Assembly (NCBI GenBank): GCA_035532335.1
Contig: DATKRE010000001.1
Span: 3,555-67,554 of the forward strand
Length of the DNA stretch: 64,000 bases
From: Xanthobacteraceae bacterium
GTDB taxonomy: Bacteria > Pseudomonadota > Alphaproteobacteria > Rhizobiales > Xanthobacteraceae
Direction: 5' to 3'
Part shown: piece after piece, positions 1 through 64,000 of the stretch
Position numbering within the stretch: position 1 is the first letter of the stretch
Layout: each line of letters opens with the position of its first letter
Program-made: the position numbers and the translations under genes
The notes under the pieces: generated by a model
The model's database searches: none
Told to the model about the DNA's origin: nothing
What the model saw: the letters and a program-made list of their open reading frames with translations, nothing else

Positions 1-191
1 TGAGTTAGCGCGTCCCGCTCATACGTGCCGTCGCTCTTGCGATATGGAAGATACTCCAGGATTGCAGGGACTGGATTCTGCTCAGCATCCTCCGGCAGCC
101 AGATGCGGGCCGCCAGCATCGTACCGTCTTTCAATGGTATCAATGTGTGCTCGATGACGCGCACCGGTCTCGGAAAATTCGTGACGATCAC
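1..191 (-). CDS. CocE/NonD (S15 X-Pro dipeptidyl-peptidase) family hydrolase, N-terminal part; gene continues past the window start
   Basis: My own minus-strand translation gives VIVTNFPRPVRVIEHTLIPLKDGTMLAARIWLPEDAEQNPVPAILEYLPYRKSDGTYERDALT, a typical CocE/NonD N-terminus. It is absent from the ORF track because it runs off the edge. The GTG at 191 is only a guess for the start. Confidence 0.5.
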   Translation of the reverse strand, partial: MIVTNFPRPVRVIEHTLIPLKDGTMLAARIWLPEDAEQNPVPAILEYLPYRKSDGTYERDALT

Positions 192-267
192 GGCGGACCA
201 CTCATGATGGCGGCGGTTTGCCGGCCTACGGCGGTATCGAGGGACGATAACCGGTGACGACGCGGTG

Positions 268-738
268 TCACGCGACGTGCCTGTTCATCAGGTTCAGGAT
301 CAGGGCATCAAGGCTGTACGGTCCGGCGCCGGCCGAGATGATTATCACCAACATAAAGGCATAAAGTGTCTCCGGTAGATAGAGCCAATCGTCGATGCGA
401 TCTCCTCTATCGATCGGCTTATAGAGTTTGATTCGCTGCCGCCCGGACGTGGCGATGGCGACAAGAATGATGGCAAGCAGGCCAAGCGCTGCGAGCGGCG
501 CCAGGAGCCCGACGAGGACGGCGCCGCCGGCTGAGAATTCGATCAGCGGCACCCACCACTGATTGAAGCCCACTCTTGGAACGCCGAGCGCCTTGAGTTC
601 ATCGACGAATGTACGGTGGCGTTCTGCGTTGAATAGCTTGTGATATCCAGAATGCATAAAAAATGACCCGACCGCGATCCGGCTTAGCGTAATCGCAAGG
701 TCGGTCCATCCGATGCCAACGAACAGTAAATTCATCAT
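268..738 (-). CDS. DoxX family membrane protein
   Basis: The ORF 268..777 translation has the DoxX pattern (RIAVGSFFMHSGYHKLF, several TM helices). The internal ATG-ATG at 738 is preceded by GAGGA, so the shorter start was chosen. Confidence 0.8.
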   Translation of the reverse strand: MMNLLFVGIGWTDLAITLSRIAVGSFFMHSGYHKLFNAERHRTFVDELKALGVPRVGFNQWWVPLIEFSAGGAVLVGLLAPLAALGLLAIILVAIATSGRQRIKLYKPIDRGDRIDDWLYLPETLYAFMLVIIISAGAGPYSLDALILNLMNRHVA

Positions 739-810
739 GGTGCATCCTCGCCGCGATTTCGCATTTAAAATTCGCAATAACTTTGTGTGCGTCGCTGATC
801 TGGGCGTCTC

Positions 811-1344
811 TTATAACTGGATCACTTCTTCTTCTGCTGATTCAAATTCATAAATCCTGCGTGATATGCGGCTAACCGCGGACTTAAAATCGGTAGCGAC
901 ATAGACCGAGCTTCCTGTTGGTTTGCTATTCGGCCATTGGCAAACGACGTCATGAATACGTAAGCCAACCGTTCCTTTCGCCAACTTATTCCAAGGTCCC
1001 GGTGACGAGAGGCCTTGTATGGTGGTGCCACTAGCCAGATGACTGATGGCAGACAGCTTTCGCGACCGCTTGCCGGCGCAATCTACTTCCACATTGTTGT
1101 CGATCCATAAGTCAAACTCATCGATCTGTGCGAGGTGGAAGGCCTTATGTCCGGCTTGCGCCGGAATAATCGTGGTTGGGTCGAGCAGCGAGACATTATT
1201 TTCGTCCGTTACGTTGAGAATGTAAAAATCAGCCGCCAAAGCGGGAACGATCGACCATGACCAAAGTCCCGCGCTAAGCGTAAAGCCCAATGCCATCAAA
1301 CTATTTCGAATGATTTCCTCATTCGTCCGCATCATGACGGGCAA
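811..1344 (-). CDS. hypothetical secreted protein (N-terminal signal peptide ...SIVPALA/AD)
   Basis: A 177-aa ORF in a visibly lower-GC patch with a hydrophobic N-terminus and no recognisable family. The start is uncertain. Confidence 0.5.
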   Translation of the reverse strand: MPVMMRTNEEIIRNSLMALGFTLSAGLWSWSIVPALAADFYILNVTDENNVSLLDPTTIIPAQAGHKAFHLAQIDEFDLWIDNNVEVDCAGKRSRKLSAISHLASGTTIQGLSSPGPWNKLAKGTVGLRIHDVVCQWPNSKPTGSSVYVATDFKSAVSRISRRIYEFESAEEEVIQL

Positions 1345-2119
1345 ACATTTGAACCTATAACTTCACCTACAAAATAAACGACTGACTGTCTGTTTTGGGT
1401 CCAATCTCCACCGAAACGCGATTTCCGCGATATTTCCGTTCATTCTCCCAATCGCCGACATGACGGCGCGCGCCGCGAATGATCAAAAAGTGCCATAACG
1501 GAAAGTCGGCCGCGAGTGGTGGCCGTCGGCGGCTGACTGTGAGACCGTGGGTCCGCGTTGCATGTATCGACGGCGACTCGGCGCACGATTGCTAACGCAG
1601 GCAGGGCGCACTGATCAAATTAGAGGACACGGCGGATCAGTCGGTTAAAGATTAGCCTGGGTGTGCTTTTCTTAGTCAGTTGCCGGGCAGTGAGCTCCTA
1701 CCTTTATTAGCAGCCAGTTTTCCTTCTTTTGCCTCCCGCGCTTGCGAATAAAGTACCAGATAACGACTTTTCGTGGTTCGAGCGGCTCCTCGTCGCCGGT
1801 TGGGCGCGAAGAATCTTCGCCACAGGTTACGCTACAGCTTCATTGAGTTTGCGATGGCGTGAGCGTTCCAAGCGTTCAACGATCTCACGTCGCGAATCAG
1901 CCGGCGCTTGCGTTAGGCAAAGCTTGCAAGCCAACAGAGCAATTTTGTGATCCTCATCCGCTATCAAGGTCTTTAGTTGGGGCGGGGCCTCGCGCACCAG
2001 TCCGATTCAGTCAGCAACGAAAGACTGCTTCTGCGCCGCGACGGCGAAGCCGAACCTTTTCGAAGACGAACCGCAACACTCCGACGACACGAGCCACGAC
2101 GAGTGTGCCGGCACTAAGT

Positions 2120-3184
2120 CTAGGGTATGCCGGCGACACGGATGAGTGCGTAGCTGATGGAGCCGAGGACGATCAGCGACGCCGTCACCGCTAGTATCAG
2201 GCGCAGGCCGCTTTTCGCCACGACGCGAATGTCGACGCCGAGGCCGAGCGCGGCCATGGCGATTGTCGTCAATACCGCGGCGGTGTGGGTGATCAGTGGC
2301 AACGCGACTTGCGGGACCAAGCCGAGCGAGCGGACTATCAAGATAACGAGAAAGCCGACGATAAACCAAGGCACGAGGTCTTGCCAATCGAGCCCGCTTT
2401 TGTTGGTGTGGAGGCCGGTCCGCTCGGCGCGCAGATCGCGCGCCAACAACGACAGCCCAAGCACCACCGGACCGAGCATCAAGACGCGCACGAGCTTGAC
2501 GATGGTGCCGACCTGATTGCTCAATGCGCCAATGGGTAATGTCGCTGCCAGCACTTGGGGCACGGCGTAGACGGTCAGCCCGGCCAGCACACCGTATTGC
2601 GTTAGCGACAGTTGTAGGACAGGAACCAGCATCGGCAGCGTCAACACCACGATGACGCCAAGCACTGCAGTGAACGAGATCGACGCCGCGATTTCATCGC
2701 TGTCAGCGCCGATCGCCGGCGCCACCGCAGCGATCGCCGAATTACCGCAGATCGAATTGCCACAGGCGATCAGAATCGCCATGCGCACGGGCAGGCCGAT
2801 CGCACGGCTGATGGCGAAGGTGATGCCGAGTGCCATCGCCACCACCGAAGCGATGCCGACCAGAAGGAACGAGCCAAGCGCCAGAACCGTTGCGATGCTC
2901 ACCGATGCGCCCAACATGACAACCGCGCACTCGAGCAGGAATTTCGCGCTGAACGCCACACCTGGAATAAAACGTGGCTCCGGCATCCATGCCGTACGCA
3001 GGGCAACGCCAAGCAGGATCGCGAGCACCAGCGCTTCCAAATAGGCTTGACCGAGGACGTGCGTCTCCACCAACTGCAGCAGGGTCGCAACGCCGGTGAT
3101 CGCGACGCAGAGTAGGACGCCAGGCAGCAGCCGATGCAATTGGTCGATCAGTTGAGGGAGTTGCTCTTTTTTGGCGGGCGACAT
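2120..3184 (-). CDS. YeiH/UPF0324 family inner membrane protein (putative sulfate exporter family)
   Basis: A 354-aa polytopic membrane ORF. The N-terminal motif LLPGVLLCVAITGVATLL and the overall glycine/alanine-rich TM pattern match the YeiH family. Confidence 0.8.
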   Translation of the reverse strand: MSPAKKEQLPQLIDQLHRLLPGVLLCVAITGVATLLQLVETHVLGQAYLEALVLAILLGVALRTAWMPEPRFIPGVAFSAKFLLECAVVMLGASVSIATVLALGSFLLVGIASVVAMALGITFAISRAIGLPVRMAILIACGNSICGNSAIAAVAPAIGADSDEIAASISFTAVLGVIVVLTLPMLVPVLQLSLTQYGVLAGLTVYAVPQVLAATLPIGALSNQVGTIVKLVRVLMLGPVVLGLSLLARDLRAERTGLHTNKSGLDWQDLVPWFIVGFLVILIVRSLGLVPQVALPLITHTAAVLTTIAMAALGLGVDIRVVAKSGLRLILAVTASLIVLGSISYALIRVAGIP

Positions 3185-3365
3185 TCGAGCGTGGTGTCCG
3201 TCATCGGATGATTGGCGACAAGTTTCGGCGTAGTTCGGCGACGGCTCCAGCTCATTCGGTTTGCGAACGTTAAGCAGCTTTGTTTTGGTGCAGCAAGATG
3301 CAGATCACTTTCTCGGCCGGACAACGCGCAATTTGTTTGGTGGCTGTCGGCAGTACGTCGGCAAT

Positions 3366-4652
3366 CTACGGAGCTTTTTGGCGCGCGGGCGTCACATCGG
3401 ACGTGACTGTTGCCGAAGCTCCGAGCAAATGAATGATCTCCTCGGCGATTTGATCCGGGGTGCGTCCCGCAGGCGCACCTTCGTCGACGATCAGCGGATC
3501 CTCGCTCGGGTCCGGCTCTTCGAGGGTGTCGATCTGGCTCGCCAGCAGGCTCGCAGGCATGAAGTGCCCTTTGCGGCCGGCCAGATGTTCGGCGACGAGG
3601 TCCTTGCCGCCGCGGAGGTAGACGAGGCGGACCTCCCTCCGGTCGCCGATGATGATCTGACGATAAGACCGCTTGAGCGCGGAGCAAGTGATGATGCCTG
3701 GCTGTTTCTTGGCGCGCTGTGCATCGATCCATGCCGCGACGTTCTTCAGCCATGGTAAGCGGTCTTCATCGGTCAGCGGAATGCCGGCGTGCATCTTGGC
3801 GATATTGACTGCCGGATGCAGCGAGTCGCCTTCTTCGAACGCCCAGCCAAGGCGTGCGGCTAGTTCTTTCGCGACCGTCGTCTTTCCAGAACCCGACACG
3901 CCCATCATCACCAGAATGGGGGGCGTGCCGCGATGCGAGCGTGCGCTGTTGAGCCGCCGGACTCCGGACGCATCGGCAACGAAGACAGGATCGGCGCGGC
4001 CGATGAAGAGGCCGCAGTCGATCACTCCGACGACGTGCCGGATACGCTCCTCCAGTCGTGCCGGGTCGGTGATGCGATCGAACTTGCAATCGAGGATGCG
4101 GTTGCCGCTGTCGGTAACGAAGGGCTGATCCGGCGTCGACTGGCGAGGCCGCGCGCTCGCGCCGAGTACCTCGAGCGCCGCCCAGGTTGCTTCCAGACCG
4201 AACGCGACCACTTCGACCGGCACCGGCGCGTTGGTGCCGAGCTGATCCACCAGTTTGGTCGAATCGATGACGATGACGAGTTGTCGCGTAGCGGCCGCGA
4301 CGATTTTCTCATGCAGCAGCGCACCGTCGTGTCCCTTGATCAAATTGAGCGTGCCGCGCTCCACTTCGTCGGCGCCATCGATCGTAAGATCGATCTGGCG
4401 ATGCTCGCCGAACGATGTCAGCGGAATACCCGCGGCGCTCGCCAGGTCTGCGACCCGCTGCGAGGTGGGAATACCGACAAAGCGCAATCCCTCTCGCCGC
4501 AGGCGGGCGAGCGCTTCGATGGCGAAGGCCGCGGTCGAGCCGCTGCCGAGCCCGAGGACCATGTCATTTTCGACAAGCTTGACCGCCTCTTCCGCGGCGG
4601 CACGCTCTTGTAGGTCGCGATCGTTCAGGTATGACGACGGTACCGTGCTCAT
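3366..4652 (-). CDS. rpiA/gntK: fusion protein: ribose-5-phosphate isomerase A (N-terminal ~230 aa) plus gluconokinase (C-terminal, P-loop)
   Basis: RpiA motifs are present (GLGSGSTAAFAIEAL, DGADEV, KGHDGALLHEKI). They are followed in frame by the GntK pattern MGVSGSGKTTVAKELAARLGWAFEEGDSLHP...PLTDEDRLPWL. The ATG at 4652 overlaps the rpe stop (ATGA). Confidence 0.85.
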   Translation of the reverse strand: MSTVPSSYLNDRDLQERAAAEEAVKLVENDMVLGLGSGSTAAFAIEALARLRREGLRFVGIPTSQRVADLASAAGIPLTSFGEHRQIDLTIDGADEVERGTLNLIKGHDGALLHEKIVAAATRQLVIVIDSTKLVDQLGTNAPVPVEVVAFGLEATWAALEVLGASARPRQSTPDQPFVTDSGNRILDCKFDRITDPARLEERIRHVVGVIDCGLFIGRADPVFVADASGVRRLNSARSHRGTPPILVMMGVSGSGKTTVAKELAARLGWAFEEGDSLHPAVNIAKMHAGIPLTDEDRLPWLKNVAAWIDAQRAKKQPGIITCSALKRSYRQIIIGDRREVRLVYLRGGKDLVAEHLAGRKGHFMPASLLASQIDTLEEPDPSEDPLIVDEGAPAGRTPDQIAEEIIHLLGASATVTSDVTPARQKAP

Positions 4653-5389
4653 GCCCTGGTTGCTGCCGCAGTGGCGCTGGCGCGAATAGCCGCAATAGCC
4701 GCGGCGTAGTCCGCAGTGCCGAAAATCGCCGAGCCCGCAACAATGGCGGTGGCTCCCGCGGCGGCCGTCTGGCCCGCGGTGATTGGGTTCTCGCCGCCGT
4801 CCGCTTCGATGATCGGCTGCAGCCCGCGCTCGGCGCACATCGCGTGCAGCCGGCGGATCTTTGGCAGCATTTCGGGAAGGAAGCTTTGGCCGCCAAATCC
4901 CGGATTTACTGTCATCACCAGAATGACGTCGCAGAGATGCAGAACATAATCGATGAATTCCGGCGACGTCGCCGGGTCTAACGCCACTCCCGCTTTTTTT
5001 CCCAGCGCGCGGATCTGACTCAGCGTTCGATGCAGATGGATGGTGGAACCGGGTTCCGCGTGTACGAGTAGATGATCGGCTCCCGCTTTTGCGAATGCTT
5101 CCAGATAACGCTCGGGCTCGACGATCATCAGGTGCACGTTAATGGGCCGCCCGGTCGAACGCCGCACAGCTTCCACGACGAGTGGGCCGATCGTGATGTT
5201 CGGGACAAAATGGCCATCCATGATGTCGACATGGATCCAATCCGCGCCAGCGGCGTCGACAGCGTGAACCTCTTCGCCCAATCGCGCGAAGTCGGCAGAC
5301 AATATGGACGGCGCGATCAGGATGGACGTTGCCGGTGCGCCTGCGCGGGGCGTGCCGGCTTCGGCCGCGCGGATGCGTTGGGAGGTCAT
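4649..5389 (-). CDS. rpe: ribulose-phosphate 3-epimerase
   Basis: Contains IAPSILSADFARLGEE...HVDIMDGHFVPNITIGP...MTVNPGFGGQSF. Its start overlaps the pgl stop (ATGA). Confidence 0.95.
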   Translation of the reverse strand: MTSQRIRAAEAGTPRAGAPATSILIAPSILSADFARLGEEVHAVDAAGADWIHVDIMDGHFVPNITIGPLVVEAVRRSTGRPINVHLMIVEPERYLEAFAKAGADHLLVHAEPGSTIHLHRTLSQIRALGKKAGVALDPATSPEFIDYVLHLCDVILVMTVNPGFGGQSFLPEMLPKIRRLHAMCAERGLQPIIEADGGENPITAGQTAAAGATAIVAGSAIFGTADYAAAIAAIRASATAAATRA

Positions 5390-6141
5390 CGGGATTGCGA
5401 TCCAGTGCCGCGCTGCATTGTTTGCTCGCCAGCCGCGGCACGGTCGACAAACCAGAAAAGTTCGCCGACCGGCCGTACCCGCGCCGCCGGCACGCGATTG
5501 TTTCCGGCGCAGATCGCGCTAAAGATTTCGGCTTTTTCTCCTCCGGCGACCAAGAACGCGACACGGCGGCTGCTCTCGATCGGCGGATAGGTCATGGTGA
5601 TGCGAACCTCCGGGCGTCCATGCGAAACGGCGGCAACCCAGCGTTTGCGTTCCTCGAGCACCGGTTCGCCGGGCAATAGCGATGCCGTGTGGCCATCGGC
5701 GCCGAGGCCGAGCAACGTCACATTGAAGAACGGGCGGAGGGGGTCGAAATTTGCGGCGCCATAAGCTTCTTGCAGCGTCCGCTCATAACGTCGTGCAGCA
5801 TCGTCGGGATCACCGTCGGTCGGAATTGGATGAATGTTCTCCGGCGGCACCGGTACTTTGGCAAGCATCGCCTCGCGCGTCATCCGATAGTTGCTTTCGG
5901 GATGGTCGTAGGGAACGAAACGCTCGTCGCCCCAGTACCAGTGCACGCGCGGCCACGGAAAGCGGTTGCGGAAACGCTCCGAAGCCAGCCGCGCATAAAG
6001 CGCCTTCGGCGTCGACCCGCCGGAGAGCGAGACCCGGCAGAGGCCATCCGCCGCCAACGCCGCGGCTGTCATCCACTCCGCCGTGTGTTCCGCGAGAGTG
6101 GCCGGGTCGGGCAATATCTCGATGCGTCCAATGTCTGCCAT
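5386..6141 (-). CDS. pgl: 6-phosphogluconolactonase
   Basis: Contains LSGGSTPKALY...WGDERFVP...LLGLGADGHTASLLPG. The internal ATG at 6141 (MADIGRIEIL) was chosen; it lies 4 nt after the upstream gene stop. Confidence 0.9.
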   Translation of the reverse strand: MADIGRIEILPDPATLAEHTAEWMTAAALAADGLCRVSLSGGSTPKALYARLASERFRNRFPWPRVHWYWGDERFVPYDHPESNYRMTREAMLAKVPVPPENIHPIPTDGDPDDAARRYERTLQEAYGAANFDPLRPFFNVTLLGLGADGHTASLLPGEPVLEERKRWVAAVSHGRPEVRITMTYPPIESSRRVAFLVAGGEKAEIFSAICAGNNRVPAARVRPVGELFWFVDRAAAGEQTMQRGTGSQSR

Positions 6142-6145
6142 GATG

Positions 6146-6961
6146 TCAAACCGTGCCGAGGATGAAACGCTCGATTGCTTTGGCGAAGCCCTCGTCGTTG
6201 TAGGAATCGGTGACGGTGGAAGCCCGCGCCTTGACCTCATCGGAGGCGTTTCCCATCGCGATGCTAAAGCCCGAGCGCTCGAACATGAGCACGTCGTTTG
6301 GTTGATCGCCGATGGTGGCGATTTCTTCAGCCTTCACGCCGACGTGCTTTGCCAGGTATTCGACGACGGCACCCTTGTTTGCGTCCTTATTGGTGACGTC
6401 CAGATAATAAGGCTGCGATCTGGTCGCCGACGCCCGCGATCCGAACGCCGCTTGCGCATCGGCTTCACAGCGTCGCATCTTTTCGAAGTCGTCACTGACG
6501 CCAACGATCTTTGCGACGCGTTGCAAGTTTTCAGTGACGTTGGCGACGACTTTTGGCTCGAATTTTACCGTCCAGGCCTCCCGGGCGACATGCGGCGCAT
6601 CAGGCTTGGTGATCAGCCATTCGTTGCCGCGATAAACCCATGCGTCGAGACCTTGGTTTCTTATAAGATTGATTGCCTCGCGCGCAACCTCAACAGGCAC
6701 GACCCTTTCCTCAATTATCGTAAGATCACGCTCGACAAATAGGCCGCCGTTGAAGCCGGCGATCGGTGTGTCGAGGTTCAGCGCATCGAACAGCATGGCC
6801 ATGCCGCGGGGCGGCCGCCCGCTGGTAATGGCAAAGCGGATTTTGGCTTCTTGCAACGCTTTGACGGCGCGCTGCGCGCGCTGCGTCAATATTTTCTCTT
6901 CGTTGACGAGCGTGCCATCGACGTCCGCCAGAACCAGAGAGATTTTTTGCTTCGCCGCCAT
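6146..6961 (-). CDS. Cof-type HAD-IIB family hydrolase (sugar-phosphatase-like)
   Basis: Has the DxD motif LADVDGTLVN, a Cof-like cap and the C-terminal GDQPNDVLMF. The ATG at 6961 is preceded by GGAGAG. Confidence 0.85.
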   Translation of the reverse strand: MAAKQKISLVLADVDGTLVNEEKILTQRAQRAVKALQEAKIRFAITSGRPPRGMAMLFDALNLDTPIAGFNGGLFVERDLTIIEERVVPVEVAREAINLIRNQGLDAWVYRGNEWLITKPDAPHVAREAWTVKFEPKVVANVTENLQRVAKIVGVSDDFEKMRRCEADAQAAFGSRASATRSQPYYLDVTNKDANKGAVVEYLAKHVGVKAEEIATIGDQPNDVLMFERSGFSIAMGNASDEVKARASTVTDSYNDEGFAKAIERFILGTV

Positions 6962-6980
6962 CGAGGCTCTCCAACGCCGG

Positions 6981-8570
6981 TCAGGCCAGCGGCCGCCACG
7001 CACGCCCCATGCGCGCCAAGAGTTCGTCGGCTGCCGCGGGCCCGGCGCTCCCGGCGGTATAATTGGGAAAATCCGGCGGCGGATTGTTGGCCCAAGCGTC
7101 GAGGATCGGCTGCACCGCTTGCCAACCGGCTTCCACGGTGTCGGCGCGCTGAAACAGCGTCGCGTCGCCAATCATGCAGTCATAGAGCAGCGTTTCGTAG
7201 CCGGTATTGGGCGCGACTTTGAAATAGTTTTTGTAGGCGAAATCCATGCTGACGTTGCTGAGCCTCACGACCGGGCCCGGGCGCTTGGCGGCGAATTCCA
7301 GCGCGATTCCCTGATCCGGCTGGATGCGCAGGATCATCCAATTCGGGTTCATCTGCTCCACCTGCGTGCCACGAAACAGTGCGAATGGGGCTTGACGAAA
7401 GCGGATCGCAATTTCGGTCGAGCGGCGGCGCAGACGCTTACCCGTGCGCACAAAAAACGGCACCCCGGCCCAGCGCCAGTTATCGATGTTGAACCTCCAT
7501 GCGACGAAGGTCTCGGTCGTCGAGTTTGGCGCTACGTACGGTTCCTCCCGATATGGCGGCACGTTTTTTTCCACCACCGTGCCGCCGCCGTATTGGCCGC
7601 GCACCGCATCGCGCAGCGCCTGCGCTTGATCGATCGGCTTTATCGCCTGGATGACTTCGGTTTTTTTGGATCGAACCGCGTCCGCATCGAAGGAGATCGG
7701 CGGCTCCATCGCCGTCATCGCGACAAGTTGCAATACGTGGTTGGGCACCATGTCGCGAAGCGCGCCGGTCTTTTCGTAGAACTTGCCGCGATGCTCGACA
7801 CCGATTGTTTCAGCCACCGTGACCTGAACATGATCGATCTGCTGCCGATTCCAGAGCGGCTCGAATAGACCGTTGGCGAAACGCAGCGCCATGATGTTTT
7901 GCACCGTCTCCTTGCCGAGGAAATGATCGATGCGAAAGATCTGATGTTCTTTAAGCGTTTTCAGGATCTCGGCATTGAGTGCTTTGGCCGAGAGCAGATC
8001 GTGGCCGAAGGGCTTTTCGATCACCACCCGGCGCCACTGGCCGTTGGTTTCAGTCACCAGCCCGGCTGCGCCAAGCTGATCGACCGCGGGCGCGAAAAAA
8101 CGGTCGGCGACCGCAAGATAGAAAAAATAATTCCCGCCTGTCGCCGCTGTCTTATCCAATCCGGCCAGATGGTCGCGCAGTTGAGTATAAGTGCCAGGAT
8201 CGTTGACGTCGCCCTGGAGATAGCTCATCCGCTCGCTGAGCCATCGCCATGCCGACTGGTCAACGGCATTGATGTTAGATTCGCCGCCTTGAGCGATGAA
8301 ATCTTGCATCGCCGCGGCAAGGCCTTTGCGCCACTGCTCGGCGCTGCCGGTGTTGTGATCGACGCCGACAAGCTGGAATTGATGGGAGAGCTGGCCGGCC
8401 TGAGCCAGATTGTAGAGCGCCGGCACGACCAGGCGTTTGGTGAGGTCGCCGGCCGCGCCGAAGATCACCATGGCGCATGGTGGGGCGGGTGGCGTGCTCT
8501 CGGCTTCCGGCAGAGGCGCGATTTTCGGAGTCTTCTCGGCTTCGATAGCTTGGTCGTGCCTGTCCAACAT
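6981..8570 (-). CDS. zwf: glucose-6-phosphate 1-dehydrogenase
   Basis: Contains FGAAGDLTKRLVVPALYNL and RIDHFLGKETVQNI. Confidence 0.95.
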   Translation of the reverse strand: MLDRHDQAIEAEKTPKIAPLPEAESTPPAPPCAMVIFGAAGDLTKRLVVPALYNLAQAGQLSHQFQLVGVDHNTGSAEQWRKGLAAAMQDFIAQGGESNINAVDQSAWRWLSERMSYLQGDVNDPGTYTQLRDHLAGLDKTAATGGNYFFYLAVADRFFAPAVDQLGAAGLVTETNGQWRRVVIEKPFGHDLLSAKALNAEILKTLKEHQIFRIDHFLGKETVQNIMALRFANGLFEPLWNRQQIDHVQVTVAETIGVEHRGKFYEKTGALRDMVPNHVLQLVAMTAMEPPISFDADAVRSKKTEVIQAIKPIDQAQALRDAVRGQYGGGTVVEKNVPPYREEPYVAPNSTTETFVAWRFNIDNWRWAGVPFFVRTGKRLRRRSTEIAIRFRQAPFALFRGTQVEQMNPNWMILRIQPDQGIALEFAAKRPGPVVRLSNVSMDFAYKNYFKVAPNTGYETLLYDCMIGDATLFQRADTVEAGWQAVQPILDAWANNPPPDFPNYTAGSAGPAAADELLARMGRAWRPLA

Positions 8571-8607
8571 TGTCGATCTGGTCCTTCGTCTCGTGGCCGT
8601 GCTGCGG

Positions 8608-10689
8608 TCAGCTGCGCCCGAGCGCTTCCATGGCGACCGCTATCACCCGGTCCGGCTCGAAACCAAACTTGCGCTGCAATTCCTTAAGCGGCGCCGACGC
8701 GCCGAACGTCTTCATGCCGATGATGCGGCCGGCGGCGCCCACGTAGCGGTCCCAGCCGAGAACCGAGCCCTGCTCGACGGCGACGCGCGCCGTCACCGCG
8801 GGCAGCAGCACCTGGTCCCGATAGGATTGCGGCTGATCTTCAAAAATGTCCCATGACGGCATCGAGACGACACGTGAGTGTATCCCGCGGGACGTCAAGA
8901 CCTTATGGGCTTCAATCACCAGCGATACTTCGCTGCCCGTGGCGATGAGAATAATCTCCGGTGCACCGCCGGGTGCGTCGGCCATGATGTAAGCGCCGCG
9001 CGCTACGCCGGCCGCCGACGCATATTGGCTCCGATCGAAGGTCGGCAGCGGCTGACGCGACAACACGATCACTGCCGGCTTGTGGCGTAGCTGCATGATG
9101 TAGCGATACGCCTCGACGACTTCGTTGGCATCCGCCGGCCGCAGCACGACCAGACCCGGCACGGCGCGCAGCGAGACGAGCTGCTCGACTGGCTGGTGTG
9201 TCGGTCCGTCTTCGCCGTCGCCCATGGCATCGTGCGTGAGAACGAAGATGGCCGGAAGCTCCATCATCGCAGAGAGCCGAATGGCCGGCCGCGCGTAATC
9301 GCTGAAGATCGTGAATGTCGCACCGAACGCCCGCAGCTTCGACAGCGACAGGCCGTTGACGATGGCGGCCATCGCATGCTCGCGGATGCCGAAATGCAGG
9401 TTGCGGCCGCCGGACGATCCAGGCTCGAATTCCCCGGCGCCAGCAAATTTGAGCGTCGTCCTGGTCGATGGTCCGAGGTCGGCCGCGCCACCGATCAGCC
9501 AGGGAATGTTCTGCGCCAGCGCATTGAGCACTTGGCCCGAGGCGTCGCGGCCGGCGATGCCTTTTTGATCCGCCGGAAAATCCGGCAGATTGCGATCCCA
9601 TGCCGCGGGCAGCTCGCGCCGCTGCATCTGCTCGATTTCAACGGCGAGGTCGGGGAATTGCGCGCGGTAGTCGGCGAAAAGTGTTTCCCAGCCGCTTCGT
9701 GCCTTCGCGCCGCGTGCGCCGATTCCTTCGGCAAAATGCTCGATCACGCCGTCGGGCACGAGGAATTTGGCATTCTCCGGCCAACCATAGGCGCGCTTGG
9801 CAAGACGCACCTCGTCCTCGCCCAAAGGCTCGCCATGGGCGGCGGCGGTATCGACCTTGTGCGGCGCGCCGTAGCCGATATGGCTGTCGAGAATGATCAG
9901 AGTCGGCCGATCTTTGGTCTTGCGGAAAACCGCGAGCGCGTCCTCGATCCGCTGCAGATCATTGGCGTCACCGACGCGCAGCACGTTCCATTGATAAGCG
10001 AGAAATCGGGTCGCGACATCCTCGGTGAAGGTGATGCGAGTCTTGCCTTCGATGGTGATGTGATTGTTGTCGTAGACCCAGCAGAGATCGTCGAGGGCGA
10101 GATGACCTGCCAATGACGCGGCTTCCGAGCCGATGCCTTCCATCAGGTCGCCGTCGCCGCAAATCGCATAAATGTTGTGGTCGAAGATCTCGAAGCCGGG
10201 TTTGTTGTAACGGGCGGCAAGCCACTTGCGCGCCATCGCCATGCCGACGCTGTCGGCGATACCTTGCCCGAGCGGACCGGTCGTTGCCTCGACGCCCGAT
10301 ACCCAGTGATATTCGGGATGCCCCGGCGCCTTGCTGCCGAGCTGACGGAAATGCTTGATATCATCGAGCGTGACCGCGGGATGGCCAAGCCGCTCATAGT
10401 CGGCATTCACGGCGCGCGTGCCGGTCAGGTACAACACCGACCACAGCAGCATTGAGGCGTGCCCGTTCGACAGCACAAAGCGATCGCGGTTGGGCCAGAT
10501 CGGGTCTTGCGGATCGAAGCGCATGACTTCGTTCCACAGCACATAAACCAGCGGCGCCAGCGCCATGGGCGTGCCAGGATGTCCCGACTGCGCTTGCTGG
10601 ACTGCATCGATCGACAGCGTGCGGATGGTGTTGATCGCGAGCGTATCGAGCTCGGCGCCGGTCATTGCCTTCGGCTTAGCCTGTTGCAT
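8608..10689 (-). CDS. tkt: transketolase
   Basis: A 693-aa ORF with SGHPGTPMALAP, GDGDLMEGI and the usual transketolase C-terminal domains. Confidence 0.95.
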   Translation of the reverse strand: MQQAKPKAMTGAELDTLAINTIRTLSIDAVQQAQSGHPGTPMALAPLVYVLWNEVMRFDPQDPIWPNRDRFVLSNGHASMLLWSVLYLTGTRAVNADYERLGHPAVTLDDIKHFRQLGSKAPGHPEYHWVSGVEATTGPLGQGIADSVGMAMARKWLAARYNKPGFEIFDHNIYAICGDGDLMEGIGSEAASLAGHLALDDLCWVYDNNHITIEGKTRITFTEDVATRFLAYQWNVLRVGDANDLQRIEDALAVFRKTKDRPTLIILDSHIGYGAPHKVDTAAAHGEPLGEDEVRLAKRAYGWPENAKFLVPDGVIEHFAEGIGARGAKARSGWETLFADYRAQFPDLAVEIEQMQRRELPAAWDRNLPDFPADQKGIAGRDASGQVLNALAQNIPWLIGGAADLGPSTRTTLKFAGAGEFEPGSSGGRNLHFGIREHAMAAIVNGLSLSKLRAFGATFTIFSDYARPAIRLSAMMELPAIFVLTHDAMGDGEDGPTHQPVEQLVSLRAVPGLVVLRPADANEVVEAYRYIMQLRHKPAVIVLSRQPLPTFDRSQYASAAGVARGAYIMADAPGGAPEIILIATGSEVSLVIEAHKVLTSRGIHSRVVSMPSWDIFEDQPQSYRDQVLLPAVTARVAVEQGSVLGWDRYVGAAGRIIGMKTFGASAPLKELQRKFGFEPDRVIAVAMEALGRS

Positions 10690-10707
10690 TCGCGTTTTGC
10701 TCCGTCA

Positions 10708-11736
10708 TCATCCGGCTTGCTTGGCGATCGGCTTTTCAACGTGCCCCCCAAACTGATAACGCATGGCGGAGAGGAGCTTGTCCGCGAAGTCCGCTTCGCC
10801 GCGCGAGCTGAACCGCTCATAGAGTGCCGACGACAGCACATGGGCCGGCACGCCTTCGTCGATGGCGGCCTTGATCGTCCAACGGCCCTCGCCGGAGTCG
10901 GACACGCGTCCGGCGAAATTCTTCAGCGCCGGGTCCTGCAACAAGGCCGTCGCGGAAAGATCTAGCAGCCAGGACGAGATGACGCTGCCGCGGCGCCACA
11001 CTTCGGCGATGTCGGGCAGAGTGAGATCGTAGCGATAATGTTCGGGATCGCGCAGCGGCGTGGTTTCGGCATCGGTCGCGCCGGGCTTTTTGCCGATATT
11101 CGCGGCGTTGAGAACGGCGAAGCCTTCAGCGTACGCAGCCATCATGCCGTATTCGATGCCGTTGTGGACCATTTTGACGAAATGGCCGGCGCCGTTGGGG
11201 CCGCAGTAGAGGTAGCCCTGTTCGGCTGTACTGCCAGCCTTGTCACGTCCAGGCGTGCGCGGAATATCGCCGCGGCCCGGCGCAAGCGACCGGAAAATCG
11301 GATCGAGGTGATTGACGATTTCGGTCTCGCCGCCGATCATCATGCAATAACCGCGCTCCAGCCCCCAAACGCCGCCACTGGTGCCGACATCGACGTAGTG
11401 GATGCCGTTGGCGCCGAGCTCCTTGGCACGCTTTATGTCATCGACGTAGTAGGAATTGCCGCCGTCGATCAGGATATCGCCGCGGTCGAGCAGGGGCAGC
11501 AGATCGGCGACGGTGTTGTCGACGGCGCCGACCGGGACCATCAACCAGAGCGCGCGCGGCTTGGCCAGAGATTTGACGAACTCTGCTAACGACGACGCAC
11601 CGACGGCGTTGTCCTTGACCAGTTTCGCGACCGCGCTTGCCGAGCGGTCGAACACCACGCATTGGTGACCGCCTTTGAGCAGGCGTCGCACCATGTTGGC
11701 TCCCATCCGGCCGAGCCCGATCATTCCTAGCTGCAC
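10708..11736 (-). CDS. gnd: decarboxylating 6-phosphogluconate dehydrogenase, short (~340 aa) type
   Basis: Has the Rossmann N-terminus [25 protein letters not shown] and [19 protein letters not shown] are typical of the short 6PGDH type. Confidence 0.9.
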
Positions 11737-11795
11737 GACTTAACCCTCCATCAAGGAGCAGTCCAAGCGGGGCGCTCGGTACATGCGATGTGGCA

Positions 11796-13484
<1,689 letters not shown>

Positions 13485-13487
13485 GGA

Positions 13488-14573
13488 TCAACTCGCCTTG
13501 CGCATCGCGGCACTTTTTGACTCGACGCAGGTCATCAGATCATTCCAGGATTTGACGAAGGAGGCGGCGCCTTCCTGTTGCAGACGACCGGCCAGCGCAC
13601 CGGCGTCGACGCCGGCTTTCGCTAAAGCGGCGAGAATTTTTTCGCATTCGCCACCACCCGGCCGGAGGATTTCGCCGACCTCGCCGTGATCGGCGAAGGC
13701 CTTCAGCGTGCCGTCGGGCATGGTGTTGACTGTGAAAGGCGCGGCCAGAGCCTTCACATAAAGTATGTCGGAAGCGTTTGGGTCTTTGGTGCCGGTGCTG
13801 GCCCAAAGCAAACGTTGTGCGCGCCCGCCCGAATTTGCAATGCGCCGGAAGCGCTCCGAAGCGAGCAATTCGTCATAGGCGTTATAGGTACGCTGAGCGA
13901 TTGCAATGCCGAGTCGATTGGTCAGTTCGGCCGGTACGTTGGCGTTCACCGCCACATCCCAGCGGCTGACGAACAGCGAAGCGACCGAGGCGACGGCAGG
14001 ATTAAGACCAACCTCGATGCGCCGCTCGACGCCGCGCAGATAGGCTTCCGCGGCGGCGACATATTGCTCGCGGGAGAACAACAGCGTGACGTTGATCGGG
14101 ATGCCGGCGAAAATCGCAGCCTCGATCGCCGGCAACCCTTCGACCGTGCCGGGTATCTTGATGAAGAGGTTCGGTTTGCCGGCCCGTTGGTGGAGATCGC
14201 GCGCCGCCGCGAGCGATGCTTCGGTGTCGTAGGCGAGCGACGGTGAGACCTCCAACGAGACCCAGCCATCAACGCCGTCGGTACGGTCGTAGATTGGCCG
14301 AAACAGATCGGCGGCCCGCGCCAGGTCGGCGACGGCGAGATTGAAAAACAGGTCTTCGCGAGATTTTGCCCGAGCAGCTCCCTGCGAAATGTCGTTGTCG
14401 TAATCGGTGCTGTCCCTGATGGCATGATCGAAGATGGTTGGATTCGAGGTCAATCCAGTCACCGAAGATTCATCGATGTAACGCTGCAACGTGCCGCTGT
14501 TGAGCAAGTCGCGCGTGATGTTGTCGAGCCATATGCTCTGACCAAGGTCGTGGATTTTCTTTGTGGGGTTCAT
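13488..14573 (-). CDS. tal: transaldolase (long form)
   Basis: Contains GQSIWLDNITRDLL...VTGLTSNPTIF...FIKIPGT. The ATG at 14573 overlaps the upstream HAD stop (ATGA). Confidence 0.9.
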   Translation of the reverse strand: MNPTKKIHDLGQSIWLDNITRDLLNSGTLQRYIDESSVTGLTSNPTIFDHAIRDSTDYDNDISQGAARAKSREDLFFNLAVADLARAADLFRPIYDRTDGVDGWVSLEVSPSLAYDTEASLAAARDLHQRAGKPNLFIKIPGTVEGLPAIEAAIFAGIPINVTLLFSREQYVAAAEAYLRGVERRIEVGLNPAVASVASLFVSRWDVAVNANVPAELTNRLGIAIAQRTYNAYDELLASERFRRIANSGGRAQRLLWASTGTKDPNASDILYVKALAAPFTVNTMPDGTLKAFADHGEVGEILRPGGGECEKILAALAKAGVDAGALAGRLQQEGAASFVKSWNDLMTCVESKSAAMRKAS

Positions 14574-15274
14574 CGGACCGGCTCCAGCCTGGACGTAAGT
14601 TTCGGCGGCGTCAGCCATGACTCCACCATGTCATCATCGAGCAACGCGGCGATATGGTCGATCGTCCGATCGGCCGTCGCGACGCTGTCGATGCTCGGAT
14701 CGTGCGCATAACTTCCCTGCCGTGCAAACACTGTCGTTACGCGTTCGCCCCAGAATTGTTTGACCGCCGCCAGGATGCGCCGTTTATCGTCGACGATAAT
14801 GTAACGCTCGGCGGGATAACGCCGCTCGACGTCATCGAGGGCTGCTTCCTTGTGAACGTAGATCAGTACACGTCCCGCTACCGCAGCGGCCAGGCCGGCG
14901 CGTTCAACCTTATGGGGTTGAAAGACGACGTCACCATCCGACAGGATGACGGTGGGGCCAAAATTGGCCAACCGTTTCAAAACGTCGATGGCGGCAGGGA
15001 ACAGACGATCCGAAAAAGGATAATCGATGAGGTAGCCGGACATGGCGAGCAGCTCGACCTCGCGCGGATGCTCGCTCCGATACCGCTGCAACGCTCCGAG
15101 GTAGTCGCGATATCCGAGCTCCGTGAAAAGGTCATCGAGGATTCGCCAGTAGCGTTCGCGAGCGGCACTGCCATACGCACGCTCGAGATGATCTTTCAGG
15201 TCCTGTTGGATTCTGTCGTTATCCAGCAGCGTGTTGTCGACGTCGATCAGGAAAACGACCGGATGGGGCGTCAT
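14570..15274 (-). CDS. HAD family hydrolase (first gene of the pentose-phosphate operon)
   Basis: Contains the DxD motif FLIDVDNTLLDN and a later SDGD motif. 234 aa. Confidence 0.8.
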   Translation of the reverse strand: MTPHPVVFLIDVDNTLLDNDRIQQDLKDHLERAYGSAARERYWRILDDLFTELGYRDYLGALQRYRSEHPREVELLAMSGYLIDYPFSDRLFPAAIDVLKRLANFGPTVILSDGDVVFQPHKVERAGLAAAVAGRVLIYVHKEAALDDVERRYPAERYIIVDDKRRILAAVKQFWGERVTTVFARQGSYAHDPSIDSVATADRTIDHIAALLDDDMVESWLTPPKLTSRLEPVR

Positions 15275-15459
15275 TGAGACCTCTGAACGATCCAGGCGCT
15301 AGGTGACCAGATAACCACCGGCCCCACCAGTGAGACATTTAAAGGCAAGAGAGTTCTTTATCCCCCGAAGGTCCATACCCTCTGAAGTGGCGTCCCCCGG
15401 AGGAAAATGCCTCTTATTGTCGCTGCGGCGTCCGCGCTGTTACGGCGTAGCCCGTGGCT

Positions 15460-15485
15460 AACCTGTCGGGGACTGATCGGGTTCC
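15460..15485 (-). promoter_or_regulatory. EcfG-type (general stress ECF sigma) promoter motif GGAAC-N17-GGTT facing the PPP operon
   Basis: The minus strand reads cttccGGAACccgatcagtccccgacaGGTTagcca. The motif is 186 nt upstream of the HAD start at 15274. Confidence 0.5.
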
Positions 15486-15506
15486 GGAAGCAGGCCGCTT
15501 CAGAGG

Positions 15507-15514
15507 ATCAAATT
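15507..15514. repeat. left copy of the 8-bp target-site duplication ATCAAATT
   Basis: An identical octamer directly abuts both ends of the element (15507-15514 and 18082-18089). Confidence 0.85.
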
Positions 15515-15538
15515 CACAATTATATCGTTGACAACACA
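15515..15538 (+). repeat. left terminal inverted repeat CACAATTATATCGTTGACAACACA
   Basis: It matches the reverse complement of 18058-18081 at 23 of 24 positions (G/T mismatch at 15530). Confidence 0.85.
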
Positions 15539-15556
15539 AGCCACAAGGGCTAGTAT
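15528..15556 (+). promoter_or_regulatory. sigma70-like promoter of the transposase (TTGACA-17 nt-TAGTAT); the -35 lies inside the IRL
   Basis: TTGACA is at 15528-15533 and TAGTAT at 15551-15556, with a 17-nt spacer, 26 nt upstream of the ATG at 15582. Confidence 0.6.
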
Positions 15557-15581
15557 CTGGCCATAATCAAGGGTTTTGGCC

Positions 15582-16523
15582 ATGGATACCTTTTCAGCCC
15601 CGCACTTCCGTACCGACGATGCCGCGCGGACCTATCTCGAACGGCTCCGCTGGCCCGACGGAACGGTCTGCCCGCATTGCGGCGTAATCGGCCATTCATA
15701 CAAAACGCCTACCGTTGGCCGTTACCGCTGCGCTGAGAAGGAATGCCGCAAGGATTTCACCGTGACGGTGAACACTCCTATGGAGCGGTCGCATATCGCC
15801 CTGCACAAGTGGCTACAGGCTTTCCACTTGATGTGTTCCAGCAAGAAGGGGGTGAGCGCGCACCAGCTCCACCGCACTCTCGCCATCACCTACCGTTCGG
15901 CGTGGTTCATGGCACACCGCATTCGCGAGTGCATGCGGACTGGCGGCCTTGCGCCGCTGGGCGGCGCAGGCAAGATCGTAGAGGCCGATGAAACCTATTA
16001 TGGCAAGACGGAAACAGCCCGCGTGCCGGCATATCGGATGGGTCGTCCCTACAAACAAGGCGCAGGGTCACGCGGCCCGCGCGACAAGCGGTCTATTGTC
16101 GCTTTGGTTGAGCGCGGCGGGAACGTCCGTTCGTTCCATGTGCCGATTGCGGATAAGAAAACGGTGACTAGCATCGTGCGCGATAACATCGCCCACGAAA
16201 GCCGCTTGCACACAGATGAAAGTCGCCTCTATTGGGGTTCCGACGAACACTTTGCTTCGCATGAAAGCGTGAAGCACAGCGCGGGTGAGTATGTACGCGA
16301 CGACGTGCATACCAACAGCGCCGAGGGCTACTTCTCAATCTTCAAGCGCGGGATGCGCGGCATCTACCAGCATTGCGGCGAGAAGCATCTGCATCGGTAT
16401 CTCGCTGAGTACGATTTCAGATATAACCACCGATCTGCACTCGGATATAACGACGGGGAACGGGCGGCGCTTGCAATCAAAAGTGCAGACGGCAAGCGTC
16501 TCACGTATCGAAATGCTCACTAA
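15582..16523 (+). CDS. IS1595 family transposase
   Basis: Has the N-terminal zinc-finger pattern (CPHCG...RYRCAEKECRKDFTVT) and a DDE-type core (VEADETYYG, HTDESRLY, NSAEGYFSIFKRGMRG). The ATG at 15582 is preferred over the TTG at 15576 used in the ORF track. Confidence 0.9.
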   Translation: MDTFSAPHFRTDDAARTYLERLRWPDGTVCPHCGVIGHSYKTPTVGRYRCAEKECRKDFTVTVNTPMERSHIALHKWLQAFHLMCSSKKGVSAHQLHRTLAITYRSAWFMAHRIRECMRTGGLAPLGGAGKIVEADETYYGKTETARVPAYRMGRPYKQGAGSRGPRDKRSIVALVERGGNVRSFHVPIADKKTVTSIVRDNIAHESRLHTDESRLYWGSDEHFASHESVKHSAGEYVRDDVHTNSAEGYFSIFKRGMRGIYQHCGEKHLHRYLAEYDFRYNHRSALGYNDGERAALAIKSADGKRLTYRNAH

Positions 16524-16685
16524 ACCTGAGTTTGAATTTCGAGCCGCGCGTTTTCTGCGCTGGCGAAAGAAGCAATCTAAGCGGAAGCCTTAGCCTTGGG
16601 CTTTCGCTTTGGTTGCTTGCGCGGAATGTCTTTCATCGGCTTCGGCGGCGTAGAAAACGCCCCCCGCAAGGCGACATCGAAACGC

Positions 16686-17363
16686 TTATTTGCCACCCGA
16701 TCGCTGTACTTTTCGCTGTTTTTTGTCATCAGGGCCATCGTCGTTAGGGCAGAAAAACTCACGCAAGCTTGGTACGTGACTCAATGCCCGCTGCACCACG
16801 AACGGCGGAATATTGTACAGCTCCGCTTGTTCGGATACGCCGTTCTTTTTTGTACCATTTTTTAAGTATTCGAGACGGCGCTTCATTGGGAACAAAAATT
16901 CCGCCGCCGCAATTTCACCAAGCGTATCGGATGTCGCTGGGTGCCCCAGGTTCAGATCGACGCTGCCCGGCGATTCTCGCAAGATCATGTTCTGCACAAG
17001 CTCAACGATATCGCGAGTTACCAAGGATTCCTGCCATAGATGAATCTGCAACAACTCCTTCGTCTTGTAGAAACGAAGGTACGGCGCCGGCAGACCCTTC
17101 GCGTAATAGATCGCGCACTCTTTGATGGTGTTTTTCTCGCCCTTCGGGACGTAAAAGGATCGGAACTTGGCCTTGGTCCACTCGATCCGCAACCCGCGGT
17201 GATAGATGGGAAACCCATGTCGTCCCATCATGATCAAATGAAGATCTTCCGCCGATCGCGGCAGCCCTTCACCTTCGGCCGCGCCGCAACTTTTATCGTG
17301 ATCGACCGCCACCTCGCGCGTTTTTTGCGCACAAAAGCGGATGAGATCGTTATCGATAAGCAC
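16686..17363 (-). CDS. hypothetical cargo protein with a possible degenerate ImmA/IrrE (M78)-like C-terminal region lacking HExxH
   Basis: A 225-aa ORF with a GTG start at 17363 preceded by GGGAG. The tail EIAAAEFLFPMKRR...GVSEQAELYNIPPFVVQRAL resembles the end of the M78/DUF955 domain, but no HExxH was found. The family assignment is weak. Confidence 0.45.
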   Translation of the reverse strand: MLIDNDLIRFCAQKTREVAVDHDKSCGAAEGEGLPRSAEDLHLIMMGRHGFPIYHRGLRIEWTKAKFRSFYVPKGEKNTIKECAIYYAKGLPAPYLRFYKTKELLQIHLWQESLVTRDIVELVQNMILRESPGSVDLNLGHPATSDTLGEIAAAEFLFPMKRRLEYLKNGTKKNGVSEQAELYNIPPFVVQRALSHVPSLREFFCPNDDGPDDKKQRKVQRSGGK

Positions 17364-17371
17364 GATACATC

Positions 17372-17412
17372 TCCCAAACGCAAAAGCCTCTGAGACGCGC
17401 CGTCTCAGAGGC
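17372..17412 (-). terminator. rho-independent terminator between the two cargo ORFs
   Basis: A perfect 12-bp stem GCCTCTGAGACG / CGTCTCAGAGGC (17386-17397 and 17401-17412) with a 3-nt loop. On the minus strand it is followed by TTTTGCGTTTGGG. Confidence 0.75.
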
Positions 17413-17446
17413 TCCGATTAGGAGACGTGCGGGATTCCGATTTCTT

Positions 17447-17659
17447 TCAACGCCCTTGATTCGAGCGACGTGAATCGCCCAAAGGGGGCAAATCCGAATA
17501 TTCTCTACGCTCGATTGCGTCAAGCGCCTCGTTGATGGACGCGCAAACGCTCTCATCGGTCTCTTCGGCCAAGGGACCAAAGCAAAATTTAATGTCGAGC
17601 GCGCCCGCCGCTTGGAGAGCGCGGTATTTCTCTTTCAAAGTCTCTGCCTGCGTGCTCAT
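17447..17659 (-). CDS. hypothetical small acidic cargo protein (70 aa)
   Basis: The ORF is 17447..17677. The internal ATG at 17659 has a strong GGAGGA Shine-Dalgarno 5 nt upstream, whereas the first ATG has none. No family was recognised. Confidence 0.5.
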   Translation of the reverse strand: MSTQAETLKEKYRALQAAGALDIKFCFGPLAEETDESVCASINEALDAIERREYSDLPPLGDSRRSNQGR

Positions 17660-18057
17660 GGCGTCCTCCGGGAACATCCAGTCCCGCCGTTCAAACGATA
17701 TAATACTGTACTACGGCCAACAGATGACACAACGTCCGAGGCACGGAAAAGTTACCCGGAAGGTAACTTTGGCCGCCCAAGTGACATTTCGGGCGACTTT
17801 TCCCCCAGTTTCGGCGGCCGTGACCGCAGATTCCCCCGTAGATGGAGGGTTTATAGGGCGAGTCAAGTTAAATCTTCGGTAATGCGTCCCGTCGACGTAG
17901 CCGAATCGAGGACCGGGAAGCGGAATTGATGCATTTAAAATGCATAATCCGCCGATCCGGTCTTTTCCCTCTGGACGCGCCAGCGCGGCGATCTGACTTC
18001 ATCTCGGCCTAGACTTCCGCACGGACAGACCACAATACATCCACAATACATAGTGTG

Positions 18058-18081
18058 TGTGTTGTAAACGATATAATTGTG
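18058..18081 (-). repeat. right terminal inverted repeat (complement reads CACAATTATATCGTTTACAACACA)
   Basis: See the IRL feature. It is directly followed by the ATCAAATT target-site duplication. Confidence 0.85.
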
Positions 18082-18089
18082 ATCAAATT
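18082..18089. repeat. right copy of the 8-bp target-site duplication ATCAAATT
   Basis: Identical to 15507-15514. Confidence 0.85.
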
Positions 18090-18173
18090 CCCATCGATAG
18101 AAGCCTGCCAGATGCCGTCGCGTGGGAGCGGGCACGCCAGTTAGAATTTTCTTCACTAAATGAGCTTTTGGCC

Positions 18174-18198
18174 GGAACTTCCGGGTTTGCCTCGCGTT
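18174..18198 (+). promoter_or_regulatory. EcfG-type promoter motif GGAAC-N16-CGTT facing the poly-HAMP kinase
   Basis: The plus strand reads gccGGAACttccgggtttgcctcgCGTTtgggg. The motif is 224 nt upstream of the ATG at 18422. Confidence 0.5.
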
Positions 18199-18421
18199 TG
18201 GGGTTGAAAGCGCGGGTGAGGCCCGAATTTGAGGGGGAGTCTACGTTCGCATAGCAACTCGTGGCGGTGGGGCGCGATCCCGCCGCGCGCGTTGCGCTGC
18301 GATGTGGTGATCCCTCCGCGCCCGGCTCTTTCGCAGCCTCAAAGGCCGGATAGCTGCGCTTCATCGGCCAATAATCGCCTCCCGGACAAGGTCCACCCCA
18401 TAGGGGGTTTCGGAGAGTTTC

Positions 18422-21400
18422 ATGCAGACCCCTGAAGACGTGATTGGCTCCTCGAACGCCAACGGTTCCGCTATGGCCGAGAATATTCCCCAGACGACGG
18501 CGCGCGGGGTCGACGGGGATGTCCAAGGTTTGGACGTTCAAGGTTTGGACGCTCAAGGTTTGGCGGAATTGCTGAACGCGCTCCAGACCATGCGGGTCGG
18601 TGATTTTTCCGTCCGCATGGCCCGCGACCGAGTCGGGATCATTGGCAAGATTGCCGATACTTTCAACGAAATCGTCGCCACCAACCAGCGGATGGCAAAG
18701 CAGCTCGAACGCGTTGGTCAGGTTGTCGGGCGCGACGGACGGACACGCCAACGCGTGCGCTTCGGTCTGTCCGACGGTGCCTGGGGTGAGATGGAAACCT
18801 CGGTCAATTCGCTGATCGACGATTTGCTATGGCCGACGACGGAAGTGACGCGCGCCGTCGCTGCGGTGGCGCAAGGCGATCTCTTGCAAACAGTGCAGCT
18901 CGACGTTGACGGCCGGCCGCTGAAGGGTGAGTTCCTGCGTTCCGCCGAAATCGTCAATACGATGATCAAACAGCTCAACGTGTTCACCTCCGAGGTGACC
19001 CGCGTCGCGCGCGAGGTCGGCACCGAAGGCAAACTCGGCGGCCAGGCCCAAGTCGGCGGTGTCACCGGCGTGTGGAAAGACCTCACGGAGAGCGTCAATT
19101 CGATGGCGTCGAACTTGACCGCGCAAGTGCGCAACATCGCCGATGTGACGATAGCGGTCGCCAACGGCGACTTGTCTAAGAAAATCACCGTCGACGTGCG
19201 CGGCGAAATTCTGCAATTGAAGGAAGCCATCAACACGATGGTCGATCAATTGCGCTCCTTCGCCTCCGAAGTGACGCGCGTCGCCCGCGAAGTCGGCACC
19301 GACGGCAAGCTCGGCGGCCAGGCGATCGTGCCCGGCGTCGCCGGCACGTGGAAGGACTTGACCGACTCGGTCAACGCCATGTGCGGCAATCTTACCGACC
19401 AGGTCCGCAACATCGCGCACGTGACGACGGCGGTTGCGCGCGGTGACTTGTCGCGCAAAATTACGGTCGACGTGCGCGGCGAAATTCTCAAGCTGAAAGA
19501 CACCATCAACACGATGGTGGACCAGCTCAACGGTTTCGCGTCGGAAGTGACGCGCGTCGCCCGCGAGGTCGGCACCGAAGGCAAGCTCGGCGGTCAGGCG
19601 CAGGTGCCCGGCGTCGCCGGCACCTGGAAGGATTTGACCGACAGCGTCAACTTCATGGCCGGCAACTTGACGGCGCAGGTCCGCAATATCGCCGACGTGG
19701 CGACCGCGATCGCCGGCGGCGATTTGTCGAAGAAAATTACGGTGAATGTCAGCGGCGAGATCTTGCAGTTGAAAGAGACCATCAACACGATGGTCGATCA
19801 GCTCAATGCGTTCGCCGGCGAAGTCACCCGCGTTGCGCGCGAGGTCGGCACCGACGGCCGCCTTGGCGGCCAGGCCAACGTGCGCGGCGTTGCCGGCACC
19901 TGGAAGGACTTGACGGATTCGGTGAATTCGATGGCGTCGAACCTGACCGCGCAGGTGCGCAACATCGCTGAAGTGTCGACCGCTATCGCCAGCGGCGACT
20001 TGTCGAAAAAGATCACGGTCGACGTGCGCGGGGAAATTGCCGAGCTGAAAGACACCATCAACACGATGGTGGACCAGCTCAATGCCTTTGCCGGGGAGGT
20101 GACGCGCGTGGCGCGCGAGGTCGGCACCGAAGGCAAGCTCGGCGGTCAGGCCATGGTGCGCGGCGTTGCCGGCACCTGGAAGGATTTGACCGACTCGGTC
20201 AACTCGATGGCGTCGAACCTCACCGGTCAGGTGCGCAACATCGCCGAAGTGGCGACCGCGGTGGCCCGCGGCGACCTTTCGCGCAAGATCACCGTGGACG
20301 TGCGGGGCGAAATTCTCGAACTGAAAGACACGCTCAACACGATGGTCGATCAGCTCAACGCCTTTGCCGCCGAGGTGACGCGCGTCGCGCGCGAAGTCGG
20401 CACCGAAGGCAAGCTCGGTGGTCAAGCCAACGTGCCGGGCGTCGGCGGCACCTGGAAGGATTTGACCGACTCGGTAAATTCGATGGCCTCGAACCTCACC
20501 GGGCAGGTGCGCAACATCGCCGAGGTGGCGACGGCAATCGCCGGTGGCGACCTTTCGCGCAAGATCACCGTCGACGTACGCGGCGAGATTTTGCAGTTGA
20601 AGGAAACCCTCAACACCATGGTCGACCAGCTCAACCGCTTCGCCGGCGAGGTGACGCGCGTTGCCCGCGAGGTCGGCACCGAAGGTCGCCTCGGCGGTCA
20701 GGCGAACGTGCCAGGTGTCGCCGGCACCTGGAAGGACTTGACGGATTCGGTCAACTCGATGGCCGGCAACCTCACCGCGCAAGTGCGCAACATCGCCGAA
20801 GTGACCACGGCGGTGGCCCGCGGCGACCTTTCGCGCAAGATCACCGTCGACGTTAAAGGCGAAATTCTCGAGCTGAAAAACACCATCAATACGATGGCGG
20901 ACCAGCTCAACGCATTCGCCTCCGAAGTGACGCGCGTCGCCCGCGAAGTCGGAACTGAAGGCAAGCTCGGCGGCCAGGCGCAGGTGCTCGGTGTCGCCGG
21001 CACCTGGAAGGACCTGACCGACAACGTCAACTTCATGGCTTCGAACTTGACCGCGCAGGTGCGCAACATTGCCGAAGTGGCGACAGCAATCGCCGGCGGC
21101 GACCTGTCGAAGAAGATCACGGTCGACGTGCGCGGCGAGATGCTGTTCCTCAAAGACACGCTCAACACGATGGTTGAGCAATTGCGTTCGTTCGCCGCCG
21201 AAGTGACGCGTGTCGCCCGCGAGGTCGGCGCCGACGGTCGTCTCGGCGGTCAGGCCGTGGTTCCCGGCGTCGCCGGCACCTGGAAAGACTTGACCGACAA
21301 CGTCAACTTGCTCGCCGCAAACCTGACGACGCAAGTCCGTAACATCGCCGAGGTGACGACGGCGGTGGCGCGCGGCGACCTGTCGCGCAAGATTACGGTC

Positions 21401-24400
21401 GACGTTAAGGGCGAAATCCTGGAGCTGAAGAACACCATCAACACCATGGTGGACCAGCTCAATGGTTTCGCGTCGGAAGTTACCCGCGTTGCGCGTGAAG
21501 TCGGCACCGAGGGACTGCTCGGCGGCCAGGCGCAAGTGCCCGGCGTCGCCGGTACCTGGAAGGACTTGACCGATACGGTGAACGTCATGGCCGCCAACCT
21601 GACCGAGCAGGTGCGCGGTATTGTGAAGGTCGTGACTGCGGTCGCCAACGGCGACCTGAAGCAAAACCTTGCCGTGAAATCGAAAGGCGAGGTCGCGGCG
21701 CTTGCCGAAACCATCAACAGTATGACGGATACACTTGCGACCTTTGCCGACCAGGTGACCACGGTGGCGCGCGAGGTCGGCGTCGAAGGTCGTCTTGGCG
21801 GCCAGGCGAATGTGCCCGGCGCTGCCGGCACTTGGAAGGACTTGACCGGCAACGTCAATCTGCTTGCCGCCAATCTGACCACGCAGGTGCGCGCCATCGC
21901 CGAAGTGGCGACGGCGGTGACCAAGGGTGACCTGACGCGATCGATTCAAGTCGAAGCGCGCGGCGAAGTGGCCGAGCTCAAGGACAACATCAATACGATG
22001 ATCGACAACTTGCGGCTGACCACCGACCGCAACACCGAGCAGGATTGGCTGAAGACGAACCTCGCAAAATTCACCAACATGCTGCAAGGCCAGCGTGATC
22101 TGACGGCCGTCGGCCGCTTGCTGCTCTCCGAGCTGGCTCCTCTGGTCAACGCTCACCAGGGCGTTATCTATCAGATGGAAGGCGACGAGCGGCAGAGTAG
22201 TCTCAATCTGCTGTCGGCCTACGCCGACGACAATACGAACGGCCATCCGGATAGCTTCCGTCTTGGTCAAGGCCTGATTGGACAGTGCGCGCTCGACAAA
22301 CGGCGCATGTTGATTACCGACATGCCGGAAGGCGCTGTTCCCATTAGCTCGGCACTGTTCAGGGAATCGCCCCGCAACAATATCGTGTTGCCGGTCCTGT
22401 TCGAGAATCAGGTTAAGGCGGTGATCGAACTTGCGTCGATGCACGAATTCACGACGCTGCAAACCATATTCCTCGAGCAGCTTACGACCTCGATCGGTAT
22501 CGTGCTCAATTCGATCGAGGCGACAATGCAGACCGAGGGCCTGCTCAAGCAATCGCAGCAGTTAGCCGGCGAATTGCAGGCGCAACAGAAAGAATTGCAA
22601 AAAACCAACGAGCAACTTGAGCAGAAGGCGCAACAACTTGCCGAGCGCAACGTCGAAGTCGAGCGCAAGAATCAGGAAATCGAGCAGGCCCGCCGCGCGG
22701 TGGAGGAGAAGGCGACCGAACTGGCGCTAACCTCCAAGTACAAATCGGAATTCCTGGCCAACATGTCGCACGAGTTGCGCACGCCGCTCAACTCGATCCT
22801 GATCCTCGGCCAGCAGCTCACCGACAATCCCGAGGGCAATCTGAGCGGCAAGCAGGTCGAGTTCGCCAGAACGATCCATGGTGCCGGCACCGATTTGCTC
22901 AATCTCATCAGCGATATCTTGGATTTGTCTAAGATCGAGTCCGGTACCGTGACCGTCGATGCCGAGGAGGTCTTCTTCTCGAACTTGCTCGATATGATGG
23001 CGCGGCCGTTCCGTCATGAAGCGGAAACCCGTCAACTTTCATTCGAGGTTCATTCCGATCAAAATCTCGGGCGGACCATCACCACGGACGCCAAACGCTT
23101 GCAGCAGGTGCTCAAGAATCTGCTGTCGAATGCTTTCAAGTTTACTGCTCAGGGCGGCGTTCGCCTTAACGTCGCCGTATCGCTCGGCGGCTGGAGCGCG
23201 GAGCATCCGGTGCTCAGCCAGGCATCCGCCGTCGTGGCGTTCGAGGTGACGGATACCGGCATCGGTATTCCGCTCGAAAAACAGAAGATTATCTTCGAAG
23301 CATTCCAGCAAGCCGACGCGTCGACCAGCCGGAAATATGGCGGCACCGGTCTCGGTCTCGCCATCAGCCGCGAACTGGCGAGCCTGCTCGGAGGCGAGAT
23401 TCATCTGCGTAGCTCGCCCGGGTCCGGATCGACGTTCACGCTCTATCTGCCGATCAAATATGTCGGCCCGAGCGCGACAACGCACGTCGCCACGGCCGTG
23501 TCGATGCCCTCGCCACAATTGTTGGGACTTCACATTGCCGCCGACCGCACGATCGAGCCGATCCCCGATGACCGGATGGACATTCAGGCCGGCGACAGCA
23601 TTCTTCTCATCGTTGAGGACGATCCGCATTACGCCCGCATTTTGATCGACCTCGCGCGCGACAAGGGTTTCAAGGCGCTATTGGCGATGCGCGGCGATGA
23701 TGCACTCAATCTTGCCAAGCAGTATCAGCCAACTGCGGTTTCGCTCGATGTATTCCTGCCGGACATGCTTGGTTGGAATGTGCTCAGTCAGCTCAAGCAG
23801 AATCCCCTAACCCGGCATATTCCGGTGCAGATTGTGTCGCTCGACGAAGATCGCGAGCATGGTCTGGCGCGCGGTGCGTTTGCCTTCGTCAACAAACCGA
23901 CGACGCGCGAAGACATTGACGTGGCGCTGTCCCGTATCAAGGAATTTACCAAGCCACGTCGCAAGCGCCTGTTGATCGTCGAGGACAATTCCGTCGAGCG
24001 GATGAGCATCCACGCTTTGCTCGACCATGACGATATCGATATCGTGAACGCGGCCACGGGCGGCGAGGCATTGAGTACGCTGCACGACAAATCATGCGAT
24101 TGCGTGGTTCTCGACCTTCGTCTTCCAGATATGTCGGGCTTTGAGGTGCTGGAGCGCATGCGCGCGGATAGTTCGCTTGCCGACATTCCGGTCGTCGTAT
24201 TCACGGGCCGGGAATTGTCTGCCGCGGAAGATGCCCAGCTTCATACCATGGCGCGCAGCATCGTGGTGAAAGGGGTCGAATCGCCCGAGCGGTTGCTTAA
24301 CGAGACCGCGCTGTTCCTGCATCGCGTCATCACCGATTTGCCGGCCGAGAAACAGCATATGCTGGAACGGCTCAATAGCTCCGACGAGGATCTCGTCGGG

Positions 24401-24766
24401 CGTACCGTACTTCTGGTCGACGACGATCCGCGTAACATCTTTGCCCTGTCGAGCGCGCTGGAACGCCGTGGCATGAACGTGCTCACTGCGACGACGGGGG
24501 CCGAGGCGATTACGCTCATCGAGGAAACGCCGGCGCTCGCTATCGTGCTGATGGACATCATGATGCCGGAGATGGACGGCTATCAAACGATCGAGAAAAT
24601 CCGTCAAGACCAGGCCCATCGCCGCTTGCCGATCATTGCCTTGACCGCCAAGGCGATGAAGGGCGATCGCGAAAAATGCCTACAGGCCGGGGCATCGGAC
24701 TATCTCGCCAAGCCTGTTAACACCGAGCAACTCCTGTCCGCGCTGCGGATGTGGTTGCATCGCTAG
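18422..24766 (+). CDS. giant cytoplasmic hybrid sensor histidine kinase: poly-HAMP array, GAF, coiled coil, HisKA, HATPase, three receiver domains (2114 aa)
   Basis: No TM segment is visible. About 25 HAMP-like modules are present. A GAF-like region runs from about 22090 to 22520. The H-box is [15 protein letters not shown], with G-boxes (DTGIGI, GGTGLGL). Three REC domains carry the phospho-Asp contexts [18 protein letters not shown] and [15 protein letters not shown] lies 8 nt before the ATG. Confidence 0.9.
18521..18565 (+). repeat. three tandem 15-bp units (GTCCAAGGTTTGGAC-like) encoding [15 protein letters not shown]
   Basis: The units are gtccaaggtttggac, gttcaaggtttggac and gctcaaggtttggcg, read directly from the sequence. 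Confidence 0.8.
18983..22018 (+). repeat. 11 in-frame tandem copies of a 276-bp (92-aa) unit, each unit being two concatenated HAMP-like modules
   Basis: Each unit begins F(A/T)[11 protein letters not shown] and contains [20 protein letters not shown](R/K)KITVDV and NTMVDQL. I counted 11 units by hand. Copies differ mostly at synonymous sites. Confidence 0.9.
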
Positions 24767-24777
24767 CCGCGGCCGTC

Positions 24778-26631
24778 ATGACAGAAAAAGTCAACGTTCT
24801 GTTGGTCGACGATCAGCCTGACAAGCTGCTCGCTTACGAGGTGATCCTCCAGGACCTTGGAGAAAATCTCGTCAAAACATCATCTGCGCGAGATGCCTTG
24901 CAATTTCTCCTTAAGAACGACGTCGCCGTCGTCCTGGTCGACGTGTGTATGCCGGTGCTTGACGGTTTCCAGTTTGCCGCCATGCTCCGCGAGCATCCAC
25001 GGTTCCGGAAAACAGCGATCATTTTCATTTCGGCTATCCTTCTCACCGACGTAGATCGCCTGCGCGGTTATGAGATGGGAGCGGCCGATTATGTGCCGGT
25101 GCCGGTCGTTCCCGAAGTATTGCGTGCGAAGGTCAGGGTATTTGTCGAGCTGTTCCGGAAGACGCGCGAGCTTGAAGAATTAAACTCTCAACTCGAACGG
25201 CACGTGACGGAGCGCACGGTGGAACTTGAATCTTCGAACCAGCGGCTGCTTCAGAGCGAGCAGGGCCGCAGCCTTGCGCTGGCGGCCGGTCAGATGGGCT
25301 CGTGGGACTGGGACCTGGTCAATGACGACTGGAAGTGGGACGAAGGTCAATGCCGCATCTTCGGAGTCGATCACGCCACATTCAGACCGAGCCCGCAAAA
25401 TGTCGGCACCATGGTCGAGCCGGAGGACATGCGCCGGCTCACGGAGATGGTGTCCGATTTCGGGCGTGGCGACAGCCAAGGCTACCAGACTGAATTCCGC
25501 GTCGTGCGTCTGGACGGCACGGTGCGGTGGTGCTTCGGCACGGCGGCTCCGACTGTCGACGCCTCCGGCAAGGTGGTGCGTATTTCCGGCGTCACCATCG
25601 ACATCACCGATCGCAAGGAGACCGAAGAGCGCCAAGCGTTTCTGTCACGCGAGGTCGATCATCGCGCCCGCAACGCGCTCGCCGTTATCCAATCGATCAT
25701 AAGGCTTACTCGCGCAAAAAGCGTTGACGACTACGTGCTGGCGATCGAGGGGCGCATCAAAGCGATGGCGCGCGCGCACACGCTGCTTTCCGACTCTCGC
25801 TGGCACGGCGCCGATCTCGGGGCGCTCGTCGCGGAAGAATTGGCGCCGTACCGGGCCGGTGACAAAATCGAGATCTGCGGGCCTGATATCTCGCTGCAAC
25901 CAGCTACCGCTCAAGGTCTCGCGCTTGCGCTGCATGAGCTCGCCACCAACGCGGCAAAACATGGCGCGCTGTCGTTGGCCACCGGCAAAGTGAGGCTCGA
26001 TTGGCGGTTACAGGCGGACACTCTGAACTTGCATTGGGTGGAGAATGGCGGCCCGCACATTGAGTCGCCTTCCGCGAGCAGCTTCGGCTTGAAAGTCATC
26101 GTTGCCAGCGTGGAACAACAACTTGGTGGCAAAGTAGAGTTTGACTGGGGTTCCAAAGGTCTGCAATGCGTGTTGTCGATACCGCGTAGCGTATTGTTGA
26201 AAACACGGGTCGCAGGCGAGCGAGTCAACGGTGAAGCAAATGGCGTCGCGGCCGGTTTGAATCCGGCAGGCAAGCCGCGCGTGCTCCTGGTCGAGGACGA
26301 AGCGTTGGTCGCCATGATGATACAGGAGAGCCTTACCGAATTCGGCTTCCACGTCATCGGTCCGGTCTGCACCGTATCCGAGGCGGAGGCGGTTGCCCGG
26401 GACGATCGACCCGATGTCGCCGTCCTTGATATCAATCTCGGCGACGGGATGATCTATTCGGTCGCCGAGATACTGGCGGTGCGCGGAGTGCCATTCGTCT
26501 TCGTGACCGGTTACGATGCCGAGAGCGTCGACAGCCGGTTCAGCGAAATCCCGATCCTGCAGAAGCCCATCGACAGGGAAATATTGCAGAGAATCTTCGC
26601 TCAGCACGCGGAGCGCTATGCCGCTCATTGA
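24778..26631 (+). CDS. REC - PAS - HWE/HisKA_2 histidine kinase - REC hybrid protein
   Basis: The N-terminal REC has VLLVDDQPD...VLVDVCMPVLDG and a PAS region (SWDWDLVNDDWKWDEGQCRIFGV). The HisKA_2 H-box is REVDHRARNALAVIQS and the HWE signature is LHWVENGGP. The C-terminal REC has VLLVEDEALV...VLDINLGDG. The gene starts 12 nt after the upstream stop. Confidence 0.9.
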   Translation: MTEKVNVLLVDDQPDKLLAYEVILQDLGENLVKTSSARDALQFLLKNDVAVVLVDVCMPVLDGFQFAAMLREHPRFRKTAIIFISAILLTDVDRLRGYEMGAADYVPVPVVPEVLRAKVRVFVELFRKTRELEELNSQLERHVTERTVELESSNQRLLQSEQGRSLALAAGQMGSWDWDLVNDDWKWDEGQCRIFGVDHATFRPSPQNVGTMVEPEDMRRLTEMVSDFGRGDSQGYQTEFRVVRLDGTVRWCFGTAAPTVDASGKVVRISGVTIDITDRKETEERQAFLSREVDHRARNALAVIQSIIRLTRAKSVDDYVLAIEGRIKAMARAHTLLSDSRWHGADLGALVAEELAPYRAGDKIEICGPDISLQPATAQGLALALHELATNAAKHGALSLATGKVRLDWRLQADTLNLHWVENGGPHIESPSASSFGLKVIVASVEQQLGGKVEFDWGSKGLQCVLSIPRSVLLKTRVAGERVNGEANGVAAGLNPAGKPRVLLVEDEALVAMMIQESLTEFGFHVIGPVCTVSEAEAVARDDRPDVAVLDINLGDGMIYSVAEILAVRGVPFVFVTGYDAESVDSRFSEIPILQKPIDREILQRIFAQHAERYAAH

Positions 26632-26687
26632 TTGGTGCTGGATCTTGCCGCCCCGGTAGAATCATACGGCGGCCGATACAATAATTT

Positions 26688-28199
26688 TCAGTTGGCCGGA
26701 GGCAGCAGTGTTCGCGCCATCGCGTCGCGCCAACCACGGCAACGCTGGTCGCGGATGTTTTCGGGCATCGTTGGCTGGAAACTGCGATCAAGACGCCAGA
26801 TCGTGGCGAAGGCATCCGGCGCCGGATACACGCCGGCTTGCCAGCCGGCCAGCAGGGCGACGCCGAGCGCGGTCGTCTCGCGGATAGTGGGGCGATCGAC
26901 CTGCACGTCCAGAACGTCAGCGAGAAACTGCATGGTCCAGTCGCTTGCCGACATGCCACCGTCAACGCGGATGATAGGCTTCATCGTTCCCGGCTGCCGT
27001 GTTTCGCCGGCATCGGCATACATGGCCGCGAGCAGATCGCAAGTCTGATACCCGACGCTTTCGAGCACGGCGCGCGCTAACTCCTTCCGCGTCGTCCCGC
27101 GCGTCAAGCCGGTGATGGTGCCGCGGGCGCCGCTATTCCAGTAGGGCGCACCGAGGCCGACAAATGCCGGTACGAAATAGACGGGTTGCTCAGTGTCGGC
27201 TTGCGCAGCGAGTTCACCCGCTTGTGTCGACGAGGCGATAATCCCAAGTGCGTCGCGCAGCCATTGAACCGCCGCGCCAGCCACGAAGATCGACCCCTCC
27301 AGAGCGTAATGGCGGGTGCCATTCCATTGGTAGGCGATTGTCGTCAGCAGACGATGCCGCGAGCGGACGGCGGTTGATCCAGTGTTGAGCAAGACGAAAC
27401 CACCGGTTCCGTAGGTGGCCTTGACCATGCCCGGCTCCAGGCAGGCTTGGCCGATGAGCGCGGCTTGCTGGTCGCCGGCGACTGCACGAATGGCGATCTC
27501 ATTACCGAGATGCTCGGCCGCAGCAACGCCAAACTCGCCGGCGGTATCTCGCACCTGCGGCAGTAGTGAGGCCGCCACCTTGAACAGCCGCAGCAATTCC
27601 TCGTCCCAGCAACCGGTCCGGATATTGAACAGGAGCGTACGCGAGGCGTTGGTGGCATCGGTCGCGTGTACCGCGCCCAGCGTCAGGCGCCACAGGAGGT
27701 AAGTGTCGACGGTGCCGAACGCCAACTCGCCTTTCTCAGCGCGCGCACGCGCACCCGGAACATTATCGAGTATCCAGCAGATTTTGGTTGCCGAGAAATA
27801 CGGGTCGATCAAGAGCCCGGTGCGCTCGGTGATCATCTCTTGATAACCGTCGGCCACCATACGCGCGCAAAGATCGGCGGTTCGGCGATCCTGCCAAACA
27901 ATCGCATTGTAGATCGGCTCGCCCGTCTCGCGATTCCAGATGAGCGTGGTCTCGCGTTGATTGGCGATGCCGATGGCAGCGATATCGGGCGGACGCAGCG
28001 CGGCACTTTGCAACGCGTCGCGCATGGTCGCCAGCGTGGTTTCCCAGATATCGCTAGGATCGTGCTCGATCCAGCCGGGATGCGGGTAGATTTGTTTGAA
28101 CTCCCGCTGTGCGACCGAGAGCGGAGCGCCATCCGGCCCGAACAGGATGGTACGCGTTGAGGTGGTGCCCTGATCGATGGCGAGGACGTATCGCATCAA
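26688..28199 (-). CDS. glpK: glycerol kinase
   Basis: Contains [20 protein letters not shown]... and is 503 aa, with FGGY kinase motifs throughout. Confidence 0.95.
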
Positions 28200-28309
28200 G
28201 TCAGCTTCTACGGGTGGCGCTTAGGTGTAAACAGGCCGTGAATTGCGCCGCGAACAGTACCGCCAATGCGGTACCGTGGGTTTCGATCGTCCGCTGCGAA
28301 ATAATTCGC

Positions 28310-29080
28310 TTAAAAATCAATCTTCCGCTTGTTGAGAAACGCGTCGATTCCGGCACGGGCGTCGTCGGACGTGAGGCTTAGGGCTTGCGCCACTTCTTCT
28401 GTCCAGAGCCCTTCCGACGCCGCCATTTTCTCGATGCGCGGTATGGCTTGGATAATGAGATAGTTCGGAATTTGCGCATTCTTGGCGACAACGCCGGCTA
28501 GCTCAATCGCCTTGTCGAGCGTTTTGCCGGCCTCGACCACGTAGTGCGAAAGCCCGATCCGCTCGCCCGCGGCGGCATCGACAACGCGGCCGGTCAACAT
28601 CATTTCGATCATCCGGCCGGAGCCGATAATGCGGGAAACGCTGACACTGGCACCGCCGCCGACGTAAAAGCCGCGGCGGCCTTCCGGCAATTGGTAAAAC
28701 GTGGTCGAGTCGGCCACTCGCACATGGGTCGCCGCCGCGATTTCGAGGCCTCCACCGATCACCGCACCGGGCATCGCCGCCACCACCGGACGCCCTCCGA
28801 ATTGGATGGCTTCGCAGGTGGCGTGCCCAAGGCGAGACATTTCGATGCTCTCGAACGGCTGGCGATGACGGTGTTCGGTGAGGTCTAGACCGGCACAGAA
28901 ATGCGGACCGGCGCCGGTGAGGACCACGGCCCGCACATCCGGCTCGAAATCCTCAAATGTCTTCTTTAATTGCCGCCAAAGGTCCTCATTCAATGCGTTG
29001 CGTTTGGCGGGGCGATTGATGGTGACGATGGCTATGGCGCCCTGGCGCTCAATCAGCAAAGGTGGCGCAGTTTTACTCAT
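28310..29080 (-). CDS. enoyl-CoA hydratase/isomerase (crotonase) family protein
   Basis: Contains RPAKRNALN, FCAGLDL and the GGGLEIA crotonase pattern. Confidence 0.85.
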   Translation of the reverse strand: MSKTAPPLLIERQGAIAIVTINRPAKRNALNEDLWRQLKKTFEDFEPDVRAVVLTGAGPHFCAGLDLTEHRHRQPFESIEMSRLGHATCEAIQFGGRPVVAAMPGAVIGGGLEIAAATHVRVADSTTFYQLPEGRRGFYVGGGASVSVSRIIGSGRMIEMMLTGRVVDAAAGERIGLSHYVVEAGKTLDKAIELAGVVAKNAQIPNYLIIQAIPRIEKMAASEGLWTEEVAQALSLTSDDARAGIDAFLNKRKIDF

Positions 29081-29284
29081 GAATTTTGCTCATCAAACGG
29101 TGGATGTGTTGCAGGCCGGATGGGGCAGGGCAACCATATAGCCATGGTGGCGGTTGAGATAGGGCCACGGCCGGTACTCGTGATGTTCTCGGCTTGTGCG
29201 CTCATCAATTCTTCAGACAACAAGGCGACCGATCCTGTAGCATGGCGCCCATCTTCAAGCGCGCCGTTGCGCGAGTAAATTGTC

Positions 29285-30904
29285 ATGCCGGTCATCGAAA
29301 GCCGTATCGATTCCAGTTCCGAGACCTTTCGCGCCAATCGCGAACAGATGCTGGCGCTGATCGACGAATTTCGCGCGCTCGAGCAGAAGGTGCGGGACGT
29401 CTCCAATTCGAGGCGCGAGCGCTTTCGTTCCCGTGGCCAGTTGCTGCCGCGCGAGCGGATCGCGCTCACGCTCGATCCCGGCGCGCCCTGGCTCGAATTG
29501 TCGACGCTGGCCGGATTTCGCATGCATGACGATGACGGCGCGGAGGGCATCCAGGGCGGCGGCGGGATCGCCGGCGTCGGCTACGTCTCCGGCGTCCGCT
29601 GCATGATTTCCGCCAATGACAGCGCAATCAAGGGCGGCACGTCGACCCCGATGGGGGTGAAGAAGAATCTGCGCATGCAGCAAATCTGCCTGGAGAACAA
29701 GCTGCCGATGGTTCGGCTCGTGGAATCGGGCGGCGCTAATCTGCTGTTCCAGGCTGAGATGTTCGTTGAAGGCGGCCGCGGCTTTGCCAACCAAGCGCGG
29801 ATGTCGGCGGCGGGAATTCCGCAGGTCACGGTGGTGCATGGCTCCTCCACCGCGGGCGGTGCTTATCTGCCCGGCCTTTCGGACTATGTGATTCTGGTCC
29901 GCGGCCGCGCCAAAGTCTTTCTTGCCGGCCCGCCGTTGCTACGCGCGGCGACCGGCGAAATCGCGACCGACGAGGAGCTCGGCGGCGCTGAGATGCACGC
30001 GACCGTCTCCGGGCTCGGCGAATACCTCGCCGAGGATGATGCAGACGGCATCCGCATCGCGCGCGAAGTCATGGCCAAGCTGCCATGGAATGCGCAACTA
30101 CCGGTGCGGCCGGCGAAATCGCTCAAGGAGCCGCGCTATTCACCCGACGAAATCGCCGGCACCGTGCCGCCGGATTACCGCAAGCCCTACGACGTGCGCG
30201 AACTCATCGCCCGTATTGTCGACGATTCCGACTTTCTCGATTTTAAGCCGCTCTATGGTACGCACACGGTGTGTGGCCACGCCGACATCGAAGGCTACGC
30301 GGTCGGAATCGTCGGCAATAACGGACCGATCGACGCCGATGGCGCGAGCAAGGCGGCGCAGTTCATCCAGCTTTGCTGTCAGGCCAATATGCCGATCGTT
30401 TATCTGCAAAATACGACCGGCTATATGGTGGGGCGCGAGGCCGAACAGGCCGGCATCATCAAGCACGGCTCGAAGATGATCCAGGCGGTGGCGAATGCGA
30501 CCGTGCCGCAGCTGACTGTGCATGTCGGCGCTTCATTCGGCGCCGGCAATTACGGAATGTGCGGGCGCGCCTATGATCCTCGTTTTATTTTTGCCTGGCC
30601 GAGCAACCGCATTGCCGTCATGGGTGGCGAGCAGGCGGCCAAGGTTATGGCCATTGTCACCGAGGAAAAGCTTAAGCGCGACGGTAAGCCAGTGGACAAA
30701 GCCAAGCTGGATGCGATGGAACAATCCATCGTCAAGCGCATGGAAGGTGAATCGACCGCGTTCTACGCGACCGCGCGCCTATGGGACGACGGCCTGATCG
30801 ATCCGCGCGACACCCGCAAGGTGCTAGGCTTCTGCCTGTCGATCTGCGGCGAAGCCGAACTCCGGCCGCTGAAACCCAACACGTTCGGCGTCGGGCGGAT
30901 GTAA
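29285..30904 (+). CDS. acyl-CoA carboxylase carboxyltransferase (beta) subunit, methylcrotonyl-/geranyl-CoA carboxylase type
   Basis: A 539-aa ORF with N-terminal SETFRANREQMLALIDEF and GGGAYLP/GASFGAGNYGM, typical of MccB/AtuC. Confidence 0.9.
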   Translation: MPVIESRIDSSSETFRANREQMLALIDEFRALEQKVRDVSNSRRERFRSRGQLLPRERIALTLDPGAPWLELSTLAGFRMHDDDGAEGIQGGGGIAGVGYVSGVRCMISANDSAIKGGTSTPMGVKKNLRMQQICLENKLPMVRLVESGGANLLFQAEMFVEGGRGFANQARMSAAGIPQVTVVHGSSTAGGAYLPGLSDYVILVRGRAKVFLAGPPLLRAATGEIATDEELGGAEMHATVSGLGEYLAEDDADGIRIAREVMAKLPWNAQLPVRPAKSLKEPRYSPDEIAGTVPPDYRKPYDVRELIARIVDDSDFLDFKPLYGTHTVCGHADIEGYAVGIVGNNGPIDADGASKAAQFIQLCCQANMPIVYLQNTTGYMVGREAEQAGIIKHGSKMIQAVANATVPQLTVHVGASFGAGNYGMCGRAYDPRFIFAWPSNRIAVMGGEQAAKVMAIVTEEKLKRDGKPVDKAKLDAMEQSIVKRMEGESTAFYATARLWDDGLIDPRDTRKVLGFCLSICGEAELRPLKPNTFGVGRM

Positions 30905-30920
30905 TTAAAGAGGAAACCCC

Positions 30921-32105
30921 ATGTTGTTCACGCCCGAGCACGAGGAGTTGCGTCGCAGCCTGCAAAAATTCATTGCGGCAGAGGTCAACCCGCATGTGGA
31001 TGACTGGGAGGAGGCCGGCATTTTCCCTGCCCACGAGGTTTTCAAGAAGATGGGTGACTTGGGCTTTTTAGGCCTCAACAAGCCGGTCGAATATGGCGGC
31101 CAAGGCCTCGATTATTCCTACGCGATGGTCATGGCCGAGGAGCTTGGCAATATCGCCAGCGGCAGCGTGCCGATGGCGGTTGGCGTCCAAACCGATATGG
31201 CGACGCCGGCGCTGGCCCGGTTTGGCAGCGACGAGCTCAAGCGCGAGTTTTTGGCGCCGTCGATTGCCGGCGATTTTGTGGCCTGTCTTGGCGTCTCCGA
31301 AGTCGGCGCGGGCTCCGACGTGGCGTCGATAAAAACCACCGCGCGCAAGGACGGCGGTGACTACGTCATCAATGGCGGCAAGATGTGGACCACCAACGGC
31401 ACGCAAGCCGACTGGATGTGCCTCCTCGCCAATACATCCGAAGGGGCGGTCCACAAGAATAAGTCGCTGATTTGCCTGCCGATGACGACCAAGGGCGTGC
31501 AAATCGCCCGCAAGCTCGACAAGCTCGGCATGCGGGCTTCCGATACCGCGCAGATTTTCTTCGATAATGTGCGCGTGCCGCAGCGTCATCTGATTGGCGA
31601 AGAAGGCAAGGGCTTCACCTATCAGATGATGCAGTTTCAGGAGGAACGGTTATGGGCCGCTGCCGCCAACTTGAAGTCGATGGAACGGCTGATTGAGCAG
31701 ACTATCGACTACACGCGCAACCGCAAGGCATTCGGCAAGACGATCCTCGACAATCAAGTGGTGCACTTCCGGCTGGCCGAGCTTTCGACCGAGATCGAGC
31801 TTCTGCGCGCACTGGTCTATCGCGCCTGCGAACTTTATCTCGCGGGCACTGACGTGACGCGGCTTGCCTCCATGACCAAGCTCAAAGCCGGGCGGTTGCG
31901 CCGCGAGGTTGCCGATTCCTGCCTGCAATACTGGGGTGGCATGGGCTATATGAACGAGACGCCGGTCAGTCGCGCCTATCGCGACGGCCGTTTGGGTTCG
32001 ATCGGCGGCGGCGCTGACGAAATCATGCTCACCATCATCTGCAAGCTGATGGGCACGCTGCCGGGAACGTCGAACGCGCCAAGCGAGAAGGCGGGTCATG
32101 CCTGA
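30921..32105 (+). CDS. acyl-CoA dehydrogenase (IVD/AtuD-like)
   Basis: A 394-aa ORF with ACAD motifs (CLGVSEVGAGSD, GGKMWTTNG, YRDGRLGSIGGGADEI). Confidence 0.9.
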   Translation: MLFTPEHEELRRSLQKFIAAEVNPHVDDWEEAGIFPAHEVFKKMGDLGFLGLNKPVEYGGQGLDYSYAMVMAEELGNIASGSVPMAVGVQTDMATPALARFGSDELKREFLAPSIAGDFVACLGVSEVGAGSDVASIKTTARKDGGDYVINGGKMWTTNGTQADWMCLLANTSEGAVHKNKSLICLPMTTKGVQIARKLDKLGMRASDTAQIFFDNVRVPQRHLIGEEGKGFTYQMMQFQEERLWAAAANLKSMERLIEQTIDYTRNRKAFGKTILDNQVVHFRLAELSTEIELLRALVYRACELYLAGTDVTRLASMTKLKAGRLRREVADSCLQYWGGMGYMNETPVSRAYRDGRLGSIGGGADEIMLTIICKLMGTLPGTSNAPSEKAGHA

Positions 32106-32919
32106 TCTGCCGCAGACCTCGCACATCAAACTCGAGTTGCGCCACGCGGTGCTGCATCTGTGGCTCAATCTGCCGGAGCAGCGCAACGCTCTGAGTTCGC
32201 AGATGGTGAGTGAAATTGCGGCGACCTTTGCGGCCATCGCCACCGACCGCTCGATCCGCGTTGTCGTGTTGCGGGGCGCAGGCGGAACCTTCTGCGCTGG
32301 CGGCGACATCAAAAACATGTCCGCTGCCGTCGCGGCGCCGCCGCCGGGCGCGCCCGACGATCTCAAAGACAACAACCGCCGTTTCGGCGCCTTGCTGGAG
32401 GCGGTGAATGGCGCGCCACAGGTGGTGATCGCCGCGGTCGAAGGTTACGCCATGGGCGGCGGCTTTGGCCTTGCTTGCGTCGCCGATGTCACGATCGCGA
32501 CCACCGATGCCCGCTTTGCCATGAGTGAAGTCACGATCGGCGTGGTGGCTGCGGCGATCTCGCCGTTCGTGGTGCAGCGGATCGGGCTGACCGCCGCGCG
32601 GCGCCTCGGTGTGTCAGGCGCGCGCCTCGACGGCACGCAAGCCGTGGCGATCGGCCTTGCCCATGTTTGCGTCAAGGACGCTGCCGCGCTCGATGAAGCG
32701 ATCCGCGAGGCCTGCAATCAAGTGCTCAAAAGTGCGCCGGAGGCGGTCGCGGCCACCAAGCGGCTGATGTTGAGCGCCGCCGGACCCGCTTCGATCCCGG
32801 CTTTGCTGGACGAGGCTGCGGCGGTCTTCGCGGCTGCTGTTCGCGGGCCGGAGGGCCGAGAAGGCACCAGAGCATTCGTGGAGAAGCGCAAGCCCTCCTG
32901 GGTTACGCAGATTGAATAA
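32098..32919 (+). CDS. enoyl-CoA hydratase family protein (methylglutaconyl-/isohexenylglutaconyl-CoA hydratase-like)
   Basis: It has the crotonase fold pattern (RNALS, FCAGGDI, GYAMGGGFGLA). The start overlaps the upstream stop (ATGCCTGA). Confidence 0.85.
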   Translation: MPDLPQTSHIKLELRHAVLHLWLNLPEQRNALSSQMVSEIAATFAAIATDRSIRVVVLRGAGGTFCAGGDIKNMSAAVAAPPPGAPDDLKDNNRRFGALLEAVNGAPQVVIAAVEGYAMGGGFGLACVADVTIATTDARFAMSEVTIGVVAAAISPFVVQRIGLTAARRLGVSGARLDGTQAVAIGLAHVCVKDAAALDEAIREACNQVLKSAPEAVAATKRLMLSAAGPASIPALLDEAAAVFAAAVRGPEGREGTRAFVEKRKPSWVTQIE

Positions 32920-32931
32920 CGGTGGCTCGGG

Positions 32932-34914
32932 ATGACGGCGTTTAGCAAAATCCTGATTGCCAATCGGGGCGAAATAGCCTGCCGGATTGTGCGCACGGCC
33001 AAAGCGCTCGGCTATCGGACGGTTGCCGTGTTCAGCGATGCCGACGCGGGTGCGTTGCATGTGCGGCAGGCCGATGAAGCGGTCCGCATCGGACCGCCGC
33101 CAGTTCAGCAGAGCTATCTCGATATCGATGCGCTTTTGACGGCGGCGAAGGTCGCTGGCGCCGATGCGGTGCATCCCGGTTACGGGTTTCTGTCCGAGAA
33201 CGCCGCTTTTGCGCGCGCCTGCACCGAGGCGGGTCTCGTGTTCGTCGGTCCGCCGGCAGCCGCCATCGAGGCGATGGGCAACAAGGCGCGCGCCAAGGCG
33301 TTGATGGAGACGGCCGGTATTGCGTGCGTACCCGGTTACCGAGGATCCGATCAATCTGACGACAAGCTTTTGGCGGAAGGCCGCCGTATCGGCTTTCCCC
33401 TGATGGTCAAGGCGGCTGCCGGCGGCGGCGGTCGCGGCATGCGGCTGGTTGCATCCGGCGACGATCTTTCCAACGCGCTCAAGCGCGCGCGTTCAGAGGC
33501 GGAAAGTGCATTCGGTTCGGACGAATTGATCCTCGAACATGCCGTCGCCGACGCGCGGCATATCGAGATTCAGGTTTTTGCCGACCGCTACGGTAACGTG
33601 GTTCATCTTGGCGAGCGCGATTGCTCGATCCAGCGCCGCCATCAGAAAGTGATCGAGGAGACGCCGTCGCCCGCCGTCTCGCCTCAATTGCGGGCACCGA
33701 TCGGTGCGGCGGCGGTCGCCGCGGCCAGCGCCATCAGCTATGTGGGCGCCGGGACCGTTGAGTTTCTGCTCGACGGTGCCGGCAACTTTTATTTCCTCGA
33801 AATGAACACCCGGCTTCAGGTCGAACACCCGGTAACCGAGGCCGTCACCGGCCTCGATCTGGTGGCGTGGCAATTGCGCGTCGCCGCCGGCGAAAAATTG
33901 CCACTCGCACAGGAACAAGTGCAGGCTCACGGCCACGCCATCGAAGCGCGCCTCTATGCCGAGGACCCATACCGGAATTTTTTGCCGCAGAGCGGGACTT
34001 TGGTCGACTGGCGTCCGGGATCGGGCGAGGGCGTGCGCGTCGATCACGGCCTGCAACCGGGCGCGGTGGTAAGTCCGTTTTACGACCCAATGCTGGCGAA
34101 GGTGGTTGCACACGGAGCAACGCGCGAGGAGGCGCGGCGGCGGCTGATCCTGGCGCTCGAAGGTACAATCGCATTCGGCCTGGATACCAATCGCAACTTT
34201 CTCGTCGAGGTGCTCCGGCACTCGTCGTTCGTGGCCGGTGAGGCGACGACCGCTTTTATCGAGCGGTATTTTCCGGCGGGCAGCGATGCTATGCGGCGCC
34301 CGTCTCCTGACCTTCGCATGGTTGCACTCGCTGCGATCCTATTGTTCGAAGCGCGCAAATCCGGTGCGGAGTCCTGGTCATCGACCGGCATCGCGACCTG
34401 GCCGCTGCAGCTTGCGGTCGAAAACGCACGGCAGGAGGCGATCGTCGCCGTTGTCGCCAAGGATCGCTATTCGATCGCCGTGGGAAAAAACATCATCGAG
34501 GTATCGATCGAAGATCGTCAGGCCGGCATGGTGCGGTTTACCGCGGAGGGAATTCAGCAGACGGCACGCTTCGCTTTGCACGATGGCGTCCTTCATCTTG
34601 ATCTTAACGGCGTAGTGGCGGCTGTTCGCGAAACCACGCACGAAGCCGGCACGGCAGAGCGGCGCGAAGGCTCGGCTCGACTGCTTGCGCCGATGAACGG
34701 CGCGATTATCAGCGTGCAAGCCAAACCGGGTGATCGTGTCGCTCGCGGCCAGCGCATCGTCGTTCTTGAAGCGATGAAGATGCAACACGAGCTTGCCGCC
34801 GAGCGTGATGGTGTCATCGACAAGGTCCTGGTCAAGCCCGGTGACCAGGTGGCAACCGGCCAGCTCCTTGTTGAGCTCAAAGCCGACAAGCGTCTGAAGG
34901 AGGCGATAGCATGA
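32932..34914 (+). CDS. acyl-CoA carboxylase biotin carboxylase/BCCP (alpha) subunit
   Basis: It has the ATP-grasp biotin carboxylase N-terminus (KILIANRGEIACRI) and a C-terminal biotinyl motif EAMKMQHEL. Confidence 0.9.
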   Translation: MTAFSKILIANRGEIACRIVRTAKALGYRTVAVFSDADAGALHVRQADEAVRIGPPPVQQSYLDIDALLTAAKVAGADAVHPGYGFLSENAAFARACTEAGLVFVGPPAAAIEAMGNKARAKALMETAGIACVPGYRGSDQSDDKLLAEGRRIGFPLMVKAAAGGGGRGMRLVASGDDLSNALKRARSEAESAFGSDELILEHAVADARHIEIQVFADRYGNVVHLGERDCSIQRRHQKVIEETPSPAVSPQLRAPIGAAAVAAASAISYVGAGTVEFLLDGAGNFYFLEMNTRLQVEHPVTEAVTGLDLVAWQLRVAAGEKLPLAQEQVQAHGHAIEARLYAEDPYRNFLPQSGTLVDWRPGSGEGVRVDHGLQPGAVVSPFYDPMLAKVVAHGATREEARRRLILALEGTIAFGLDTNRNFLVEVLRHSSFVAGEATTAFIERYFPAGSDAMRRPSPDLRMVALAAILLFEARKSGAESWSSTGIATWPLQLAVENARQEAIVAVVAKDRYSIAVGKNIIEVSIEDRQAGMVRFTAEGIQQTARFALHDGVLHLDLNGVVAAVRETTHEAGTAERREGSARLLAPMNGAIISVQAKPGDRVARGQRIVVLEAMKMQHELAAERDGVIDKVLVKPGDQVATGQLLVELKADKRLKEAIA

Positions 34915-35780
34915 GCGACAAAGCGGTCATCACCTGCGCGCTCACCGGCGTGCTGACCGATCCGAGACAGCATCCGGTACCGGTCACGCCTGAAGAAATG
35001 GCCCGCGAGGCTAAGGCTGCGTTCAATGCCGGCGCTGCGGTCATGCATGTGCATTTCCGCCAGCAGGCGCCCGGAAAGGGACATCTGCCGTCGTGGGAAC
35101 CGCAGTTGGCCGCCACCATCATGCAGGCTATCCGCGATGCCTGTCCGGGCGTCATTCTCAATGAATCGACTGGCACGGTTGGATCGGACATTTCGGGTCC
35201 AGTCGCCTGCCTGCGGATGGTCAGACCAGAAATTGCGGCCTGTAACGCCGGATCACTCAATTATCTGAAAGTGCGCACCGACGGATCGTGGGCGTGGCCG
35301 CCGCATCTGTTCGATAATCCGGTCGAAAAGGTCAGAGCCTATTTGGACGTCATGGCTGAAACCGGTACGCAGCCGGAATTTGAATGTTTCGACGTCGGCA
35401 TCGTGCGGTGCGTCGGCATGTACGCCAAAAACGGCATGTTCAAGGGACGGCCGAAATACAACTTCGTCATGGGCGTCGAATCCGGAATGCCCACCGATCC
35501 GGATCTGCTGCCGATTCTTTGCAAGCTTCTTGTTGCGAACGCCCCGTGGCAGGTAACGGCGGTTGGCCGCGAGAGCATCTGGCCGCTGCATCGACGCGCC
35601 GCCGAGCTTGGCGGCCATTTGCGCACCGGTCTTGAAGATACGTTTTATCTGCCGGATGGCGGCAAAGTCGGTTCGAATGGTGCGCTTGTCGATATGCTGG
35701 CGCGCTACGCACGCGAAGCCGGCCGCGCAGTCGCCAGCCCGGCCGAGGCGCGCGGTCTGATGGGGTTTTCGGCGGCCTGA
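34911..35780 (+). CDS. beta-keto acid cleavage enzyme (BKACE / 3-keto-5-aminohexanoate cleavage, DUF849) family protein
   Basis: The N-terminus is VITCALTGVLTDPRQHPVPVTPEEMAREAKAAFNAGAAVMHVHFR. There is an ATGA overlap with the alpha subunit stop, and GAAGGAGG lies upstream. Confidence 0.85.
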   Translation: MSDKAVITCALTGVLTDPRQHPVPVTPEEMAREAKAAFNAGAAVMHVHFRQQAPGKGHLPSWEPQLAATIMQAIRDACPGVILNESTGTVGSDISGPVACLRMVRPEIAACNAGSLNYLKVRTDGSWAWPPHLFDNPVEKVRAYLDVMAETGTQPEFECFDVGIVRCVGMYAKNGMFKGRPKYNFVMGVESGMPTDPDLLPILCKLLVANAPWQVTAVGRESIWPLHRRAAELGGHLRTGLEDTFYLPDGGKVGSNGALVDMLARYAREAGRAVASPAEARGLMGFSAA

Positions 35781-35814
35781 GAGGAAAGCCGCTTGAGACG
35801 ATCTAAGCGCGCCG

Positions 35815-37385
35815 CTAATGAACCTGCCGGTCTTGGCCGGCCCAGAACGGCTTGCGCAATTCGCGTTTGAGGATTTTGCCGGTCGGTGTGCGCGGCAGTG
35901 CGTCGACAAAATCAACCGAACGCGGCGCTTTGAAATGAGCGATGCGCCCGCGCACAAAGGCGATCAGCTCTTCGGGCGTGACGTCGACGCCGGATTTTTT
36001 CACGACGATCGCCTTCACGGCTTCGCCCCACTTGTCGTCCGGGACACCAATAACAGCCACGTCGGCGATGGCGGGGTGACCAAACATCGCGCTTTCGACT
36101 TCGGCTGGATAGATGTTCTCGCCGCCGGAAATGATCATGTCCTTGACCCGATCGTAGATGTAGACGTAACCGTCTTTATCGAGATAGCCGGCGTCGCCGG
36201 TATAAAACCATTCGCCGCGAATGGCGCGGCTGGTCGCTTCCGGCTGGTGCCAATAACCCAGCATATTTTGCGGCGAGCGCGTGATGATCTCGCCGACCTC
36301 GCCCGCGGGAACATTCTTGCCGCTTGCATCGACCACACGTATTTCGATTCCAGCCATCGGCTTGCCGCAGGATTTAAGGCGCTCCGGGTTATCGTGATCT
36401 TCGGGCGGTAGATACGTGATGGCGCCGTGGTTTCGGTCAGCCCGTATACCTGTGCCAGCTCGCAGCCGAACGCCTTGATCGCATTGCGCACGAGATCGAT
36501 CGGCGCCGGCGAGGCGCCGTAATAGATCAGTTCCAGCGAAGAAAAATCCGTGGTTTTGCACTGCGGATTCTGCAAGGTGAATATGATCAGCGCCGGCACC
36601 ATGAAGGCTTTGGTGATGCGTAATTCCGGTATCGCACGGTGGATCGCCGCCGGATCGGCGTCGCGCAACAACAAGGAGTCGATGCCGCGATGAAGACCGA
36701 TCAACGCCCAGCCGCTGCCGCCGATGTGAAACACCGGCATGCAGACGAGATTGACGTCATTCTCATGCCAGCCGCCGATTGATCGCAGGCCGACATTGCT
36801 CAGGGCGAGCAAGCCCGAATGGCTAAGCTGCGCGCCCTTCGGGTACCCGGTCGTGCCGCTGGTGTACATCTGAATGGCGCAATGATCCGCCGCGATGTTT
36901 AAGCCCGGATCGGTCATGGGTTGGCTGGCGATCCAGTCGGCGTAGTTGGTCCACGAGCCGTGCGGCTCGTCGAGCGCGATGATCTGGCGCACCGACTTCA
37001 TCTCCTGCGCCACCTTGTCAACGACGGGATAGAAGTCGGCACCGACGAACAGCAGTTCCGCGCCGGCGTCGGCCACCACATAAGCGACCTCCGCGGGCGC
37101 GAGCCGAAAATTGACTGGGACCAGCACCATGTCGGCCTTGGCCGCGCCGAACCAAAGTTCGAAGAAGGCAGGTACGTTCTTTGACAGAATCGCGATGCGT
37201 GCCTGGGGCGGTAGTGCGGTCGAAATGAGACCATTGGCCACCTGGTTGGCGCGCTGATCGAGTTCGCCAAACGTGATGCGCTTTCTCTCGAAATGGATCG
37301 CCGTCCGATTGGGCCGCGTCTTGGAGTGATGGCGCGCGATATCGCCGATCGTATCGACGTCCACGATGCCTTCGACCTTGAGCAT
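35815..37385 (-). pseudogene. AMP-dependent acyl-CoA synthetase interrupted by a 1-nt frameshift near 36427 (or a sequencing error)
   Basis: The N-terminal frame (ORF 36135..37586, real start MLKVEG at 37385) runs to ...QVYGLTETT. The C-terminal frame (ORF 35815..36561) continues GAITYLPPEDHD...GENIYPAEVE...PRTPTGKILKREL. The two join if one base is added at accac/ggcgcc. Confidence 0.8.
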
Positions 37386-37658
37386 GTCGATCCTCCCCGC
37401 CGGCTTTGGCTTGTTGCGCTTCTGCGTCTGCTTTGAGGGTAATGGTAGGCACTTTTGCAACCGCCGAAAAGTCCGAGGGTGAGGGCTCGTTTTCACCCGG
37501 ACGCCTATTGCGGTGCAAACTTTAAGCCCCGCGAGAATGAAATCTGTCCGTTCCAGAAGGCCTGCAATAAGTCGGGCGCTGCTCATTGTTCGGGCTTAGA
37601 AAGTTCCATCGTCCGCCCGCAGGCATTTATTGTGGTGGTTTGCACCGCTCAGGCTAAG

Positions 37659-38540
37659 ATGATGCCTCGCGCCGCGATCGAAGGCGCAAACGTCCGCAGC
37701 ATCGCAGGTCCCGTGCACGCCCCCGCGACCAATCCAAAACCGCTGGTTCCGCTCAATCGGAGCCTCGTGGTCACCGCCGTTCTTGCTGGCCTGATTGTGG
37801 CCGCCACGTTCTGGCTGGTCGGACGCAACCAAAGCGATGCCGCCTGGGTGGTGCGCTCGCTGGCAGTGCGCGACGAACTGACGAATGTTGTCAATCAGGT
37901 CGAGGCGGCCGAAACCGGCCAGCGGGGCTATCTGCTGACTGGCCGCGACAGCTATCCCGGGTATTCGATCCATTTTTCACCACCAAGCCCGCCGGTAAGG
38001 GTACCGGTCTCGGCCTCAGCCAGGCCTACGGTTTCGTCAAGCAGTCCAGCGGCCATATCAAGATTTATTCCGAGCCTGGCGCCGGCACCACGGTGAAGAT
38101 TTATCTGCCGCGACTCGTGGCTGACGCGAAGGGATTACTGACGCGCACGGCTTCCGAACCGATGCGGACCGGCGACCGCAGCGAAATTATCATCGTGGTC
38201 GAGGACGACGCTGATGCGTCGACTGACGACGGAAACACTGCACGAGCTCGGTTACACGGTATTCGATAGCGAAAGCGCCACCGGCGCCTTGGAAATTCTC
38301 GACCGCGTGGCCGACGTGAAGTTGCTGTTCACCGACGTTGTCATGCCCGATATCAACGGCAAGAAACTCGCCGATGAGGCGCTGCGTCGGCGGCCTGATC
38401 TAAAAGTACTGTTCACCACCGGATATACCGCCAACGCAGTCGTGCATGGCAGTGTGCTGGGATCCGGGAGTTCATTTGATCGGCAAGCCGTTCACACTCG
38501 ACCACTCGCCGCAAAAGTACGCGCGGTTCTTGACGAGTAA
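37659..38540 (+). pseudogene. remnant of a CHASE3 hybrid histidine kinase: N-terminal TM plus start of CHASE3 joined out of frame to the last HATPase motifs and a frameshifted receiver domain
   Basis: Frame 0 gives [17 protein letters not shown]...[20 protein letters not shown]. From about 37958 another frame reads [51 protein letters not shown]...[11 protein letters not shown]. The REC domain (38214..38540) carries further frameshifts near 38210 and around 38450-38500. Confidence 0.7.
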
Positions 38541-38553
38541 CGCCGCTGACGTC

Positions 38554-38742
38554 TCAGGATGCTTTCCTGGGGACCTTTTCGCCTTTCTTGCGCGCCTTGG
38601 AGAGCCCGATAGCGATAGCTTGCTTGCGGCTCTTCACTTTACCGCCTCGGCCGCTGCGCGCGGTTCCACGGTTGTAGCGGCGCATTTCGCTTTCCACGTC
38701 TTTGCCGGCGGCGGGTGAATATCTGCGTTTCTTCGTTGCCAT
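38554..38742 (-). CDS. small basic protein, DUF6496-like
   Basis: A 62-aa ORF. GTARSGRGGKVKSRKQAIAIGLSKARKKG matches my memory of the DUF6496 consensus. An EcfG-type promoter lies upstream. Confidence 0.65.
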   Translation of the reverse strand: MATKKRRYSPAAGKDVESEMRRYNRGTARSGRGGKVKSRKQAIAIGLSKARKKGEKVPRKAS

Positions 38743-38804
38743 CAGGCTCTCCCGGATCGGCCGCGTGAAAGCGTCGGCCGGTCGCTCATCTTTGTCGCTA
38801 GCTC

Positions 38805-38829
38805 AACCCTTGCTCGCGCGCGGAGTTCC
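38805..38829 (-). promoter_or_regulatory. EcfG-type promoter motif GGAAC-N16-GGTT facing the DUF6496-like gene
   Basis: The minus strand reads gGGAACtccgcgcgcgagcaagGGTTgagc. The motif is 63 nt upstream of the ATG at 38742. Confidence 0.55.
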
Positions 38830-38909
38830 CAGTGTCTGTTCGCCGGCGGCAAGCGATAACCCATTGCGGCGTCTCACTAATCCGCAAACACAAAAATTCA
38901 GCGGCAATT

Positions 38910-38934
38910 GGAACTTATGGTCTTTGCTTGCGTT
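38910..38934 (+). promoter_or_regulatory. EcfG-type promoter motif GGAAC-N16-CGTT facing the sugar dehydrogenase operon
   Basis: The plus strand reads attGGAACttatggtctttgcttgCGTTcc. The motif is 30 nt upstream of the GTG at 38964, which has a GAGG Shine-Dalgarno. Confidence 0.5.
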
Positions 38935-38963
38935 CCTTCCCTGCAAATCCGCGAGGTAGACGC

Positions 38964-39692
38964 GTGCATCGGCTCACTCGGCGGCAGCTTTTGGGGTCGA
39001 GCGCGCTCGCGCTATTGCTGATCACCCCGGCTGCTCGTGCCACAATCATCAAGGGCGGCTTACCGTGGAAGCCAGGATCGGCTGATCCGCCGACCGCGGT
39101 AAAACCCGGCGGTTGGTATTATTTTACGCCGCAAGAAGCCAAGACCGTCGAGGCATTTGTCGATCGGCTTATTCCCGCCGACGAACTCTCGGCGGGCGGC
39201 AAGGAGACCGGCTGCGCTGTCTTCATCGATCGACAGCTCGCCGGGCCCTATGGCCGGTTCGAGGGCCATTACATGAGCGGGCCCTTCCAGAAGGGTACCA
39301 AGCAGCAAGGTCCGCAATCGCCAGTCACGCCGGCTCAGCATTATCGCAAGGCATTGGCAGCGTTCGATGCCGCCTGCCGTGAAAAGTTCGGCGGCAAAGC
39401 TTTCGTCGATCTCACCGACGCGCAGAAAGACGAAGCGATCCGGGGCCTCGAGGACGGCTCCCTCAAGCTGGCCGGTACCGATGCGCAGGACTTCTTCAAG
39501 CTCATCCTCAAGAACACACAGAACGGCTTTCTCGCCGACCCGATCTACGGCGGCAACAAGAACATGGCGTCATGGAAGATGATCGGTTTTCCGGGCGCGC
39601 ACTACGACTATCGCGACTGGATCGACCGGCATAATCAGCGCGTCACGCTGACGCCGGTCGGTATCAATAATCACCCCGATTGGACGCAGTAG
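38964..39692 (+). CDS. gluconate 2-dehydrogenase subunit 3 family protein (small Tat-exported subunit)
   Basis: The twin-arginine signal is HRLTRRQLLGSSALALL. FLADPIYGGNKNMASWKMIGFPG is typical of this family. The GTG start at 38964 is preferred to the upstream start used in the ORF track. Confidence 0.8.
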   Translation: MHRLTRRQLLGSSALALLLITPAARATIIKGGLPWKPGSADPPTAVKPGGWYYFTPQEAKTVEAFVDRLIPADELSAGGKETGCAVFIDRQLAGPYGRFEGHYMSGPFQKGTKQQGPQSPVTPAQHYRKALAAFDAACREKFGGKAFVDLTDAQKDEAIRGLEDGSLKLAGTDAQDFFKLILKNTQNGFLADPIYGGNKNMASWKMIGFPGAHYDYRDWIDRHNQRVTLTPVGINNHPDWTQ

Positions 39693-39710
39693 ATCCCGAC
39701 AGGAGCCTCG

Positions 39711-41489
39711 ATGGCGCGCAGACTTCCGCATAAAGACGTGGTCATCATCGGGCTCGGTTGGACCGGCTCGATTCTCGCCAACGAGTTGACGGACGAGGGC
39801 CTCGATGTGGTCGCGATCGAACGCGGTCCCTGGCGCGACACCGCGACCGACTTCCCGATCTCTTATGCCCAGGATGAGTTGCGCTATCGTATCCGGCATG
39901 AACTGTTCCTGCGCAATTCGCAGATGTCCGTAACGTTCCGCAATAAAGCGAACCAGACCGCCCTGCCGGTGAGGAGCTGGGGCGCCTTCATGCTCGGCAA
40001 CGGCGTCGGTGGCGCCGGTGTTCATTGGAATGCCGAGACTTGGCGTTTCCTGCCAACAGACTTCACGCTCAGAAGCCATCTGACGCAACGGTACGGCGCA
40101 AAATTTTTGCCGGACGATATGACGATTCAGGATTGGGGCGTCACGTTCGACGATCTCGAACCGTATTATGATCAGTTCGAGTATTTGTGCGGCACGTCTG
40201 GCACCGCCGGCAATCTCGGCGGCAAAATCCAGGATGGCGGTAACCCGTTCGAAGGCGTGCGCTCGCGTCCCTATCCGACGCCGGCGATGAAGCAGGGCTA
40301 CGGCCACACGCTGTTCGCCGAGGGAGCGAAGAAGCTCGGCTATAAGCCGTTTCCGCAGCCATCCGGAAACCTCTCGCAGTCCTACACGAATTCGCTCGGC
40401 GTCACCCTCGGCCAATGCACCTTTTGCGGCTTCTGCGAATGGTTCGGCTGCGCCAATTATTCCAAAGCGACCCCGCAGACCACGGTTCTGCCCGTGCTCT
40501 TGCGCAAATCGAATTTCGAAGGCCGTACCGACTGCGAGGTTACCAAGATCAACCTCGACAATACCGGCAAGCGCGCAACCGGCGTGACCTATGTCAATTC
40601 ATCCGGCGAAGAATTCGAGCAACGGGCCGATCTTGTGGTTCTTTGCGCGTTCTCGCTGTTCAACGTGCAGCTTCTTTTGCTGTCGGGCATCGGCACGCCG
40701 TACGATCCGCAGACTGGGCAAGGTCAGATCGGGCGCAACTTTACACATCAGACCGTGGCGGGGGGATTGGGCTTTTTCGACAAGGACAAATACAACTTCA
40801 ATCCGTTCATCTCCGCCGGCGCCATCGGCATGTGCATCGACGAATTCAACGGCGACAATTTCGATCACGGCCCGCTCGGTTTCGTCGGCGGCGGCTATAT
40901 CGGTCAGGTGCAGACCAACGGCCGGCCAATTGAGACCACCGCGGTCCCGCCGGACACCCCGGCCTGGGGATCGAAATGGAAGCGGGCGATCAAGGATAAT
41001 TATCTCTCGACCATCAATGTCGGCGCCGCTTGCCACGGCTCGATGTACAGCTATCGCGACAATTATCTCAGCCTCGATCCGACCTACAAAGACCGCTTCG
41101 GACGGCCGCTCGTGCGCATCACGCTCGATTTCCACGACAACGAAATCAAGATGAGCAATTTCCTCTTGGATAAATATGCCCAAATCCTGCAAGCGATGGG
41201 TGCAAAACAAGTCGTCAAGCATCCCCGCGAGGCGCCTTACGATGTCACCGCCTACCAGACTTCGCATCTCAACGGCGGCGCGATCATGGGTGACAATCCC
41301 GGCGACAGCGCGCTCAACCGCTATCTGCAAAGCTGGGACGTGCCCAATCTGTTCGTCATGGGCGCCAGCGCTTATCCGCAAAACGCCGGCTACAATCCGA
41401 CCGGCACGGTCGGCGCGCTGGCCTACTGGTCGTCTCACGCAATCCGCTCACAATATCTCAAGAATCCGGGACCGCTCGTTCATGCCTGA
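39711..41489 (+). CDS. GMC family flavoprotein dehydrogenase (large subunit of a membrane-bound sugar/polyol dehydrogenase)
   Basis: FAD-binding N-terminus DVVIIGLGWTGSILANEL. 592 aa, with a GMC C-terminal domain. Confidence 0.9.
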   Translation: MARRLPHKDVVIIGLGWTGSILANELTDEGLDVVAIERGPWRDTATDFPISYAQDELRYRIRHELFLRNSQMSVTFRNKANQTALPVRSWGAFMLGNGVGGAGVHWNAETWRFLPTDFTLRSHLTQRYGAKFLPDDMTIQDWGVTFDDLEPYYDQFEYLCGTSGTAGNLGGKIQDGGNPFEGVRSRPYPTPAMKQGYGHTLFAEGAKKLGYKPFPQPSGNLSQSYTNSLGVTLGQCTFCGFCEWFGCANYSKATPQTTVLPVLLRKSNFEGRTDCEVTKINLDNTGKRATGVTYVNSSGEEFEQRADLVVLCAFSLFNVQLLLLSGIGTPYDPQTGQGQIGRNFTHQTVAGGLGFFDKDKYNFNPFISAGAIGMCIDEFNGDNFDHGPLGFVGGGYIGQVQTNGRPIETTAVPPDTPAWGSKWKRAIKDNYLSTINVGAACHGSMYSYRDNYLSLDPTYKDRFGRPLVRITLDFHDNEIKMSNFLLDKYAQILQAMGAKQVVKHPREAPYDVTAYQTSHLNGGAIMGDNPGDSALNRYLQSWDVPNLFVMGASAYPQNAGYNPTGTVGALAYWSSHAIRSQYLKNPGPLVHA

Positions 41490-42762
41490 GAACAAAAGGT
41501 CACTTGTGGAGCTGGCGCGCCCGCTACTGCTTGCTGCCGCACTGAGCGTGCCGGCGGGCGCCGTCGCGGCGGCCGGCGTCGACAAGCAGGATTTCAGCCA
41601 GATTCAACGCGGTCACTACCTTGCCATCGTCGGCGATTGCGCTGCGTGCCATACGCTGCCTGGCAGCGGACATGCTCTTGCTGGCGGACGGCCGATCGAA
41701 ACGCCGTTCGGCACCATGTTTGCGCCCAACATCACGCCCGATCCGACGACCGGCGTCGGTGCGTGGACCGATCAGGAATTCGTCGACGCGATGACGAAAG
41801 GTACCGGCCGCAACGGAATGCACCTCTATCCGGCCATGCCGTATACCTACTACACAAAAGTCACGCGTGATGACGCGCTCGCGATCCGCGCTTATCTCAA
41901 TACCGTGCCGGCGGTGCACAACCCGGTCAAAGCCGATCAATTGCCGTTTCCGTTCAACATTCGTGCTTCGATGATTGTTTGGAACGAACTGTTTTTTTCA
42001 CCTGAACAATTTCAGCAGCGCGCCGACAAAAGCGACGAATGGAACCGAGGCGCTTATCTCGCCGAAGGTCTGGGCCATTGTGGGCTTTGTCACACGCCGA
42101 AGAATTTTATGGGCGGCGACAAAACAAGCGAGCGCCTGCAAGGTTACGCGTTGCAAGGTTGGTTCGCTTCCGACATCACCAATGACCGTCGTCGCGGAAT
42201 TGGCGGCTGGTCTGTCGACGAAATCGCCGATTATCTCAAAACCGGCCACGGCCGAAAGACTCTTGGTACCGGCCTGATGGCGGAGACGATCAGTCAGTCG
42301 ACGTCGAATATGACCGACGCCGATCTTAAGGCGATCGCGGTCTATCTGAAGGATCAACCCGGCCAAAGCGCCAACGAAAATCAAGATCGAACTCAGGCCG
42401 TCGCTGCGGACCAGGCGATCATGAAGCGCGGCGCCAGGATCTATGCAGACGAATGCTCCGGCTGCCATGCCGGCAACGGCAAAGGGATTGAGCATTTATT
42501 TCCCGCACTCGATGGCTCGTCGGTAATTCAGCAGACCGATCCGACCTCGCTCATGCACGTGGTGTTGCGCGGCGCTCGTAGCGTTGGCACTGACAAGGCG
42601 CCAACCGCTGCGGCCATGCCGGAATTCGGCTGGCTGCTCAACGACAGTCAGGTCGCCGCCGTTTTGACTTATATCCGCAACTCTTGGGGCAATGCGGCGC
42701 CGGCTGTGAGCGCCGACGAAGTGCGCAAGGCGCGCCACGTCTTGGTCCAGCGGAGCGACTAG
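41482..42762 (+). CDS. triheme cytochrome c subunit
   Basis: It has a signal peptide and three CxxCH motifs (CAACH, CGLCH, CSGCH). The ATG at 41482 overlaps the GMC gene stop (ATGCCTGA). Confidence 0.9.
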   Translation: MPENKRSLVELARPLLLAAALSVPAGAVAAAGVDKQDFSQIQRGHYLAIVGDCAACHTLPGSGHALAGGRPIETPFGTMFAPNITPDPTTGVGAWTDQEFVDAMTKGTGRNGMHLYPAMPYTYYTKVTRDDALAIRAYLNTVPAVHNPVKADQLPFPFNIRASMIVWNELFFSPEQFQQRADKSDEWNRGAYLAEGLGHCGLCHTPKNFMGGDKTSERLQGYALQGWFASDITNDRRRGIGGWSVDEIADYLKTGHGRKTLGTGLMAETISQSTSNMTDADLKAIAVYLKDQPGQSANENQDRTQAVAADQAIMKRGARIYADECSGCHAGNGKGIEHLFPALDGSSVIQQTDPTSLMHVVLRGARSVGTDKAPTAAAMPEFGWLLNDSQVAAVLTYIRNSWGNAAPAVSADEVRKARHVLVQRSD

Positions 42763-42809
42763 CGCGGCGTGTACTTGAATCCGGTTTGATGTCCGCTTGG
42801 CTCCGGGAG

Positions 42810-42960
42810 GCAATCGCAACCGAACGATCCGTTGCCCACTTTATCGAGCCCGGAACCCGTCGAGCGGTTCTTTTAATAAGATCAAACAGTATCGGCGTGT
42901 CGCGACGCGCTACCACAAGCGGCGAACGACCTGGCCATCAATACGCTTAGCTTTAGGTCG
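42810..42960 (+). pseudogene. remnant of the C-terminal end of an IS5-family (DDE_Tnp_1) transposase, with frameshifts
   Basis: Translations across two frames give NRNRTIRCPLYRARN / VERFF / NKIKQYRRVATRYHK, which matches the conserved LYxxRNxVERFFNKIKxxRRxATRYDK tail of IS5-group transposases. No upstream part is present. Confidence 0.55.
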
Positions 42961-42982
42961 CGGAAGTCGACGGAGGCCGCCG

Positions 42983-43168
42983 TTACACGAAGTAGAAGAG
43001 GTAGACGATGGCAAAGGCGATCACCACCGCCGCGATGCTAAATCCAAGCACGTAGCGGACGTTGTGGCCCATAACGGCTTGCCGTGCCTGCGCGGCTGGA
43101 ATGCCGGGCTGCCCCGCCGTTCGACGATCGGCCTCTTTATACTCAGGTGCGCGTGTTTCGGTGCTCAT
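42983..43168 (-). CDS. small membrane protein (61 aa, single C-terminal TM helix)
   Basis: The ORF has the hydrophobic tail YVLGFSIAAVVIAFAIVYLFYFV. An EcfG-type promoter lies 40 nt upstream. Confidence 0.5.
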   Translation of the reverse strand: MSTETRAPEYKEADRRTAGQPGIPAAQARQAVMGHNVRYVLGFSIAAVVIAFAIVYLFYFV

Positions 43169-43207
43169 GGGCGGTCTCTCAATTCATGTTACCTTTTGCC
43201 GGCTGAC

Positions 43208-43233
43208 AACCGGCTTGCCACCGTCTTTGTTCC
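43208..43233 (-). promoter_or_regulatory. EcfG-type promoter motif GGAAC-N17-GGTT facing the 61-aa membrane protein gene
   Basis: The minus strand reads acGGAACaaagacggtggcaagccGGTTgtc. Confidence 0.5.
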
Positions 43234-43351
43234 GTCATTGGCGAATCGGAATCCATCTGATGTTCCTTTCCAATTTGCCAATTGTGGGATGAGAAGAGAA
43301 CATTGCCTGCGGCGGGAAGTTCCTCGCGTAGGTTCTGTTCCCGGCTCAAGT

Positions 43352-43388
43352 AAAAGCGCGCGCCTCTGCGTCGGAGGCGCGCGTTTTG
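43352..43388 (-). terminator. rho-independent (bidirectional-looking) terminator after the DUF892 gene
   Basis: The sequence is AAAAG-CGCGCGCCTC-loop-GAGGCGCGCG-TTTT. The GC-rich 10-bp stem is flanked by an A-run and a T-run. Confidence 0.7.
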
Positions 43389-43402
43389 TCGTGATGCTGA
43401 AA

Positions 43403-43906
43403 TCAAGCGGCTTTTCTATTCACCTGGCTTTCCGCCATTTCGGTGAGCTTTTTATCGGTGGCCTTCTCCTCGGCGAGGGTCTGCTGCAAAAGCGAGACGC
43501 AATCGTGCTTGCCAAGCTGGTTCGCCCAGGCGATCAGGGTGCCGTAGCGGGTTATTTCATAGTGCTCGACAGCCTGCGCTGCCGCAATCAAGGCGGCGTC
43601 GAGCACCGGCTTTTGCGCGACTTCGCCGGCGACGTCGTTGGCCTCTTCGATGATGCCGTCGATGGCCGGGCAATCCACTCCTTTTGCCTTTTGGCCGATC
43701 AACTGAAATACCTGTTCCAGCCGCTTCACGTGGTTTTCGGTTTGCTGAAGATGATTTTGAAAACCACCCTTAAGTTGCGGGTCGGTGGCCTTCTCGATCA
43801 TATCCGGCAGCGCTTTTACGATTTGCTGCTCTGCATAATAGATGTCGCACAGCGAGTGCACGAACAAGTCGTTCATATTTTTGATGTCTTTCGAGAACAA
43901 TCCCAT
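43403..43906 (-). CDS. ferritin-like YciE/YciF (DUF892) family stress protein
   Basis: Contains LFVHSLCDIYYAEQQIVKALPDMIEKA...HLQQTENHVKRLEQVF...EHYEITRYGTLIAWA. Confidence 0.85.
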   Translation of the reverse strand: MGLFSKDIKNMNDLFVHSLCDIYYAEQQIVKALPDMIEKATDPQLKGGFQNHLQQTENHVKRLEQVFQLIGQKAKGVDCPAIDGIIEEANDVAGEVAQKPVLDAALIAAAQAVEHYEITRYGTLIAWANQLGKHDCVSLLQQTLAEEKATDKKLTEMAESQVNRKAA

Positions 43907-43977
43907 GACGTTCGGTTCCTTTGCTTTGGGTGTGAGGCAGCGGCGCGCAGGTCTTCCCGGCAGCCGCTACTGAGTGC

Positions 43978-44002
43978 AACGTGCCGCAGCAAAGGCGGTT
44001 CC
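43978..44002 (-). promoter_or_regulatory. EcfG-type promoter motif GGAAC-N16-CGTT facing the DUF892 gene
   Basis: The minus strand reads gcagcGGAACcgcctttgctgcggcaCGTTgcactc. The motif is 72 nt upstream of the ATG at 43906. Confidence 0.6.
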
Positions 44003-44043
44003 GCTGCGCCCCGCGTGGCAGCCGTGGGATTGTAAGTTTTACT

Positions 44044-44517
44044 TCAGTGGAATTCGGGAATGGAACTTCCGGTGCGGCGGGGAGTGTCGGGCGGCTGCTC
44101 GTTCAGTACCAGCCAATAGAGTCCCAGTTGGACCACCGCCTGCGCGAATTCGTTGAAATCGACCGGCTTGCGGACGTAGCTGTTGGCGCCGAGGCTATAA
44201 CCCTGCAAGCGGTCTTTATCCTCCACCGAGGTCGTCAGGATGACCACGGGCAGCAAACGGGTGCGCTCGTCGCTGCGGATGCGACGCAGCACCTCATGAC
44301 CGTCGATTTTCGGCAGCTTCAGATCCAGCAATATAAGCTGCGGCAGCTCATTGCGGTTGCCGTCGGCGCCGGTGCCAAGAAGATAGTCGATGGCCTGGAC
44401 CCCGTCGCGTGCCACGGCCACACGATTGCCGATGTTGGCCTTCTTGAGCGCCCGCAGCGTCAAGGCTTCGTCTTTCTGATTGTCCTCCACGAGAAGGATG
44501 GCCGGCTCTTGCGTCAT
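44044..44517 (-). CDS. single-domain response regulator (CheY-like), last gene of the Che-like cluster
   Basis: REC domain with ILLVEDNQKDE...LILLDLKLPKIDG...YVRKP. ATGA overlap with the upstream kinase gene. Confidence 0.9.
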   Translation of the reverse strand: MTQEPAILLVEDNQKDEALTLRALKKANIGNRVAVARDGVQAIDYLLGTGADGNRNELPQLILLDLKLPKIDGHEVLRRIRSDERTRLLPVVILTTSVEDKDRLQGYSLGANSYVRKPVDFNEFAQAVVQLGLYWLVLNEQPPDTPRRTGSSIPEFH

Positions 44518-46553
44518 TGCGTCCCCCAGATTAATGCCGCGCTTGCGGGTCCGATTGCATGCGTAGCGGGCTCGGCCGCCAAGCGCTGATCGTCCCCAAG
44601 CGTAAAGAAGAAAGTGGCGCCGCTGTCGACGGCGGCTTCCGCCCAGATGCGGCCGCCGTGCCGGCGGATCACCCGCCGAACTGTCGCCAGTCCGATGCCG
44701 GTACCTTCGAACTCGCTCTTCGTGTGTAGCCGCTGGAACATGCCGAATAGCTTGCCGGCATAAGCCATGTCGAAGCCTGCGCCATTGTCGCGAACGAAGA
44801 AGGTGCGGCCGTCATTATCGGCCATGCCGACTTCGATATGGGCTCGCTTCCGGTGTCCGGTATATTTCCAGGCGTTGCCAAGCAGGTTCTCGAACGCGAT
44901 GGTCAATAGCCGGGCATCGCCTTCGGCGGTCAGGCCATCCGCTACGGTGAAGTCAACGTCGCGGCCCGGCGTGGCGCGCGCAAGTTCCGCGGAGACCTTG
45001 GATGCGATTTCGCTTAAGTTGACGTTGGCGCGCTCAAATTCGACGCGAGTGACCTGCGCCAGCGCCAGCATGTCGTCGATCAGTTGCGACATTTGCTGGG
45101 CGGATTCCCGCACGTAAGCCAGGTACTGCTTGCCGTCGTCGTCGAGTTTGTCCGCGTAGTCCTCCAGGAGCGCCAGTCCAAACCCGTCGATGCTGCGCAA
45201 CGGTGCGCGCAAATCATGGGCGACGGAATGGCTGAAAGACTCAAGTTCTTCATTCTTGGCCTCGAGTTCGGCGACGAGCTTGGCGCGTTCTTCCGCCATC
45301 TCGCGCGCCGTGCGCGCCTCGATTGCCTCCAGTTCGGCGCGCAAAAGCTGTTCGCGGATACGGCGGGTCTCGTCCTCGAATTGCTTGCGCCGGATCTGGG
45401 CCAGCACGCGCGCGCGCACCAGATCGAAATCGCTTGATTTGGCGATGTAATCGTCAGCGCCGGCGGTAAGTCCTCGAATCATCGCCGCGCGATCCTCGAC
45501 CGCGGTCAACATGAGCACCGGAATGTCGCGGATGTCGGGTGCCAGTTTGATGCGCCGGCAGGTTTCCCGGCCGCCCATGCCAGGCATCATCAGATCGAGC
45601 AGAATGCAATCGACCGGCTGGACCGCAAGCAATTGCAACGCTTCCTCGCCTGAGCGTGCCAACACCAGCTCGTAGCCATCCGAGCGCAATGCATCGGCAA
45701 GCTGCTGCAGGTAGGTTTCGCTGTCATCGACCGCGAGAATCTTTTTCGGCGCCAGCAGACTTGTGGCGCCGTGTGCGTCCATCTGAGCTTCCAACCGGCC
45801 GCCGGCGCTTCGCAACACGGCTTTCAGCCGGGCGATGACGAGCGCGACATCTTCGTCTTTACGAACGAATGCATCGGCCCCCGCATCAAGCGCGTGCATC
45901 TCGGCGCCGCGATCTTCCGACGCGGTGAGAAGAAGGCAGGGCAGGCCGCGCAACGCCGCGTCCAGCCTGATCCTTCGGATGACGGTGGCGCCGTCGATGC
46001 CCGGTAATTGACCGTCAACGACGATGGCGGTGGGTCGCTGATCGGAGGCGAGCCGCAATCCGTCTTCGCCGTTGTCGCTCACGATCACGCGGTAGGAGGC
46101 CGCCTCGAGCGCCGCTTTCAAAGCCTCGCGAAACGTCAGGCTGTCGTCGATGACCAGCACGCTCTCCACGCCAGCGGGTGCGGCCGACACATGCAGCCGG
46201 GCGAGTTCGCGCGCGCGCGCGACAATGTAGTTGGGATCGTAGGGCTTGCCGACATACTCATCCGCTCCGGTGGAGAGGCCGCGCACGCGGTCGCGCACTT
46301 CCGCTTCAGTCGACAACAGCATGACGGCAGTATCGTTGGCGGACGGCATCGCGCGGATATCCCTGAGCAGTTCAATTCCGTCGCCATCCGGCAACAGAAT
46401 ATCGAGGATCACCAGCGCGAAATGCTGCTCGGCGAGCTTGCGCCGCGCTTCCTCCAAAGTCGCGCAAGCCACGGCTGGAAGCGCCGCCGCGTCGAGGATC
46501 TCGGTCAAATTCATGCGGACGGTCAGGCTGTCATCGACCACGAGAACGCTCAT
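44514..46553 (-). CDS. hybrid histidine kinase with three N-terminal receiver domains, coiled coil, HisKA and HATPase
   Basis: REC1 has VLVVDDSLTV...ILDILLPDGDG. REC2 has VLVIDDSLTF...VVDGQLPGIDG. REC3 has ILAVDDSETY...LLDLMMPGMGG. The H-box is FSHSVAHDLRAPLRS and the G-box is GTGIGLATV. Confidence 0.9.
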   Translation of the reverse strand: MSVLVVDDSLTVRMNLTEILDAAALPAVACATLEEARRKLAEQHFALVILDILLPDGDGIELLRDIRAMPSANDTAVMLLSTEAEVRDRVRGLSTGADEYVGKPYDPNYIVARARELARLHVSAAPAGVESVLVIDDSLTFREALKAALEAASYRVIVSDNGEDGLRLASDQRPTAIVVDGQLPGIDGATVIRRIRLDAALRGLPCLLLTASEDRGAEMHALDAGADAFVRKDEDVALVIARLKAVLRSAGGRLEAQMDAHGATSLLAPKKILAVDDSETYLQQLADALRSDGYELVLARSGEEALQLLAVQPVDCILLDLMMPGMGGRETCRRIKLAPDIRDIPVLMLTAVEDRAAMIRGLTAGADDYIAKSSDFDLVRARVLAQIRRKQFEDETRRIREQLLRAELEAIEARTAREMAEERAKLVAELEAKNEELESFSHSVAHDLRAPLRSIDGFGLALLEDYADKLDDDGKQYLAYVRESAQQMSQLIDDMLALAQVTRVEFERANVNLSEIASKVSAELARATPGRDVDFTVADGLTAEGDARLLTIAFENLLGNAWKYTGHRKRAHIEVGMADNDGRTFFVRDNGAGFDMAYAGKLFGMFQRLHTKSEFEGTGIGLATVRRVIRRHGGRIWAEAAVDSGATFFFTLGDDQRLAAEPATHAIGPASAALIWGTQ

Positions 46554-47629
46554 GCGCGCATCTCCATCGGGGCGTATTGCAGAGTACCCAGACGCGTTCC
46601 GATCTCACCAAGGCGCAAAACCTCCGTGGCCGCGCCAAGGTTGACCGCCTCGCGCGGCATGCCATAGACGACGGAGGTTGTCTCGTCTTGCGCGATGGTA
46701 AATCCGCCGGCTTGGCGGATCTTCAGGAGTCCGAGCGCGCCGTCACGGCCCATTCCGGTGAGTAAGCAGGCAATCGCCTGGGCGCCGTATTCGGCGGCGA
46801 CCGACTCGAACAACACGTCGACAGAAGGCCGGCAAGAATGCCGTTCTGCGTCTTCGGTCAGCCGCAGACGGTGATCGCGGACGACCAAATGGTGAGTCCC
46901 CGGTGCCACAACGACCTGACCGGCGGCTTCGGCAATCGGGATTCCATCGCGTGCATGGCGCACCGGACGATTGGTCTGGCCGTCGAGCCAATCGGCAAAT
47001 GCCGCCCCAAACGGTTCGCTGATATGCAGCACCAGCAAAATCGGCAGACGAAACTCCGCCGGTAGCGCGCGCAAAACCTGAAGGACCGCACTTGGTCCGC
47101 CGGTCGAGGCGCCGATGGCGACCATTCGATAGGCGGGTTGCGCGAGCGCTGCCGCGCGCGAGGGTGTTTTGGAGGTTGGTTCTTGCCCGGTCAGTGCCGC
47201 CAAACGGGCGCGCGGATGAGTGATGACGCGGATCCTCGCGATCCGCTTCACCGCCGTAATGAATTGCTGCTCCCACGTGCCTCCGGTATCGCGGCCGGTG
47301 GGCTTTTCCAGCACGTCGACCGCGCCGGCGGCGAGCGCCTCGTAAATTTTGAATAATTCGCCACGATTGATCGAAGCCGACACGATGAGGATCGGAGTCG
47401 GAAAATGCGCCATGATGTATTCGGTGGCGGCAAGGCCGCTCATGAGCGGCATCACCATGTCCATGGTGATCACGTCCGGCCGCGTCCTTGTGCACAACTC
47501 GATCGCGCGCTTGCCGTCCTCGGCCTCGCCGACGACCTCGAAATCCGGGTGATTGCGGAGAATCTCGACAAGGCTGCCGCGAACTGTTGCGGAATCATCG
47601 GCGACGAGGACGCGAAGTTTTTTCGTCAC
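46550..47629 (-). CDS. cheB: chemotaxis response regulator protein-glutamate methylesterase
   Basis: REC (RVLVADDSATVRG...VITMDMVMPLMSG) plus a CheB catalytic domain (VAIGASTGGP). The GTG at 47629 overlaps the cheA stop (GTGA). Confidence 0.9.
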   Translation of the reverse strand: MTKKLRVLVADDSATVRGSLVEILRNHPDFEVVGEAEDGKRAIELCTRTRPDVITMDMVMPLMSGLAATEYIMAHFPTPILIVSASINRGELFKIYEALAAGAVDVLEKPTGRDTGGTWEQQFITAVKRIARIRVITHPRARLAALTGQEPTSKTPSRAAALAQPAYRMVAIGASTGGPSAVLQVLRALPAEFRLPILLVLHISEPFGAAFADWLDGQTNRPVRHARDGIPIAEAAGQVVVAPGTHHLVVRDHRLRLTEDAERHSCRPSVDVLFESVAAEYGAQAIACLLTGMGRDGALGLLKIRQAGGFTIAQDETTSVVYGMPREAVNLGAATEVLRLGEIGTRLGTLQYAPMEMRA

Positions 47630-49737
47630 GATGAAGCCGCCACCAATGGCTGGATCATGGTCAACAATTCGGCTTGATTGAACTCGCTCTTGACGATGTA
47701 GCCGTGCGCGCCGACTTCGCGCCCGCGCTGCCGATCTTGCGGCGCCGCGCGTGATGTAACCAGGATTGCCGGTGTGTCGCGCAATCGAGGATGCGAGCGC
47801 ATACGTTCGACGAACGTGAAACCGTCGATGCCCGGCATTTCTACGTCGCAAAGGATCAGGGAGAACCGCTTGCGTTGTGCGAGCTCCAGACCTTCTTCAC
47901 CGGAGCTGGCGACATCGACCTCGTATCCCGCCGATTCGAGGATGCTCTTCTCCAGCATCCGTGTGGTCAACGAGTCGTCGACGACCAGCACCGGCGGTTT
48001 TTCAGAAGCAACGTTCGTTTCGATGGCTTGCGTCGAATAGGCTGTCGAAACCAGACTTTCCGGATCGAGAACGATCTGCGGATTGCCGCCGCCGTCGAGC
48101 GCGGCCCCGGTGGCGATTGGGCTGATCCCAAACCGCTCGGGCAACGGCCGTACGACCACGCGTGCCGTGCCGATCAAACTCTCGACCCCGATCGCCGCGA
48201 GGCGATCCGCGGCTGCGACGATAATTGCCGTCCAAGCCCGGGTTGCCGGCCAAGGCGCATGAGCGAGCGCTGCCGACAGCGGAATGAAGGGAATAGCCCG
48301 TTGCTCATAGAGAATCGATCCGCCGTTCGGACTGTTGGCAATTTCGCCGGGAGCCAAGCGCACAATGCGGCGCACGCAATCGAGCGGGATCGCCACCGTC
48401 TCGCCGCTGTTGGCCGGTGCGACCAACAGCGCGACAACGGAGGTGACCGAACCGGGGATCAGCAGAGCGAACGAAGTGCCCTGGCCGGGGTCGATGTGAA
48501 TGGAAACTTCGCCACCGAGCCGTTGCATCGTCTCGCGGACGACGTCGAGCCCCACGCCGCGGCCGGAGACGCTGGTGACCGCCGTCGACGTGCTTACGCC
48601 GCCTCGCAGCAAGAGAGCGACCAGATCATTCGATTCAAGTTCGGCTGCCGCCGGATCGAGAAGCTTGCGCTCCACCGCCGCCTTGCGCACCGCGACCCGA
48701 TCAATGCCGCGTCCGTCATCGCGGCAGGTAAAAAGAATCTTTCGCCCGCGGCGTGAAACATTGACGGTGACGGCTCCGACTGCCGGCTTGCCGGCGGCAA
48801 GCCGCTCGCTCTCCATCTCAATTCCATGCGCCACCGCGTTGCGCACGGTCTGAATAAGCGCAGCCTGAATCGCCCCGAGCACCTCGGCGTCGAGCCGGAC
48901 ATCGCCGCCTGAACTTTCAAAATTTACTTCCTTGCCGAGTGCGCGCGCTGCATCGCGCGCGGTACGCTTAAGAGCCATCAGCACCGCATCGACCGGGATA
49001 AGGCGCAAACCCTCCGCGGCGTCGCGAAACTGGCGCAATTCGCGGTCCATTTGGGCGGTGGTGGTATCCAGCTCCCGCGCGAAGCCCGCAATGCCGCGAC
49101 GCAACTCGTCCGCGATCGCTCCAGGTGAAGCCGCGCCGCGACTGCTTTCCACAGGTGCTTGACGAGCGGTTTGCGCGCGGAGCAAGTCGGCCAAATGGCT
49201 CAAGTGCTCCATAGTTTCGGCGCCGTTCCGCAAAGCGTTGAGTTTGGCGTGCGTCTCCGCGATGCCGTCGAGTACGGCGTCGACCTCGGCCATCTCGGCA
49301 CGGATCATTTTCGGCGTATCGCGCGCGAAATCGGATGCAGCGACCTTCGTACCGTAGGGCTCCGCACTCGCCGAATGAGCTTCACCGGCATGCTTGTTCC
49401 GATCAGGCGAGCCATCGACCGTATCGGGCACTAGCGTAACGATTAGACTGCTGATTTCGTCAAGATGCGCCAGGATGACGTCGATGTTGTCGCGCCCGAT
49501 ACCGCTCGTGCTTTCGCGAAAGGGGGCGAGCGCATCCTCGATCGCGTGCGCTCGTTCGGCGATTGTGGACTGGCGCACCACGCGCGCTGCGCCCTTGAGC
49601 GTATGCGCAAGACGAAGTAGACGCTGCACCGCTCCGGCGCTGCCGCCATTCTTCTCGAGTTCGAGGAGTCCTTGCGCGAATTGATCGAGGAGGTTGCGCG
49701 CCTCGGGCCGAAAGTATCGATACGGATCTTGCGCCAT
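47626..49737 (-). CDS. cheA: CheA-type histidine kinase with C-terminal receiver domain (CheA-REC hybrid)
   Basis: It has an HPt domain (RLAHTLKGAARVV), an HATPase domain (GRGVGLDVV), a CheW-like domain and a C-terminal REC (VLVVDDSLTTR...LCDVEMPGIDG). Confidence 0.9.
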   Translation of the reverse strand: MAQDPYRYFRPEARNLLDQFAQGLLELEKNGGSAGAVQRLLRLAHTLKGAARVVRQSTIAERAHAIEDALAPFRESTSGIGRDNIDVILAHLDEISSLIVTLVPDTVDGSPDRNKHAGEAHSASAEPYGTKVAASDFARDTPKMIRAEMAEVDAVLDGIAETHAKLNALRNGAETMEHLSHLADLLRAQTARQAPVESSRGAASPGAIADELRRGIAGFARELDTTTAQMDRELRQFRDAAEGLRLIPVDAVLMALKRTARDAARALGKEVNFESSGGDVRLDAEVLGAIQAALIQTVRNAVAHGIEMESERLAAGKPAVGAVTVNVSRRGRKILFTCRDDGRGIDRVAVRKAAVERKLLDPAAAELESNDLVALLLRGGVSTSTAVTSVSGRGVGLDVVRETMQRLGGEVSIHIDPGQGTSFALLIPGSVTSVVALLVAPANSGETVAIPLDCVRRIVRLAPGEIANSPNGGSILYEQRAIPFIPLSAALAHAPWPATRAWTAIIVAAADRLAAIGVESLIGTARVVVRPLPERFGISPIATGAALDGGGNPQIVLDPESLVSTAYSTQAIETNVASEKPPVLVVDDSLTTRMLEKSILESAGYEVDVASSGEEGLELAQRKRFSLILCDVEMPGIDGFTFVERMRSHPRLRDTPAILVTSRAAPQDRQRGREVGAHGYIVKSEFNQAELLTMIQPLVAASS

Positions 49738-49763
49738 GTGCTGCCTCGCCGGTGGTGCCTGCC

Positions 49764-51242
49764 TTAGGCCGCCATGTGCGGCGTAATGATGCGCAGGAGG
49801 TCTTTTGACAGCGACGCCATCTGCGAGACGGTCTGTAGGGTCTGCCCGGCACTGGTTTCGGTTTCCATCGAAGCCTGCGTCACATTGGCGACCGCGACGT
49901 TGACCTGCTCCACGGCGGTCGATTGCTGCTTGGTAGACAGCTCGATCTCGCGTGCCGCGTCCGTGGTGGTGGAGACCAAACTGACAATCTGCCTGAACGC
50001 CAAGGCCAGATCGCCGAACTGCCGCGAGCCGGCATCGACTGCTTTCGAGCCGGTCTCAGTCGCCATCACCGTGGTGTTCACCGCACTCCTGACGTCCTCG
50101 ATCAGCGCTCGCACCTCCTTGGTTGAGCCGCCGACCCGATCGGCAAGATTGCGAATTTCCTTGGCGACGACTGCGAACCTTTTGCCGGCTTCGCCGGCGC
50201 CCGCCGCTTCGATGGTCGCATTGATCGCGAGGATGTTGGTCTGTTCCGCAAGCTCGGAAACAATGTCGATCACCGCTCCGATTTCCTGCGATTTTTTTCC
50301 GAGTTCCAGCATGTGCGAAACGATCTGATCGACTTGCCCGCGAATACTGGAAATCGACTCGTGCGTCTGGTCGACCGTGCCGTGGCCGCTGCGGGCGGCG
50401 TTCGCGGTTTCTTCGACATTGTGGGCGTCGCGCTGCGCGCTTTCGGCGATTTGGCGCGATGTTGCCAGCAGCTCGCTGATCGTGGTGGAGATTTCAGCCA
50501 TCGCGGTGGCCTGCTCCTTGGCGCCGGATGCTTGCTGATTGGCGGCCGCTTGTAATTCGGTCGATGAGCTGCGGACCAGTCCGACGGCCGAACCGATCTG
50601 CTGCGAGAGTGATGACGCTATCAGCCAGCCGATGATGCAGACGGCGAGCGTGCCGCTAAGTCCGCCCCACAGGATGATATTCTGGGTCAAATCGGCGCTC
50701 GCGCGAGCCTCCTCGGTCCGCTGCTTGAGCACGTCGCGAGCCTCTTGGTCGGCCGCGGCTACGGCGGCGCGTATCTGATCCATATGCGTCTTGCCGGTAT
50801 TGGTCGTGATAAGCTTCGCGGCGGCATCAAATCCCTGCGCGCGGCGAAGATCGACGGCGGCCTTGAGCTCGTTCAGCTTGGTCTCGATGATCGGCGTAAT
50901 ACTCGCCAGACGCCGTTGCTGCTCGGCGCTGTCCGCCGTGAGCTTGCGCAAATCCGCCAGCGTTGCCGGCAAAGCGTTCAGTGCCGATTTGTAGGGATCC
51001 AGGTAACTTTCGTCGCCGGTGATGACGTAGCCGCGCTGTCCGGTCTCGGCGTCCTTCATCACCGAGAGCACGTCGGCAAGCTCCAGTCGAACCTGATGGC
51101 TATGCTCCACCAGCGCGTCGTTTTCGATCAACAAATTCGTGTTGCGATAGGAAACGACCGCTATCAGCAACAGCGTGAGCGCGGACAGGCCAAAGCCGAC
51201 GATCAAGCGGCGGCCGACGGTCCAATTGTTGAACAGACTCAT
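49764..51242 (-). CDS. methyl-accepting chemotaxis protein with periplasmic CHASE3 domain
   Basis: Two TM helices are present. The CHASE3 signature is [40 protein letters not shown]. The MCP signalling hairpin is [35 protein letters not shown]. Confidence 0.9.
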
Positions 51243-51787
51243 GCCTTTTCACTCCTCTCATGGATTGCATGCGGCGATTTATGACTGCCGAGCGATTCGA
51301 TCACGGAAGCCAGATGCAGCACCGGCCTGACGATACCGGCGTGGTGCACAAACTCCGGCGCGAAGCCGCGAGCCCGGCCAGACGATTGTTGCGGCACGAT
51401 CGAGGCGCTTAATACCCGCAAATGACCTTCGAATGTGTCGAAAGCGAACGCGACCGACGTGGCCGCGGCGGTGACCAGCCAGCGGAACGCATGCGCCGCT
51501 GGAAGACCGAGGACGATTGGCAAGCTGTGCACCGGGACGATCGCGCCGCGAAATCCGGCAATTCCAAGAAGTGACGTATCGTCTGCGGGTACGCGGGTAA
51601 TCTTCCGGTCGACGAACAGACCGGAAATATCTGAAAAGCGTATCGCATAGGCTTCCGCGCCGGCGCGAACGGCAAGGAGATCCTGGCTGGCGGCGGCATC
51701 GCGGCGTAGCGGAGCGGCGTATGCCGCATCGAACGCCGCTCGAAGTTTTGCTGCTTGGCCGGTGAGGCCGGCGGGCGCGTCTGTCAC
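51239..51787 (-). CDS. cheW: CheW-like coupling protein
   Basis: CheW domain ([12 protein letters not shown]...[17 protein letters not shown]). The GTG at 51787 gives a GTGA overlap with the cheR stop, but the ORF-track start at 51823 is also possible. Confidence 0.8.
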
Positions 51788-53286
51788 AGTCGGCCCCCGC
51801 ACTCTGTGACTGCGGATTGACAAAGCGCGATCAGCGCTTCGCGCGAAAAGCCGCCGCCGAACAGAAGGACCCGCGATACATCTTCGCGCTTAAGGAGAAG
51901 AAGCGCTTGCGCCAGCTCGCTGCGGGCGACCTCGCGGTTGCCGGCCTGGCGGGCAAGCAAACCGCTATGAAGCCTCGGCATGGCGAAAGCGGGATCCAGA
52001 TGCGCGGCAAGCCGGTCATGTTCCACGGCACGCTCGCGCTCGCCGGCGTGTTCGCGGCAAAGGGCCAAGACGTAGTGAGCGCCGGCGTTCAGACCGTCGA
52101 TCAGAAGAAGTTGTTGGCACACCTCTTCGGCAGCGAGGGATTGACCGCTCTGGGCCAACAGCACCGCTTTGACCAGTAGAACGTCCGGGTCGTCGCGGCT
52201 TTCTGGCGGCCCGCTGCGAACGTGTGCGAGCGCTTCGTCGAAGCGTTCCGCGCGCAAGAGATCGAGCGCCGGCGCCAGTTGCCACGTAGCGTGGCGACGT
52301 GGCGAAAGTTTCTTGGCGCTGGCCGGAACCAGGTCCGTAATGCGCTCGCTCGCCTGCCGGATGGCGTCAACCCAGGCCGTGTTCGCCAACGCGGGCAACG
52401 GGGCCGGTGCCACGGCGCGCGAAGCCACGACATCAGGCCGCGACGATTTGGGCCGAAGCTCGTCTTTTCGGCGGTAATAGAAGGCGTCGTGTGCATGATG
52501 CAGCTCAAAGTCATCGGAAACTCCGCGCAACGTTTCGGCGTGACCGAGAAACAGGTAACCGCCCGGGGCCAGCGACACAGCGATCCGCGCGATCGCCGCG
52601 CGCATCCGATCGGGTGCAAAATACATGAGAACGTTACGGCAGAAGATCACATCGTAGATCGCCGGCTGCCAAAGTACGAGATCGTCGCTCGCGAGATTTG
52701 CCTGCTTGAAATGAACGGCGCGGCGTAATGGCTCATCGAGAGCGAGTTCGCGCCCCTCGCAGCGAAACCACTTTTCTCTGACCGGCAGCGGCGTCTCGCG
52801 CAGCGCCCAGGCCGAGTAGCGCGCCTTTTCGGCCTTTTGCAAAACCGCGCGGTTCAAGTCGACCGCCTGGATCATCACGTTCCACGATGGATCGGTGACC
52901 GTCTCGCGCACTACAATCGCGATTGAGTAGGCCTCCTCGCCGGAAGCGCAACCGGCCGACATCAGATTGAGCGTTCGGCTGGCCGCGCGCGCCCGCATGC
53001 GGTCCGGCAAAGCGAACTCGGCCAGCGCCCGGAATTGATCGTTGTGGCGAAAGAAATAAGTCTCGGCAACGGTAAGCTCTTCGGCCAGGGCCAAAGATTC
53101 GGCGTGCGGCATCTCGTGAACAAGCTTTGCCAGATAGTCCGCGCTCGAGCAGGCCAGTCTCCCGATCCGCCGCCGCAAAACTTCTTCCAGAAACGAGAGT
53201 TTGGAGTCGTCGAAATGTAAGCCGACCTGCTCGACGATGGCCGACCGGAAACGCTCCAGGTCCTGTCGGGTCACCGAAGGGTTCAT
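51784..53286 (-). CDS. cheR: CheR-type methyltransferase with C-terminal TPR-like extension
   Basis: CheR motifs are present (ETYFFRH, SAGCASGEEAYSIA, IFCRNVLMYF). They are followed by a helical repeat region of about 200 aa, as in WspC-type CheR. Confidence 0.9.
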   Translation of the reverse strand: MNPSVTRQDLERFRSAIVEQVGLHFDDSKLSFLEEVLRRRIGRLACSSADYLAKLVHEMPHAESLALAEELTVAETYFFRHNDQFRALAEFALPDRMRARAASRTLNLMSAGCASGEEAYSIAIVVRETVTDPSWNVMIQAVDLNRAVLQKAEKARYSAWALRETPLPVREKWFRCEGRELALDEPLRRAVHFKQANLASDDLVLWQPAIYDVIFCRNVLMYFAPDRMRAAIARIAVSLAPGGYLFLGHAETLRGVSDDFELHHAHDAFYYRRKDELRPKSSRPDVVASRAVAPAPLPALANTAWVDAIRQASERITDLVPASAKKLSPRRHATWQLAPALDLLRAERFDEALAHVRSGPPESRDDPDVLLVKAVLLAQSGQSLAAEEVCQQLLLIDGLNAGAHYVLALCREHAGERERAVEHDRLAAHLDPAFAMPRLHSGLLARQAGNREVARSELAQALLLLKREDVSRVLLFGGGFSREALIALCQSAVTECGGRL

Positions 53287-53804
53287 AGCGCTGCCTTCTC
53301 GGCGTCAAGCCGATTGAGAACGGCCTCTGGAACGATCCGGGTGGTGTGCAAAAAGACAATCAAACCGTTATCAAGTCTGCCGATAGCCGCGATTGCGTCT
53401 GGCGCCGCGTCGCGCACGAGCGGGGGTAGTTCGTCCAGCGTTTCGCCGGCAACGGTGCTGACGCCGAGTACAGAATCGACCGCGAGCGCCACCACTCGAG
53501 CCGCGCGCACCGTGACCACGCGCGTGGTTGTGGTTGCACGATCGCCGACGATCAGCCCGAGATCGACAACCGGAACGGGCATGCCACGAATAATGCTGAG
53601 GCCGCGAACATAGTGTGGGGCGCCGGCGATCTGCTCGACCGGCAGCGGTCGCATGATTTCGATCACGTGCCCGATCGGCAAAGCGCACCGCAGATGACCG
53701 GCGCGGCAAAGCAGCCAGCACGATCGCTCTGCGTGGTCGAGGTCCGTCGCAGGCGCCGCCGATGGCTCGCCGGTGAACCGCGCCGTAATCGCTTCAGGCA
53801 TCAT
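53283..53804 (-). CDS. cheW: CheW-like coupling protein
   Basis: CheW domain (ALPIGHVIEIMRPLPVEQIAGAPHYVRGLSIIRGMPVPVVDL). Confidence 0.85.
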   Translation of the reverse strand: MMPEAITARFTGEPSAAPATDLDHAERSCWLLCRAGHLRCALPIGHVIEIMRPLPVEQIAGAPHYVRGLSIIRGMPVPVVDLGLIVGDRATTTTRVVTVRAARVVALAVDSVLGVSTVAGETLDELPPLVRDAAPDAIAAIGRLDNGLIVFLHTTRIVPEAVLNRLDAEKAAL

Positions 53805-54207
53805 GTGCGTTGAAGGTCTCGACGGTGTGGGCGATCGTGTCGCGCGTAAAAGGCTTGTTGAGCGGGGTAGCGAGATTTATTCCGTGCCGCACGCCGATGC
53901 GTTGCACCGCCTGAAGCAATGACGGCCTACCGCCGCTCATCAGTTGCACCGTACCGCCATACCGGCGTTCGCCGAGGCCGCGCAGGACATCGATTGCATC
54001 GGACCGTAACAATGCGACGTCGAGAAAAATGACGGCAGGATGGACGGCATCGAGCGAAGCCAACGCATCCTTTGCCATGTCAAAGTCCGCGACCCGCATG
54101 CCAAGCTGTTTCAACGTTGCGGCAATGAACCGCCGCAACTCGGCGTCGTCGTCGATGACGAGCGCGAGGTTCGGATCAATTGCGGCATGAACGGCGGTCG
54201 CTGGCAT
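53794..54207 (-). CDS. receiver-domain protein (first gene of the Che-like cluster)
   Basis: A 137-aa ORF with LALVIDDDAELRR...VIFLDVAL...KPF. It overlaps the following cheW by 11 nt. Confidence 0.75.
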   Translation of the reverse strand: MPATAVHAAIDPNLALVIDDDAELRRFIAATLKQLGMRVADFDMAKDALASLDAVHPAVIFLDVALLRSDAIDVLRGLGERRYGGTVQLMSGGRPSLLQAVQRIGVRHGINLATPLNKPFTRDTIAHTVETFNAHDA

Positions 54208-54369
54208 AACGCTCCTGGCGTTCGGCGTTTAAGGCCGCACATCGGCGCACAAGCTTGTGGAGCTTCTATCGAATGAGTGTTAAAGCTTGTCAGTAAAGCC
54301 AAATACGTACGTAGAGTTACGTGCGCTGCGAGTCGCGCGGTACAAAAAGCGGACACAACGGAGAAAAAT

Positions 54370-56691
54370 ATGCGCGTCGTTTGCATCGGCGGCGGCCCGG
54401 CAGGGCTTTATTTCGGCCTGCTGATGAAAAAAGAGAATCCCGCGCACCACATAACGGTGGTCGAGCGCAATAAGCCGTACGATACCTTCGGCTGGGGCGT
54501 GGTGTTCTCCGACGCGACGATGGAGAACATGCGCGCCTGGGATCCGGATACCGCACGCGAGATCGAGAGCGCGTTCAACCACTGGGATGACATTGAGGTT
54601 CTGATCAAGGGCCGCCGGATGCGGACCACCGGCCACGGCTTCGTTGGCATCGGCCGCAAGAAGCTTCTCAACATCCTGCAAGCGCGCTGCGAAGCGCTCG
54701 GCGTCGAGCTCGTATTCGAGCGCGAGGTTGATTCCGATCTGGAATTTCCCGACGCCGACCTGATTATCGCCTCGGACGGCCTCAATTCGAAAATTCGCAA
54801 CCGCTATCCGGAGGCGTTCAAGCCGGATCTGCTGATGCGCCCAAACCGTTTCATTTGGCTCGGCAGTAAGAAACCATTCGACGCGTTCACCTTCGATTTT
54901 CGCCGCACCGAGCATGGCTGGTTCCAGGCGCACATCTATAAGTTCGATGACGACACCTCGACCTTCATCGTCGAGACGACCGAGGATGTGTTCACGGCGC
55001 ACGGCCTCGATAAGGCGGATGAGGCCAAATCGATCACCTTTTGCGAGCAACTGTTCGGCGAGGTGCTCGACGGCGGTAAGCTATTGAGCAACGCCCGGCA
55101 TCTGCGCGGCTCGGCCTGGCTCAATTTCGGTCGTCTGATCTGCGGCAAGTGGAGCCACTTCAACGGCAAAAACCACGTGGTGCTGATGGGCGATGCCGCC
55201 CACACTGCGCATTTTGCCATCGGCTCCGGCACCAAGCTCGCACTCGAGGACGCAATCGAGCTGACCCGGCAATTTCGAAATCTCGGCGACACCCCGGATA
55301 AGATTCGCGCGGTACTCGACGCCTATGAGGAAGTGCGCGCCGTCGACGTCGCGCGCATCCAGAATGCCGCGCGCAACGCGATGGAGTGGTTCGAGGTCGT
55401 TGGCAGCCGCTACGCCGACACGCTCGAGCCCGAGCAGTTCATGTACTCGCTGCTAACGCGGTCCCAGCGCATCAGTCATGAAAATCTGCGCTTACGCGAC
55501 AAAACCTGGCTTGAAAACTACGAGCGTTGGTTTGCGGCACGCGCCGGCATCAATGTCGATCCCGATGGGCCGGCGGTCCCACCGATGTTCACGCCTTACC
55601 GGGTCCGTGGTTTGACGCTGCAAAACCGTATCGTCATGTCGCCGATGGCGATGTATTCGGCCGCCGACGGCATTCCCAACGATTTTCATCTGGTCCATTT
55701 CGGCAGCCGCGCGCTAGGCGGCGCGGGACTGATTTTCAGCGAGATGACCTGCGGCTCGCCGGACGCACGCATTACGCCCGGGTGCCTCGGGCTTTGGAAC
55801 GACGAGCAGGCGGCGGCATGGAAGCGCATCGTCGATTTCGTCCATGCGATCACGTCGGCAAAATTCGGGCTGCAACTCGGCCACGCCGGGCGCAAAGGTT
55901 CAACGCGCGTGGCGTGGGAAGGCATCGACCAGCCCCTGCATGAAGGTAACTGGCCGTTGATCTCTGCCTCGGCCCTGCCATACATGCCAAACGGCCAGTT
56001 GCCGCTGGCGATGACGCGCGCCGACATGGATCGGGTGAAGGCCGATTTTGTCGCTGCCGCCAAGCGCAGCGTTGGGATTGGCTTCGACATCCTCGAACTG
56101 CATTGCGCGCACGGTTATTTGCTGTCGAGCTTTCTGTCGCCGCTGACCAACCATCGCACCGACGAATACGGCGGCTCGCACGAAAACAACGCGCGCTACC
56201 CGCTCGAGATTTTCCGCGCAATCCGCGCGGTTTGGCCGGACGAAAAGCCAATCTCCGTGCGGCTGTCCTGTCACGACTGGACCGAAGGTGGCAACACGCC
56301 GTCGGATGCGGCGATTTATGCCAAGATGTTCAAAGACGCCGGCGCCGATCTCGTCGATTGCTCTTCCGGCCAGGTTTCGAAGGAAGAAAAGCCGATTTAC
56401 GGACGGCTGTTCCAGACGCCGTTCTCCGACAAACTGCGCAACGAGATCGGCATCGCAACAGTCGCGGTCGGCGCTATCTCCGAAGCCGATCATGCAAATT
56501 CAATTATCGCGGCCGGCCGCGCCGACCTTTGTGCGCTGGCGCGGCCGCATCTCGCGGACGCCGCATGGACCTTGCACGAGGCGGCAAAAATCGGCGTAAA
56601 GTCGATTTCATGGCCGAAGCAATATCTTTCGGCGAAAATGCAATATGAAGCCAACCTTGCGCGCGCGACCTTGGGTCCGCGGCCGAGTTGA
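54370..56691 (+). CDS. bifunctional aromatic acyl-CoA monooxygenase/reductase (FAD monooxygenase fused to an Old Yellow Enzyme-type domain; 2-aminobenzoyl-CoA monooxygenase/reductase or salicylyl-CoA 5-hydroxylase type)
   Basis: The N-terminal half has [14 protein letters not shown]...[15 protein letters not shown]. The C-terminal half has OYE motifs ([26 protein letters not shown]). The ATG at 54370 follows GGAG. Confidence 0.85.
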
Positions 56692-56709
56692 ACAGAGACT
56701 TCACGGATC

Positions 56710-57495
56710 GTGACGGACCAGCCACTCCAAGATCAGCATGTGCTTGTCACCGGCGCCGGCACCGGCATCGGCGCGGCAATCGCCGAGGCGTGCGTGGGTG
56801 CCGGCGCGCGCGTGACGCTCGCTGGGCGCCGCCGCGACCCGTTGCTGACATTGCAAAGGTCGTTAGGCGAAGACCGCACGCATGCCACAGCCGATTTCGA
56901 TGTCACCGATGAAGCGAAAGTGCGGGCCGGTGTGGTGGCTGCGCGCAACGCGTTCGGTCCGATCGACATTCTGGTTAATAATGCCGGCGAAGCACCGAGC
57001 GCGCCGTTTACAAAAACCGATCTGAAGACCTGGAATAACGTGCTTGCGGTCAATCTGACCGGTACTTTCCTGGTGACCAGAGAAGTCGTGCCCGACATGA
57101 TTGCCAGGCGCTCCGGCCGCGTCGTCAATGTTGCATCCACCGCCGGCTTGATCGGCTATGCTTATGTTTCGGCCTATGTCTCCGCCAAGCACGCCGTCAT
57201 CGGCCTCACACGCAGCCTCGCGCTCGAGTTTGCCCGCGTCGGCATCACCGTCAATGCGGTCTGTCCCGGCTACACCGATACGCCGATGTTCGAGCGTGCG
57301 GTGGATAACATTGTCGCCAAGACCAAGCGAGACCGCGACGAAGCACGCGCGGCGCTAGCGGCGTCGAATCCGCAAGGTCGTCTGGTGACGCCGCTGGAGG
57401 TTGCGCAGGCCGTGCTCTGGCTCGCTTCGGCGGCGGCGGGTTCCATCACCGGGCAGGCGATCGTGGTTGCCGGCGGTGAAGTCATGGCCGGCTAA
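56710..57495 (+). CDS. SDR family oxidoreductase (3-hydroxyacyl-CoA dehydrogenase-like)
   Basis: Contains VTGAGTGIGAAIA, NNAG and the YVSAKHA catalytic motif. Confidence 0.9.
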   Translation: MTDQPLQDQHVLVTGAGTGIGAAIAEACVGAGARVTLAGRRRDPLLTLQRSLGEDRTHATADFDVTDEAKVRAGVVAARNAFGPIDILVNNAGEAPSAPFTKTDLKTWNNVLAVNLTGTFLVTREVVPDMIARRSGRVVNVASTAGLIGYAYVSAYVSAKHAVIGLTRSLALEFARVGITVNAVCPGYTDTPMFERAVDNIVAKTKRDRDEARAALAASNPQGRLVTPLEVAQAVLWLASAAAGSITGQAIVVAGGEVMAG

Positions 57496-57611
57496 GAGCC
57501 GGCAAACGGCTACTTGAAGCCTATAAATTTGAACCTTAAAATGAATCCGCCGGCAGATTGTTGCGACCCGACCGCGCAATGCTATCCGATTGAACAATAG
57601 AGAGGCATCGC

Positions 57612-58124
57612 GTGCAGGAATCGATCAACGTCCCGCTGGATGCCGAAACGAAGGTCGCCGAGCGCCCGGGCGACCACGAGAGCGAACTGCGGCTATGGCT
57701 GCGGTTGCTGACCTGCACGACTCTGATCGAAGGCGAGGTCCGTCGCCGCCTCCGGCAGGAATTCGATGTCACCTTGCCGCGGTTCGACTTGATGGCGCAG
57801 CTCGACAAGGCGCCCGGCGGCATGACGCTTGGCGAATTGTCGCAGCGCATGATGGTCTCCAACGGCAACGTCACCGGACTGTCCGAACGGCTGGTCGCGC
57901 TCGGTCTGCTGGATCGCCGGCAATCGCGCAGCGACCGGCGCGCGCAGTTCGTCAGTCTCACACCAGAGGGCCGGCGCGTATTCCGCGCGATGGCGCGCGC
58001 TCACGAAGGCTGGATCGCCGAGATATTTTCGCAGCTTTCTCCCACTGACATCGATGCGTTGATGCGGCTCCTCGCCAAGACCAAGGCTTCGGCGCGCGAG
58101 GCGATCACCGGAGAGGCCTCGTGA
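57612..58124 (+). CDS. MarR family transcriptional regulator
   Basis: It has the winged-helix pattern [10 protein letters not shown]...[24 protein letters not shown]...[13 protein letters not shown]. Confidence 0.9.
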
Positions 58125-58957
58125 TGACCAGCGCCAACCCGGTTACGCTGCCGCTCAAGAATTTTACCGCTCAACACGCGCACCTTGTGGTCGCCGGCGC
58201 TGTCGCGACGATCACGCTCAATCGCCCGGAGCGCAAGAATCCTCTGACGTTTGAAAGTTATGCCGAACTCGGCAATATTTTTCGTGCCGCCGCGCGCGAC
58301 AAAAGCGTCAAGGCCATCGTGATCACCGGCGCGGGCGGAAATTTCTGCTCCGGCGGAGACGTGTTCGAGATCATCAAGCCGCTGACCGAAATGAACGCCG
58401 ACGGGCTGTTGGACTTCACCCGTATGACCGGCGAGTTGGTCAAGGCGATGCGCGCGGCGCCGCAGCCGATCGTTGCCGCGATCGACGGAGTTTGTGCCGG
58501 CGCCGGCGCCATCATGGCCATGGCATCGGACATTCGCCTTGGTACGGCGAATGCCAAAGTCGCGTTTCTGTTCAATCGCGTCGGGCTCGGTGGATGCGAC
58601 ATGGGGGCTTGCGCGATCCTGCCGCGCATCATCGGGCAGGGACGCGCCGCCGAACTGCTGTTCACCGGCCGCGCGCTTGGCGGTGAGGAGGCCGAGCGCT
58701 GGGGATTTTTCAATCGGCTTTCGACGTCCGACAAAATCCTGGCCGACGCGCAAGCGCTGGCCGCCGAGCTTGCCGCCGGCCCGACGTTTGGTAACGCCAT
58801 GACCAAACGTATGCTCGAAATGGAATGGGCGATGTCGGTCGAGAGCGCAATCGAAGCCGAGGCGATCGCGCAGGCGTTGTGCATGGAGACCGAGGACTTC
58901 GTGCGCGCTTTCAAAGCCTTCGCGGAGAAAAAGAAGCCGGTGTTCGAGGGCAACTGA
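58124..58957 (+). CDS. enoyl-CoA hydratase/isomerase family protein
   Basis: It has the crotonase pattern ([28 protein letters not shown]). The ATG at 58124 (or the GTG at 58121) overlaps the marR stop. Confidence 0.85.
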
Positions 58958-58961
58958 AAGC

Positions 58962-60608
58962 ATGCTTCGTTCCGCCCATATCGATACGTTTGCGCGCGAT
59001 CATTTGCCGCCGGCCGAACAGTGGCCGGACGTTTCGTTCAACTTGCCGGAACTGCATTATCCGGACCGGCTGAACTGCGTCAGCGCATTTGTTGACGACT
59101 GGATCGTCGCCGGGCACGGAAACCGCGATTGCGTGATCGCGCCCGGCGGAAAATTGACGTATGCCGCGCTGGCGGAACGGGTCAATCGTATTGCCAACGT
59201 GTTGACGCGCGATCTCGGCTTAGTGCCGGGAAACCGCGTGTTATTGCGTGGTCCGAACAGTCCGATGATGGTCGCCGCCTATTTTGCTGTGATCAAAGCC
59301 GGCGGTGTCGTCGTCGCGACCATGCCGCTGTTGCGGGCCAAGGAAATCGCATTCCCGGTGACCAAGGCGGAGATCGGGCTCGCGCTGTGCGACGCTCGGC
59401 TGTCCGACGAGATGGAGAAAACCCGGCCGCTCGCCCCTGCGCTGGGCCGGATCGTCTATTGGGGGCGCGACACCAACGACAGCCTCGAAAAACTGATGAT
59501 AAAGCCCGGCTACGAGCAGTTCGAGGCGTGCGATACCGCAAGCGACGACGTGTGCTTGATCGCCTTCACGTCCGGTACGACCGGCGTGCCCAAAGGCACC
59601 ATGCATTTTCATCGCGATATGCTGGCGATCTGCGACACCTTCGGCAAGTACGTGTTGCGGGCCGACCGCGACGATCGTTTTATCGGGTCGCCGCCGATCG
59701 CGTTCACGTTCGGACTGGGCGGATTGGTGCTGTTTCCGCTTCGCATCGGTGCGGCTACGGTGCTGTTGGAAAAGGCCGGTCCGGACGATCTTCTGCCGGC
59801 AATCGACACGTTCGGGGCCACCGTCTGCTTCACCGCTCCGACCGCTTATCGCGCCATGGTCGGGAAACTGGCGGGCCACAAAATCGGATCGCTGCGAAAG
59901 TGCGTGTCGGCCGGTGAAACTTTGCCGGCGGCAACCTTCGAGGCCTGGCACGCCGCGACTGGCATTCGCATCATCGACGGCCTCGGTTCGACTGAAATGC
60001 TGCACGTCTTCGTCGGCTGTCCCGAAGCCGACATGCGGCCGGGCGCGACCGGCACGGCCGTGCCAGGTTACGAGGCCCGGGTCATCGACCAGGCCGGGCG
60101 GGAGGTTCCAGCGGGCACGCCCGGCCGGCTCGCCGTGCGCGGACCGACCGGCTGCCGCTACCTCGGCGACCAGCGCCAGGTCGAGTATGTACAGAACGGC
60201 TGGAACGTCACCGGCGACACCTATATCAAGGACGCTGACGGCTACTTCAAGTATCAGGCGCGATCCGACGACATGATCATTTCCGCGGGCTACAATATCG
60301 CCGGGCCGGAAGTGGAGACGGTGCTGCTCACCCATCCGGCGGTTGCCGAATGCGGCGTGGTCGGACAGCCCGACGACGAGCGCGGACAGATTGTGAAGGC
60401 CTATGTGGTTCTCAATCGGGGCTTCGCTGCCGATATGGCGCTGACCCGCACTTTGCAGGATTATGTCAAGGCAACGGTGGCGCCGTACAAATATCCGCGC
60501 GCCATCGAATATGTGACTGGCCTGCCGCGCACCGAAACCGGAAAACTGCAACGCTTCGAATTGCGCCGGCGCGCGGTGGAAGGTGCCGCCAGCAAGCTTG
60601 CCTCATGA
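58962..60608 (+). CDS. aromatic acid-CoA ligase (benzoate/2-aminobenzoate-CoA ligase family)
   Basis: AMP-binding motifs are present (FTSGTTGVPKG, GDTY, PRTETGKLQRFELR). The N-terminus HIDTFARDHLPPAEQWP is typical of aminobenzoate/benzoate ligases. Confidence 0.9.
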   Translation: MLRSAHIDTFARDHLPPAEQWPDVSFNLPELHYPDRLNCVSAFVDDWIVAGHGNRDCVIAPGGKLTYAALAERVNRIANVLTRDLGLVPGNRVLLRGPNSPMMVAAYFAVIKAGGVVVATMPLLRAKEIAFPVTKAEIGLALCDARLSDEMEKTRPLAPALGRIVYWGRDTNDSLEKLMIKPGYEQFEACDTASDDVCLIAFTSGTTGVPKGTMHFHRDMLAICDTFGKYVLRADRDDRFIGSPPIAFTFGLGGLVLFPLRIGAATVLLEKAGPDDLLPAIDTFGATVCFTAPTAYRAMVGKLAGHKIGSLRKCVSAGETLPAATFEAWHAATGIRIIDGLGSTEMLHVFVGCPEADMRPGATGTAVPGYEARVIDQAGREVPAGTPGRLAVRGPTGCRYLGDQRQVEYVQNGWNVTGDTYIKDADGYFKYQARSDDMIISAGYNIAGPEVETVLLTHPAVAECGVVGQPDDERGQIVKAYVVLNRGFAADMALTRTLQDYVKATVAPYKYPRAIEYVTGLPRTETGKLQRFELRRRAVEGAASKLAS

Positions 60609-60678
60609 TTGTTAGTGGAGCGTGATCTGTTCGGAAAACCGGATTCCACTTTTCCGAATCACGCTGAAGGAGAGTGAA

Positions 60679-61113
60679 TTGCCCAGCAGTCCGACCGATA
60701 CCTTGCCCCGCCGTGCCGCAAATCTGATTTTGCAGCCGCCCGGTTGGCCACAGCCGAAAGGTTATTCCAACGGCGTCAAGGCGCGCGGCGATCTGCTTTT
60801 CGTCGGCGGGCTGGTCGGCTCGGATAAGGCTGGCCGTTTTCCCGCGGACTTCGTCGGCCAAGCCCGGCAGCTTTTTGAGAACATCGTCGCCGTGCTGGCC
60901 GAGGGCGGAGCGTCGCCCCGCCACATGGTGCGTATGACCTGGTACGTGCGCGACATGGACGAATACCTGAAGGCGCGGCCCGCGCTCGGCGAAGCCTATC
61001 GCGACGTGCTCGGCGAACATTATCCGGCGATGGCGTTGGTCGCCGTCACGCGGCTGGTCGAACCGGAAGCGCGTCTCGAGATCGAAACCACGGCGGTTGT
61101 GCCGCAAGGCTGA
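60679..61113 (+). CDS. RidA/YjgF family protein
   Basis: Contains YSNGVKARGDLLFVGG...RMTWYV...LEIETTAV. The TTG at 60679 follows AAGGAGA; the ORF-track start (GTG at 60622) is an alternative. Confidence 0.8.
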   Translation: MPSSPTDTLPRRAANLILQPPGWPQPKGYSNGVKARGDLLFVGGLVGSDKAGRFPADFVGQARQLFENIVAVLAEGGASPRHMVRMTWYVRDMDEYLKARPALGEAYRDVLGEHYPAMALVAVTRLVEPEARLEIETTAVVPQG

Positions 61114-61122
61114 CGCCTCCCG

Positions 61123-61821
61123 TTAAATCTGCAAATACCGCTGCCGCACGGTCGGATCGCCGGCGAGCGCCGCCGACGTGCCCGACCAAACGACATTGCC
61201 CTTCTCGATGACGACGTGGCGATCCGCGAGCTTGAGCAGCGCGTCGATGTGCTTGTCGACCAACAGAATGGCCTGGCCCTCGGCCTTGAGGCGTTTGAGG
61301 CTTGCCCAGATTTCGCTGCGGATCAGCGGCGCGAGTCCTTCGGTCGCCTCGTCGAGAATGAGAAGCCGTGGGTTCGTCATCAGGCCACGGCCGATTGCCA
61401 GCATCTGTTGCTCGCCGCCGGAAAGCTGATTGCCCATGTTGCGGCGCCGCTCGGAAAGGCCCGGAAAGATCTGATAGATATCGGCAAGCCTCCAGCGCGG
61501 CGGACCGAAGCGTGCCGCGGCGGTGGCGACCAGATTTTCCTCCACCGTCAGCGTCGGGAATATCTGTCGGCCTTCGGGTACGAGCCCGAGCCCGGCTTGC
61601 GCGATCCGATAAGGCGGTAGCCCATCGAGCTGAACGTCATTGAAGGTGATCCGGCCGCCTATTGCCGGCAGCAAGCCCATGATGGTCGAGATCGTCGTGG
61701 TCTTGCCGACACCGTTACGGCCAAGCAGCGTCACCACTTCGCCTTCGCCGACGGCAAAGCTTACGTCGAACAGAACCTGCGCGGCGCCGTAAGCGGCTTT
61801 GAGGGCGTCCACCTTCAGCAC
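61123..61821 (-). CDS. branched-chain amino acid-type ABC transporter ATP-binding protein (LivF-like)
   Basis: Walker A is GRNGVGKTT, the signature is LSGGEQQML and Walker B is LLILDE. Confidence 0.9.
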   Translation of the reverse strand: MLKVDALKAAYGAAQVLFDVSFAVGEGEVVTLLGRNGVGKTTTISTIMGLLPAIGGRITFNDVQLDGLPPYRIAQAGLGLVPEGRQIFPTLTVEENLVATAAARFGPPRWRLADIYQIFPGLSERRRNMGNQLSGGEQQMLAIGRGLMTNPRLLILDEATEGLAPLIRSEIWASLKRLKAEGQAILLVDKHIDALLKLADRHVVIEKGNVVWSGTSAALAGDPTVRQRYLQI

Positions 61822-61828
61822 GGCTGCC

Positions 61829-62581
61829 TCATTCCATCTGCTCGCCGAGATAGGCGGTCACGATCTGCTGATCGGCCCGCACGTCCGCCGGCAGGCCGGT
61901 GCGCAAAACCCGGCCGCGGATCAGCACCGAGATGCGATCGGCGAGCGCAAACACCGCCGACATGTCGTGCTCGACCAGCACCATGGTCAGTTTCCCCTTG
62001 AGCCGAAGCAATAGCTCAATCTGCCGGTCGGTTTCCTCGCGGCCGATTCCCGCCATCGGCTCGTCGAGCAGCAGCAGGGCCGGTTGCATGGCAAGCGCGA
62101 TGGCAAGCTCCAGCGCCCGCTTCTCCCCATGCGAAAGCTCGCCGGCTTGCACATGCGCGCGATCGGCAATGCCGGTTTGCTCGAGCGCCGCCATCGCCGG
62201 CTGGTTGAGCTTTGCTTCGGCGGCGGCGCAGCCGAAAAAGCGCAGGCTTGAACCGATGCGAGCTTGCACGGCGAGCGCGACATTTTCCAGCACGGAAAAG
62301 CTCGGCAAAATCGAGGTGATCTGAAAGCTGCGCGCGAGCCCACGCAATGCGCGTGCTTGCGGCGGCAAGGCCGTAACATCGGCGCCGTCGAACATGATCG
62401 TGCCGGCATCCGGCGGCAACAGCCCGGAGATTTGATTGATCAGCGTCGTCTTGCCGGCGCCGTTTGGTCCGATGACGGCAAGCATCTCGCCCGGCATAAC
62501 GTCGAGCGAGACATCGTCGGTCACCACCAGGCTGCCGAAGCTCTTACGCAGCCCTTTGATGCGAAGCACCGGCTCACTCAT
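61829..62581 (-). CDS. branched-chain amino acid-type ABC transporter ATP-binding protein (LivG-like)
   Basis: Contains MSEPVLRIKGLRKSFG, GPNGAGKTT, LSHGEKRAL and LLLLDEP. The ATG at 62581 overlaps the permease stop (ATGA). Confidence 0.9.
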   Translation of the reverse strand: MSEPVLRIKGLRKSFGSLVVTDDVSLDVMPGEMLAVIGPNGAGKTTLINQISGLLPPDAGTIMFDGADVTALPPQARALRGLARSFQITSILPSFSVLENVALAVQARIGSSLRFFGCAAAEAKLNQPAMAALEQTGIADRAHVQAGELSHGEKRALELAIALAMQPALLLLDEPMAGIGREETDRQIELLLRLKGKLTMVLVEHDMSAVFALADRISVLIRGRVLRTGLPADVRADQQIVTAYLGEQME

Positions 62582-63582
62582 GGGCGCAACCGGCGCCAAA
62601 GCCGCGTAGAAAGCCGCGTAGACAGTCCGATCAGCCCGCCGCGCGCAAACAAAACCACCAGCACGAGGAACGGTCCGAAAATGACCTGCCAGTTCTCGGT
62701 CACGCCGGACAACCATTCTTCGGCAAGCAGGTAGACGGCACTGCCGACGATGGCGCCGTCGAGCGTGCCGACGCCGCCGAGAATAACCATGACGATCAGT
62801 TCGCCGGATTGCTGCCAGGCCATGTAGGCCGGTGCGACAAACTCGGTCGAGTTCGCCAGCAGGAAGCCCGACACGCCGCCGATGCCGCCGGCGATCACAT
62901 ACGCGATCAACTGAAAGCGCTGGACGGTAAATCCGACGGCGGCCATTCGCGTCGCGTTTTCCTTGGCGCCGCGCAGCACGCGGCCGAAGCGCGACGCAAT
63001 GAGCGCGCGGCACAGCAGGTAGCTCGCGAGCAGGCAGAGCAGCGCGAAGTAATAAAACGCCGTATCGTTTTTGAGCACAGGCCATCCGGCAATGGTGTTG
63101 CGGGCCTCGACGGTTAGTCCGTTGTCGCCGCCATAAGGCGCAAGCGACGTGGCGAGGAAATAGACCATTTGTCCGAAAGCGAGCGTGATCATGATGAAAT
63201 ACACGCCCTTGGTCCGGATGCAGACGATGCCGGTTATCCAGGCAAACAACATGGAGACCGCGATCGCCACCGGCAGGGAAATGAGCGCGTCGGCGATGCC
63301 CGCGGTCGACAAAATCCCGACGGCATAGGCGCCCAAGCCGATGAACGCCGCCTGGCCGAACGAGATCAGGCCGCCATAGCCGACCAGCAAATCGAGAGCG
63401 ACCGCGGCGACCGCGAACACCATGATGCGCGTGCCGGTATCGACGAGGTAATGCTGCGCGGTCAGCGCAGCGAACGCGGGAAGCAGCGCAAAAGCCGCAA
63501 ATATGACTGCCGGTAACGCGACATGGCGCGGTCGCCGCAGCGATCCGGCTCCGCCGACCGCAACTGCCGCCGCGCCGGCCAT
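62578..63582 (-). CDS. branched-chain amino acid-type ABC transporter permease (LivM-like)
   Basis: A 334-aa polytopic ORF with the LivM-like pattern (GLISFGQAAFIGLGAY). Confidence 0.9.
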   Translation of the reverse strand: MAGAAAVAVGGAGSLRRPRHVALPAVIFAAFALLPAFAALTAQHYLVDTGTRIMVFAVAAVALDLLVGYGGLISFGQAAFIGLGAYAVGILSTAGIADALISLPVAIAVSMLFAWITGIVCIRTKGVYFIMITLAFGQMVYFLATSLAPYGGDNGLTVEARNTIAGWPVLKNDTAFYYFALLCLLASYLLCRALIASRFGRVLRGAKENATRMAAVGFTVQRFQLIAYVIAGGIGGVSGFLLANSTEFVAPAYMAWQQSGELIVMVILGGVGTLDGAIVGSAVYLLAEEWLSGVTENWQVIFGPFLVLVVLFARGGLIGLSTRLSTRLWRRLRP

Positions 63583-63585
63583 CGT

Positions 63586-64000
63586 TCAGCGGCCCCGCGC
63601 CGGGAACAGGCCGGCCGGGCGCAGATACAGCACGATCGCCATCAGCACGTAGATCAGGATCGAAGCGATCGCCGGCCCGACCGTGCGTGCCGGTGACGGC
63701 GCCATCACCAGGCGAAGCACATCGATGGAGAATGAACGGCCGAGCGTGTCGACCAGCCCGATCAGCAGCGCCGCAACGAACGCGCCGCGGATCGAACCGA
63801 TGCCGCCGATCACAATGACGACGAACGCCAGAATCAGAATATTGGTACCCATGCCGGGCTCAACCGAGATGATCGGCGCGATCATGACGCCGGCAAAACC
63901 CGCCAGCATGGTGCCGAAGCCGAACACGATCATGAACAGCTGCTTGATGTTGACCCCGAGCGCCGAGACCATACGGGCATTGGTGGCCCCGGCGCGCACC
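63586..64000 (-). CDS. branched-chain amino acid-type ABC transporter permease (LivH-like), C-terminal part; gene continues past the window end
   Basis: The translation ...ARMVSALGVNIKQLFMIVFGFGTMLAGFAGV...GGIGSIRGAFVAALLIG is typical of the LivH C-terminus. Confidence 0.85.
   Translation of the reverse strand, partial: VRAGATNARMVSALGVNIKQLFMIVFGFGTMLAGFAGVMIAPIISVEPGMGTNILILAFVVIVIGGIGSIRGAFVAALLIGLVDTLGRSFSIDVLRLVMAPSPARTVGPAIASILIYVLMAIVLYLRPAGLFPARGR

Follow-up and report, generated by a model that had tools for sequence, protein, structure and literature searches.

The window, the whole 64-kb stretch of Xanthobacteraceae genomic DNA that was analysed, carries at 15515-18081 an intact IS1595-family transporter insertion sequence (tIS). 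Taken as a whole, the region is in our judgement very probably explained as a tIS with a conserved backbone and a cargo slot, the slot being filled by a two-gene passenger operon that we infer to be a conflict module. The tIS belongs to an already known kind; its cargo is probably toxin-antitoxin-like or defence-like, a function read from the context of the genes.

Ends and backbone of the element

The element is 2.57 kb long, is present in one copy within the 64-kb window, and encloses a gene for a 313-aa transposase and three minus-strand genes. Its left terminal inverted repeat (IRL, 15515-15538, plus strand, CACAATTATATCGTTGACAACACA) recurs in inverted form at 18058-18081 (IRR, minus strand) with a single G to T mismatch. 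The arms are 96% complementary (24/25 nt), the chance expectation from 100 shuffles of the window is 0 and there is no third copy of the repeat within the window, so that the inverted terminal repeat described in the earlier note is borne out. Directly outside both inverted repeats (IRs) lies the identical octamer ATCAAATT (15507-15514 on the left and 18082-18089 on the right), a match that would arise by chance about once in 65,000 and that agrees with the 8-bp target-site duplication (TSD) reported there; because the end bases of the IRs coincide with flanking bases, the duplication is 8 bp long on one reading and up to 10 bp (GATCAAATTC) on another. The insertion site is intergenic, with a pentose-phosphate/HAD-hydrolase operon on one side and a large HAMP histidine-kinase gene on the other.

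The transposase gene tnp (15582-16523, plus strand) is a single uninterrupted ORF encoding an N-terminal zinc ribbon and an IS1595-family DDE domain. The protein matches PF12760 (2.2e-14), PF12762 (1.3e-32) and NCBIfam NF033547 'IS1595 family transposase' (1.2e-58, score 198.5 against a cut-off of 75 bits), matches on which the family assignment made in the earlier note can now stand, and NCBI lists the identical protein as 'IS1595 family transposase [Xanthobacteraceae bacterium]'. A promoter-like site precedes tnp, with a -35 element TTGACA at 15528-15533, within IRL, and a -10 element TAGTAT at 15551-15556. The DDE transposase would act on both 24-nt IRs and move the intervening DNA as a single unit, and transposition would create a target duplication of about 8 bp.

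Convergent with tnp is orf3 (16577-16738, minus strand), which encodes a very basic protein of 53 aa (...RFDVALRGAFSTPPKPMKDIPRKQPKRKPKAKASA) with no match in Pfam or PADLOC. The minus-strand operon ends with orf3, which overlaps the gene for a 225-aa protein at the 3' end of the latter. The earlier note had taken two or three minus-strand ORFs to be cargo; all three ORFs are real as judged by conservation, but the 53-aa ORF belongs to the conserved IS backbone and not to the cargo, because a homologous ORF is kept at the same position in the elements L008, L022, L023 and L029/L030 whatever the cargo. As these comparisons show, the fixed backbone consists of IRL, tnp, the convergent orf3 and IRR. 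The part outside the transposase gene was correctly described as lower in GC, with 0.51-0.56 over 16500-18150 against 0.57-0.61 in tnp (the flanks have about 0.56-0.65). In the plasmid collection the transposase part alone has relatives, at 69-75% identity on alphaproteobacterial plasmids, and no cargo relatives were found there.

A cargo slot shared by sister elements

Comparison with sister elements shows that a single slot between orf3 and IRR holds different passenger operons. The slot of the window element is about 1.36 kb long, from about 16685 to 18040; the nucleotide homology of the element to L023 ends at about 16684, and that to L029 is patchy after about 16535 and can be followed to about 16672; in both comparisons it resumes at about 18041. 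In sister elements with 79-84% identical transposases the slot is occupied by an AbiL-like system, by an HNH-like set or by other genes, and the passengers are transcribed towards orf3. The slot of L023 holds genes for an AbiLi-like ATPase (PADLOC 2.6e-45) and a DUF3226 protein, so that defence genes are indeed ferried by this IS clade. The elements L008 and L022 share with the window element both the cargo genes and their order, between the same IRs and with TSDs of their own, which upholds the claim that the cargo lies inside the IRs.

The outer ends are the genuine ones: the ends were checked in six independent elements from other metagenomes, all of which have IRs and their own target duplications outside the cargo (readable as 7-9 bp, the L037 repeat being longer). 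The IR core ATATCGTTGAC is common to five related elements (L008/L010, L022, L023, L029 and L037), some of the right arms departing from it at one or two positions. Their flanking duplications are CTAAAAA in L008, CAAACATG in L022, ACTTTTTT in L023 and AATATAAT in L029, and the longer GGGCTGTTTTCC in L037. The element L016 is a distant tIS with unrelated IRs and a TSD of CTATTTCT, and it also encloses a homologous gene pair. No cargo-less sister was found on long contigs, where all three of the close transposase relatives examined (P0245, P0241 and P0280) carry cargo. Capture of cargo through an alternative IRR was considered and set aside, no internal IR remnant being detectable at the backbone/cargo junction with up to 5 mismatches.

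Evidence for recent mobility

The Logan contig L003 corresponds to window positions 15486-18110, and its two ends each lie exactly 30 nt (k-1) ahead of the first base that distinguishes the filled junction from the predicted empty site (GCTTCAGAGGATCAAATTCCCATCGATAG; empty-site junction ...CAGAGGATCAAATTCCCATCG...). The left-flank contigs L033 and L034 (SRR8554501, SRR8554483) stop exactly at 15515, and L010 has the same contig-break geometry for the L008 element. These breaks in the short-read de Bruijn contigs imply that filled and unfilled alleles coexist in one sample; the assembly bubbles would span the whole 2.57-kb unit, and the contig geometry implies that it moved recently. A multicopy repeat as the source of the contig ends predicts flank contigs running 30 nt into the IS; this source was rejected because it is the IS contig that extends into the flanks, by 30 nt on either side, and the flank contig ends at the last base that is shared. 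In JGI metagenome contigs, where the filled locus is also absent, the empty-site 23-mer and the right-junction 24-mer have 0 matches, and no sequence of the empty site was recovered.

The passenger operon

The second and larger gene of the passenger operon (16686-17363, minus strand) encodes a 225-aa protein for which modelling by AF2 (pLDDT 82.8, pTM 0.81) predicts a divergent Peptidase_M78 (IrrE/ImmA/CapP-like) fold. In Foldseek searches with this model the sole significant PDB matches are IrrE (3dti), CapP (7t5t) and PprI (8slm), each with probability 1.0, and phage IrrE-like proteins rank first in the viral library BFVD. The protein itself has no direct Pfam, NCBIfam or PADLOC match and no informative PHROG match, profile searches of PDB sequences (A1, A2) gave no significant match and a search with a single distant member gave nothing; 42 of 70 distant relatives match PF06114. 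A weak alignment to IrrE that came from a truncated profile (A6) sets RFvtvKElfH against RFTLAHEISH, the Lys aligning with the first His of HEISH.

The predicted structure thus has the IrrE N-terminal-like fold but lacks both HEXXH and the downstream Glu ligand. The window protein has KELLQ (K102-Q106) in place of HEXXH and D146 in place of the third-ligand Glu, so that all three zinc ligands are replaced (H to K, H to Q and E to D) and the catalytic Glu (E103) is kept. Across the family the motif is KEXX[HQ], with K in 69/70 members, E in 70/70, H in 56 and Q in 14, and E at the position of residue 146 in 67/70. Loss of the zinc ligands could make the 225-aa protein a non-catalytic regulator and not an effector.

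The first gene of the operon (17447-17659, minus strand) encodes a 70-aa protein with a helix, an extended segment and a second helix; the AF2 model has a pLDDT of 76 and two helices. No HTH was found in it, it has no match in Pfam, NCBIfam or PADLOC, and Foldseek gave no meaningful PDB-fold match. No XRE-family HTH repressor adjoins the 225-aa protein or is fused to it, the neighbour being the 70-aa protein; the partner is hence not the XRE-type repressor that would be expected for an M78 peptidase, an observation that speaks against a conflict module. The 70-aa protein is far more conserved than its 225-aa partner (57 homologues at 58-93% identity, as against 48-71% for the larger protein), which is the opposite of most type II toxin-antitoxin pairs.

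A structured RNA is predicted between the two genes (17355-17440, minus strand). It comprises a 14-bp hairpin (core 17385-17413) followed by a U-run, and an outer helix, formed by 17421-17428 with 17367-17374, that encloses the hairpin and engages the 225-aa gene's Shine-Dalgarno region in pairing. The minimum free energy is -44.7 kcal/mol (z = -5.67), and none of 200 shuffles is as stable. The consensus structure is kept in six elements, and 7 of its 20 pairs show compensatory changes; the predicted structure is terminator-like and sequesters the ribosome-binding site. Upstream of the operon, 17660-18057 (minus strand) is a non-coding leader and promoter region with no conserved ORF. Within it a segment of about 120 nt (17928-18047), where alignment with L008 and L022 loses identity, is specific to the element, and a palindrome, ATGCATTT-A-AAATGCAT, lies at 17929-17945. 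A search of 15300-18300 against Rfam gave no match.

The gene pair is conserved in every locus examined, whether in IS elements, islands or phage contigs, and wherever such a locus is full-length the 70-aa gene precedes the large one. It is rare, forming 33 clusters in 5.8 billion proteins, and only 3 distant cargo loci (27-31% identity) were found in 185,579 GTDB species genomes. In L007, L014 and L015 the pair occurs without a nearby transposase, in L014 and L015 beside apparent tRNA genes, and in L035 and L036 it is on viral contigs near tail genes. The pair is a compact two-gene mobile operon with the small gene upstream and a patchy spread, an arrangement like that of type II toxin-antitoxin modules.

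Proposed role of the cargo and alternative explanations

We propose for the pair the role of a conflict module of toxin-antitoxin-like or abortive-infection-like type: the small protein would neutralise or gate the M78-like effector, and the RNA structure would keep the large protein at a sub-stoichiometric level relative to its partner. The IS would gain through addiction or phage defence, and the pair would work apart from the transposition machinery. This role is drawn from context: the sister element carries AbiLi-like cargo, the pair is also found free of any IS near apparent tRNA genes and on viral contigs, and there is the prediction by Makarova et al. No protein of the window element matches PADLOC at E <= 1. 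As a more specific and tentative suggestion, the pair may be a new two-component conflict system in which the zinc site has been replaced (KEXXH/Q) and the XRE partner swapped for a tiny, highly conserved non-HTH protein, the IS1595 clade then serving as a minimal 'defence shuttle' whose one exchangeable slot also takes AbiL-like and HNH-like modules.

The extent of the element could be disputed on the grounds that the true IS is only the left part of about 1.2 kb (IRL, tnp and orf3), with 18058-18081 a solo IR or a chance match and the genes for the 70-aa and 225-aa proteins chromosomal. The backbone alone (about 1.17 kb plus IR) does match an ordinary IS1595-family element in size, the GC of the cargo is below that of tnp, and the pair does occur without a nearby transposase (L007, L014 and L015). 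However, the 8-bp duplication flanks the outer ends, the assembly-graph breaks fall at these same ends, no IR-like sequence is present near 16.6-16.7 kb even with 5 mismatches allowed, and in two other elements, which have TSDs of their own, this cargo is collinear and enclosed by the same IRs. A search for related copies ending near 16.6 kb, which the earlier note had named as evidence for a fortuitous right-end match, found none, the right IR lying beyond the passenger genes in the L008/L010, L022, L023, L029 and L037 elements. This explanation is already largely refuted, and we give it hardly any credence. That the cargo is inert or decaying DNA, a hitch-hiking pseudo-protease without an active site, also seems very unlikely to us: the substitution of all three zinc ligands in the sub-branch and the lack of family-level annotation would fit such a passenger, but both proteins are intact and conserved over dozens of clusters, both have confident AF2 models, the intergenic RNA carries compensatory changes, and the change of H to K, common to 69/70 members of the family sample, must therefore be an old, selected feature.

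It is a somewhat more serious, if still unlikely, alternative that the pair regulates the element itself, as an ImmA/ImmR-like or CapP/CapH-like stress switch over tnp or orf3. All characterised M78 proteins of the fold (ImmA, IrrE and CapP) are signal-sensing regulators of the expression of mobile-element or defence genes (PMC2701414; PDB matches), the pair is co-oriented with orf3 and upstream of it, and a degenerate metal site would suit a binding or regulatory role. Against this, sisters with transposases 79-84% identical, an IR core in common and the same orf3 (seen in L023 and L029/L030) carry unrelated cargo, and transposition therefore does not need the pair of the window element; the pair is also found on phage contigs and at a distance from any IS, and an HTH repressor is absent.

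Relation to known systems and significance

Like other IS1595 tISs, the window element has one zinc-ribbon DDE transposase, short IRs, a duplication of about 8 bp and passengers inside the IRs. Elements of the ISNwi1 group with passengers range from about 1.7 to 4.7 kb, and their ends presumably follow ggnnatTAT, which the window end CACAATTAT fits. We know of no earlier account in which such an IS has, as a conserved part of its backbone, a basic orf3 that is convergent, or in which near-identical backbones take alternative operons into one slot between orf3 and IRR. To our knowledge, transporter ISs are the smallest known vehicles for genes other than those of transposition, and have been catalogued but little studied.

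The cargo resembles ImmA, IrrE (PprI) and CapP in its predicted fold, in the catalytic Glu, in the downstream helix E..A..E.LFP and in being a two-gene module on mobile elements. It differs in that those proteins have HEXXH, whereas the wider cargo family has KEXXH and the window protein KELLQ with the third ligand changed from Glu to Asp, and in that they pair with XRE repressors, whereas the window partner is an upstream 70-aa two-helix protein without HTH; unlike in ImmA-type systems, there are no evident repressor-controlled downstream genes except orf3. Makarova, Wolf and Koonin (2009, PMC2701414) predicted that COG2856 proteases and their small partners form toxin-antitoxin-like mobile modules. 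The window pair shares with these Xre-COG2856 modules a small upstream gene, a COG2856-type protein and a patchy occurrence on phages, islands and transposable elements, but its partner is not Xre, its protease motif is degenerate and it has no RelE or PIN toxin. Defence cargo is also known from other transposons (Tn7-like elements; AbiL), to which the sister tIS L023 with its AbiLi-like ATPase and DUF3226 protein is comparable; Tn7-like elements are, however, large and multi-gene, whereas the carrier clade of the window element consists of minimal one-transposase ISs of 2.4-4.4 kb, and the window's own cargo, unlike that of L023, matches no known defence family in PADLOC.

Annotation would split elements of this kind into an 'IS1595 transposase' and 'hypothetical proteins', and the mobile unit would be hidden. 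The window element is a clean example of a tIS with evidence of recent mobility, and its passenger is a natural experiment on the M78 fold without zinc ligands. The element and its sisters show that one IS1595 clade in soil Alphaproteobacteria has a constant backbone in which passenger operons are swapped at one position. At least one of the swapped operons is a recognised abortive-infection system, and it is therefore reasonable to regard the window passenger as a candidate new conflict system.

Ends and relatives of the element

The earlier note had read 15507-18089 as a cargo-carrying IS1595-family element that has kept its inverted repeats and target duplication, an interpretation that the ends, the duplications and the related elements support. 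The left inverted repeat (IRL, CACAATTATATCGTTGACAACACA, 15515-15538) recurs as its reverse complement at 18058-18081 with the single mismatch that had been reported; a repeat search returned this as the longest inverted pair of the region (25 nt, 96%), and a search allowing three mismatches found these two sites only in the whole 64-kb window, where shuffled sequence is expected to give none. The octamer ATCAAATT lies directly outside both arms (15507-15514 and 18082-18089), just as the note had it, and chance match of the neighbouring bases makes the duplication readable as 8 to 10 bp. The 313-aa product of tnp (15582-16523), recognized in the note as an IS1595-family transposase, indeed has matches to the zinc-ribbon and DDE domains of IS1595 and to the NCBIfam entry 'IS1595 family transposase' (1.2e-58); an identical protein bears the database title 'MAG TPA: IS1595 family transposase [Xanthobacteraceae bacterium]'. 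The lower GC described for the non-transposase part was also recovered, with 0.51-0.56 over 16.5-18.1 kb versus 0.57-0.61 in tnp and about 0.6 outside.

The note had allowed that other copies might end elsewhere, which would make the right-hand match fortuitous; on three lines of evidence, the outer repeats are the true ends. Two related loci, L008 and L022, show the gene order of the window (small gene, large gene, tiny ORF, convergent IS1595 transposase) and supply the further copies with the same cargo that the note had suggested looking for. Their transposases are 81% (P0254, L008) and 80% (P0248, L022) identical to that of the window, the L008 cargo protein is 57% identical, each element is bounded by the same inverted repeat core, with a flanking duplication particular to it (CTAAAAA in L008, CAAACATG in L022), and the three elements align end to end. 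The sister transposases P0245, P0241 and P0280 (83%, 84% and 79% identical) belong to elements of about 3.2, 2.5 and 4.4 kb, respectively, which have the repeat core in common, an own duplication each, and the right repeat located past the passengers. A candidate-division FCPU426 MAG (L016) has a very distant homologous gene pair, enclosed in an IS1595 element of 3.8 kb whose inverted repeats are unrelated to those of the window element and whose 8-bp duplication is CTATTTCT.

Insertion site and probable recent mobility

The element is inserted in a divergent intergenic region of about 570 bp without interrupting an ORF, and the same locus was found in ENA soil-metagenome contigs. To its left lies a minus-strand HAD-hydrolase/transaldolase/PGI/6PGD/transketolase operon, and to its right a plus-strand gene (18422-24766) for a hybrid histidine kinase of 2,114 aa whose HAMP/HAMP_2 repeats form a long array. 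The DNA of this array is internally repetitive: it matches itself at about 76-81% when shifted by multiples of about 276 nt. The IS lies some 330 nt upstream of the kinase start codon and could affect its promoter.

Logan contig L003 (2,625 nt, from 3 samples) is 100% identical to window 15486-18110. At the left junction the filled allele reads ATCAAATTC followed by A and the predicted empty allele ATCAAATTC followed by C, the first differing base being 15516; L003 starts exactly 30 nt before this base and ends 30 nt past 18080, the last differing base at the right junction. The left-flank contigs L034 (SRR8554483) and L033 (SRR8554501) have 15515 as their exact end point and share 30 nt with L003. 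With k = 31, as used in Logan assemblies, these break points are those of a de Bruijn graph in which a flank has two continuations. A multicopy repeat was rejected as the cause of the contig ends, since it would give flank contigs reaching 30 nt into the IS, the opposite of what was observed. Matching contig-end geometry is seen in L010 (2,496 nt) around the L008 element. We infer from these contig sequences that filled and unfilled alleles coexist in the samples, which would make the unit a recently mobile one. Two scans of JGI metagenome contigs recovered no empty site and no right junction, the locus being absent altogether from that collection.

A conserved backbone with an exchangeable slot

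Nucleotide homology between the window element and the L023 sister extends from 15513 to about 16684; with L029 it is continuous to about 16535, with another short match up to about 16672, and in both it returns only at about 18041, for the terminal ~45 nt. The homologous part includes orf3 (16577-16738, minus strand), which is convergent with tnp and encodes a very basic 53-aa protein in which a K/R tail comes after the motif RRF[DE]AALRGAF.TPPKPMKDIPRK. It is found in L008, L022, L023 and L029/L030 irrespective of cargo, and on this sequence distribution orf3 is a backbone gene. The earlier note had counted the minus-strand non-transposase ORFs as cargo, which stands for the 70-aa and 225-aa genes but not for orf3, kept as it is across elements with differing cargo. 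The most conserved DNA of the element is 16458-16577 (the last 66 nt of tnp and the 54-nt gap to orf3), at 92-97% identity across elements otherwise 50-85% identical, suggesting conservation beyond that expected from coding constraint alone. An imperfect 20-nt inverted repeat (16548-16567 and 16641-16660) spans the 3' region of orf3.

In every case examined, the passengers lie between orf3 and the right repeat (IRR), on the orf3 strand and upstream of it, and so appear to have entered between orf3 and a promoter presumed to lie near IRR. The slot holds the 70-aa and M78-like proteins in the window, L008, L022 and, by gene order, L017; an AbiLi-like ATPase (PADLOC 2.6e-45) and a DUF3226 protein in L023; a 68-aa protein and one of 270 aa that matches HNH_5 below threshold in L029, where a 58-aa ORF lies just after tnp; and unannotated 54-, 48-, 237- and 191-aa ORFs downstream of tnp in L037, which also has a 99-aa ORF upstream of tnp. 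The L023 element (L023:3920-7180, about 3.2 kb; JGI 3300054682 contig, also NCBI GCA_037025085.1) has the same repeat core and an 83% identical transposase.

Several of these loci have further peculiarities. In L028/L029:2900-8900 three IS1595-family transposase genes are nested within 6 kb, the middle element of about 2.5 kb bearing the HNH_5-like cargo, and an additional 53-aa basic orf3-like ORF lies outside it. The 4.4-kb L037 sister (L037:3621-8045, transposase 79% identical) has a flanking direct repeat that seems longer than 8 bp (GGGCTGTTTTCC), and its left flank terminates in an IR-like TATAATTA, which may have been left by a tandem or nested insertion. In the window, a palindrome whose 8-bp arms match perfectly (ATGCATTT-A-AAATGCAT, 17929-17945) sits upstream of the cargo operon, in a segment of about 120 nt (17928-18047) unique to this copy; the palindrome could be an operator or a leftover of another insertion.

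The cargo proteins and their RNA

A search of 5.8 billion proteins with the 225-aa protein (16686-17363, minus strand) gave homologues in just 33 clusters, every one metagenomic, and the protein had no direct family match. Its AlphaFold model (26 homologues) is confident (pLDDT 82.8, pTM 0.81); the only significant PDB neighbours are IrrE (3dti), CapP (7t5t) and PprI (8slm), and phage IrrE-like proteins rank first in the viral structure library. An exhaustive profile search gave 277 related clusters, and 42 of 70 sampled relatives individually matched Pfam Peptidase_M78 (best 2.4e-8). The residue alignment to IrrE (RFvtvKElfH over RFTLAHEISH) is weak (E = 0.27) and consistent with the fold and Pfam evidence. 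In contrast to IrrE, the family has KEXX[HQ] in place of HEXXH: among the 70 relatives the first position is K in 69, the second E in all and the last H in 56 or Q in 14, and 67 have E as the presumed third ligand. The corresponding residues of the window protein are K102-E103-L-L-Q106 and D146. Judged by model and alignment, this protein has the M78 fold and retains the catalytic Glu, and it lacks the canonical zinc ligands.

The model of the 70-aa partner (17447-17659, minus strand) comprises a helix, an extended segment and a second helix, with no HTH and no structural neighbour found. The small protein is the better conserved (58-93% identity versus 48-71% for the 225-aa protein). Between the two genes, a 14-bp hairpin with a U-run after it is predicted in the RNA, enclosed by an outer helix of ACGUCUCC paired with GGAGAUGU that covers the Shine-Dalgarno region of the 225-aa gene (fold z = -5.67; compensatory changes in 7 of 20 pairs across six elements). 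Such a structure would predict more small than large protein. In L021 the 3' end of a 70-aa-gene homologue was apparently the target of another kind of IS1595-type element (L021:5187-6950; IR TCATGCTTATCCGGTTGACACA, CACCAAT as flanking sequence), whose insertion would have altered the C-terminus of the product; a 351-aa TnpB/Cas12f-like gene is present twice on this contig.

Distribution and likely function of the cargo

The distribution shows the small/large pair to be an autonomous, rare, mobile two-gene module. Outside the IS clade of the window element, distant pairs adjoin apparent tRNA genes in Zoogloea and gammaproteobacterial MAGs, occur inside the FCPU426 transporter IS, and are present on two viral contigs, in one case next to P2-like tail genes. 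In these IMG/VR contigs (L036:4485-5393 and L035:1-920) the small protein contains ...GV.DVKF.F... and the large one CKELFHV. The L036 pair adjoins genes that we take to encode P2-type gpD, gpU and tape-measure protein; a tail-gene region of this kind is a frequent location of accessory genes. Beside the FCPU426 pair is a 109-aa ORF (L016:7186-7515, plus strand) matching Pfam CRISPR_Cas2 above cut-off (2.1e-6), and the element has a 68-aa ORF with a putative HTH, recognized by eye.

The same backbone appears to transpose with unrelated cargo, and the pair is thus probably not needed for transposition. COG2856-type proteins with small partners have been predicted to be TA-like modules (PMC2701414). 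Taken with the abortive-infection system in the slot of a sister, these points make a TA-like or defence-like conflict module our tentative best reading of the cargo, in which the small 70-aa protein would gate the M78-like effector. It would differ from a textbook TA system in that conservation is higher in the small partner and the 'enzyme' has no metal ligands left. An ImmA/CapP-style regulator of the element or of orf3 seems unlikely; the remaining probability goes to a function that is unknown or of another kind.

Classification

The window element agrees with the IS1595 family in every feature tested, and its end sequence fits the end consensus of ISNwi1, a candidate subgroup for the element. 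It fits the definition of a transporter IS, and we regard this identity as well established, with high confidence. The class is said to be limited to the IS1595 and IS66 families (bioRxiv 10.1101/2021.05.26.445724). Within it, the L023 sister means that an abortive-infection system is carried by a one-transposase IS, and the conserved orf3, the single exchangeable slot and the KEXX[HQ] M78 branch with its non-HTH partner may be new.

Follow-up and report, generated by a model that had tools for sequence, protein, structure and literature searches.

A hybrid histidine kinase with a conserved 25-HAMP array from a Xanthobacteraceae bacterium, probably of the AskA/AskB type

A gene in the window, by which we mean the whole 64,000-nucleotide stretch of Xanthobacteraceae DNA analyzed here, encodes a soluble protein that we assign, with moderate confidence, to the AskA/AskB type of “kinase-associated poly-HAMP” hybrid histidine kinases, the bacterial counterparts of the fungal group III kinases (Nik1/Os-1). 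This degree of confidence applies to the explanation as a whole, in which a long HAMP rod would act as the sensor, the signal would be relayed to a partner kinase encoded directly downstream, and both would be tied to the general stress response. The features of the locus are listed in Table 1.

Table 1. Features of the poly-HAMP kinase locus (positions in the window)
Feature	Position	Strand	Basis or remark
EcfG-type promoter motif, GGAAC-N16-CGTT (predicted)	18174..18198	+	Exact match, 224 nt upstream of start codon
Second invariant motif in the ~220-nt leader, TGAGGGGGA	18230..18238	+	Same-genus alignment
Poly-HAMP hybrid histidine kinase gene (P0001)	18422..24766	+	ATG start, intact single ORF, 2114 aa
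Acidic low-complexity N-terminal tail, residues 1–49	18422..18568	+	8 D/E, 1 K/R
HAMP1–3: diverged canonical (D1), non-canonical, canonical	18569..18982	+	Alignment to PDB 9TRK residues ~50–190
Eleven 92-aa di-HAMP units (22 HAMPs), residues 188–1199	18983..22018	+	Repeat layout, own-unit profiles
GAF domain, residues 1200–1365	22019..22516	+	Pfam GAF_2/GAF
Q/E-rich signalling helix (coiled coil), GAF-to-DHp joint	22517..22741	+	AlphaFold2 model
DHp (HisKA, H1450) and catalytic ATPase domain	22742..23476	+	Pfam, motif inspection
Receiver 1	23594..23956	+	Pfam, motif inspection
Receiver 2	23963..24346	+	Pfam, motif inspection
Receiver 3	24389..24763	+	Pfam, motif inspection; best conserved of the three receivers
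Partner gene (P0272), 617 aa: REC, PAS_3, HWE histidine kinase, REC	24778..26631	+	

The kinase consists, in order, of an acidic tail, 25 HAMPs, a GAF domain, a signalling helix, the DHp/CA core and three receivers. Its start codon and a GGAGA Shine-Dalgarno sequence are kept in 8 same-genus genomes, and the gene is single-copy, with no second poly-HAMP paralogue (cf. AskA/AskB) in the genome. No transmembrane helix is present in the protein; the highest Kyte-Doolittle mean over 19 residues is 1.55, inside REC3. The N-terminal tail holds a 15-nt microsatellite (VQGLD repeats) and is conserved less than any other part of the protein (identity reaches 60% at most, over short aligned stretches only). 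No input domain precedes HAMP1, this 49-residue tail being all that lies upstream. Pfam identifies 11 stretches of HAMP (E 1e-114) and 12 of HAMP_2, followed by GAF_2 (1225–1362), HisKA (1441–1508), HATPase_c (1556–1678) and three Response_reg domains. The kinase core contains the H-box (H1450) and the N, G1 and G2 boxes, and each of the receivers REC1–REC3 retains the acidic pair, the phospho-acceptor Asp, the Ser/Thr and the Lys. The GAF fold was confirmed by an AlphaFold2 model (pLDDT 88.8) and by Foldseek, whose matches are generic GAF folds at 14–19% identity. A PDB sequence search for a clue to the GAF ligand returned zero matches, and assigning a ligand from the fold was dropped, as only these generic matches were available. 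The signalling helix is unbroken over model residues 146–245 (about 100 residues). Additional Pfam matches to SpoIIID, HTH_6, GatB and Laminin on the array were taken as repeat-summed noise, with no individually significant stretch. The SpoIIID and HTH_6 overlaps recur on the Ask proteins, where we likewise regard them as spurious and where Marcos-Torres et al. interpreted them as partial DNA-binding domains (PMC7643160).

The array is regular. Tandem Repeats Finder reports a period of 276 nt with 10.7 copies at 18971–21918, and residues 188–1199 can be laid out in 92-residue rows as 11 units with zero indels. Each unit consists of a non-canonical HAMP (group C) followed by a canonical HAMP (group D2). 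Own-unit profiles find a further D-C-D set ahead of the 11 C-D units, at residues ~55–187, which aligns residue for residue with the six-HAMP AskA crystal construct; thus, the protein contains 25 HAMPs in total. The pattern G-x-W-[KRQE]-x-[LM]-T has 11 matches, one per unit, with the tryptophan present in all 11 non-canonical HAMPs. HAMP2 carries GAWGEM, and the glycine of the capping motif is found in every di-HAMP unit. HAMP3 has a predicted proline kink (WPTTEV) and a linker insertion, and aligns without gaps to HAMP3 of AskA in 9TRK. Such a kink and a β-hairpin insertion in HAMP3 are a hallmark of AskA-like arrays (PMC13446029). The family features tested were all found, namely the di-HAMP alternation at 92 residues, D1 as the first HAMP, the Trp/Gly positions, HAMP3, and the GAF-DHp-CA-receiver order.

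These results agree in most respects with a sequence-only reading of the same DNA, made before this analysis. It had described a soluble 2114-residue kinase free of transmembrane helices, with about 25 HAMP modules, about three divergent HAMPs ahead of 11 tandem 92-residue units at 188–1199, and a GAF domain, a coiled coil, HisKA/HATPase and three REC domains after them, all of which is retained here. The HAMP identity of the repeat, which it had left liable to refutation by domain searches, is upheld by Pfam HAMP and HAMP_2. Its description of the two HAMPs in each unit as interleaved was wrong, since the two types alternate head to tail.

The architecture is already described, partly crystallized and widespread, so that the novelty implied by the sequence-only reading does not stand and the kinase is not new in kind. 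The “kinase-associated poly-HAMP array” was defined by Coles et al., Protein Sci 2026 (PMC13446029), who surveyed over 200 poly-HAMP arrays with AlphaFold; the first six HAMPs of AskA have been solved by crystallography (PDB 9TRJ/9TRK; PMC13446029). Residues 38–324 match these M. xanthus structures with E 5e-115. AskA, AskB and AskC of M. xanthus have been studied genetically, and AskB has 31 HAMPs (PMC13446029, PMC7643160). We found more than 600 relatives in genome collections, spread over many phyla. Our literature search found no study or experiment on this protein or its alphaproteobacterial orthologues. The background given in the earlier reading was right in citing bioinformatic surveys and Aer2 structures; it missed the AskA family, and Aer2 belongs to a separate “multi-HAMP” class (PMC13446029). 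Its statement that the stimulus of such a rod is not understood still holds, also for AskA and the fungal kinases.

The closest known systems are AskA (MXAN_0712), AskB (MXAN_6735), AskC and Sorangium Amb07 (PMC13446029, PMC7643160). The Ask proteins and the present kinase are soluble and have in common a D1 HAMP, alternating non-canonical/canonical 92-residue pairs, the junction glycine, the conserved tryptophan, the proline kink and linker insertion of HAMP3, the GAF domain, the DHp/CA core and several receivers. Directly downstream follows another kinase gene that contains a REC domain, as in askB-askC. The present protein differs in HAMP number (25, compared to 21 in AskA and 31 in AskB) and in being encoded once per genome rather than by two paralogues. 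Unlike the Ask system, its partner combines an HWE core with a PAS_3 domain, an EcfG-type promoter motif precedes the operon, and there is no developmental programme, as there is in M. xanthus; relevance of ambruticin is unlikely. Its units are diverged and position-specific, in contrast to the near-identical units of many bacterial arrays (PMC13446029).

The sequence-only reading had also raised the possibility that the repeat was collapsed or expanded during assembly. That the array length is such an artefact, or that the gene is a decaying pseudogene, is already effectively refuted, and we give it a negligible probability. The source assembly is in 260 contigs and the k=31 unitigs of public runs break inside the array, leaving it unspanned, both of which speak for this rival; the breaks occur because many soil organisms share words of this length. 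The array was therefore not judged by spanning unitigs; its genuineness was assessed by the divergence of the units and by independent assemblies. The units have 64–86% DNA identity to one another, i.e., they are 14–36% apart, and the longest exact internal repeat is only 40 nt. Unit-to-unit identity is 81% at first, 87% at second and 57% at third codon positions, and at the amino acid level the units are ~77% identical, in a position-specific manner. They are old, diverged copies. The 2114-codon frame is open and under purifying selection. Same-genus genomes, including assemblies in 3–10 contigs, align end to end over residues 1–1199. Comparing repeat numbers among orthologues, as the earlier reading had proposed, yielded the identical 11 units in the same order in complete isolate genomes (Bradyrhizobium ganzhouense) and in near-complete same-genus assemblies, and dozens of orthologues at 92–94% identity are 2100–2122 residues long. 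For unique unitigs from three soil metagenomes, depth within the array equals that of the flanks. On unit divergence, independent assemblies and unitig depth, the artefact was thus not borne out.

The di-HAMP array is the most conserved segment of the protein. Identity to the Acidobacteriota copies is 91% for the array, 77% for DHp/CA and 69% for the GAF domain, which is among the least conserved of the folded parts (49–69% identity, compared to 80–91% for the array). In the orthology comparison, each unit pairs with the unit of the same number across phyla, and the 11 units are kept individually and in order in Alphaproteobacteria, Acidobacteriota, Myxococcota, Bacteroidota, Eremiobacterota and Cyanobacteria. 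Judged by these identities, the array has evolved more slowly than the catalytic core, and its units are position-specific orthologues across phyla. Concerted evolution or recent amplification of units was ruled out by the unit-to-unit orthology together with the divergence at third codon positions.

The start codon of the partner gene lies 11 nt past the stop codon of the poly-HAMP kinase; as the sequence-only reading had it, no output gene is encoded nearby except this next kinase. The HWE assignment is supported by Pfam HWE_HK (E 1.3e-23), the HRARN motif (VDHRARN) and the W-x-E motif (HWVENGGP). We compared 80 related loci, which were chosen by similarity to the 25-HAMP query and are not an unbiased sample of array length. 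Of 75 related loci, at least 58 have a REC-first kinase directly downstream, its core being HWE, HisKA_3 or HisKA depending on the locus; the HWE version was seen only in Alphaproteobacteria among the related loci compared. The N-terminal receiver of the partner has 66–70% identity between Alphaproteobacteria and Acidobacteriota, and in 59 of 61 loci it has 40–87% identity, compared to 27–31% to the receivers of the poly-HAMP kinase. The downstream gene is a conserved partner: its N-terminal receiver persists from phylum to phylum, and its kinase core is exchanged. Valine replaces the conserved lysine of this receiver in 39 of 61 loci, including the present one, so that it may not be a classical phospho-switch. 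PhyR itself aside, nothing in the genome matches the PhyR-family receiver model better than the partner's C-terminal receiver, whose score is below the cut-off. The partner resembles HWE/HisKA_2 stress kinases (Pak kinases, PhyK, LovK) in its HRxxN H-box, W-x-E motif, PAS domain and C-terminal receiver, and differs from them in the extra N-terminal receiver, which is co-inherited with the poly-HAMP kinase. Phosphotransfer from the receiver of a hybrid kinase to another receiver normally needs an HPt protein. The operon contains no HPt gene, and three small HPt-like ORFs are located elsewhere in the genome. Behind the partner gene, a simple scan detected no terminator. The convergent neighbour satisfies the GlpK equivalog model, which seemed to fit the glycerol responses of AskABC and the HOG pathway; since no flanking gene is conserved beside the orthologous loci, we treat this neighbour as a coincidence rather than a link to a glycerol response.

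The region upstream of the operon contains two motifs conserved within the genus. In all 9 same-genus upstream regions compared, the EcfG-type motif has identical boxes, with diverged spacer and flanks. Outside the genus, the motif occurs in 8 of ~18 alphaproteobacterial loci, and it is found in none of the non-alphaproteobacterial loci. Genome-wide, it is ~1.7-fold enriched at N16/N17 compared to other spacings. Promoter function is predicted from the consensus. The second motif, in the leader, is kept as TG(A/C)GGGGGA in 9 of 9 aligned same-genus leaders with variable flanks; the leader has zero matches to Rfam families. The genome also encodes PhyR beside an ECF sigma gene. HWE/HisKA_2 kinases are the established PhyR inputs (PMC5898713, PMC5964349).

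Taken together, the kinase is most likely a cytoplasmic stress sensor, probably osmotic, that feeds a two-kinase relay. The protein is built on one continuous coiled-coil backbone running from the D1 HAMP through 12 HAMP pairs and the GAF domain into the signalling helix and DHp/CA, followed by the receivers. By homology to the AskA crystal structure, it would form a parallel dimer with a four-helix rod, whose length is predicted from helix geometry to be ~60 nm. In the mechanism proposed for the family, the HAMPs of the two types in alternation would transmit a conformational state along the rod to the GAF domain and signalling helix, where it would set the balance between kinase and phosphatase activity; this state would be axial helix rotation and/or bundle stability. 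Since the protein lacks an input domain, sensing is likely to fall to the rod itself together with the GAF domain, and the stimulus would most likely be physical or solute stress in the cytoplasm, for example osmotic or water stress. Phosphate would pass from H1450 to the receivers and then, probably via REC3, to the N-terminal receiver of the partner. In M. xanthus, askB is directly followed by askC, the AskC receiver is a binding partner of AskA Rec3, and AskABC mediate glycerol responses (PMC7643160). A stress role is in line with the fungal group III kinases, which act on the HOG osmostress pathway (PMC13446029), and with the ties of Streptomyces OsaA to osmoadaptation and SigB (PMC9739842). 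Purified AskA and AskB bind no ambruticin, and AskB binds DNA (PMC7643160), suggesting possible roles beyond pure physical sensing. The HWE partner and the EcfG-type promoter together suggest that the PhyR-NepR-EcfG response probably controls the cassette and also receives input from it, with the step from the HWE partner to PhyR suggested by family precedent.

The GAF domain could instead be the true sensor, of a small cytoplasmic ligand, with the rod serving as a rigid scaffold or spacer for positioning, oligomerizing or docking partners or DNA. We consider this unlikely, though it deserves some weight. The domain is a confidently modeled, genuine GAF fold at the usual place of a sensor, directly before the signalling helix and DHp, and is worded as a “sensory GAF domain” in PMC13446029. 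Its sequence is nevertheless far less conserved than the array, and it has no close relative among GAF domains of known ligand. A docking role finds precedent in the binding of AskB to promoter DNA and of AskA, AskB and AskC to each other and to MrpC and FruA (PMC7643160), and the extreme conservation of every unit, including expected surface positions, fits a binding platform equally well. For DNA, the SpoIIID/HTH_6 matches argue against such a role in having no individually significant stretch, as does the N-terminal tail, which is acidic here, not basic. HAMP deletions and junction mutations in the fungal kinases alter signalling output (cited in PMC13446029), which disfavors a rod that is only a spacer.

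Less probable still is that the two-kinase cassette is an ordinary module that spread horizontally and lacks a functional tie to general stress, the EcfG-like motif affecting expression only or being irrelevant and the HWE partner signalling to another regulator. The cassette does occur in many phyla without EcfG/PhyR, where the partners are of the HisKA or HisKA_3 type; it is distributed patchily, being present in 0 of the 16 other families compared from this order, and the incomplete occurrence of the exact motif outside the genus and the lack of conserved flanking genes point the same way. On the other side stand the invariance of both promoter boxes within the genus against diverged surroundings, the restriction of the HWE partner to Alphaproteobacteria, where kinases of this class have precedent as PhyR inputs, and the sub-threshold PhyR-like match of the partner's C-terminal receiver. 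We prefer the stress-linked relay.

A broader reading is more tentative, and we hold it with less than even confidence: the 25-HAMP form may be a fixed-length, position-specific machine in a two-gene cassette rather than a chance repeat expansion. The partner would keep one cognate N-terminal receiver, often without the conserved lysine, while its core would be exchanged per lineage to connect with the local network, being in Alphaproteobacteria an HWE core under an EcfG promoter. The rod would then be an input from the cytoplasm that had gone unrecognized, one probably devoted to osmotic or water stress and feeding back on the general stress response. What goes beyond the cited literature is the unit-by-unit orthology, the slow array, the conserved partner REC and the EcfG-type promoter motif. 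Poly-HAMP kinases are widespread in soil bacteria, and their fungal relatives are major fungicide targets. The locus offers a clean setting, with a single-copy gene, a fixed 25-HAMP array under strong constraint and a conserved cognate partner. Bradyrhizobium carries the same cassette and is genetically tractable, and since EcfG-dependent reporters exist for such relatives, the output should be readable in Alphaproteobacteria. If the general-stress link holds, a new cytoplasmic input would be named and the family would gain its first simple bacterial assay.

With about 5–7 HAMPs, fungal group III kinases have far fewer of these modules; they carry a single receiver, and their signal reaches a MAP kinase cascade by way of Ypd1/Ssk1. 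These proteins (Nik1/Os-1/TcsC/Bos1, upstream of HOG) are soluble, hybrid and linked to osmotic stress, with the same 92-residue di-HAMP types, and their arrays are placed in the same kinase-associated class (PMC13446029). The present kinase is homologous to them (PMC13446029) but not a member, since it is bacterial and combines 25 HAMPs with a GAF domain and three receivers. Aer2 and HtrII also have concatenated HAMPs in alternating conformations, and the HAMP2–3 junction of Aer2 is packed similarly; however, their HAMPs are few, dissimilar and split by PAS domains or linkers, their output is chemoreceptor signalling, and they form a separate class (PMC13446029). The NCBIfam Aer2 model scores 285.7 bits on the present kinase against a cut-off of 1200, and Pfam finds no PAS or MCP signalling domain in it, which rules out Aer2-type membership. 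OsaA of Streptomyces coelicolor (OsaA/OsaB, SCO5748/5749, with OsaC) is similar by description, being a hybrid kinase that is large, soluble and equipped with over 10 HAMPs, and is genetically tied to osmoadaptation and the SigB stress sigma network (PMC9739842). Instead of a REC-first kinase, OsaA has a REC/coiled-coil response regulator as its partner, and the stress sigma system is a different one.

The poly-HAMP hybrid histidine kinase is encoded by one open frame, whose start codon and GGAGA ribosome-binding site are kept in eight same-genus genomes. Tandem Repeats Finder detects a 276-nt period in the gene and, laid out in 92-residue rows, positions 188–1199 of the protein form 11 units with zero indels. 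Each di-HAMP unit consists of two 46-residue halves, a non-canonical HAMP followed by a canonical one. Along the array the two kinds follow one another in alternation, head to tail, rather than being interleaved as the sequence-only reading had described them. Pfam identifies HAMP (11 stretches), HAMP_2 (12), GAF_2, HisKA, HATPase_c and three receivers, and profiles built from the kinase's own halves place three HAMPs, ordered canonical, non-canonical, canonical, ahead of the units (residues ~55–187). As these three HAMPs add to the 11 di-HAMP units, the profile-based total is 25, which bears out the earlier claim of about 25; the anatomy proposed from the sequence was right overall. The kinase core has intact H, N, G1 and G2 boxes, each of the three receivers retains its catalytic residues, and a scan of the whole protein found no hydrophobic segment (maximum KD19 = 1.55). 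The acidic N-terminal tail is the most variable part of the kinase among orthologues, and this variation is probably behind much of their length spread (2100–2122 aa).

Features of the kinase locus and its surroundings (window positions)
Feature	Position	Strand	Remarks
IS1595-family element	15507–18089		transposase ORF 15576–16523, plus cargo
EcfG-type motif GGAAC-N16-CGTT	18174–18198		exact match
Second invariant leader motif TGAGGGGGA	18230–18238		TG(A/C)GGGGGA in 9/9 same-genus leaders; neighbours vary
Kinase gene	18422–24766	+	2114 codons, ATG start
15-nt microsatellite (CAAGGTTTGGACGCT ×2.7)	18524–18563		codes for VQGLD repeats in acidic N-terminal tail
276-nt period	18971–21918		10.7 copies
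Partner gene	24778–26631	+	617 aa; ATG at 24778, 11 nt after kinase stop
Partner N-terminal receiver	24778–25182	+	residues 1–135
GlpK glycerol kinase	26688–28199	−	convergent to kinase operon
Receiver, kinase and HPt matches	about 44100–49800	−	ORFs of 809 aa (HPt domain) and 696 aa (kinase and receiver matches)

A PDB sequence search matched residues 38–324, near gap-free, to 9TRK_A and 9TRJ_A ('histidine kinase, Gcn4p'; E 5e-115), the six-HAMP and four-HAMP AskA constructs from Myxococcus xanthus that appeared in August 2026 (PMC13446029). Poly-HAMP proteins are divided into two families in that study. Members of the 'kinase-associated' one start with an N-terminal D1 HAMP, followed by repeated non-canonical (C) and canonical (D2) HAMPs, then GAF, DHp/CA and at least one receiver; they also share a conserved Trp in each non-canonical HAMP, a junction Gly and a third HAMP carrying a Pro kink and a β-hairpin insertion (PMC13446029). 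Every one of these hallmarks is found in the kinase, which by homology is a member of this known, recently crystallized family; given the AskA match and the published family, the novelty implied by the sequence-only reading does not hold. Since AskA has 21 HAMPs and AskB 31 (PMC13446029), a count of 25 falls inside the range already known. Used as a query against 1.84 billion representative proteins, one di-HAMP unit matched 7311 clusters, with up to 18 units in a single protein, and more than 600 relatives occur in the genome collection, among Alphaproteobacteria, Acidobacteriota, Cyanobacteria, Verrucomicrobiota, Bacteroidota, Planctomycetota, Myxococcota, Eremiobacterota and others.

An artefact of collapsed or expanded repeats, a risk raised in the sequence-only reading, is effectively excluded by the divergence of the units, independent same-genus and Bradyrhizobium assemblies, orthologue lengths and unitig depth. 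DNA identity among the 11 units is 64–86% (mean 75%), and the longest exact repeat within the array is 40 nt. Unit-to-unit codon identity is 81% at first and 87% at second positions and just 57% at third, a pattern that identifies the units as old copies under purifying selection. The gene is present in 20 of 24 same-genus genomes; in several near-complete assemblies of this genus (3–10 contigs) residues 1–1199 align end to end at 94–96%, and the same 11 units are found in complete genomes of Bradyrhizobium isolates. Dozens of orthologues at 92–94% have lengths of 2100–2122 aa. The locus also occurs in public soil metagenome runs, where the depth of unique unitigs inside the array equals that of the flanks, k=31 unitigs falling short of spanning the array. 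In three same-genus genomes (genome:contig G012:C5, G002:C8 and G023:C7) the orthologue is broken into two to three frames, one of them with an in-frame TGA; these splits reflect either sequencing error, the assemblies being long-read, or real decay.

Unit i of the kinase is closest to unit i of its relatives. Same-position units share 94% identity, compared to 77% for different-position units, in Bradyrhizobium; 91% versus 79% in Acidobacteriota; 86% versus 78% in Nannocystis; and about 81% versus 75% in Bacteroidota and Eremiobacterota. This position-matched identity speaks against the units having been amplified recently, or having evolved in concert, in this lineage. The alignments also identify the array as the slowest-evolving part of the kinase: identity in Terracidiphilus (Acidobacteriota) is 91% for the array, 77% for DHp/CA, 69% for GAF and 67%, 66% and 82% for REC1, REC2 and REC3, with corresponding values of 82%, 64%, 55%, 49%, 46% and 67% in Nostoc. 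Profiles detect 23 HAMPs in 35 of 70 complete loci, the same as in the kinase and corresponding to 25 in all, a mode that may be biased as the sample was picked by similarity to a 25-HAMP query. None of the 16 further families examined in this order has the gene, and no flanking gene is conserved beside orthologues in the relatives' loci compared. Together with the high cross-phylum identity, this suggests that the cassette has spread horizontally.

The partner gene directly downstream encodes a REC, a PAS_3, an HWE kinase and a second REC. At least 58 of the 75 related loci having a co-directional downstream gene carry a receiver-first kinase at this position, replaced in 11 by a CheR methyltransferase (loci L022, L025, L034, L037, L041, L045, L049, L055, L058, L072 and L078). 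The kinase core of the partner differs by lineage: HWE occurs solely in Alphaproteobacteria, many Acidobacteriota have HisKA_3, and HisKA is the form elsewhere. Its N-terminal receiver is 66–70% identical between Alphaproteobacteria and Acidobacteriota and 40–58% in other phyla, compared to only 27–31% with the kinase's own receivers; on these identities it is clearly one orthologous module across lineages. The acidic pocket, acceptor Asp and Ser/Thr are kept in 61 of 61 loci, and the conserved Lys position is occupied by Val in 39 of them, including that of the window, and by Lys in 18. By sequence, this receiver is an atypical subfamily co-inherited with poly-HAMP kinases. The arrangement mirrors askB–askC of M. 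xanthus. In AskA it is Rec3 that binds the AskC receiver (PMC7643160), which fits the observation that REC3 is the best-conserved receiver of the kinase.

Both boxes of the EcfG-type motif are invariant in eight other same-genus genomes, with the spacer and surroundings diverged. A further eight alphaproteobacterial loci have the motif upstream of the gene; no locus examined outside the Alphaproteobacteria has it there. Genome-wide, N16/N17 spacing of the motif is ~1.7-fold commoner than neighbouring spacings, and PhyR adjoins an ECF sigma gene in the source genome. The second leader motif, ~32 nt downstream of the −10 box, may act as an RNA element of the leader or as a site where a protein binds; Rfam gave no match in the kinase leader. 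The IS1595-family element sits between the kinase operon and a divergent pentose-phosphate operon; its end lies 85 nt upstream of the −35 box, and the putative promoter is undisturbed.

What is established is the order of the domains, an intact set of catalytic residues, homology to a four-helix dimeric rod of solved structure, and conservation of both the partner and the promoter boxes; a working model builds on these. In it, the kinase would dimerize in parallel, its 25 HAMPs joining into a single uninterrupted supercoiled bundle, with a rod length of roughly 60 nm predicted from helix geometry. The alternating HAMP types may relay a rotational or stability state between modules; gearbox and dynamic-bundle models of HAMP signalling have been described (PMC13446029). 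The state of the rod would act through the GAF domain and a 100-residue helix, which in the predicted model runs from GAF into DHp, to set the balance of kinase and phosphatase activity. Output would pass to the partner's receiver and, in the source organism, to its HWE kinase. No HPt gene lies within the kinase operon, and three small HPt-like ORFs are found elsewhere in the source genome. HWE kinases are the class feeding PhyR (PMC5898713, PMC5964349). With the operon under a predicted EcfG-type promoter, a feedback loop would close if its HWE partner feeds PhyR, as it may.

The rod itself would be the likeliest sensing surface, since the kinase lacks an input domain and its tail is acidic and variable; strong selection on the rod supports this assignment. 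Alternatively, sensing could fall to the GAF domain, with the rod serving as a scaffold or docking platform, a role in keeping with DNA binding by AskB and with the binding of Ask proteins to one another and to transcription factors. However, GAF is among the least conserved folded parts of the kinase, and its fold offers no ligand clue. Our leading guess at what the rod, our preferred sensor, responds to is osmotic or solute stress, the direction in which the fungal group III kinases, AskABC of M. xanthus (glycerol) and OsaA of Streptomyces all point. The link to the stress response could also be one of transcription only, or be absent altogether. Beyond the known family, the position-specific, ultra-conserved rod, the conserved partner receiver with a swapped kinase core, and the putative EcfG-type promoter combined with an HWE partner are worth recording, and they make the question of what the rod senses experimentally approachable in Bradyrhizobium.

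The GlpK neighbour (680.8 bits versus an equivalog cut-off of 590.35) is suggestive given the glycerol responses of the Ask kinases, but it is not conserved beside any orthologue, so its position is probably a coincidence. The matches about 20 kb downstream of the kinase operon indicate a putative chemotaxis-like or phosphorelay cluster.

Follow-up and report, generated by a model that had tools for sequence, protein, structure and literature searches.

Nine co-oriented genes (g1 to g9, positions 54207 to 44044, minus strand) probably encode a non-motility chemosensory pathway whose output is a phosphorelay, through the kinase g8 and the receiver g9, instead of a motor or a c-di-GMP enzyme. 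The genes retain their catalytic and acceptor residues, include a conserved cassette, and end in a kinase core and receiver that also occur side by side outside chemosensory loci. Which way phosphate flows, and whether regulation is positive or negative, we infer by analogy with the Che3 system of Rhodospirillum centenum. Such a design has precedents in a small number of studied bacteria. A kinase as the output of such clusters has been catalogued (PMC3447774) and studied (CheS3; WspH, PMC8552884), and the novelty is therefore lower than an earlier note on this DNA implied.

Organization of the operon

The window, which is the whole 64-kb stretch of DNA analysed, comes from a MAG of an uncultured soil alphaproteobacterium. 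A Pfam domain search gave, from g1 to g9, the order REC, CheW, CheR-TPR, CheW, CHASE3-MCP, CheA-REC, CheB, (REC)3-HisKA-HATPase and REC, which bears out the nine-gene set and minus-strand order described in the earlier note. That nearly every junction overlaps, as also claimed there, holds for the 4-nt ATGA/GTGA overlaps at six of the eight junctions (g2/g3, g3/g4, g4/g5, g6/g7, g7/g8 and g8/g9); at the other two, g1 and g2 overlap by 8–11 nt, and g5 and g6 are separated by a 26-nt gap. The count of six REC domains rises to seven once the CheB receiver is included, and the acceptor Asp and conserved Lys are intact in all seven. Among the nine proteins, Pfam at E ≤ 0.01 returned no DNA-binding or enzymatic output domain, in agreement with the earlier reading, and no GGDEF domain was found by Pfam.

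The first gene, g1 (53794–54207), encodes a divergent stand-alone receiver of 137 aa (Pfam Response_reg, E = 1.2e-10). A residue check showed that the acidic pair, the acceptor Asp and the Lys are all kept. The closest PDB match is 3eqz, with LMSGG aligned with LISGY. A g1 gene is shared only with the nearest relatives, L020/G002, and with G016, and 21 other cassettes lack it; it is a lineage-specific addition.

Coupling proteins are encoded by g2 (53283–53804, 173 aa, Pfam CheW E = 2.4e-20), which heads the conserved cassette in related loci, and by g4 (51239–51787, 182 aa, Pfam CheW E = 1.5e-10), whose GTG start at 51787 overlaps the g3 stop as GTGA. Between them, g3 (51784–53286, 500 aa) encodes a CheR methyltransferase (Pfam CheR_N/CheR, E = 1.2e-43), with TPR_19/TPR_16 matches below the Pfam threshold. 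In the AF2 model (pLDDT 83), residues 1–273 match Salmonella CheR (1af7, TMt 0.83, Foldseek), and residues 338–495 form a helical repeat that Foldseek matched to MamA and consensus TPR proteins (E about 1e-5). At the level of the model, the C-terminal region is confirmed as a TPR domain.

The CheA-REC hybrid kinase g6 (47626–49737, 703 aa) contains Hpt (residues 7–96), HATPase_c (292–428), CheW (P5, 445–564) and Response_reg (583–696) domains by Pfam, which gave no P2 match. The Hpt histidine is His45, within HTLKG. The CheB methylesterase g7 (46550–47629, GTG start) has an N-terminal receiver (Pfam CheB_methylest, E = 2.5e-60) and an NCBIfam CheB subfamily match above cut-off; its length of 359 aa was reproduced by an independent gene call. 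NCBIfam matches for CheA, CheB and CheR were generic, not class-specific.

Distribution of the cassette and its genomic site

Genes g2 to g8 form a fixed cassette that recurs at 45–66% identity in six phyla, with carriers that include Chloroflexota, Myxococcota and Acidobacteriota MAGs. Twenty-two unrelated loci share the core CheW-CheR-CheW-MCP-CheA-CheB-(REC)3 kinase, which places this gene set far beyond chance. Few Alphaproteobacteria carry the cassette (3 of 400 genomes sampled), and so do few members of its own genus (3 of 37 genomes). Synteny across the order, suggested as a check in the earlier note, is absent; the cluster is an accessory cassette with a rare and patchy distribution.

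Comparison with same-genus genomes placed all nine genes within a 10.2-kb presence/absence block (44003–54243). Homology of G015 to the window ends at 44003 and restarts at 54243. In both G015 and G019 the precise site occupied here by the operon is empty, the distance from the DUF892 gene to the monooxygenase gene being about 185 bp and about 150 bp, respectively, whereas G016 has the block at this site. The operon is flanked here by an aromatic-CoA pathway and, on the other side, by DUF892 and a gluconate-dehydrogenase-type operon; the flanks of related loci are varied, with metabolic or signalling genes.

Flagellar or pilus neighbours, named at the outset as evidence that would count against a non-flagellar system, are absent beside the operon here and in 11 of the 12 related neighbourhoods checked. 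The exception is L013, in which a type II/IV secretion ATPase gene (T2SSE/MshEN) lies just upstream of the cassette. Another contig of the genome carries a separate che cluster with an 874-aa CheA frame containing two CheW-domain matches; a duplicated CheW domain in CheA is an F5 trait (PMC10782961). FliM is likewise encoded on another contig. HWE and poly-HAMP kinases are also encoded in the 64-kb window.

Receptor, class assignment and known relatives

In the transmembrane chemoreceptor g5 (49764–51242, 492 aa), a periplasmic CHASE3 domain (Pfam E = 3e-42) is combined with a signalling domain (MCPsignal, E = 3e-37) that has the length of the 40-heptad class; Pfam gave no HAMP match, and a C-terminal pentapeptide is lacking. 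Conserved EQ and QQ pairs are candidate methylation sites. The 282-aa cytoplasmic part aligned with Pseudomonas putida PcaY (6s18) over 266 versus 266 residues, with zero net length difference and a compensating 4-residue gap pair, and spans the same length as the CtpM model (263 versus 263). It exceeds the Tar/Tsr (36H) models by 28 residues, with two 7-residue inserts relative to Tsr. Seventeen orthologues are 486–498 aa long, with the motifs conserved. The 40H class is also that of the WspA homologue and of most receptors in Pseudomonas. The heptad class of the receptor, which the earlier note had proposed to determine, thus comes out as 40H, as in WspA-type receptors, a likely assignment judged by length alone from the comparisons with PcaY, CtpM and Tar/Tsr.

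Class traits of CheA, including the C-terminal receiver and P2, have been described, and CheA-REC fusions occur also in the F3, F5 and Tfp classes (PMC10782961). CheR-TPR and REC-kinase regulators within the cluster are hallmarks of the ACF class (Wuichet and Zhulin 2010, as cited in PMC3447774). The operon has a CheA with a C-terminal receiver and without P2 (Pfam), a CheR-TPR (AF2/Foldseek), two CheW genes, a receptor of 40-heptad length without HAMP and a REC x3-HisKA-HATPase output, and apart from the single related locus L013 it is unlinked to flagellar or pilus genes. As judged by these traits, it fits a non-motility, ACF-class chemosensory system. The proposal of a Che3/Wsp-like, non-flagellar cluster with a two-component output is upheld, with a receiver-gated kinase and a single-domain receiver and without GGDEF.

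The Che3 system of R. centenum resembles the operon in having a CheY, two CheW proteins, a CheR, one MCP, a CheA-REC, a CheB and a second receiver-kinase, and cheY3 is presumably its first gene, matching the position of g1 here. Its components (CheY3, CheW3a/b, CheR3, MCP3, CheA3-REC, CheB3 and CheS3) form a cyst-control cascade (PMC3868531, PMC4436063). CheA3 phosphorylates a CheS3 receiver and did not phosphorylate CheY3, which is phosphorylated only by CheS3, and the CheA3 receiver is a phosphate sink; the system controls the timing of cyst formation, a dormancy/stress programme, via an HWE kinase (PMC3868531). CheS3 is REC-REC-PAS-HWE_HK with only REC1 phosphorylatable, whereas g8 is REC-REC-REC-HisKA-HATPase, without PAS and with all three acceptors invariant. 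The operon also differs in having two stand-alone receivers, the kinase-coupled g9 being of the phytochrome-regulator type. The likeness to the CheS3/CheY3 arm drawn in the earlier note is apt (PMC3868531); because CheS3 has an HWE kinase, a PAS domain and one live receiver, the analogy is architectural and not one of orthology.

The resemblance to Wsp stands for the cluster as a whole, but the MCP, the first gene in wsp (PMC8552884), is the fifth here, between the second CheW and CheA. The terminal REC-GGDEF diguanylate cyclase WspR of Pseudomonas Wsp is also absent here. In Burkholderia cenocepacia, WspR is replaced by WspH, a REC-kinase whose output is c-di-GMP-independent and is thought to pass to a separate response regulator (PMC8552884). 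This Burkholderia Wsp 'H-system' (WspA-F plus WspH) shares with our operon a Wsp-type core ending in a receiver-histidine kinase instead of WspR; the operon is set apart by a CHASE3 receptor without HAMP, a three-receiver kinase and a cognate single-domain receiver within the operon. WspH is said to contain one receiver, and the H-system has reportedly been seen only in Burkholderia-type betaproteobacteria.

According to its published description, Myxococcus xanthus Che6 (MXAN_6947–6952: CheW6a, CheR6-TPR, CheW6b, CHASE3 Mcp6, CheA6-REC, CheB6; PMC3945109) matches g2–g7 in gene order (by locus tag) and in sensor type. Mcp6, with 547 aa and a HAMP domain, differs from g5 and its orthologues, which are shorter and lack HAMP. 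[quoted passage not shown] ACF clusters more generally (Wuichet and Zhulin 2010, as cited in PMC3447774) share the CheR-TPR, CheA-REC, two CheW and a kinase-fused response regulator. ACF is a broad catch-all class, whereas the cassette here is a discrete sub-type, tightly conserved and marked by a CHASE3 receptor without HAMP and a triple-receiver kinase, for which we found no bench study in the literature.

The terminal kinase, its partner and alternative outputs

In the sensor-less kinase g8 (44514–46553, 679 aa; Pfam REC x3, HisKA, HATPase_c), three receivers in tandem are joined through a coiled-coil linker to HisKA (His446) and HATPase. The kinase gene always closes the seven-gene core in related loci, and its three acceptor Asp, three Lys and H-box His residues are invariant in 22 of 22 orthologues. 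Joined to it by the ATGA overlap, g9 (44044–44517, 157 aa) has its best PDB sequence match in RtBRR (5ic5, E = 1.5e-40 over residues 7–146), followed by AtBRR (5brj), RcpA, Rcp1 and RcpB (1k68, 1i3c and 1k66), the whole range being E = 1.5e-40 to 1e-21. The match is full length and includes the C-terminal tail (LG-YW-VLNE-PP), and the gene lies directly 3' of a HisKA-type kinase gene, as in Rcp/BRR regulators; unlike the partners of those regulators, g8 has receivers in place of a PAS-GAF-PHY photosensory module. These matches place g9 among the single-domain response regulators of bacteriophytochrome-associated (Rcp/BRR) type.

In all ten non-Che loci inspected, a g9-like receiver lies directly 3' of a homologous kinase core, preceded by PAS, CHASE8, CHASE or dCache sensors. 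Within the genome, g9 is the sole receiver of its type, and the g8 kinase core is likewise unique. This adjacency and uniqueness indicate that the g8 core and g9 are a portable cognate pair, with the triple receiver standing in place of a sensor. By analogy, g8 is the predicted recipient of CheA phosphate and the kinase for g9, the predicted terminal phospho-acceptor. Of 20 informative cassettes about 9 contain g9, which is therefore not a universal output; many cassettes without it continue with a REC-PAS-HisKA-HATPase-REC hybrid kinase.

We hypothesize that the CHASE3 receptor senses a periplasmic or envelope cue and, with the two CheW proteins, controls the CheA-REC kinase, and that the receptor is reset through methylation by CheR-TPR and CheB. 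Phosphate from CheA would go to CheB, to at least one of the three g8 receivers and to the receiver of CheA itself, which would act as a sink; phosphorylation of the g8 receivers would switch the HisKA/HATPase core via the coiled-coil linker. The kinase would then phosphorylate or dephosphorylate its co-translated partner g9, which may act by protein–protein contact on a target encoded elsewhere. The additional receiver g1 would most likely be a lineage-specific phosphate sink or side branch; from its position, which we take to be that of cheY3, it could instead be a CheA target.

Multi-receiver proteins are often phosphate sinks, and g8 might serve as a parallel input, phosphatase or sink that tunes g1 and/or g9, with these phosphorylated directly by CheA as CheY is. 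The operon begins and ends with stand-alone receivers whose acceptor sites are intact, the first of them at the presumed cheY3 position. The sink role of the CheA3 receiver (PMC3868531) and the modulation of CrdS/CrdA by M. xanthus Che3 (cited in PMC3868531 and PMC3147164) also agree with a direct output. However, in the only system of this layout that has been tested, CheA3 failed to phosphorylate CheY3 (PMC3868531). Every cassette has g8, but 21 of 23 lack g1 and about half lack g9. The association of g9 with the g8 core in non-Che loci makes g8 a better candidate for its donor than CheA, and we consider direct output unlikely.

We give still less credence to the pathway feeding the alphaproteobacterial general stress response (PhyR-NepR-EcfG), with g9 or g1 as a single-domain phosphorelay protein and the downstream DUF892 gene as part of the response. 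A motif of EcfG type (GGAAC-N16-CGTT) directly follows g9, 72 nt ahead of DUF892, and no terminator separates g9 from DUF892; in R. centenum the Che3 dormancy/stress programme runs via an HWE kinase (PMC3868531), and HWE and poly-HAMP kinases share the window. However, DUF892 and the motif are found also at the empty site of congeners without the operon, so that their adjacency is incidental, and in G002/L020 and in other phyla the cassette has no DUF892 beside it. The 64 kb contain five motif matches, a number reached or exceeded in 11 of 100 shuffles and so not significant, and g8 is a HisKA kinase, not HWE/HisKA_2. A motility system of the flagellar F type or the type IV pilus type with extra kinases seems very improbable. 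The CheA-REC fusions of F3, F5 and Tfp systems (PMC10782961) and the ATPase gene beside the L013 cassette would allow it; the ACF hallmarks CheR-TPR and REC-kinase (PMC3447774), the lack of flagellar or pilus genes beside the operon and in the other neighbourhoods, the separate che cluster with its F5-type double-CheW CheA, and the cassette's occurrence in Chloroflexota, Myxococcota and Acidobacteriota MAGs argue against it.

Returning to the relay through g8 to g9, a tentative extension is that the seven-gene core is a portable signal-processing cassette that crosses phyla and plugs into the host network, its three receivers acting as a non-redundant, multi-site phosphate integrator. Such an arrangement could make the response to CheA activity threshold-like or memory-like, or could merge CheA input with that of other host kinases. 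It would be a processing layer undescribed for Che3 or WspH, both of which rely on a single live receiver.

Gene content and domain anatomy of the operon

The chemosensory cluster first read from the sequence is supported, and the finding is real. Nine co-oriented genes (g1 to g9 in transcription order) lie on the minus strand at 54207-44044, and ORF listing and Pfam searches returned the domain order of the earlier note: REC (g1), CheW (g2), CheR with a C-terminal extension (g3), CheW (g4), CHASE3-MCP (g5), Hpt-HATPase-CheW-REC, a CheA-REC (g6), REC-CheB (g7), REC-REC-REC-HisKA-HATPase (g8) and REC (g9). With the most plausible starts, which for g4 and g7 are GTG codons at 51787 and 47629, six of the eight junctions are 4-nt ATGA/GTGA overlaps, in line with the coupling noticed before; the other two are an 8-11-nt overlap and a 26-nt gap. 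Independent gene calls on metagenome contigs with an identical kinase agree on a CheB of 359 aa, a kinase of 679 aa and a REC of 157 aa. As had been claimed, Pfam searches of the operon proteins revealed neither a DNA-binding domain nor an enzymatic output domain such as GGDEF or EAL. An NCBIfam scan gave no specific names, and only a CheB subfamily passed its cut-off.

The receiver count, previously put at six, becomes seven when the CheB receiver is included. The acceptor Asp and the conserved Lys are kept in all seven. The most divergent is g1 (Pfam 42 bits), which aligns to a solved receiver via its LMSGG/LISGY beta-4 strand.

TPR matches in the C-terminal 230 residues of g3 were all sub-threshold. 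AlphaFold modelling with 15 orthologues (pLDDT 83) gave the CheR fold for residues 1-273 (Salmonella CheR 1af7, TMt 0.83), followed by a disordered linker and a helical-repeat domain (338-495) resembling MamA, consensus TPR proteins and the TPR region of OGT. Because this C-terminal repeat matches TPR proteins, g3 is confirmed, at the level of the predicted structure, as a CheR-TPR protein.

In g5, two TM segments flank the CHASE3 domain, with 282 cytoplasmic residues and no HAMP domain. The cytoplasmic part shows zero net length difference from P. putida PcaY (6s18; 266 vs 266 residues, with a compensating 4-residue gap pair) and spans the same aligned length as a model of P. aeruginosa CtpM (263 vs 263). 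It exceeds the E. coli Tar/Tsr models by 28 residues (four heptads), with two 7-residue inserts relative to Tsr, in the C-arm. Judged by length, the signalling part would belong to the 40H class, which includes the WspA homologue and most Pseudomonas receptors. Of its methylation-site-like motifs, a QQ pair is found in 17 of 17 orthologues, and EQ in all except the three from Chloroflexota; g5 has no C-terminal pentapeptide. CheA (g6) contains His45 within an HTLKG motif, one CheW-like domain and a C-terminal receiver, with no P2 domain. The kinase g8 has no TM, PAS or GAF segment, and its third receiver is connected to the H-box by a long coiled coil.

Among solved proteins, g9 is closest to 5ic5 (E=1.5e-40, C-terminal tail included) and 5brj, both bacteriophytochrome response regulators, with RcpA, Rcp1 and RcpB next, which identifies g9, by homology, as a phytochrome-type receiver and not a generic CheY. 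Kinases with diverse sensors (PAS, CHASE8, CHASE-GAF-PAS, dCache-PAS or HAMP) share the HisKA-HATPase core of g8 (residues about 427-652) at 46-63% identity. A g9-like receiver (51-71% identity) lies directly 3' of such a core in all ten loci inspected, and the genome has no close paralogue of g9 or of the g8 core elsewhere. This adjacency across differing sensors and the lack of paralogues argue that core and g9 are a co-inherited cognate pair. The triple receiver of g8 sits in the sensor position. Across the 22 orthologues compared, every one of its three acceptor Asp, its three Lys and its H-box His is invariant, and no receiver has degenerated into a spacer.

Distribution and genomic setting

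A search of species-representative genomes with g8 returned 283 relatives, 24 of them full length. In 22 of the 24, CheW, CheR, CheW, MCP, CheA and CheB lie upstream in unchanged order, and the larger proteins of this seven-gene cassette (g2-g8) share 45-66% identity across the 22 loci. The hosts span six phyla (Myxococcota, Chloroflexota, Acidobacteriota, Planctomycetota, Candidatus Wallbacteria, and Alpha-, Beta- and Gammaproteobacteria); the contig of the Planctomycetota locus ends within CheB. A tree of concatenated CheR, CheB and kinase is star-like with intermixed phyla: a betaproteobacterium joins Chloroflexota with support 100, and the window's cassette groups with a Stellaceae MAG, beside delta/Myxococcota and away from two other alphaproteobacteria. 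The kinase is present in 3 of 37 genomes of the same genus and 3 of 400 in an even class-wide sample. Synteny across the order, raised in the earlier note, was not borne out: sampling of 24 other families recovered no genome with the kinase. At E<=1e-100, similar sequences in metagenome protein clusters numbered over 4,700, every one generically named, and the closest named match in the metagenome protein search was a Xanthobacteraceae MAG protein (74% identity). This pattern marks the cassette as a discrete unit, rare per lineage and widespread, and points to horizontal movement; the operon was probably acquired horizontally.

Outside the seven-gene core, g1 occurs in the nearest relatives only, and about 9 of 20 informative loci have g9 after the kinase. 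Many cassettes, with or without g9, are followed by a REC-(PAS)-HisKA-HATPase-REC hybrid kinase, giving a three-kinase chain (loci L002:11706-13286, L008, L011:11506-13446, L014:11949-13889, L016:13097-15076, L022:12372-14426 and L092:12445-13998). This third kinase is missing from the window's cassette. Candidate partners elsewhere in the genome, matching at 37-44% on contigs C166 and C193, are unlinked to the cluster and were rejected as demonstrable partners. A further match, likewise rejected and outside the 10.2-kb segment that carries g1-g9, is a decayed CHASE3 sensor kinase at about 38 kb (37455-38212): only the first 40 CHASE3 positions remain, in a 213-aa ORF, and its HATPase fragment (about 37952-38212) shares 56% identity with the L092 hybrid kinase over 88 aa.

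No consistent neighbouring output gene was found across the related loci, whose flanks hold EAL-GGDEF, REC-LuxR, PAS-GAF kinase and metabolic genes. Examples are a divergent EAL-GGDEF protein in Oxalicibacterium (L015:1261-3489), a divergent REC-LuxR regulator in a gammaproteobacterium (L009:1460-2173), a T2SSE/MshEN ATPase in a 'delta proteobacterium' (L013:932-2767) and a REC-GAF-PAS kinase in Chloroflexota (L021:808-3729). These varied neighbours may be lineage-specific outputs.

Among congeners the operon is a clean presence/absence block. In comparison genome G015, homology to the window ends at 44003 and restarts at 54243, and about 185 bp (about 150 bp in G019) separate the monooxygenase gene from the DUF892 gene, which has the EcfG-like motif there too. 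In G016 the operon occupies the corresponding site with 80-85% nucleotide identity throughout, and in G002 it likewise adjoins the monooxygenase gene. The empty-site spacer of G015 (184 bp, L089 4561-4744) contains a 31-codon ORF whose start resembles that of g1 and whose end (…APEFKTF*) resembles that of g9 (…IPEFH*). This ORF could be a deletion scar; the alignments to the g1 start and g9 end scored weakly above shuffles (z = 3.0 and 1.7).

A scan of 43.3-54.5 kb gave no sigma-70 promoter, and terminator matches there were at chance level except for a strong one 3' of DUF892 (43383-43357). No EcfG motif was found upstream of g1. Because only about 36 nt of block-specific DNA precede g1, the operon promoter probably lies in the intergenic region shared with the divergent monooxygenase gene. 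No terminator separates g9 from DUF892, so read-through from the che operon into DUF892 is possible. Sequencing runs containing the region were soil or rhizosphere DNA throughout, with no RNA. The che/monooxygenase spacer (54249-54313) contains a perfect palindrome, ACAAGCTTGT, at 54249-54258, a half-related AAGCTTGT at about 54283, and TACGTACGTA at 54304-54313. The ACAAGCTTGT palindrome is conserved in G015, which has no che block; G016 has an identical TACGTACGTA, and the copies in G002 and G015 have diverged. The three elements could be operators of the MarR-regulated aromatic-CoA cluster.

Signal flow and related systems

The best-supported reading is a four-step flow from CheA through g8 to g9. 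The CHASE3 receptor, both CheW proteins and CheA-REC would form an array sensing an envelope or periplasmic cue and adapting through CheR-TPR and CheB. CheA~P would phosphorylate the g8 receivers, gating the kinase via the coiled coil; g8 would set the phosphorylation state of g9, which would act on a target not linked to the operon. The analysis itself shows the parts list, the intact residues and the pairing of g8 with g9; the CheA-to-g8 flow and its sign are modelled on Che3 of Rhodospirillum centenum. In that pathway CheS3 is turned off when CheA3~P phosphorylates its REC1, the CheA3 receiver is a phosphate sink, and CheY3 is phosphorylated by CheS3 only (PMC3868531). Direct transfer from CheA to g1 or g9 is a less likely alternative.

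The sole hint of a link to the general stress response is a neighbouring EcfG-type motif (GGAAC-N16-CGTT, 44002-43978) before the DUF892 gene (43906-43403). However, the motif is a property of that pre-existing gene: both are present at the congeners' empty site, and thus predate or are independent of the che block. We give this link a low probability. A role in motility is unlikely. The flanks are unrelated to motility: upstream lies a divergent aromatic-CoA (aminobenzoyl-CoA-type) pathway, and on the downstream side DUF892 and a small membrane protein are found with a gluconate-dehydrogenase-type operon of three subunits. One other che cluster, on contig C151, is present in the genome, which is a soil MAG of 260 contigs; its order is CheA, CheW, CheY-like REC, CheB, CheR. 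Its CheA has two CheW domains within one 874-aa frame, a trait of 99% of F5 CheAs (PMC10782961). The genome has seven MCP genes, and FliM lies on a third contig; this second cluster and FliM are together placed at C151:49100-54500 and C193:37970-38545. The C151 cluster is presumably the true flagellar chemotaxis system. The operon in the window should be annotated as an accessory non-chemotaxis signalling operon and not tallied as a motility system.

Assigned by traits, the operon fits the alternative cellular function (ACF) class of Wuichet and Zhulin, as outlined in PMC3447774 and PMC10782961. The former, a 2012 survey, lists REC-HisKA-HATPase proteins as outputs of CheR-TPR clusters. The closest functional model is R. 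centenum Che3, by analogy rather than demonstrated orthology: CheS3 is of the HWE kinase type, contains PAS and has one live receiver, whereas g8 is a HisKA kinase with three live receivers and no PAS. Experiments on Burkholderia WspH established that a Wsp-type core can drive a receiver-kinase independently of c-di-GMP (PMC8552884). The scarcely characterised Che6 of M. xanthus matches in the order of its six genes and in having a CHASE3 receptor, but that receptor carries HAMP (PMC3945109) and g5 does not. The operon is distinct from Che3, WspH, Che6 and the ACF class at large by combining a HAMP-less CHASE3 receptor of 40H length, a HisKA kinase with three live receivers and a terminal receiver of phytochrome type.

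Non-motility chemosensory pathways are common among soil bacteria. To our knowledge, only Wsp, Che3, Frz/Dif and Flm have been studied, and we know of no final target for those that end in a kinase. Systems of this kind are known and have been catalogued; the cassette represents an unstudied sub-type that spans phyla. It is plentiful in soil metagenomes, where close homologues of the kinase number in the thousands, and it is conserved as a unit over six phyla with three invariant receivers on its output kinase. One solved representative would therefore explain many genomes, and would reveal how chemoreceptor arrays connect to ordinary two-component networks. The weight of the finding would grow should the three receivers turn out to form an integration device of a distinct kind, or should the phytochrome-type regulator's target be identified.

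Two further kinases are encoded in the window. One, at 18422-24766, is a hybrid kinase of 2114 aa with about 11 HAMP/HAMP_2 repeats, GAF, HisKA, HATPase and three receivers; an EcfG-type motif lies before it at 18174-18198. Overlapping the end of this hybrid kinase is a REC-PAS-HWE_HK kinase (24751-26631) with two receiver matches, which belongs to the kinase family of CheS3 (HWE, with PAS) and is unlinked to the che operon.
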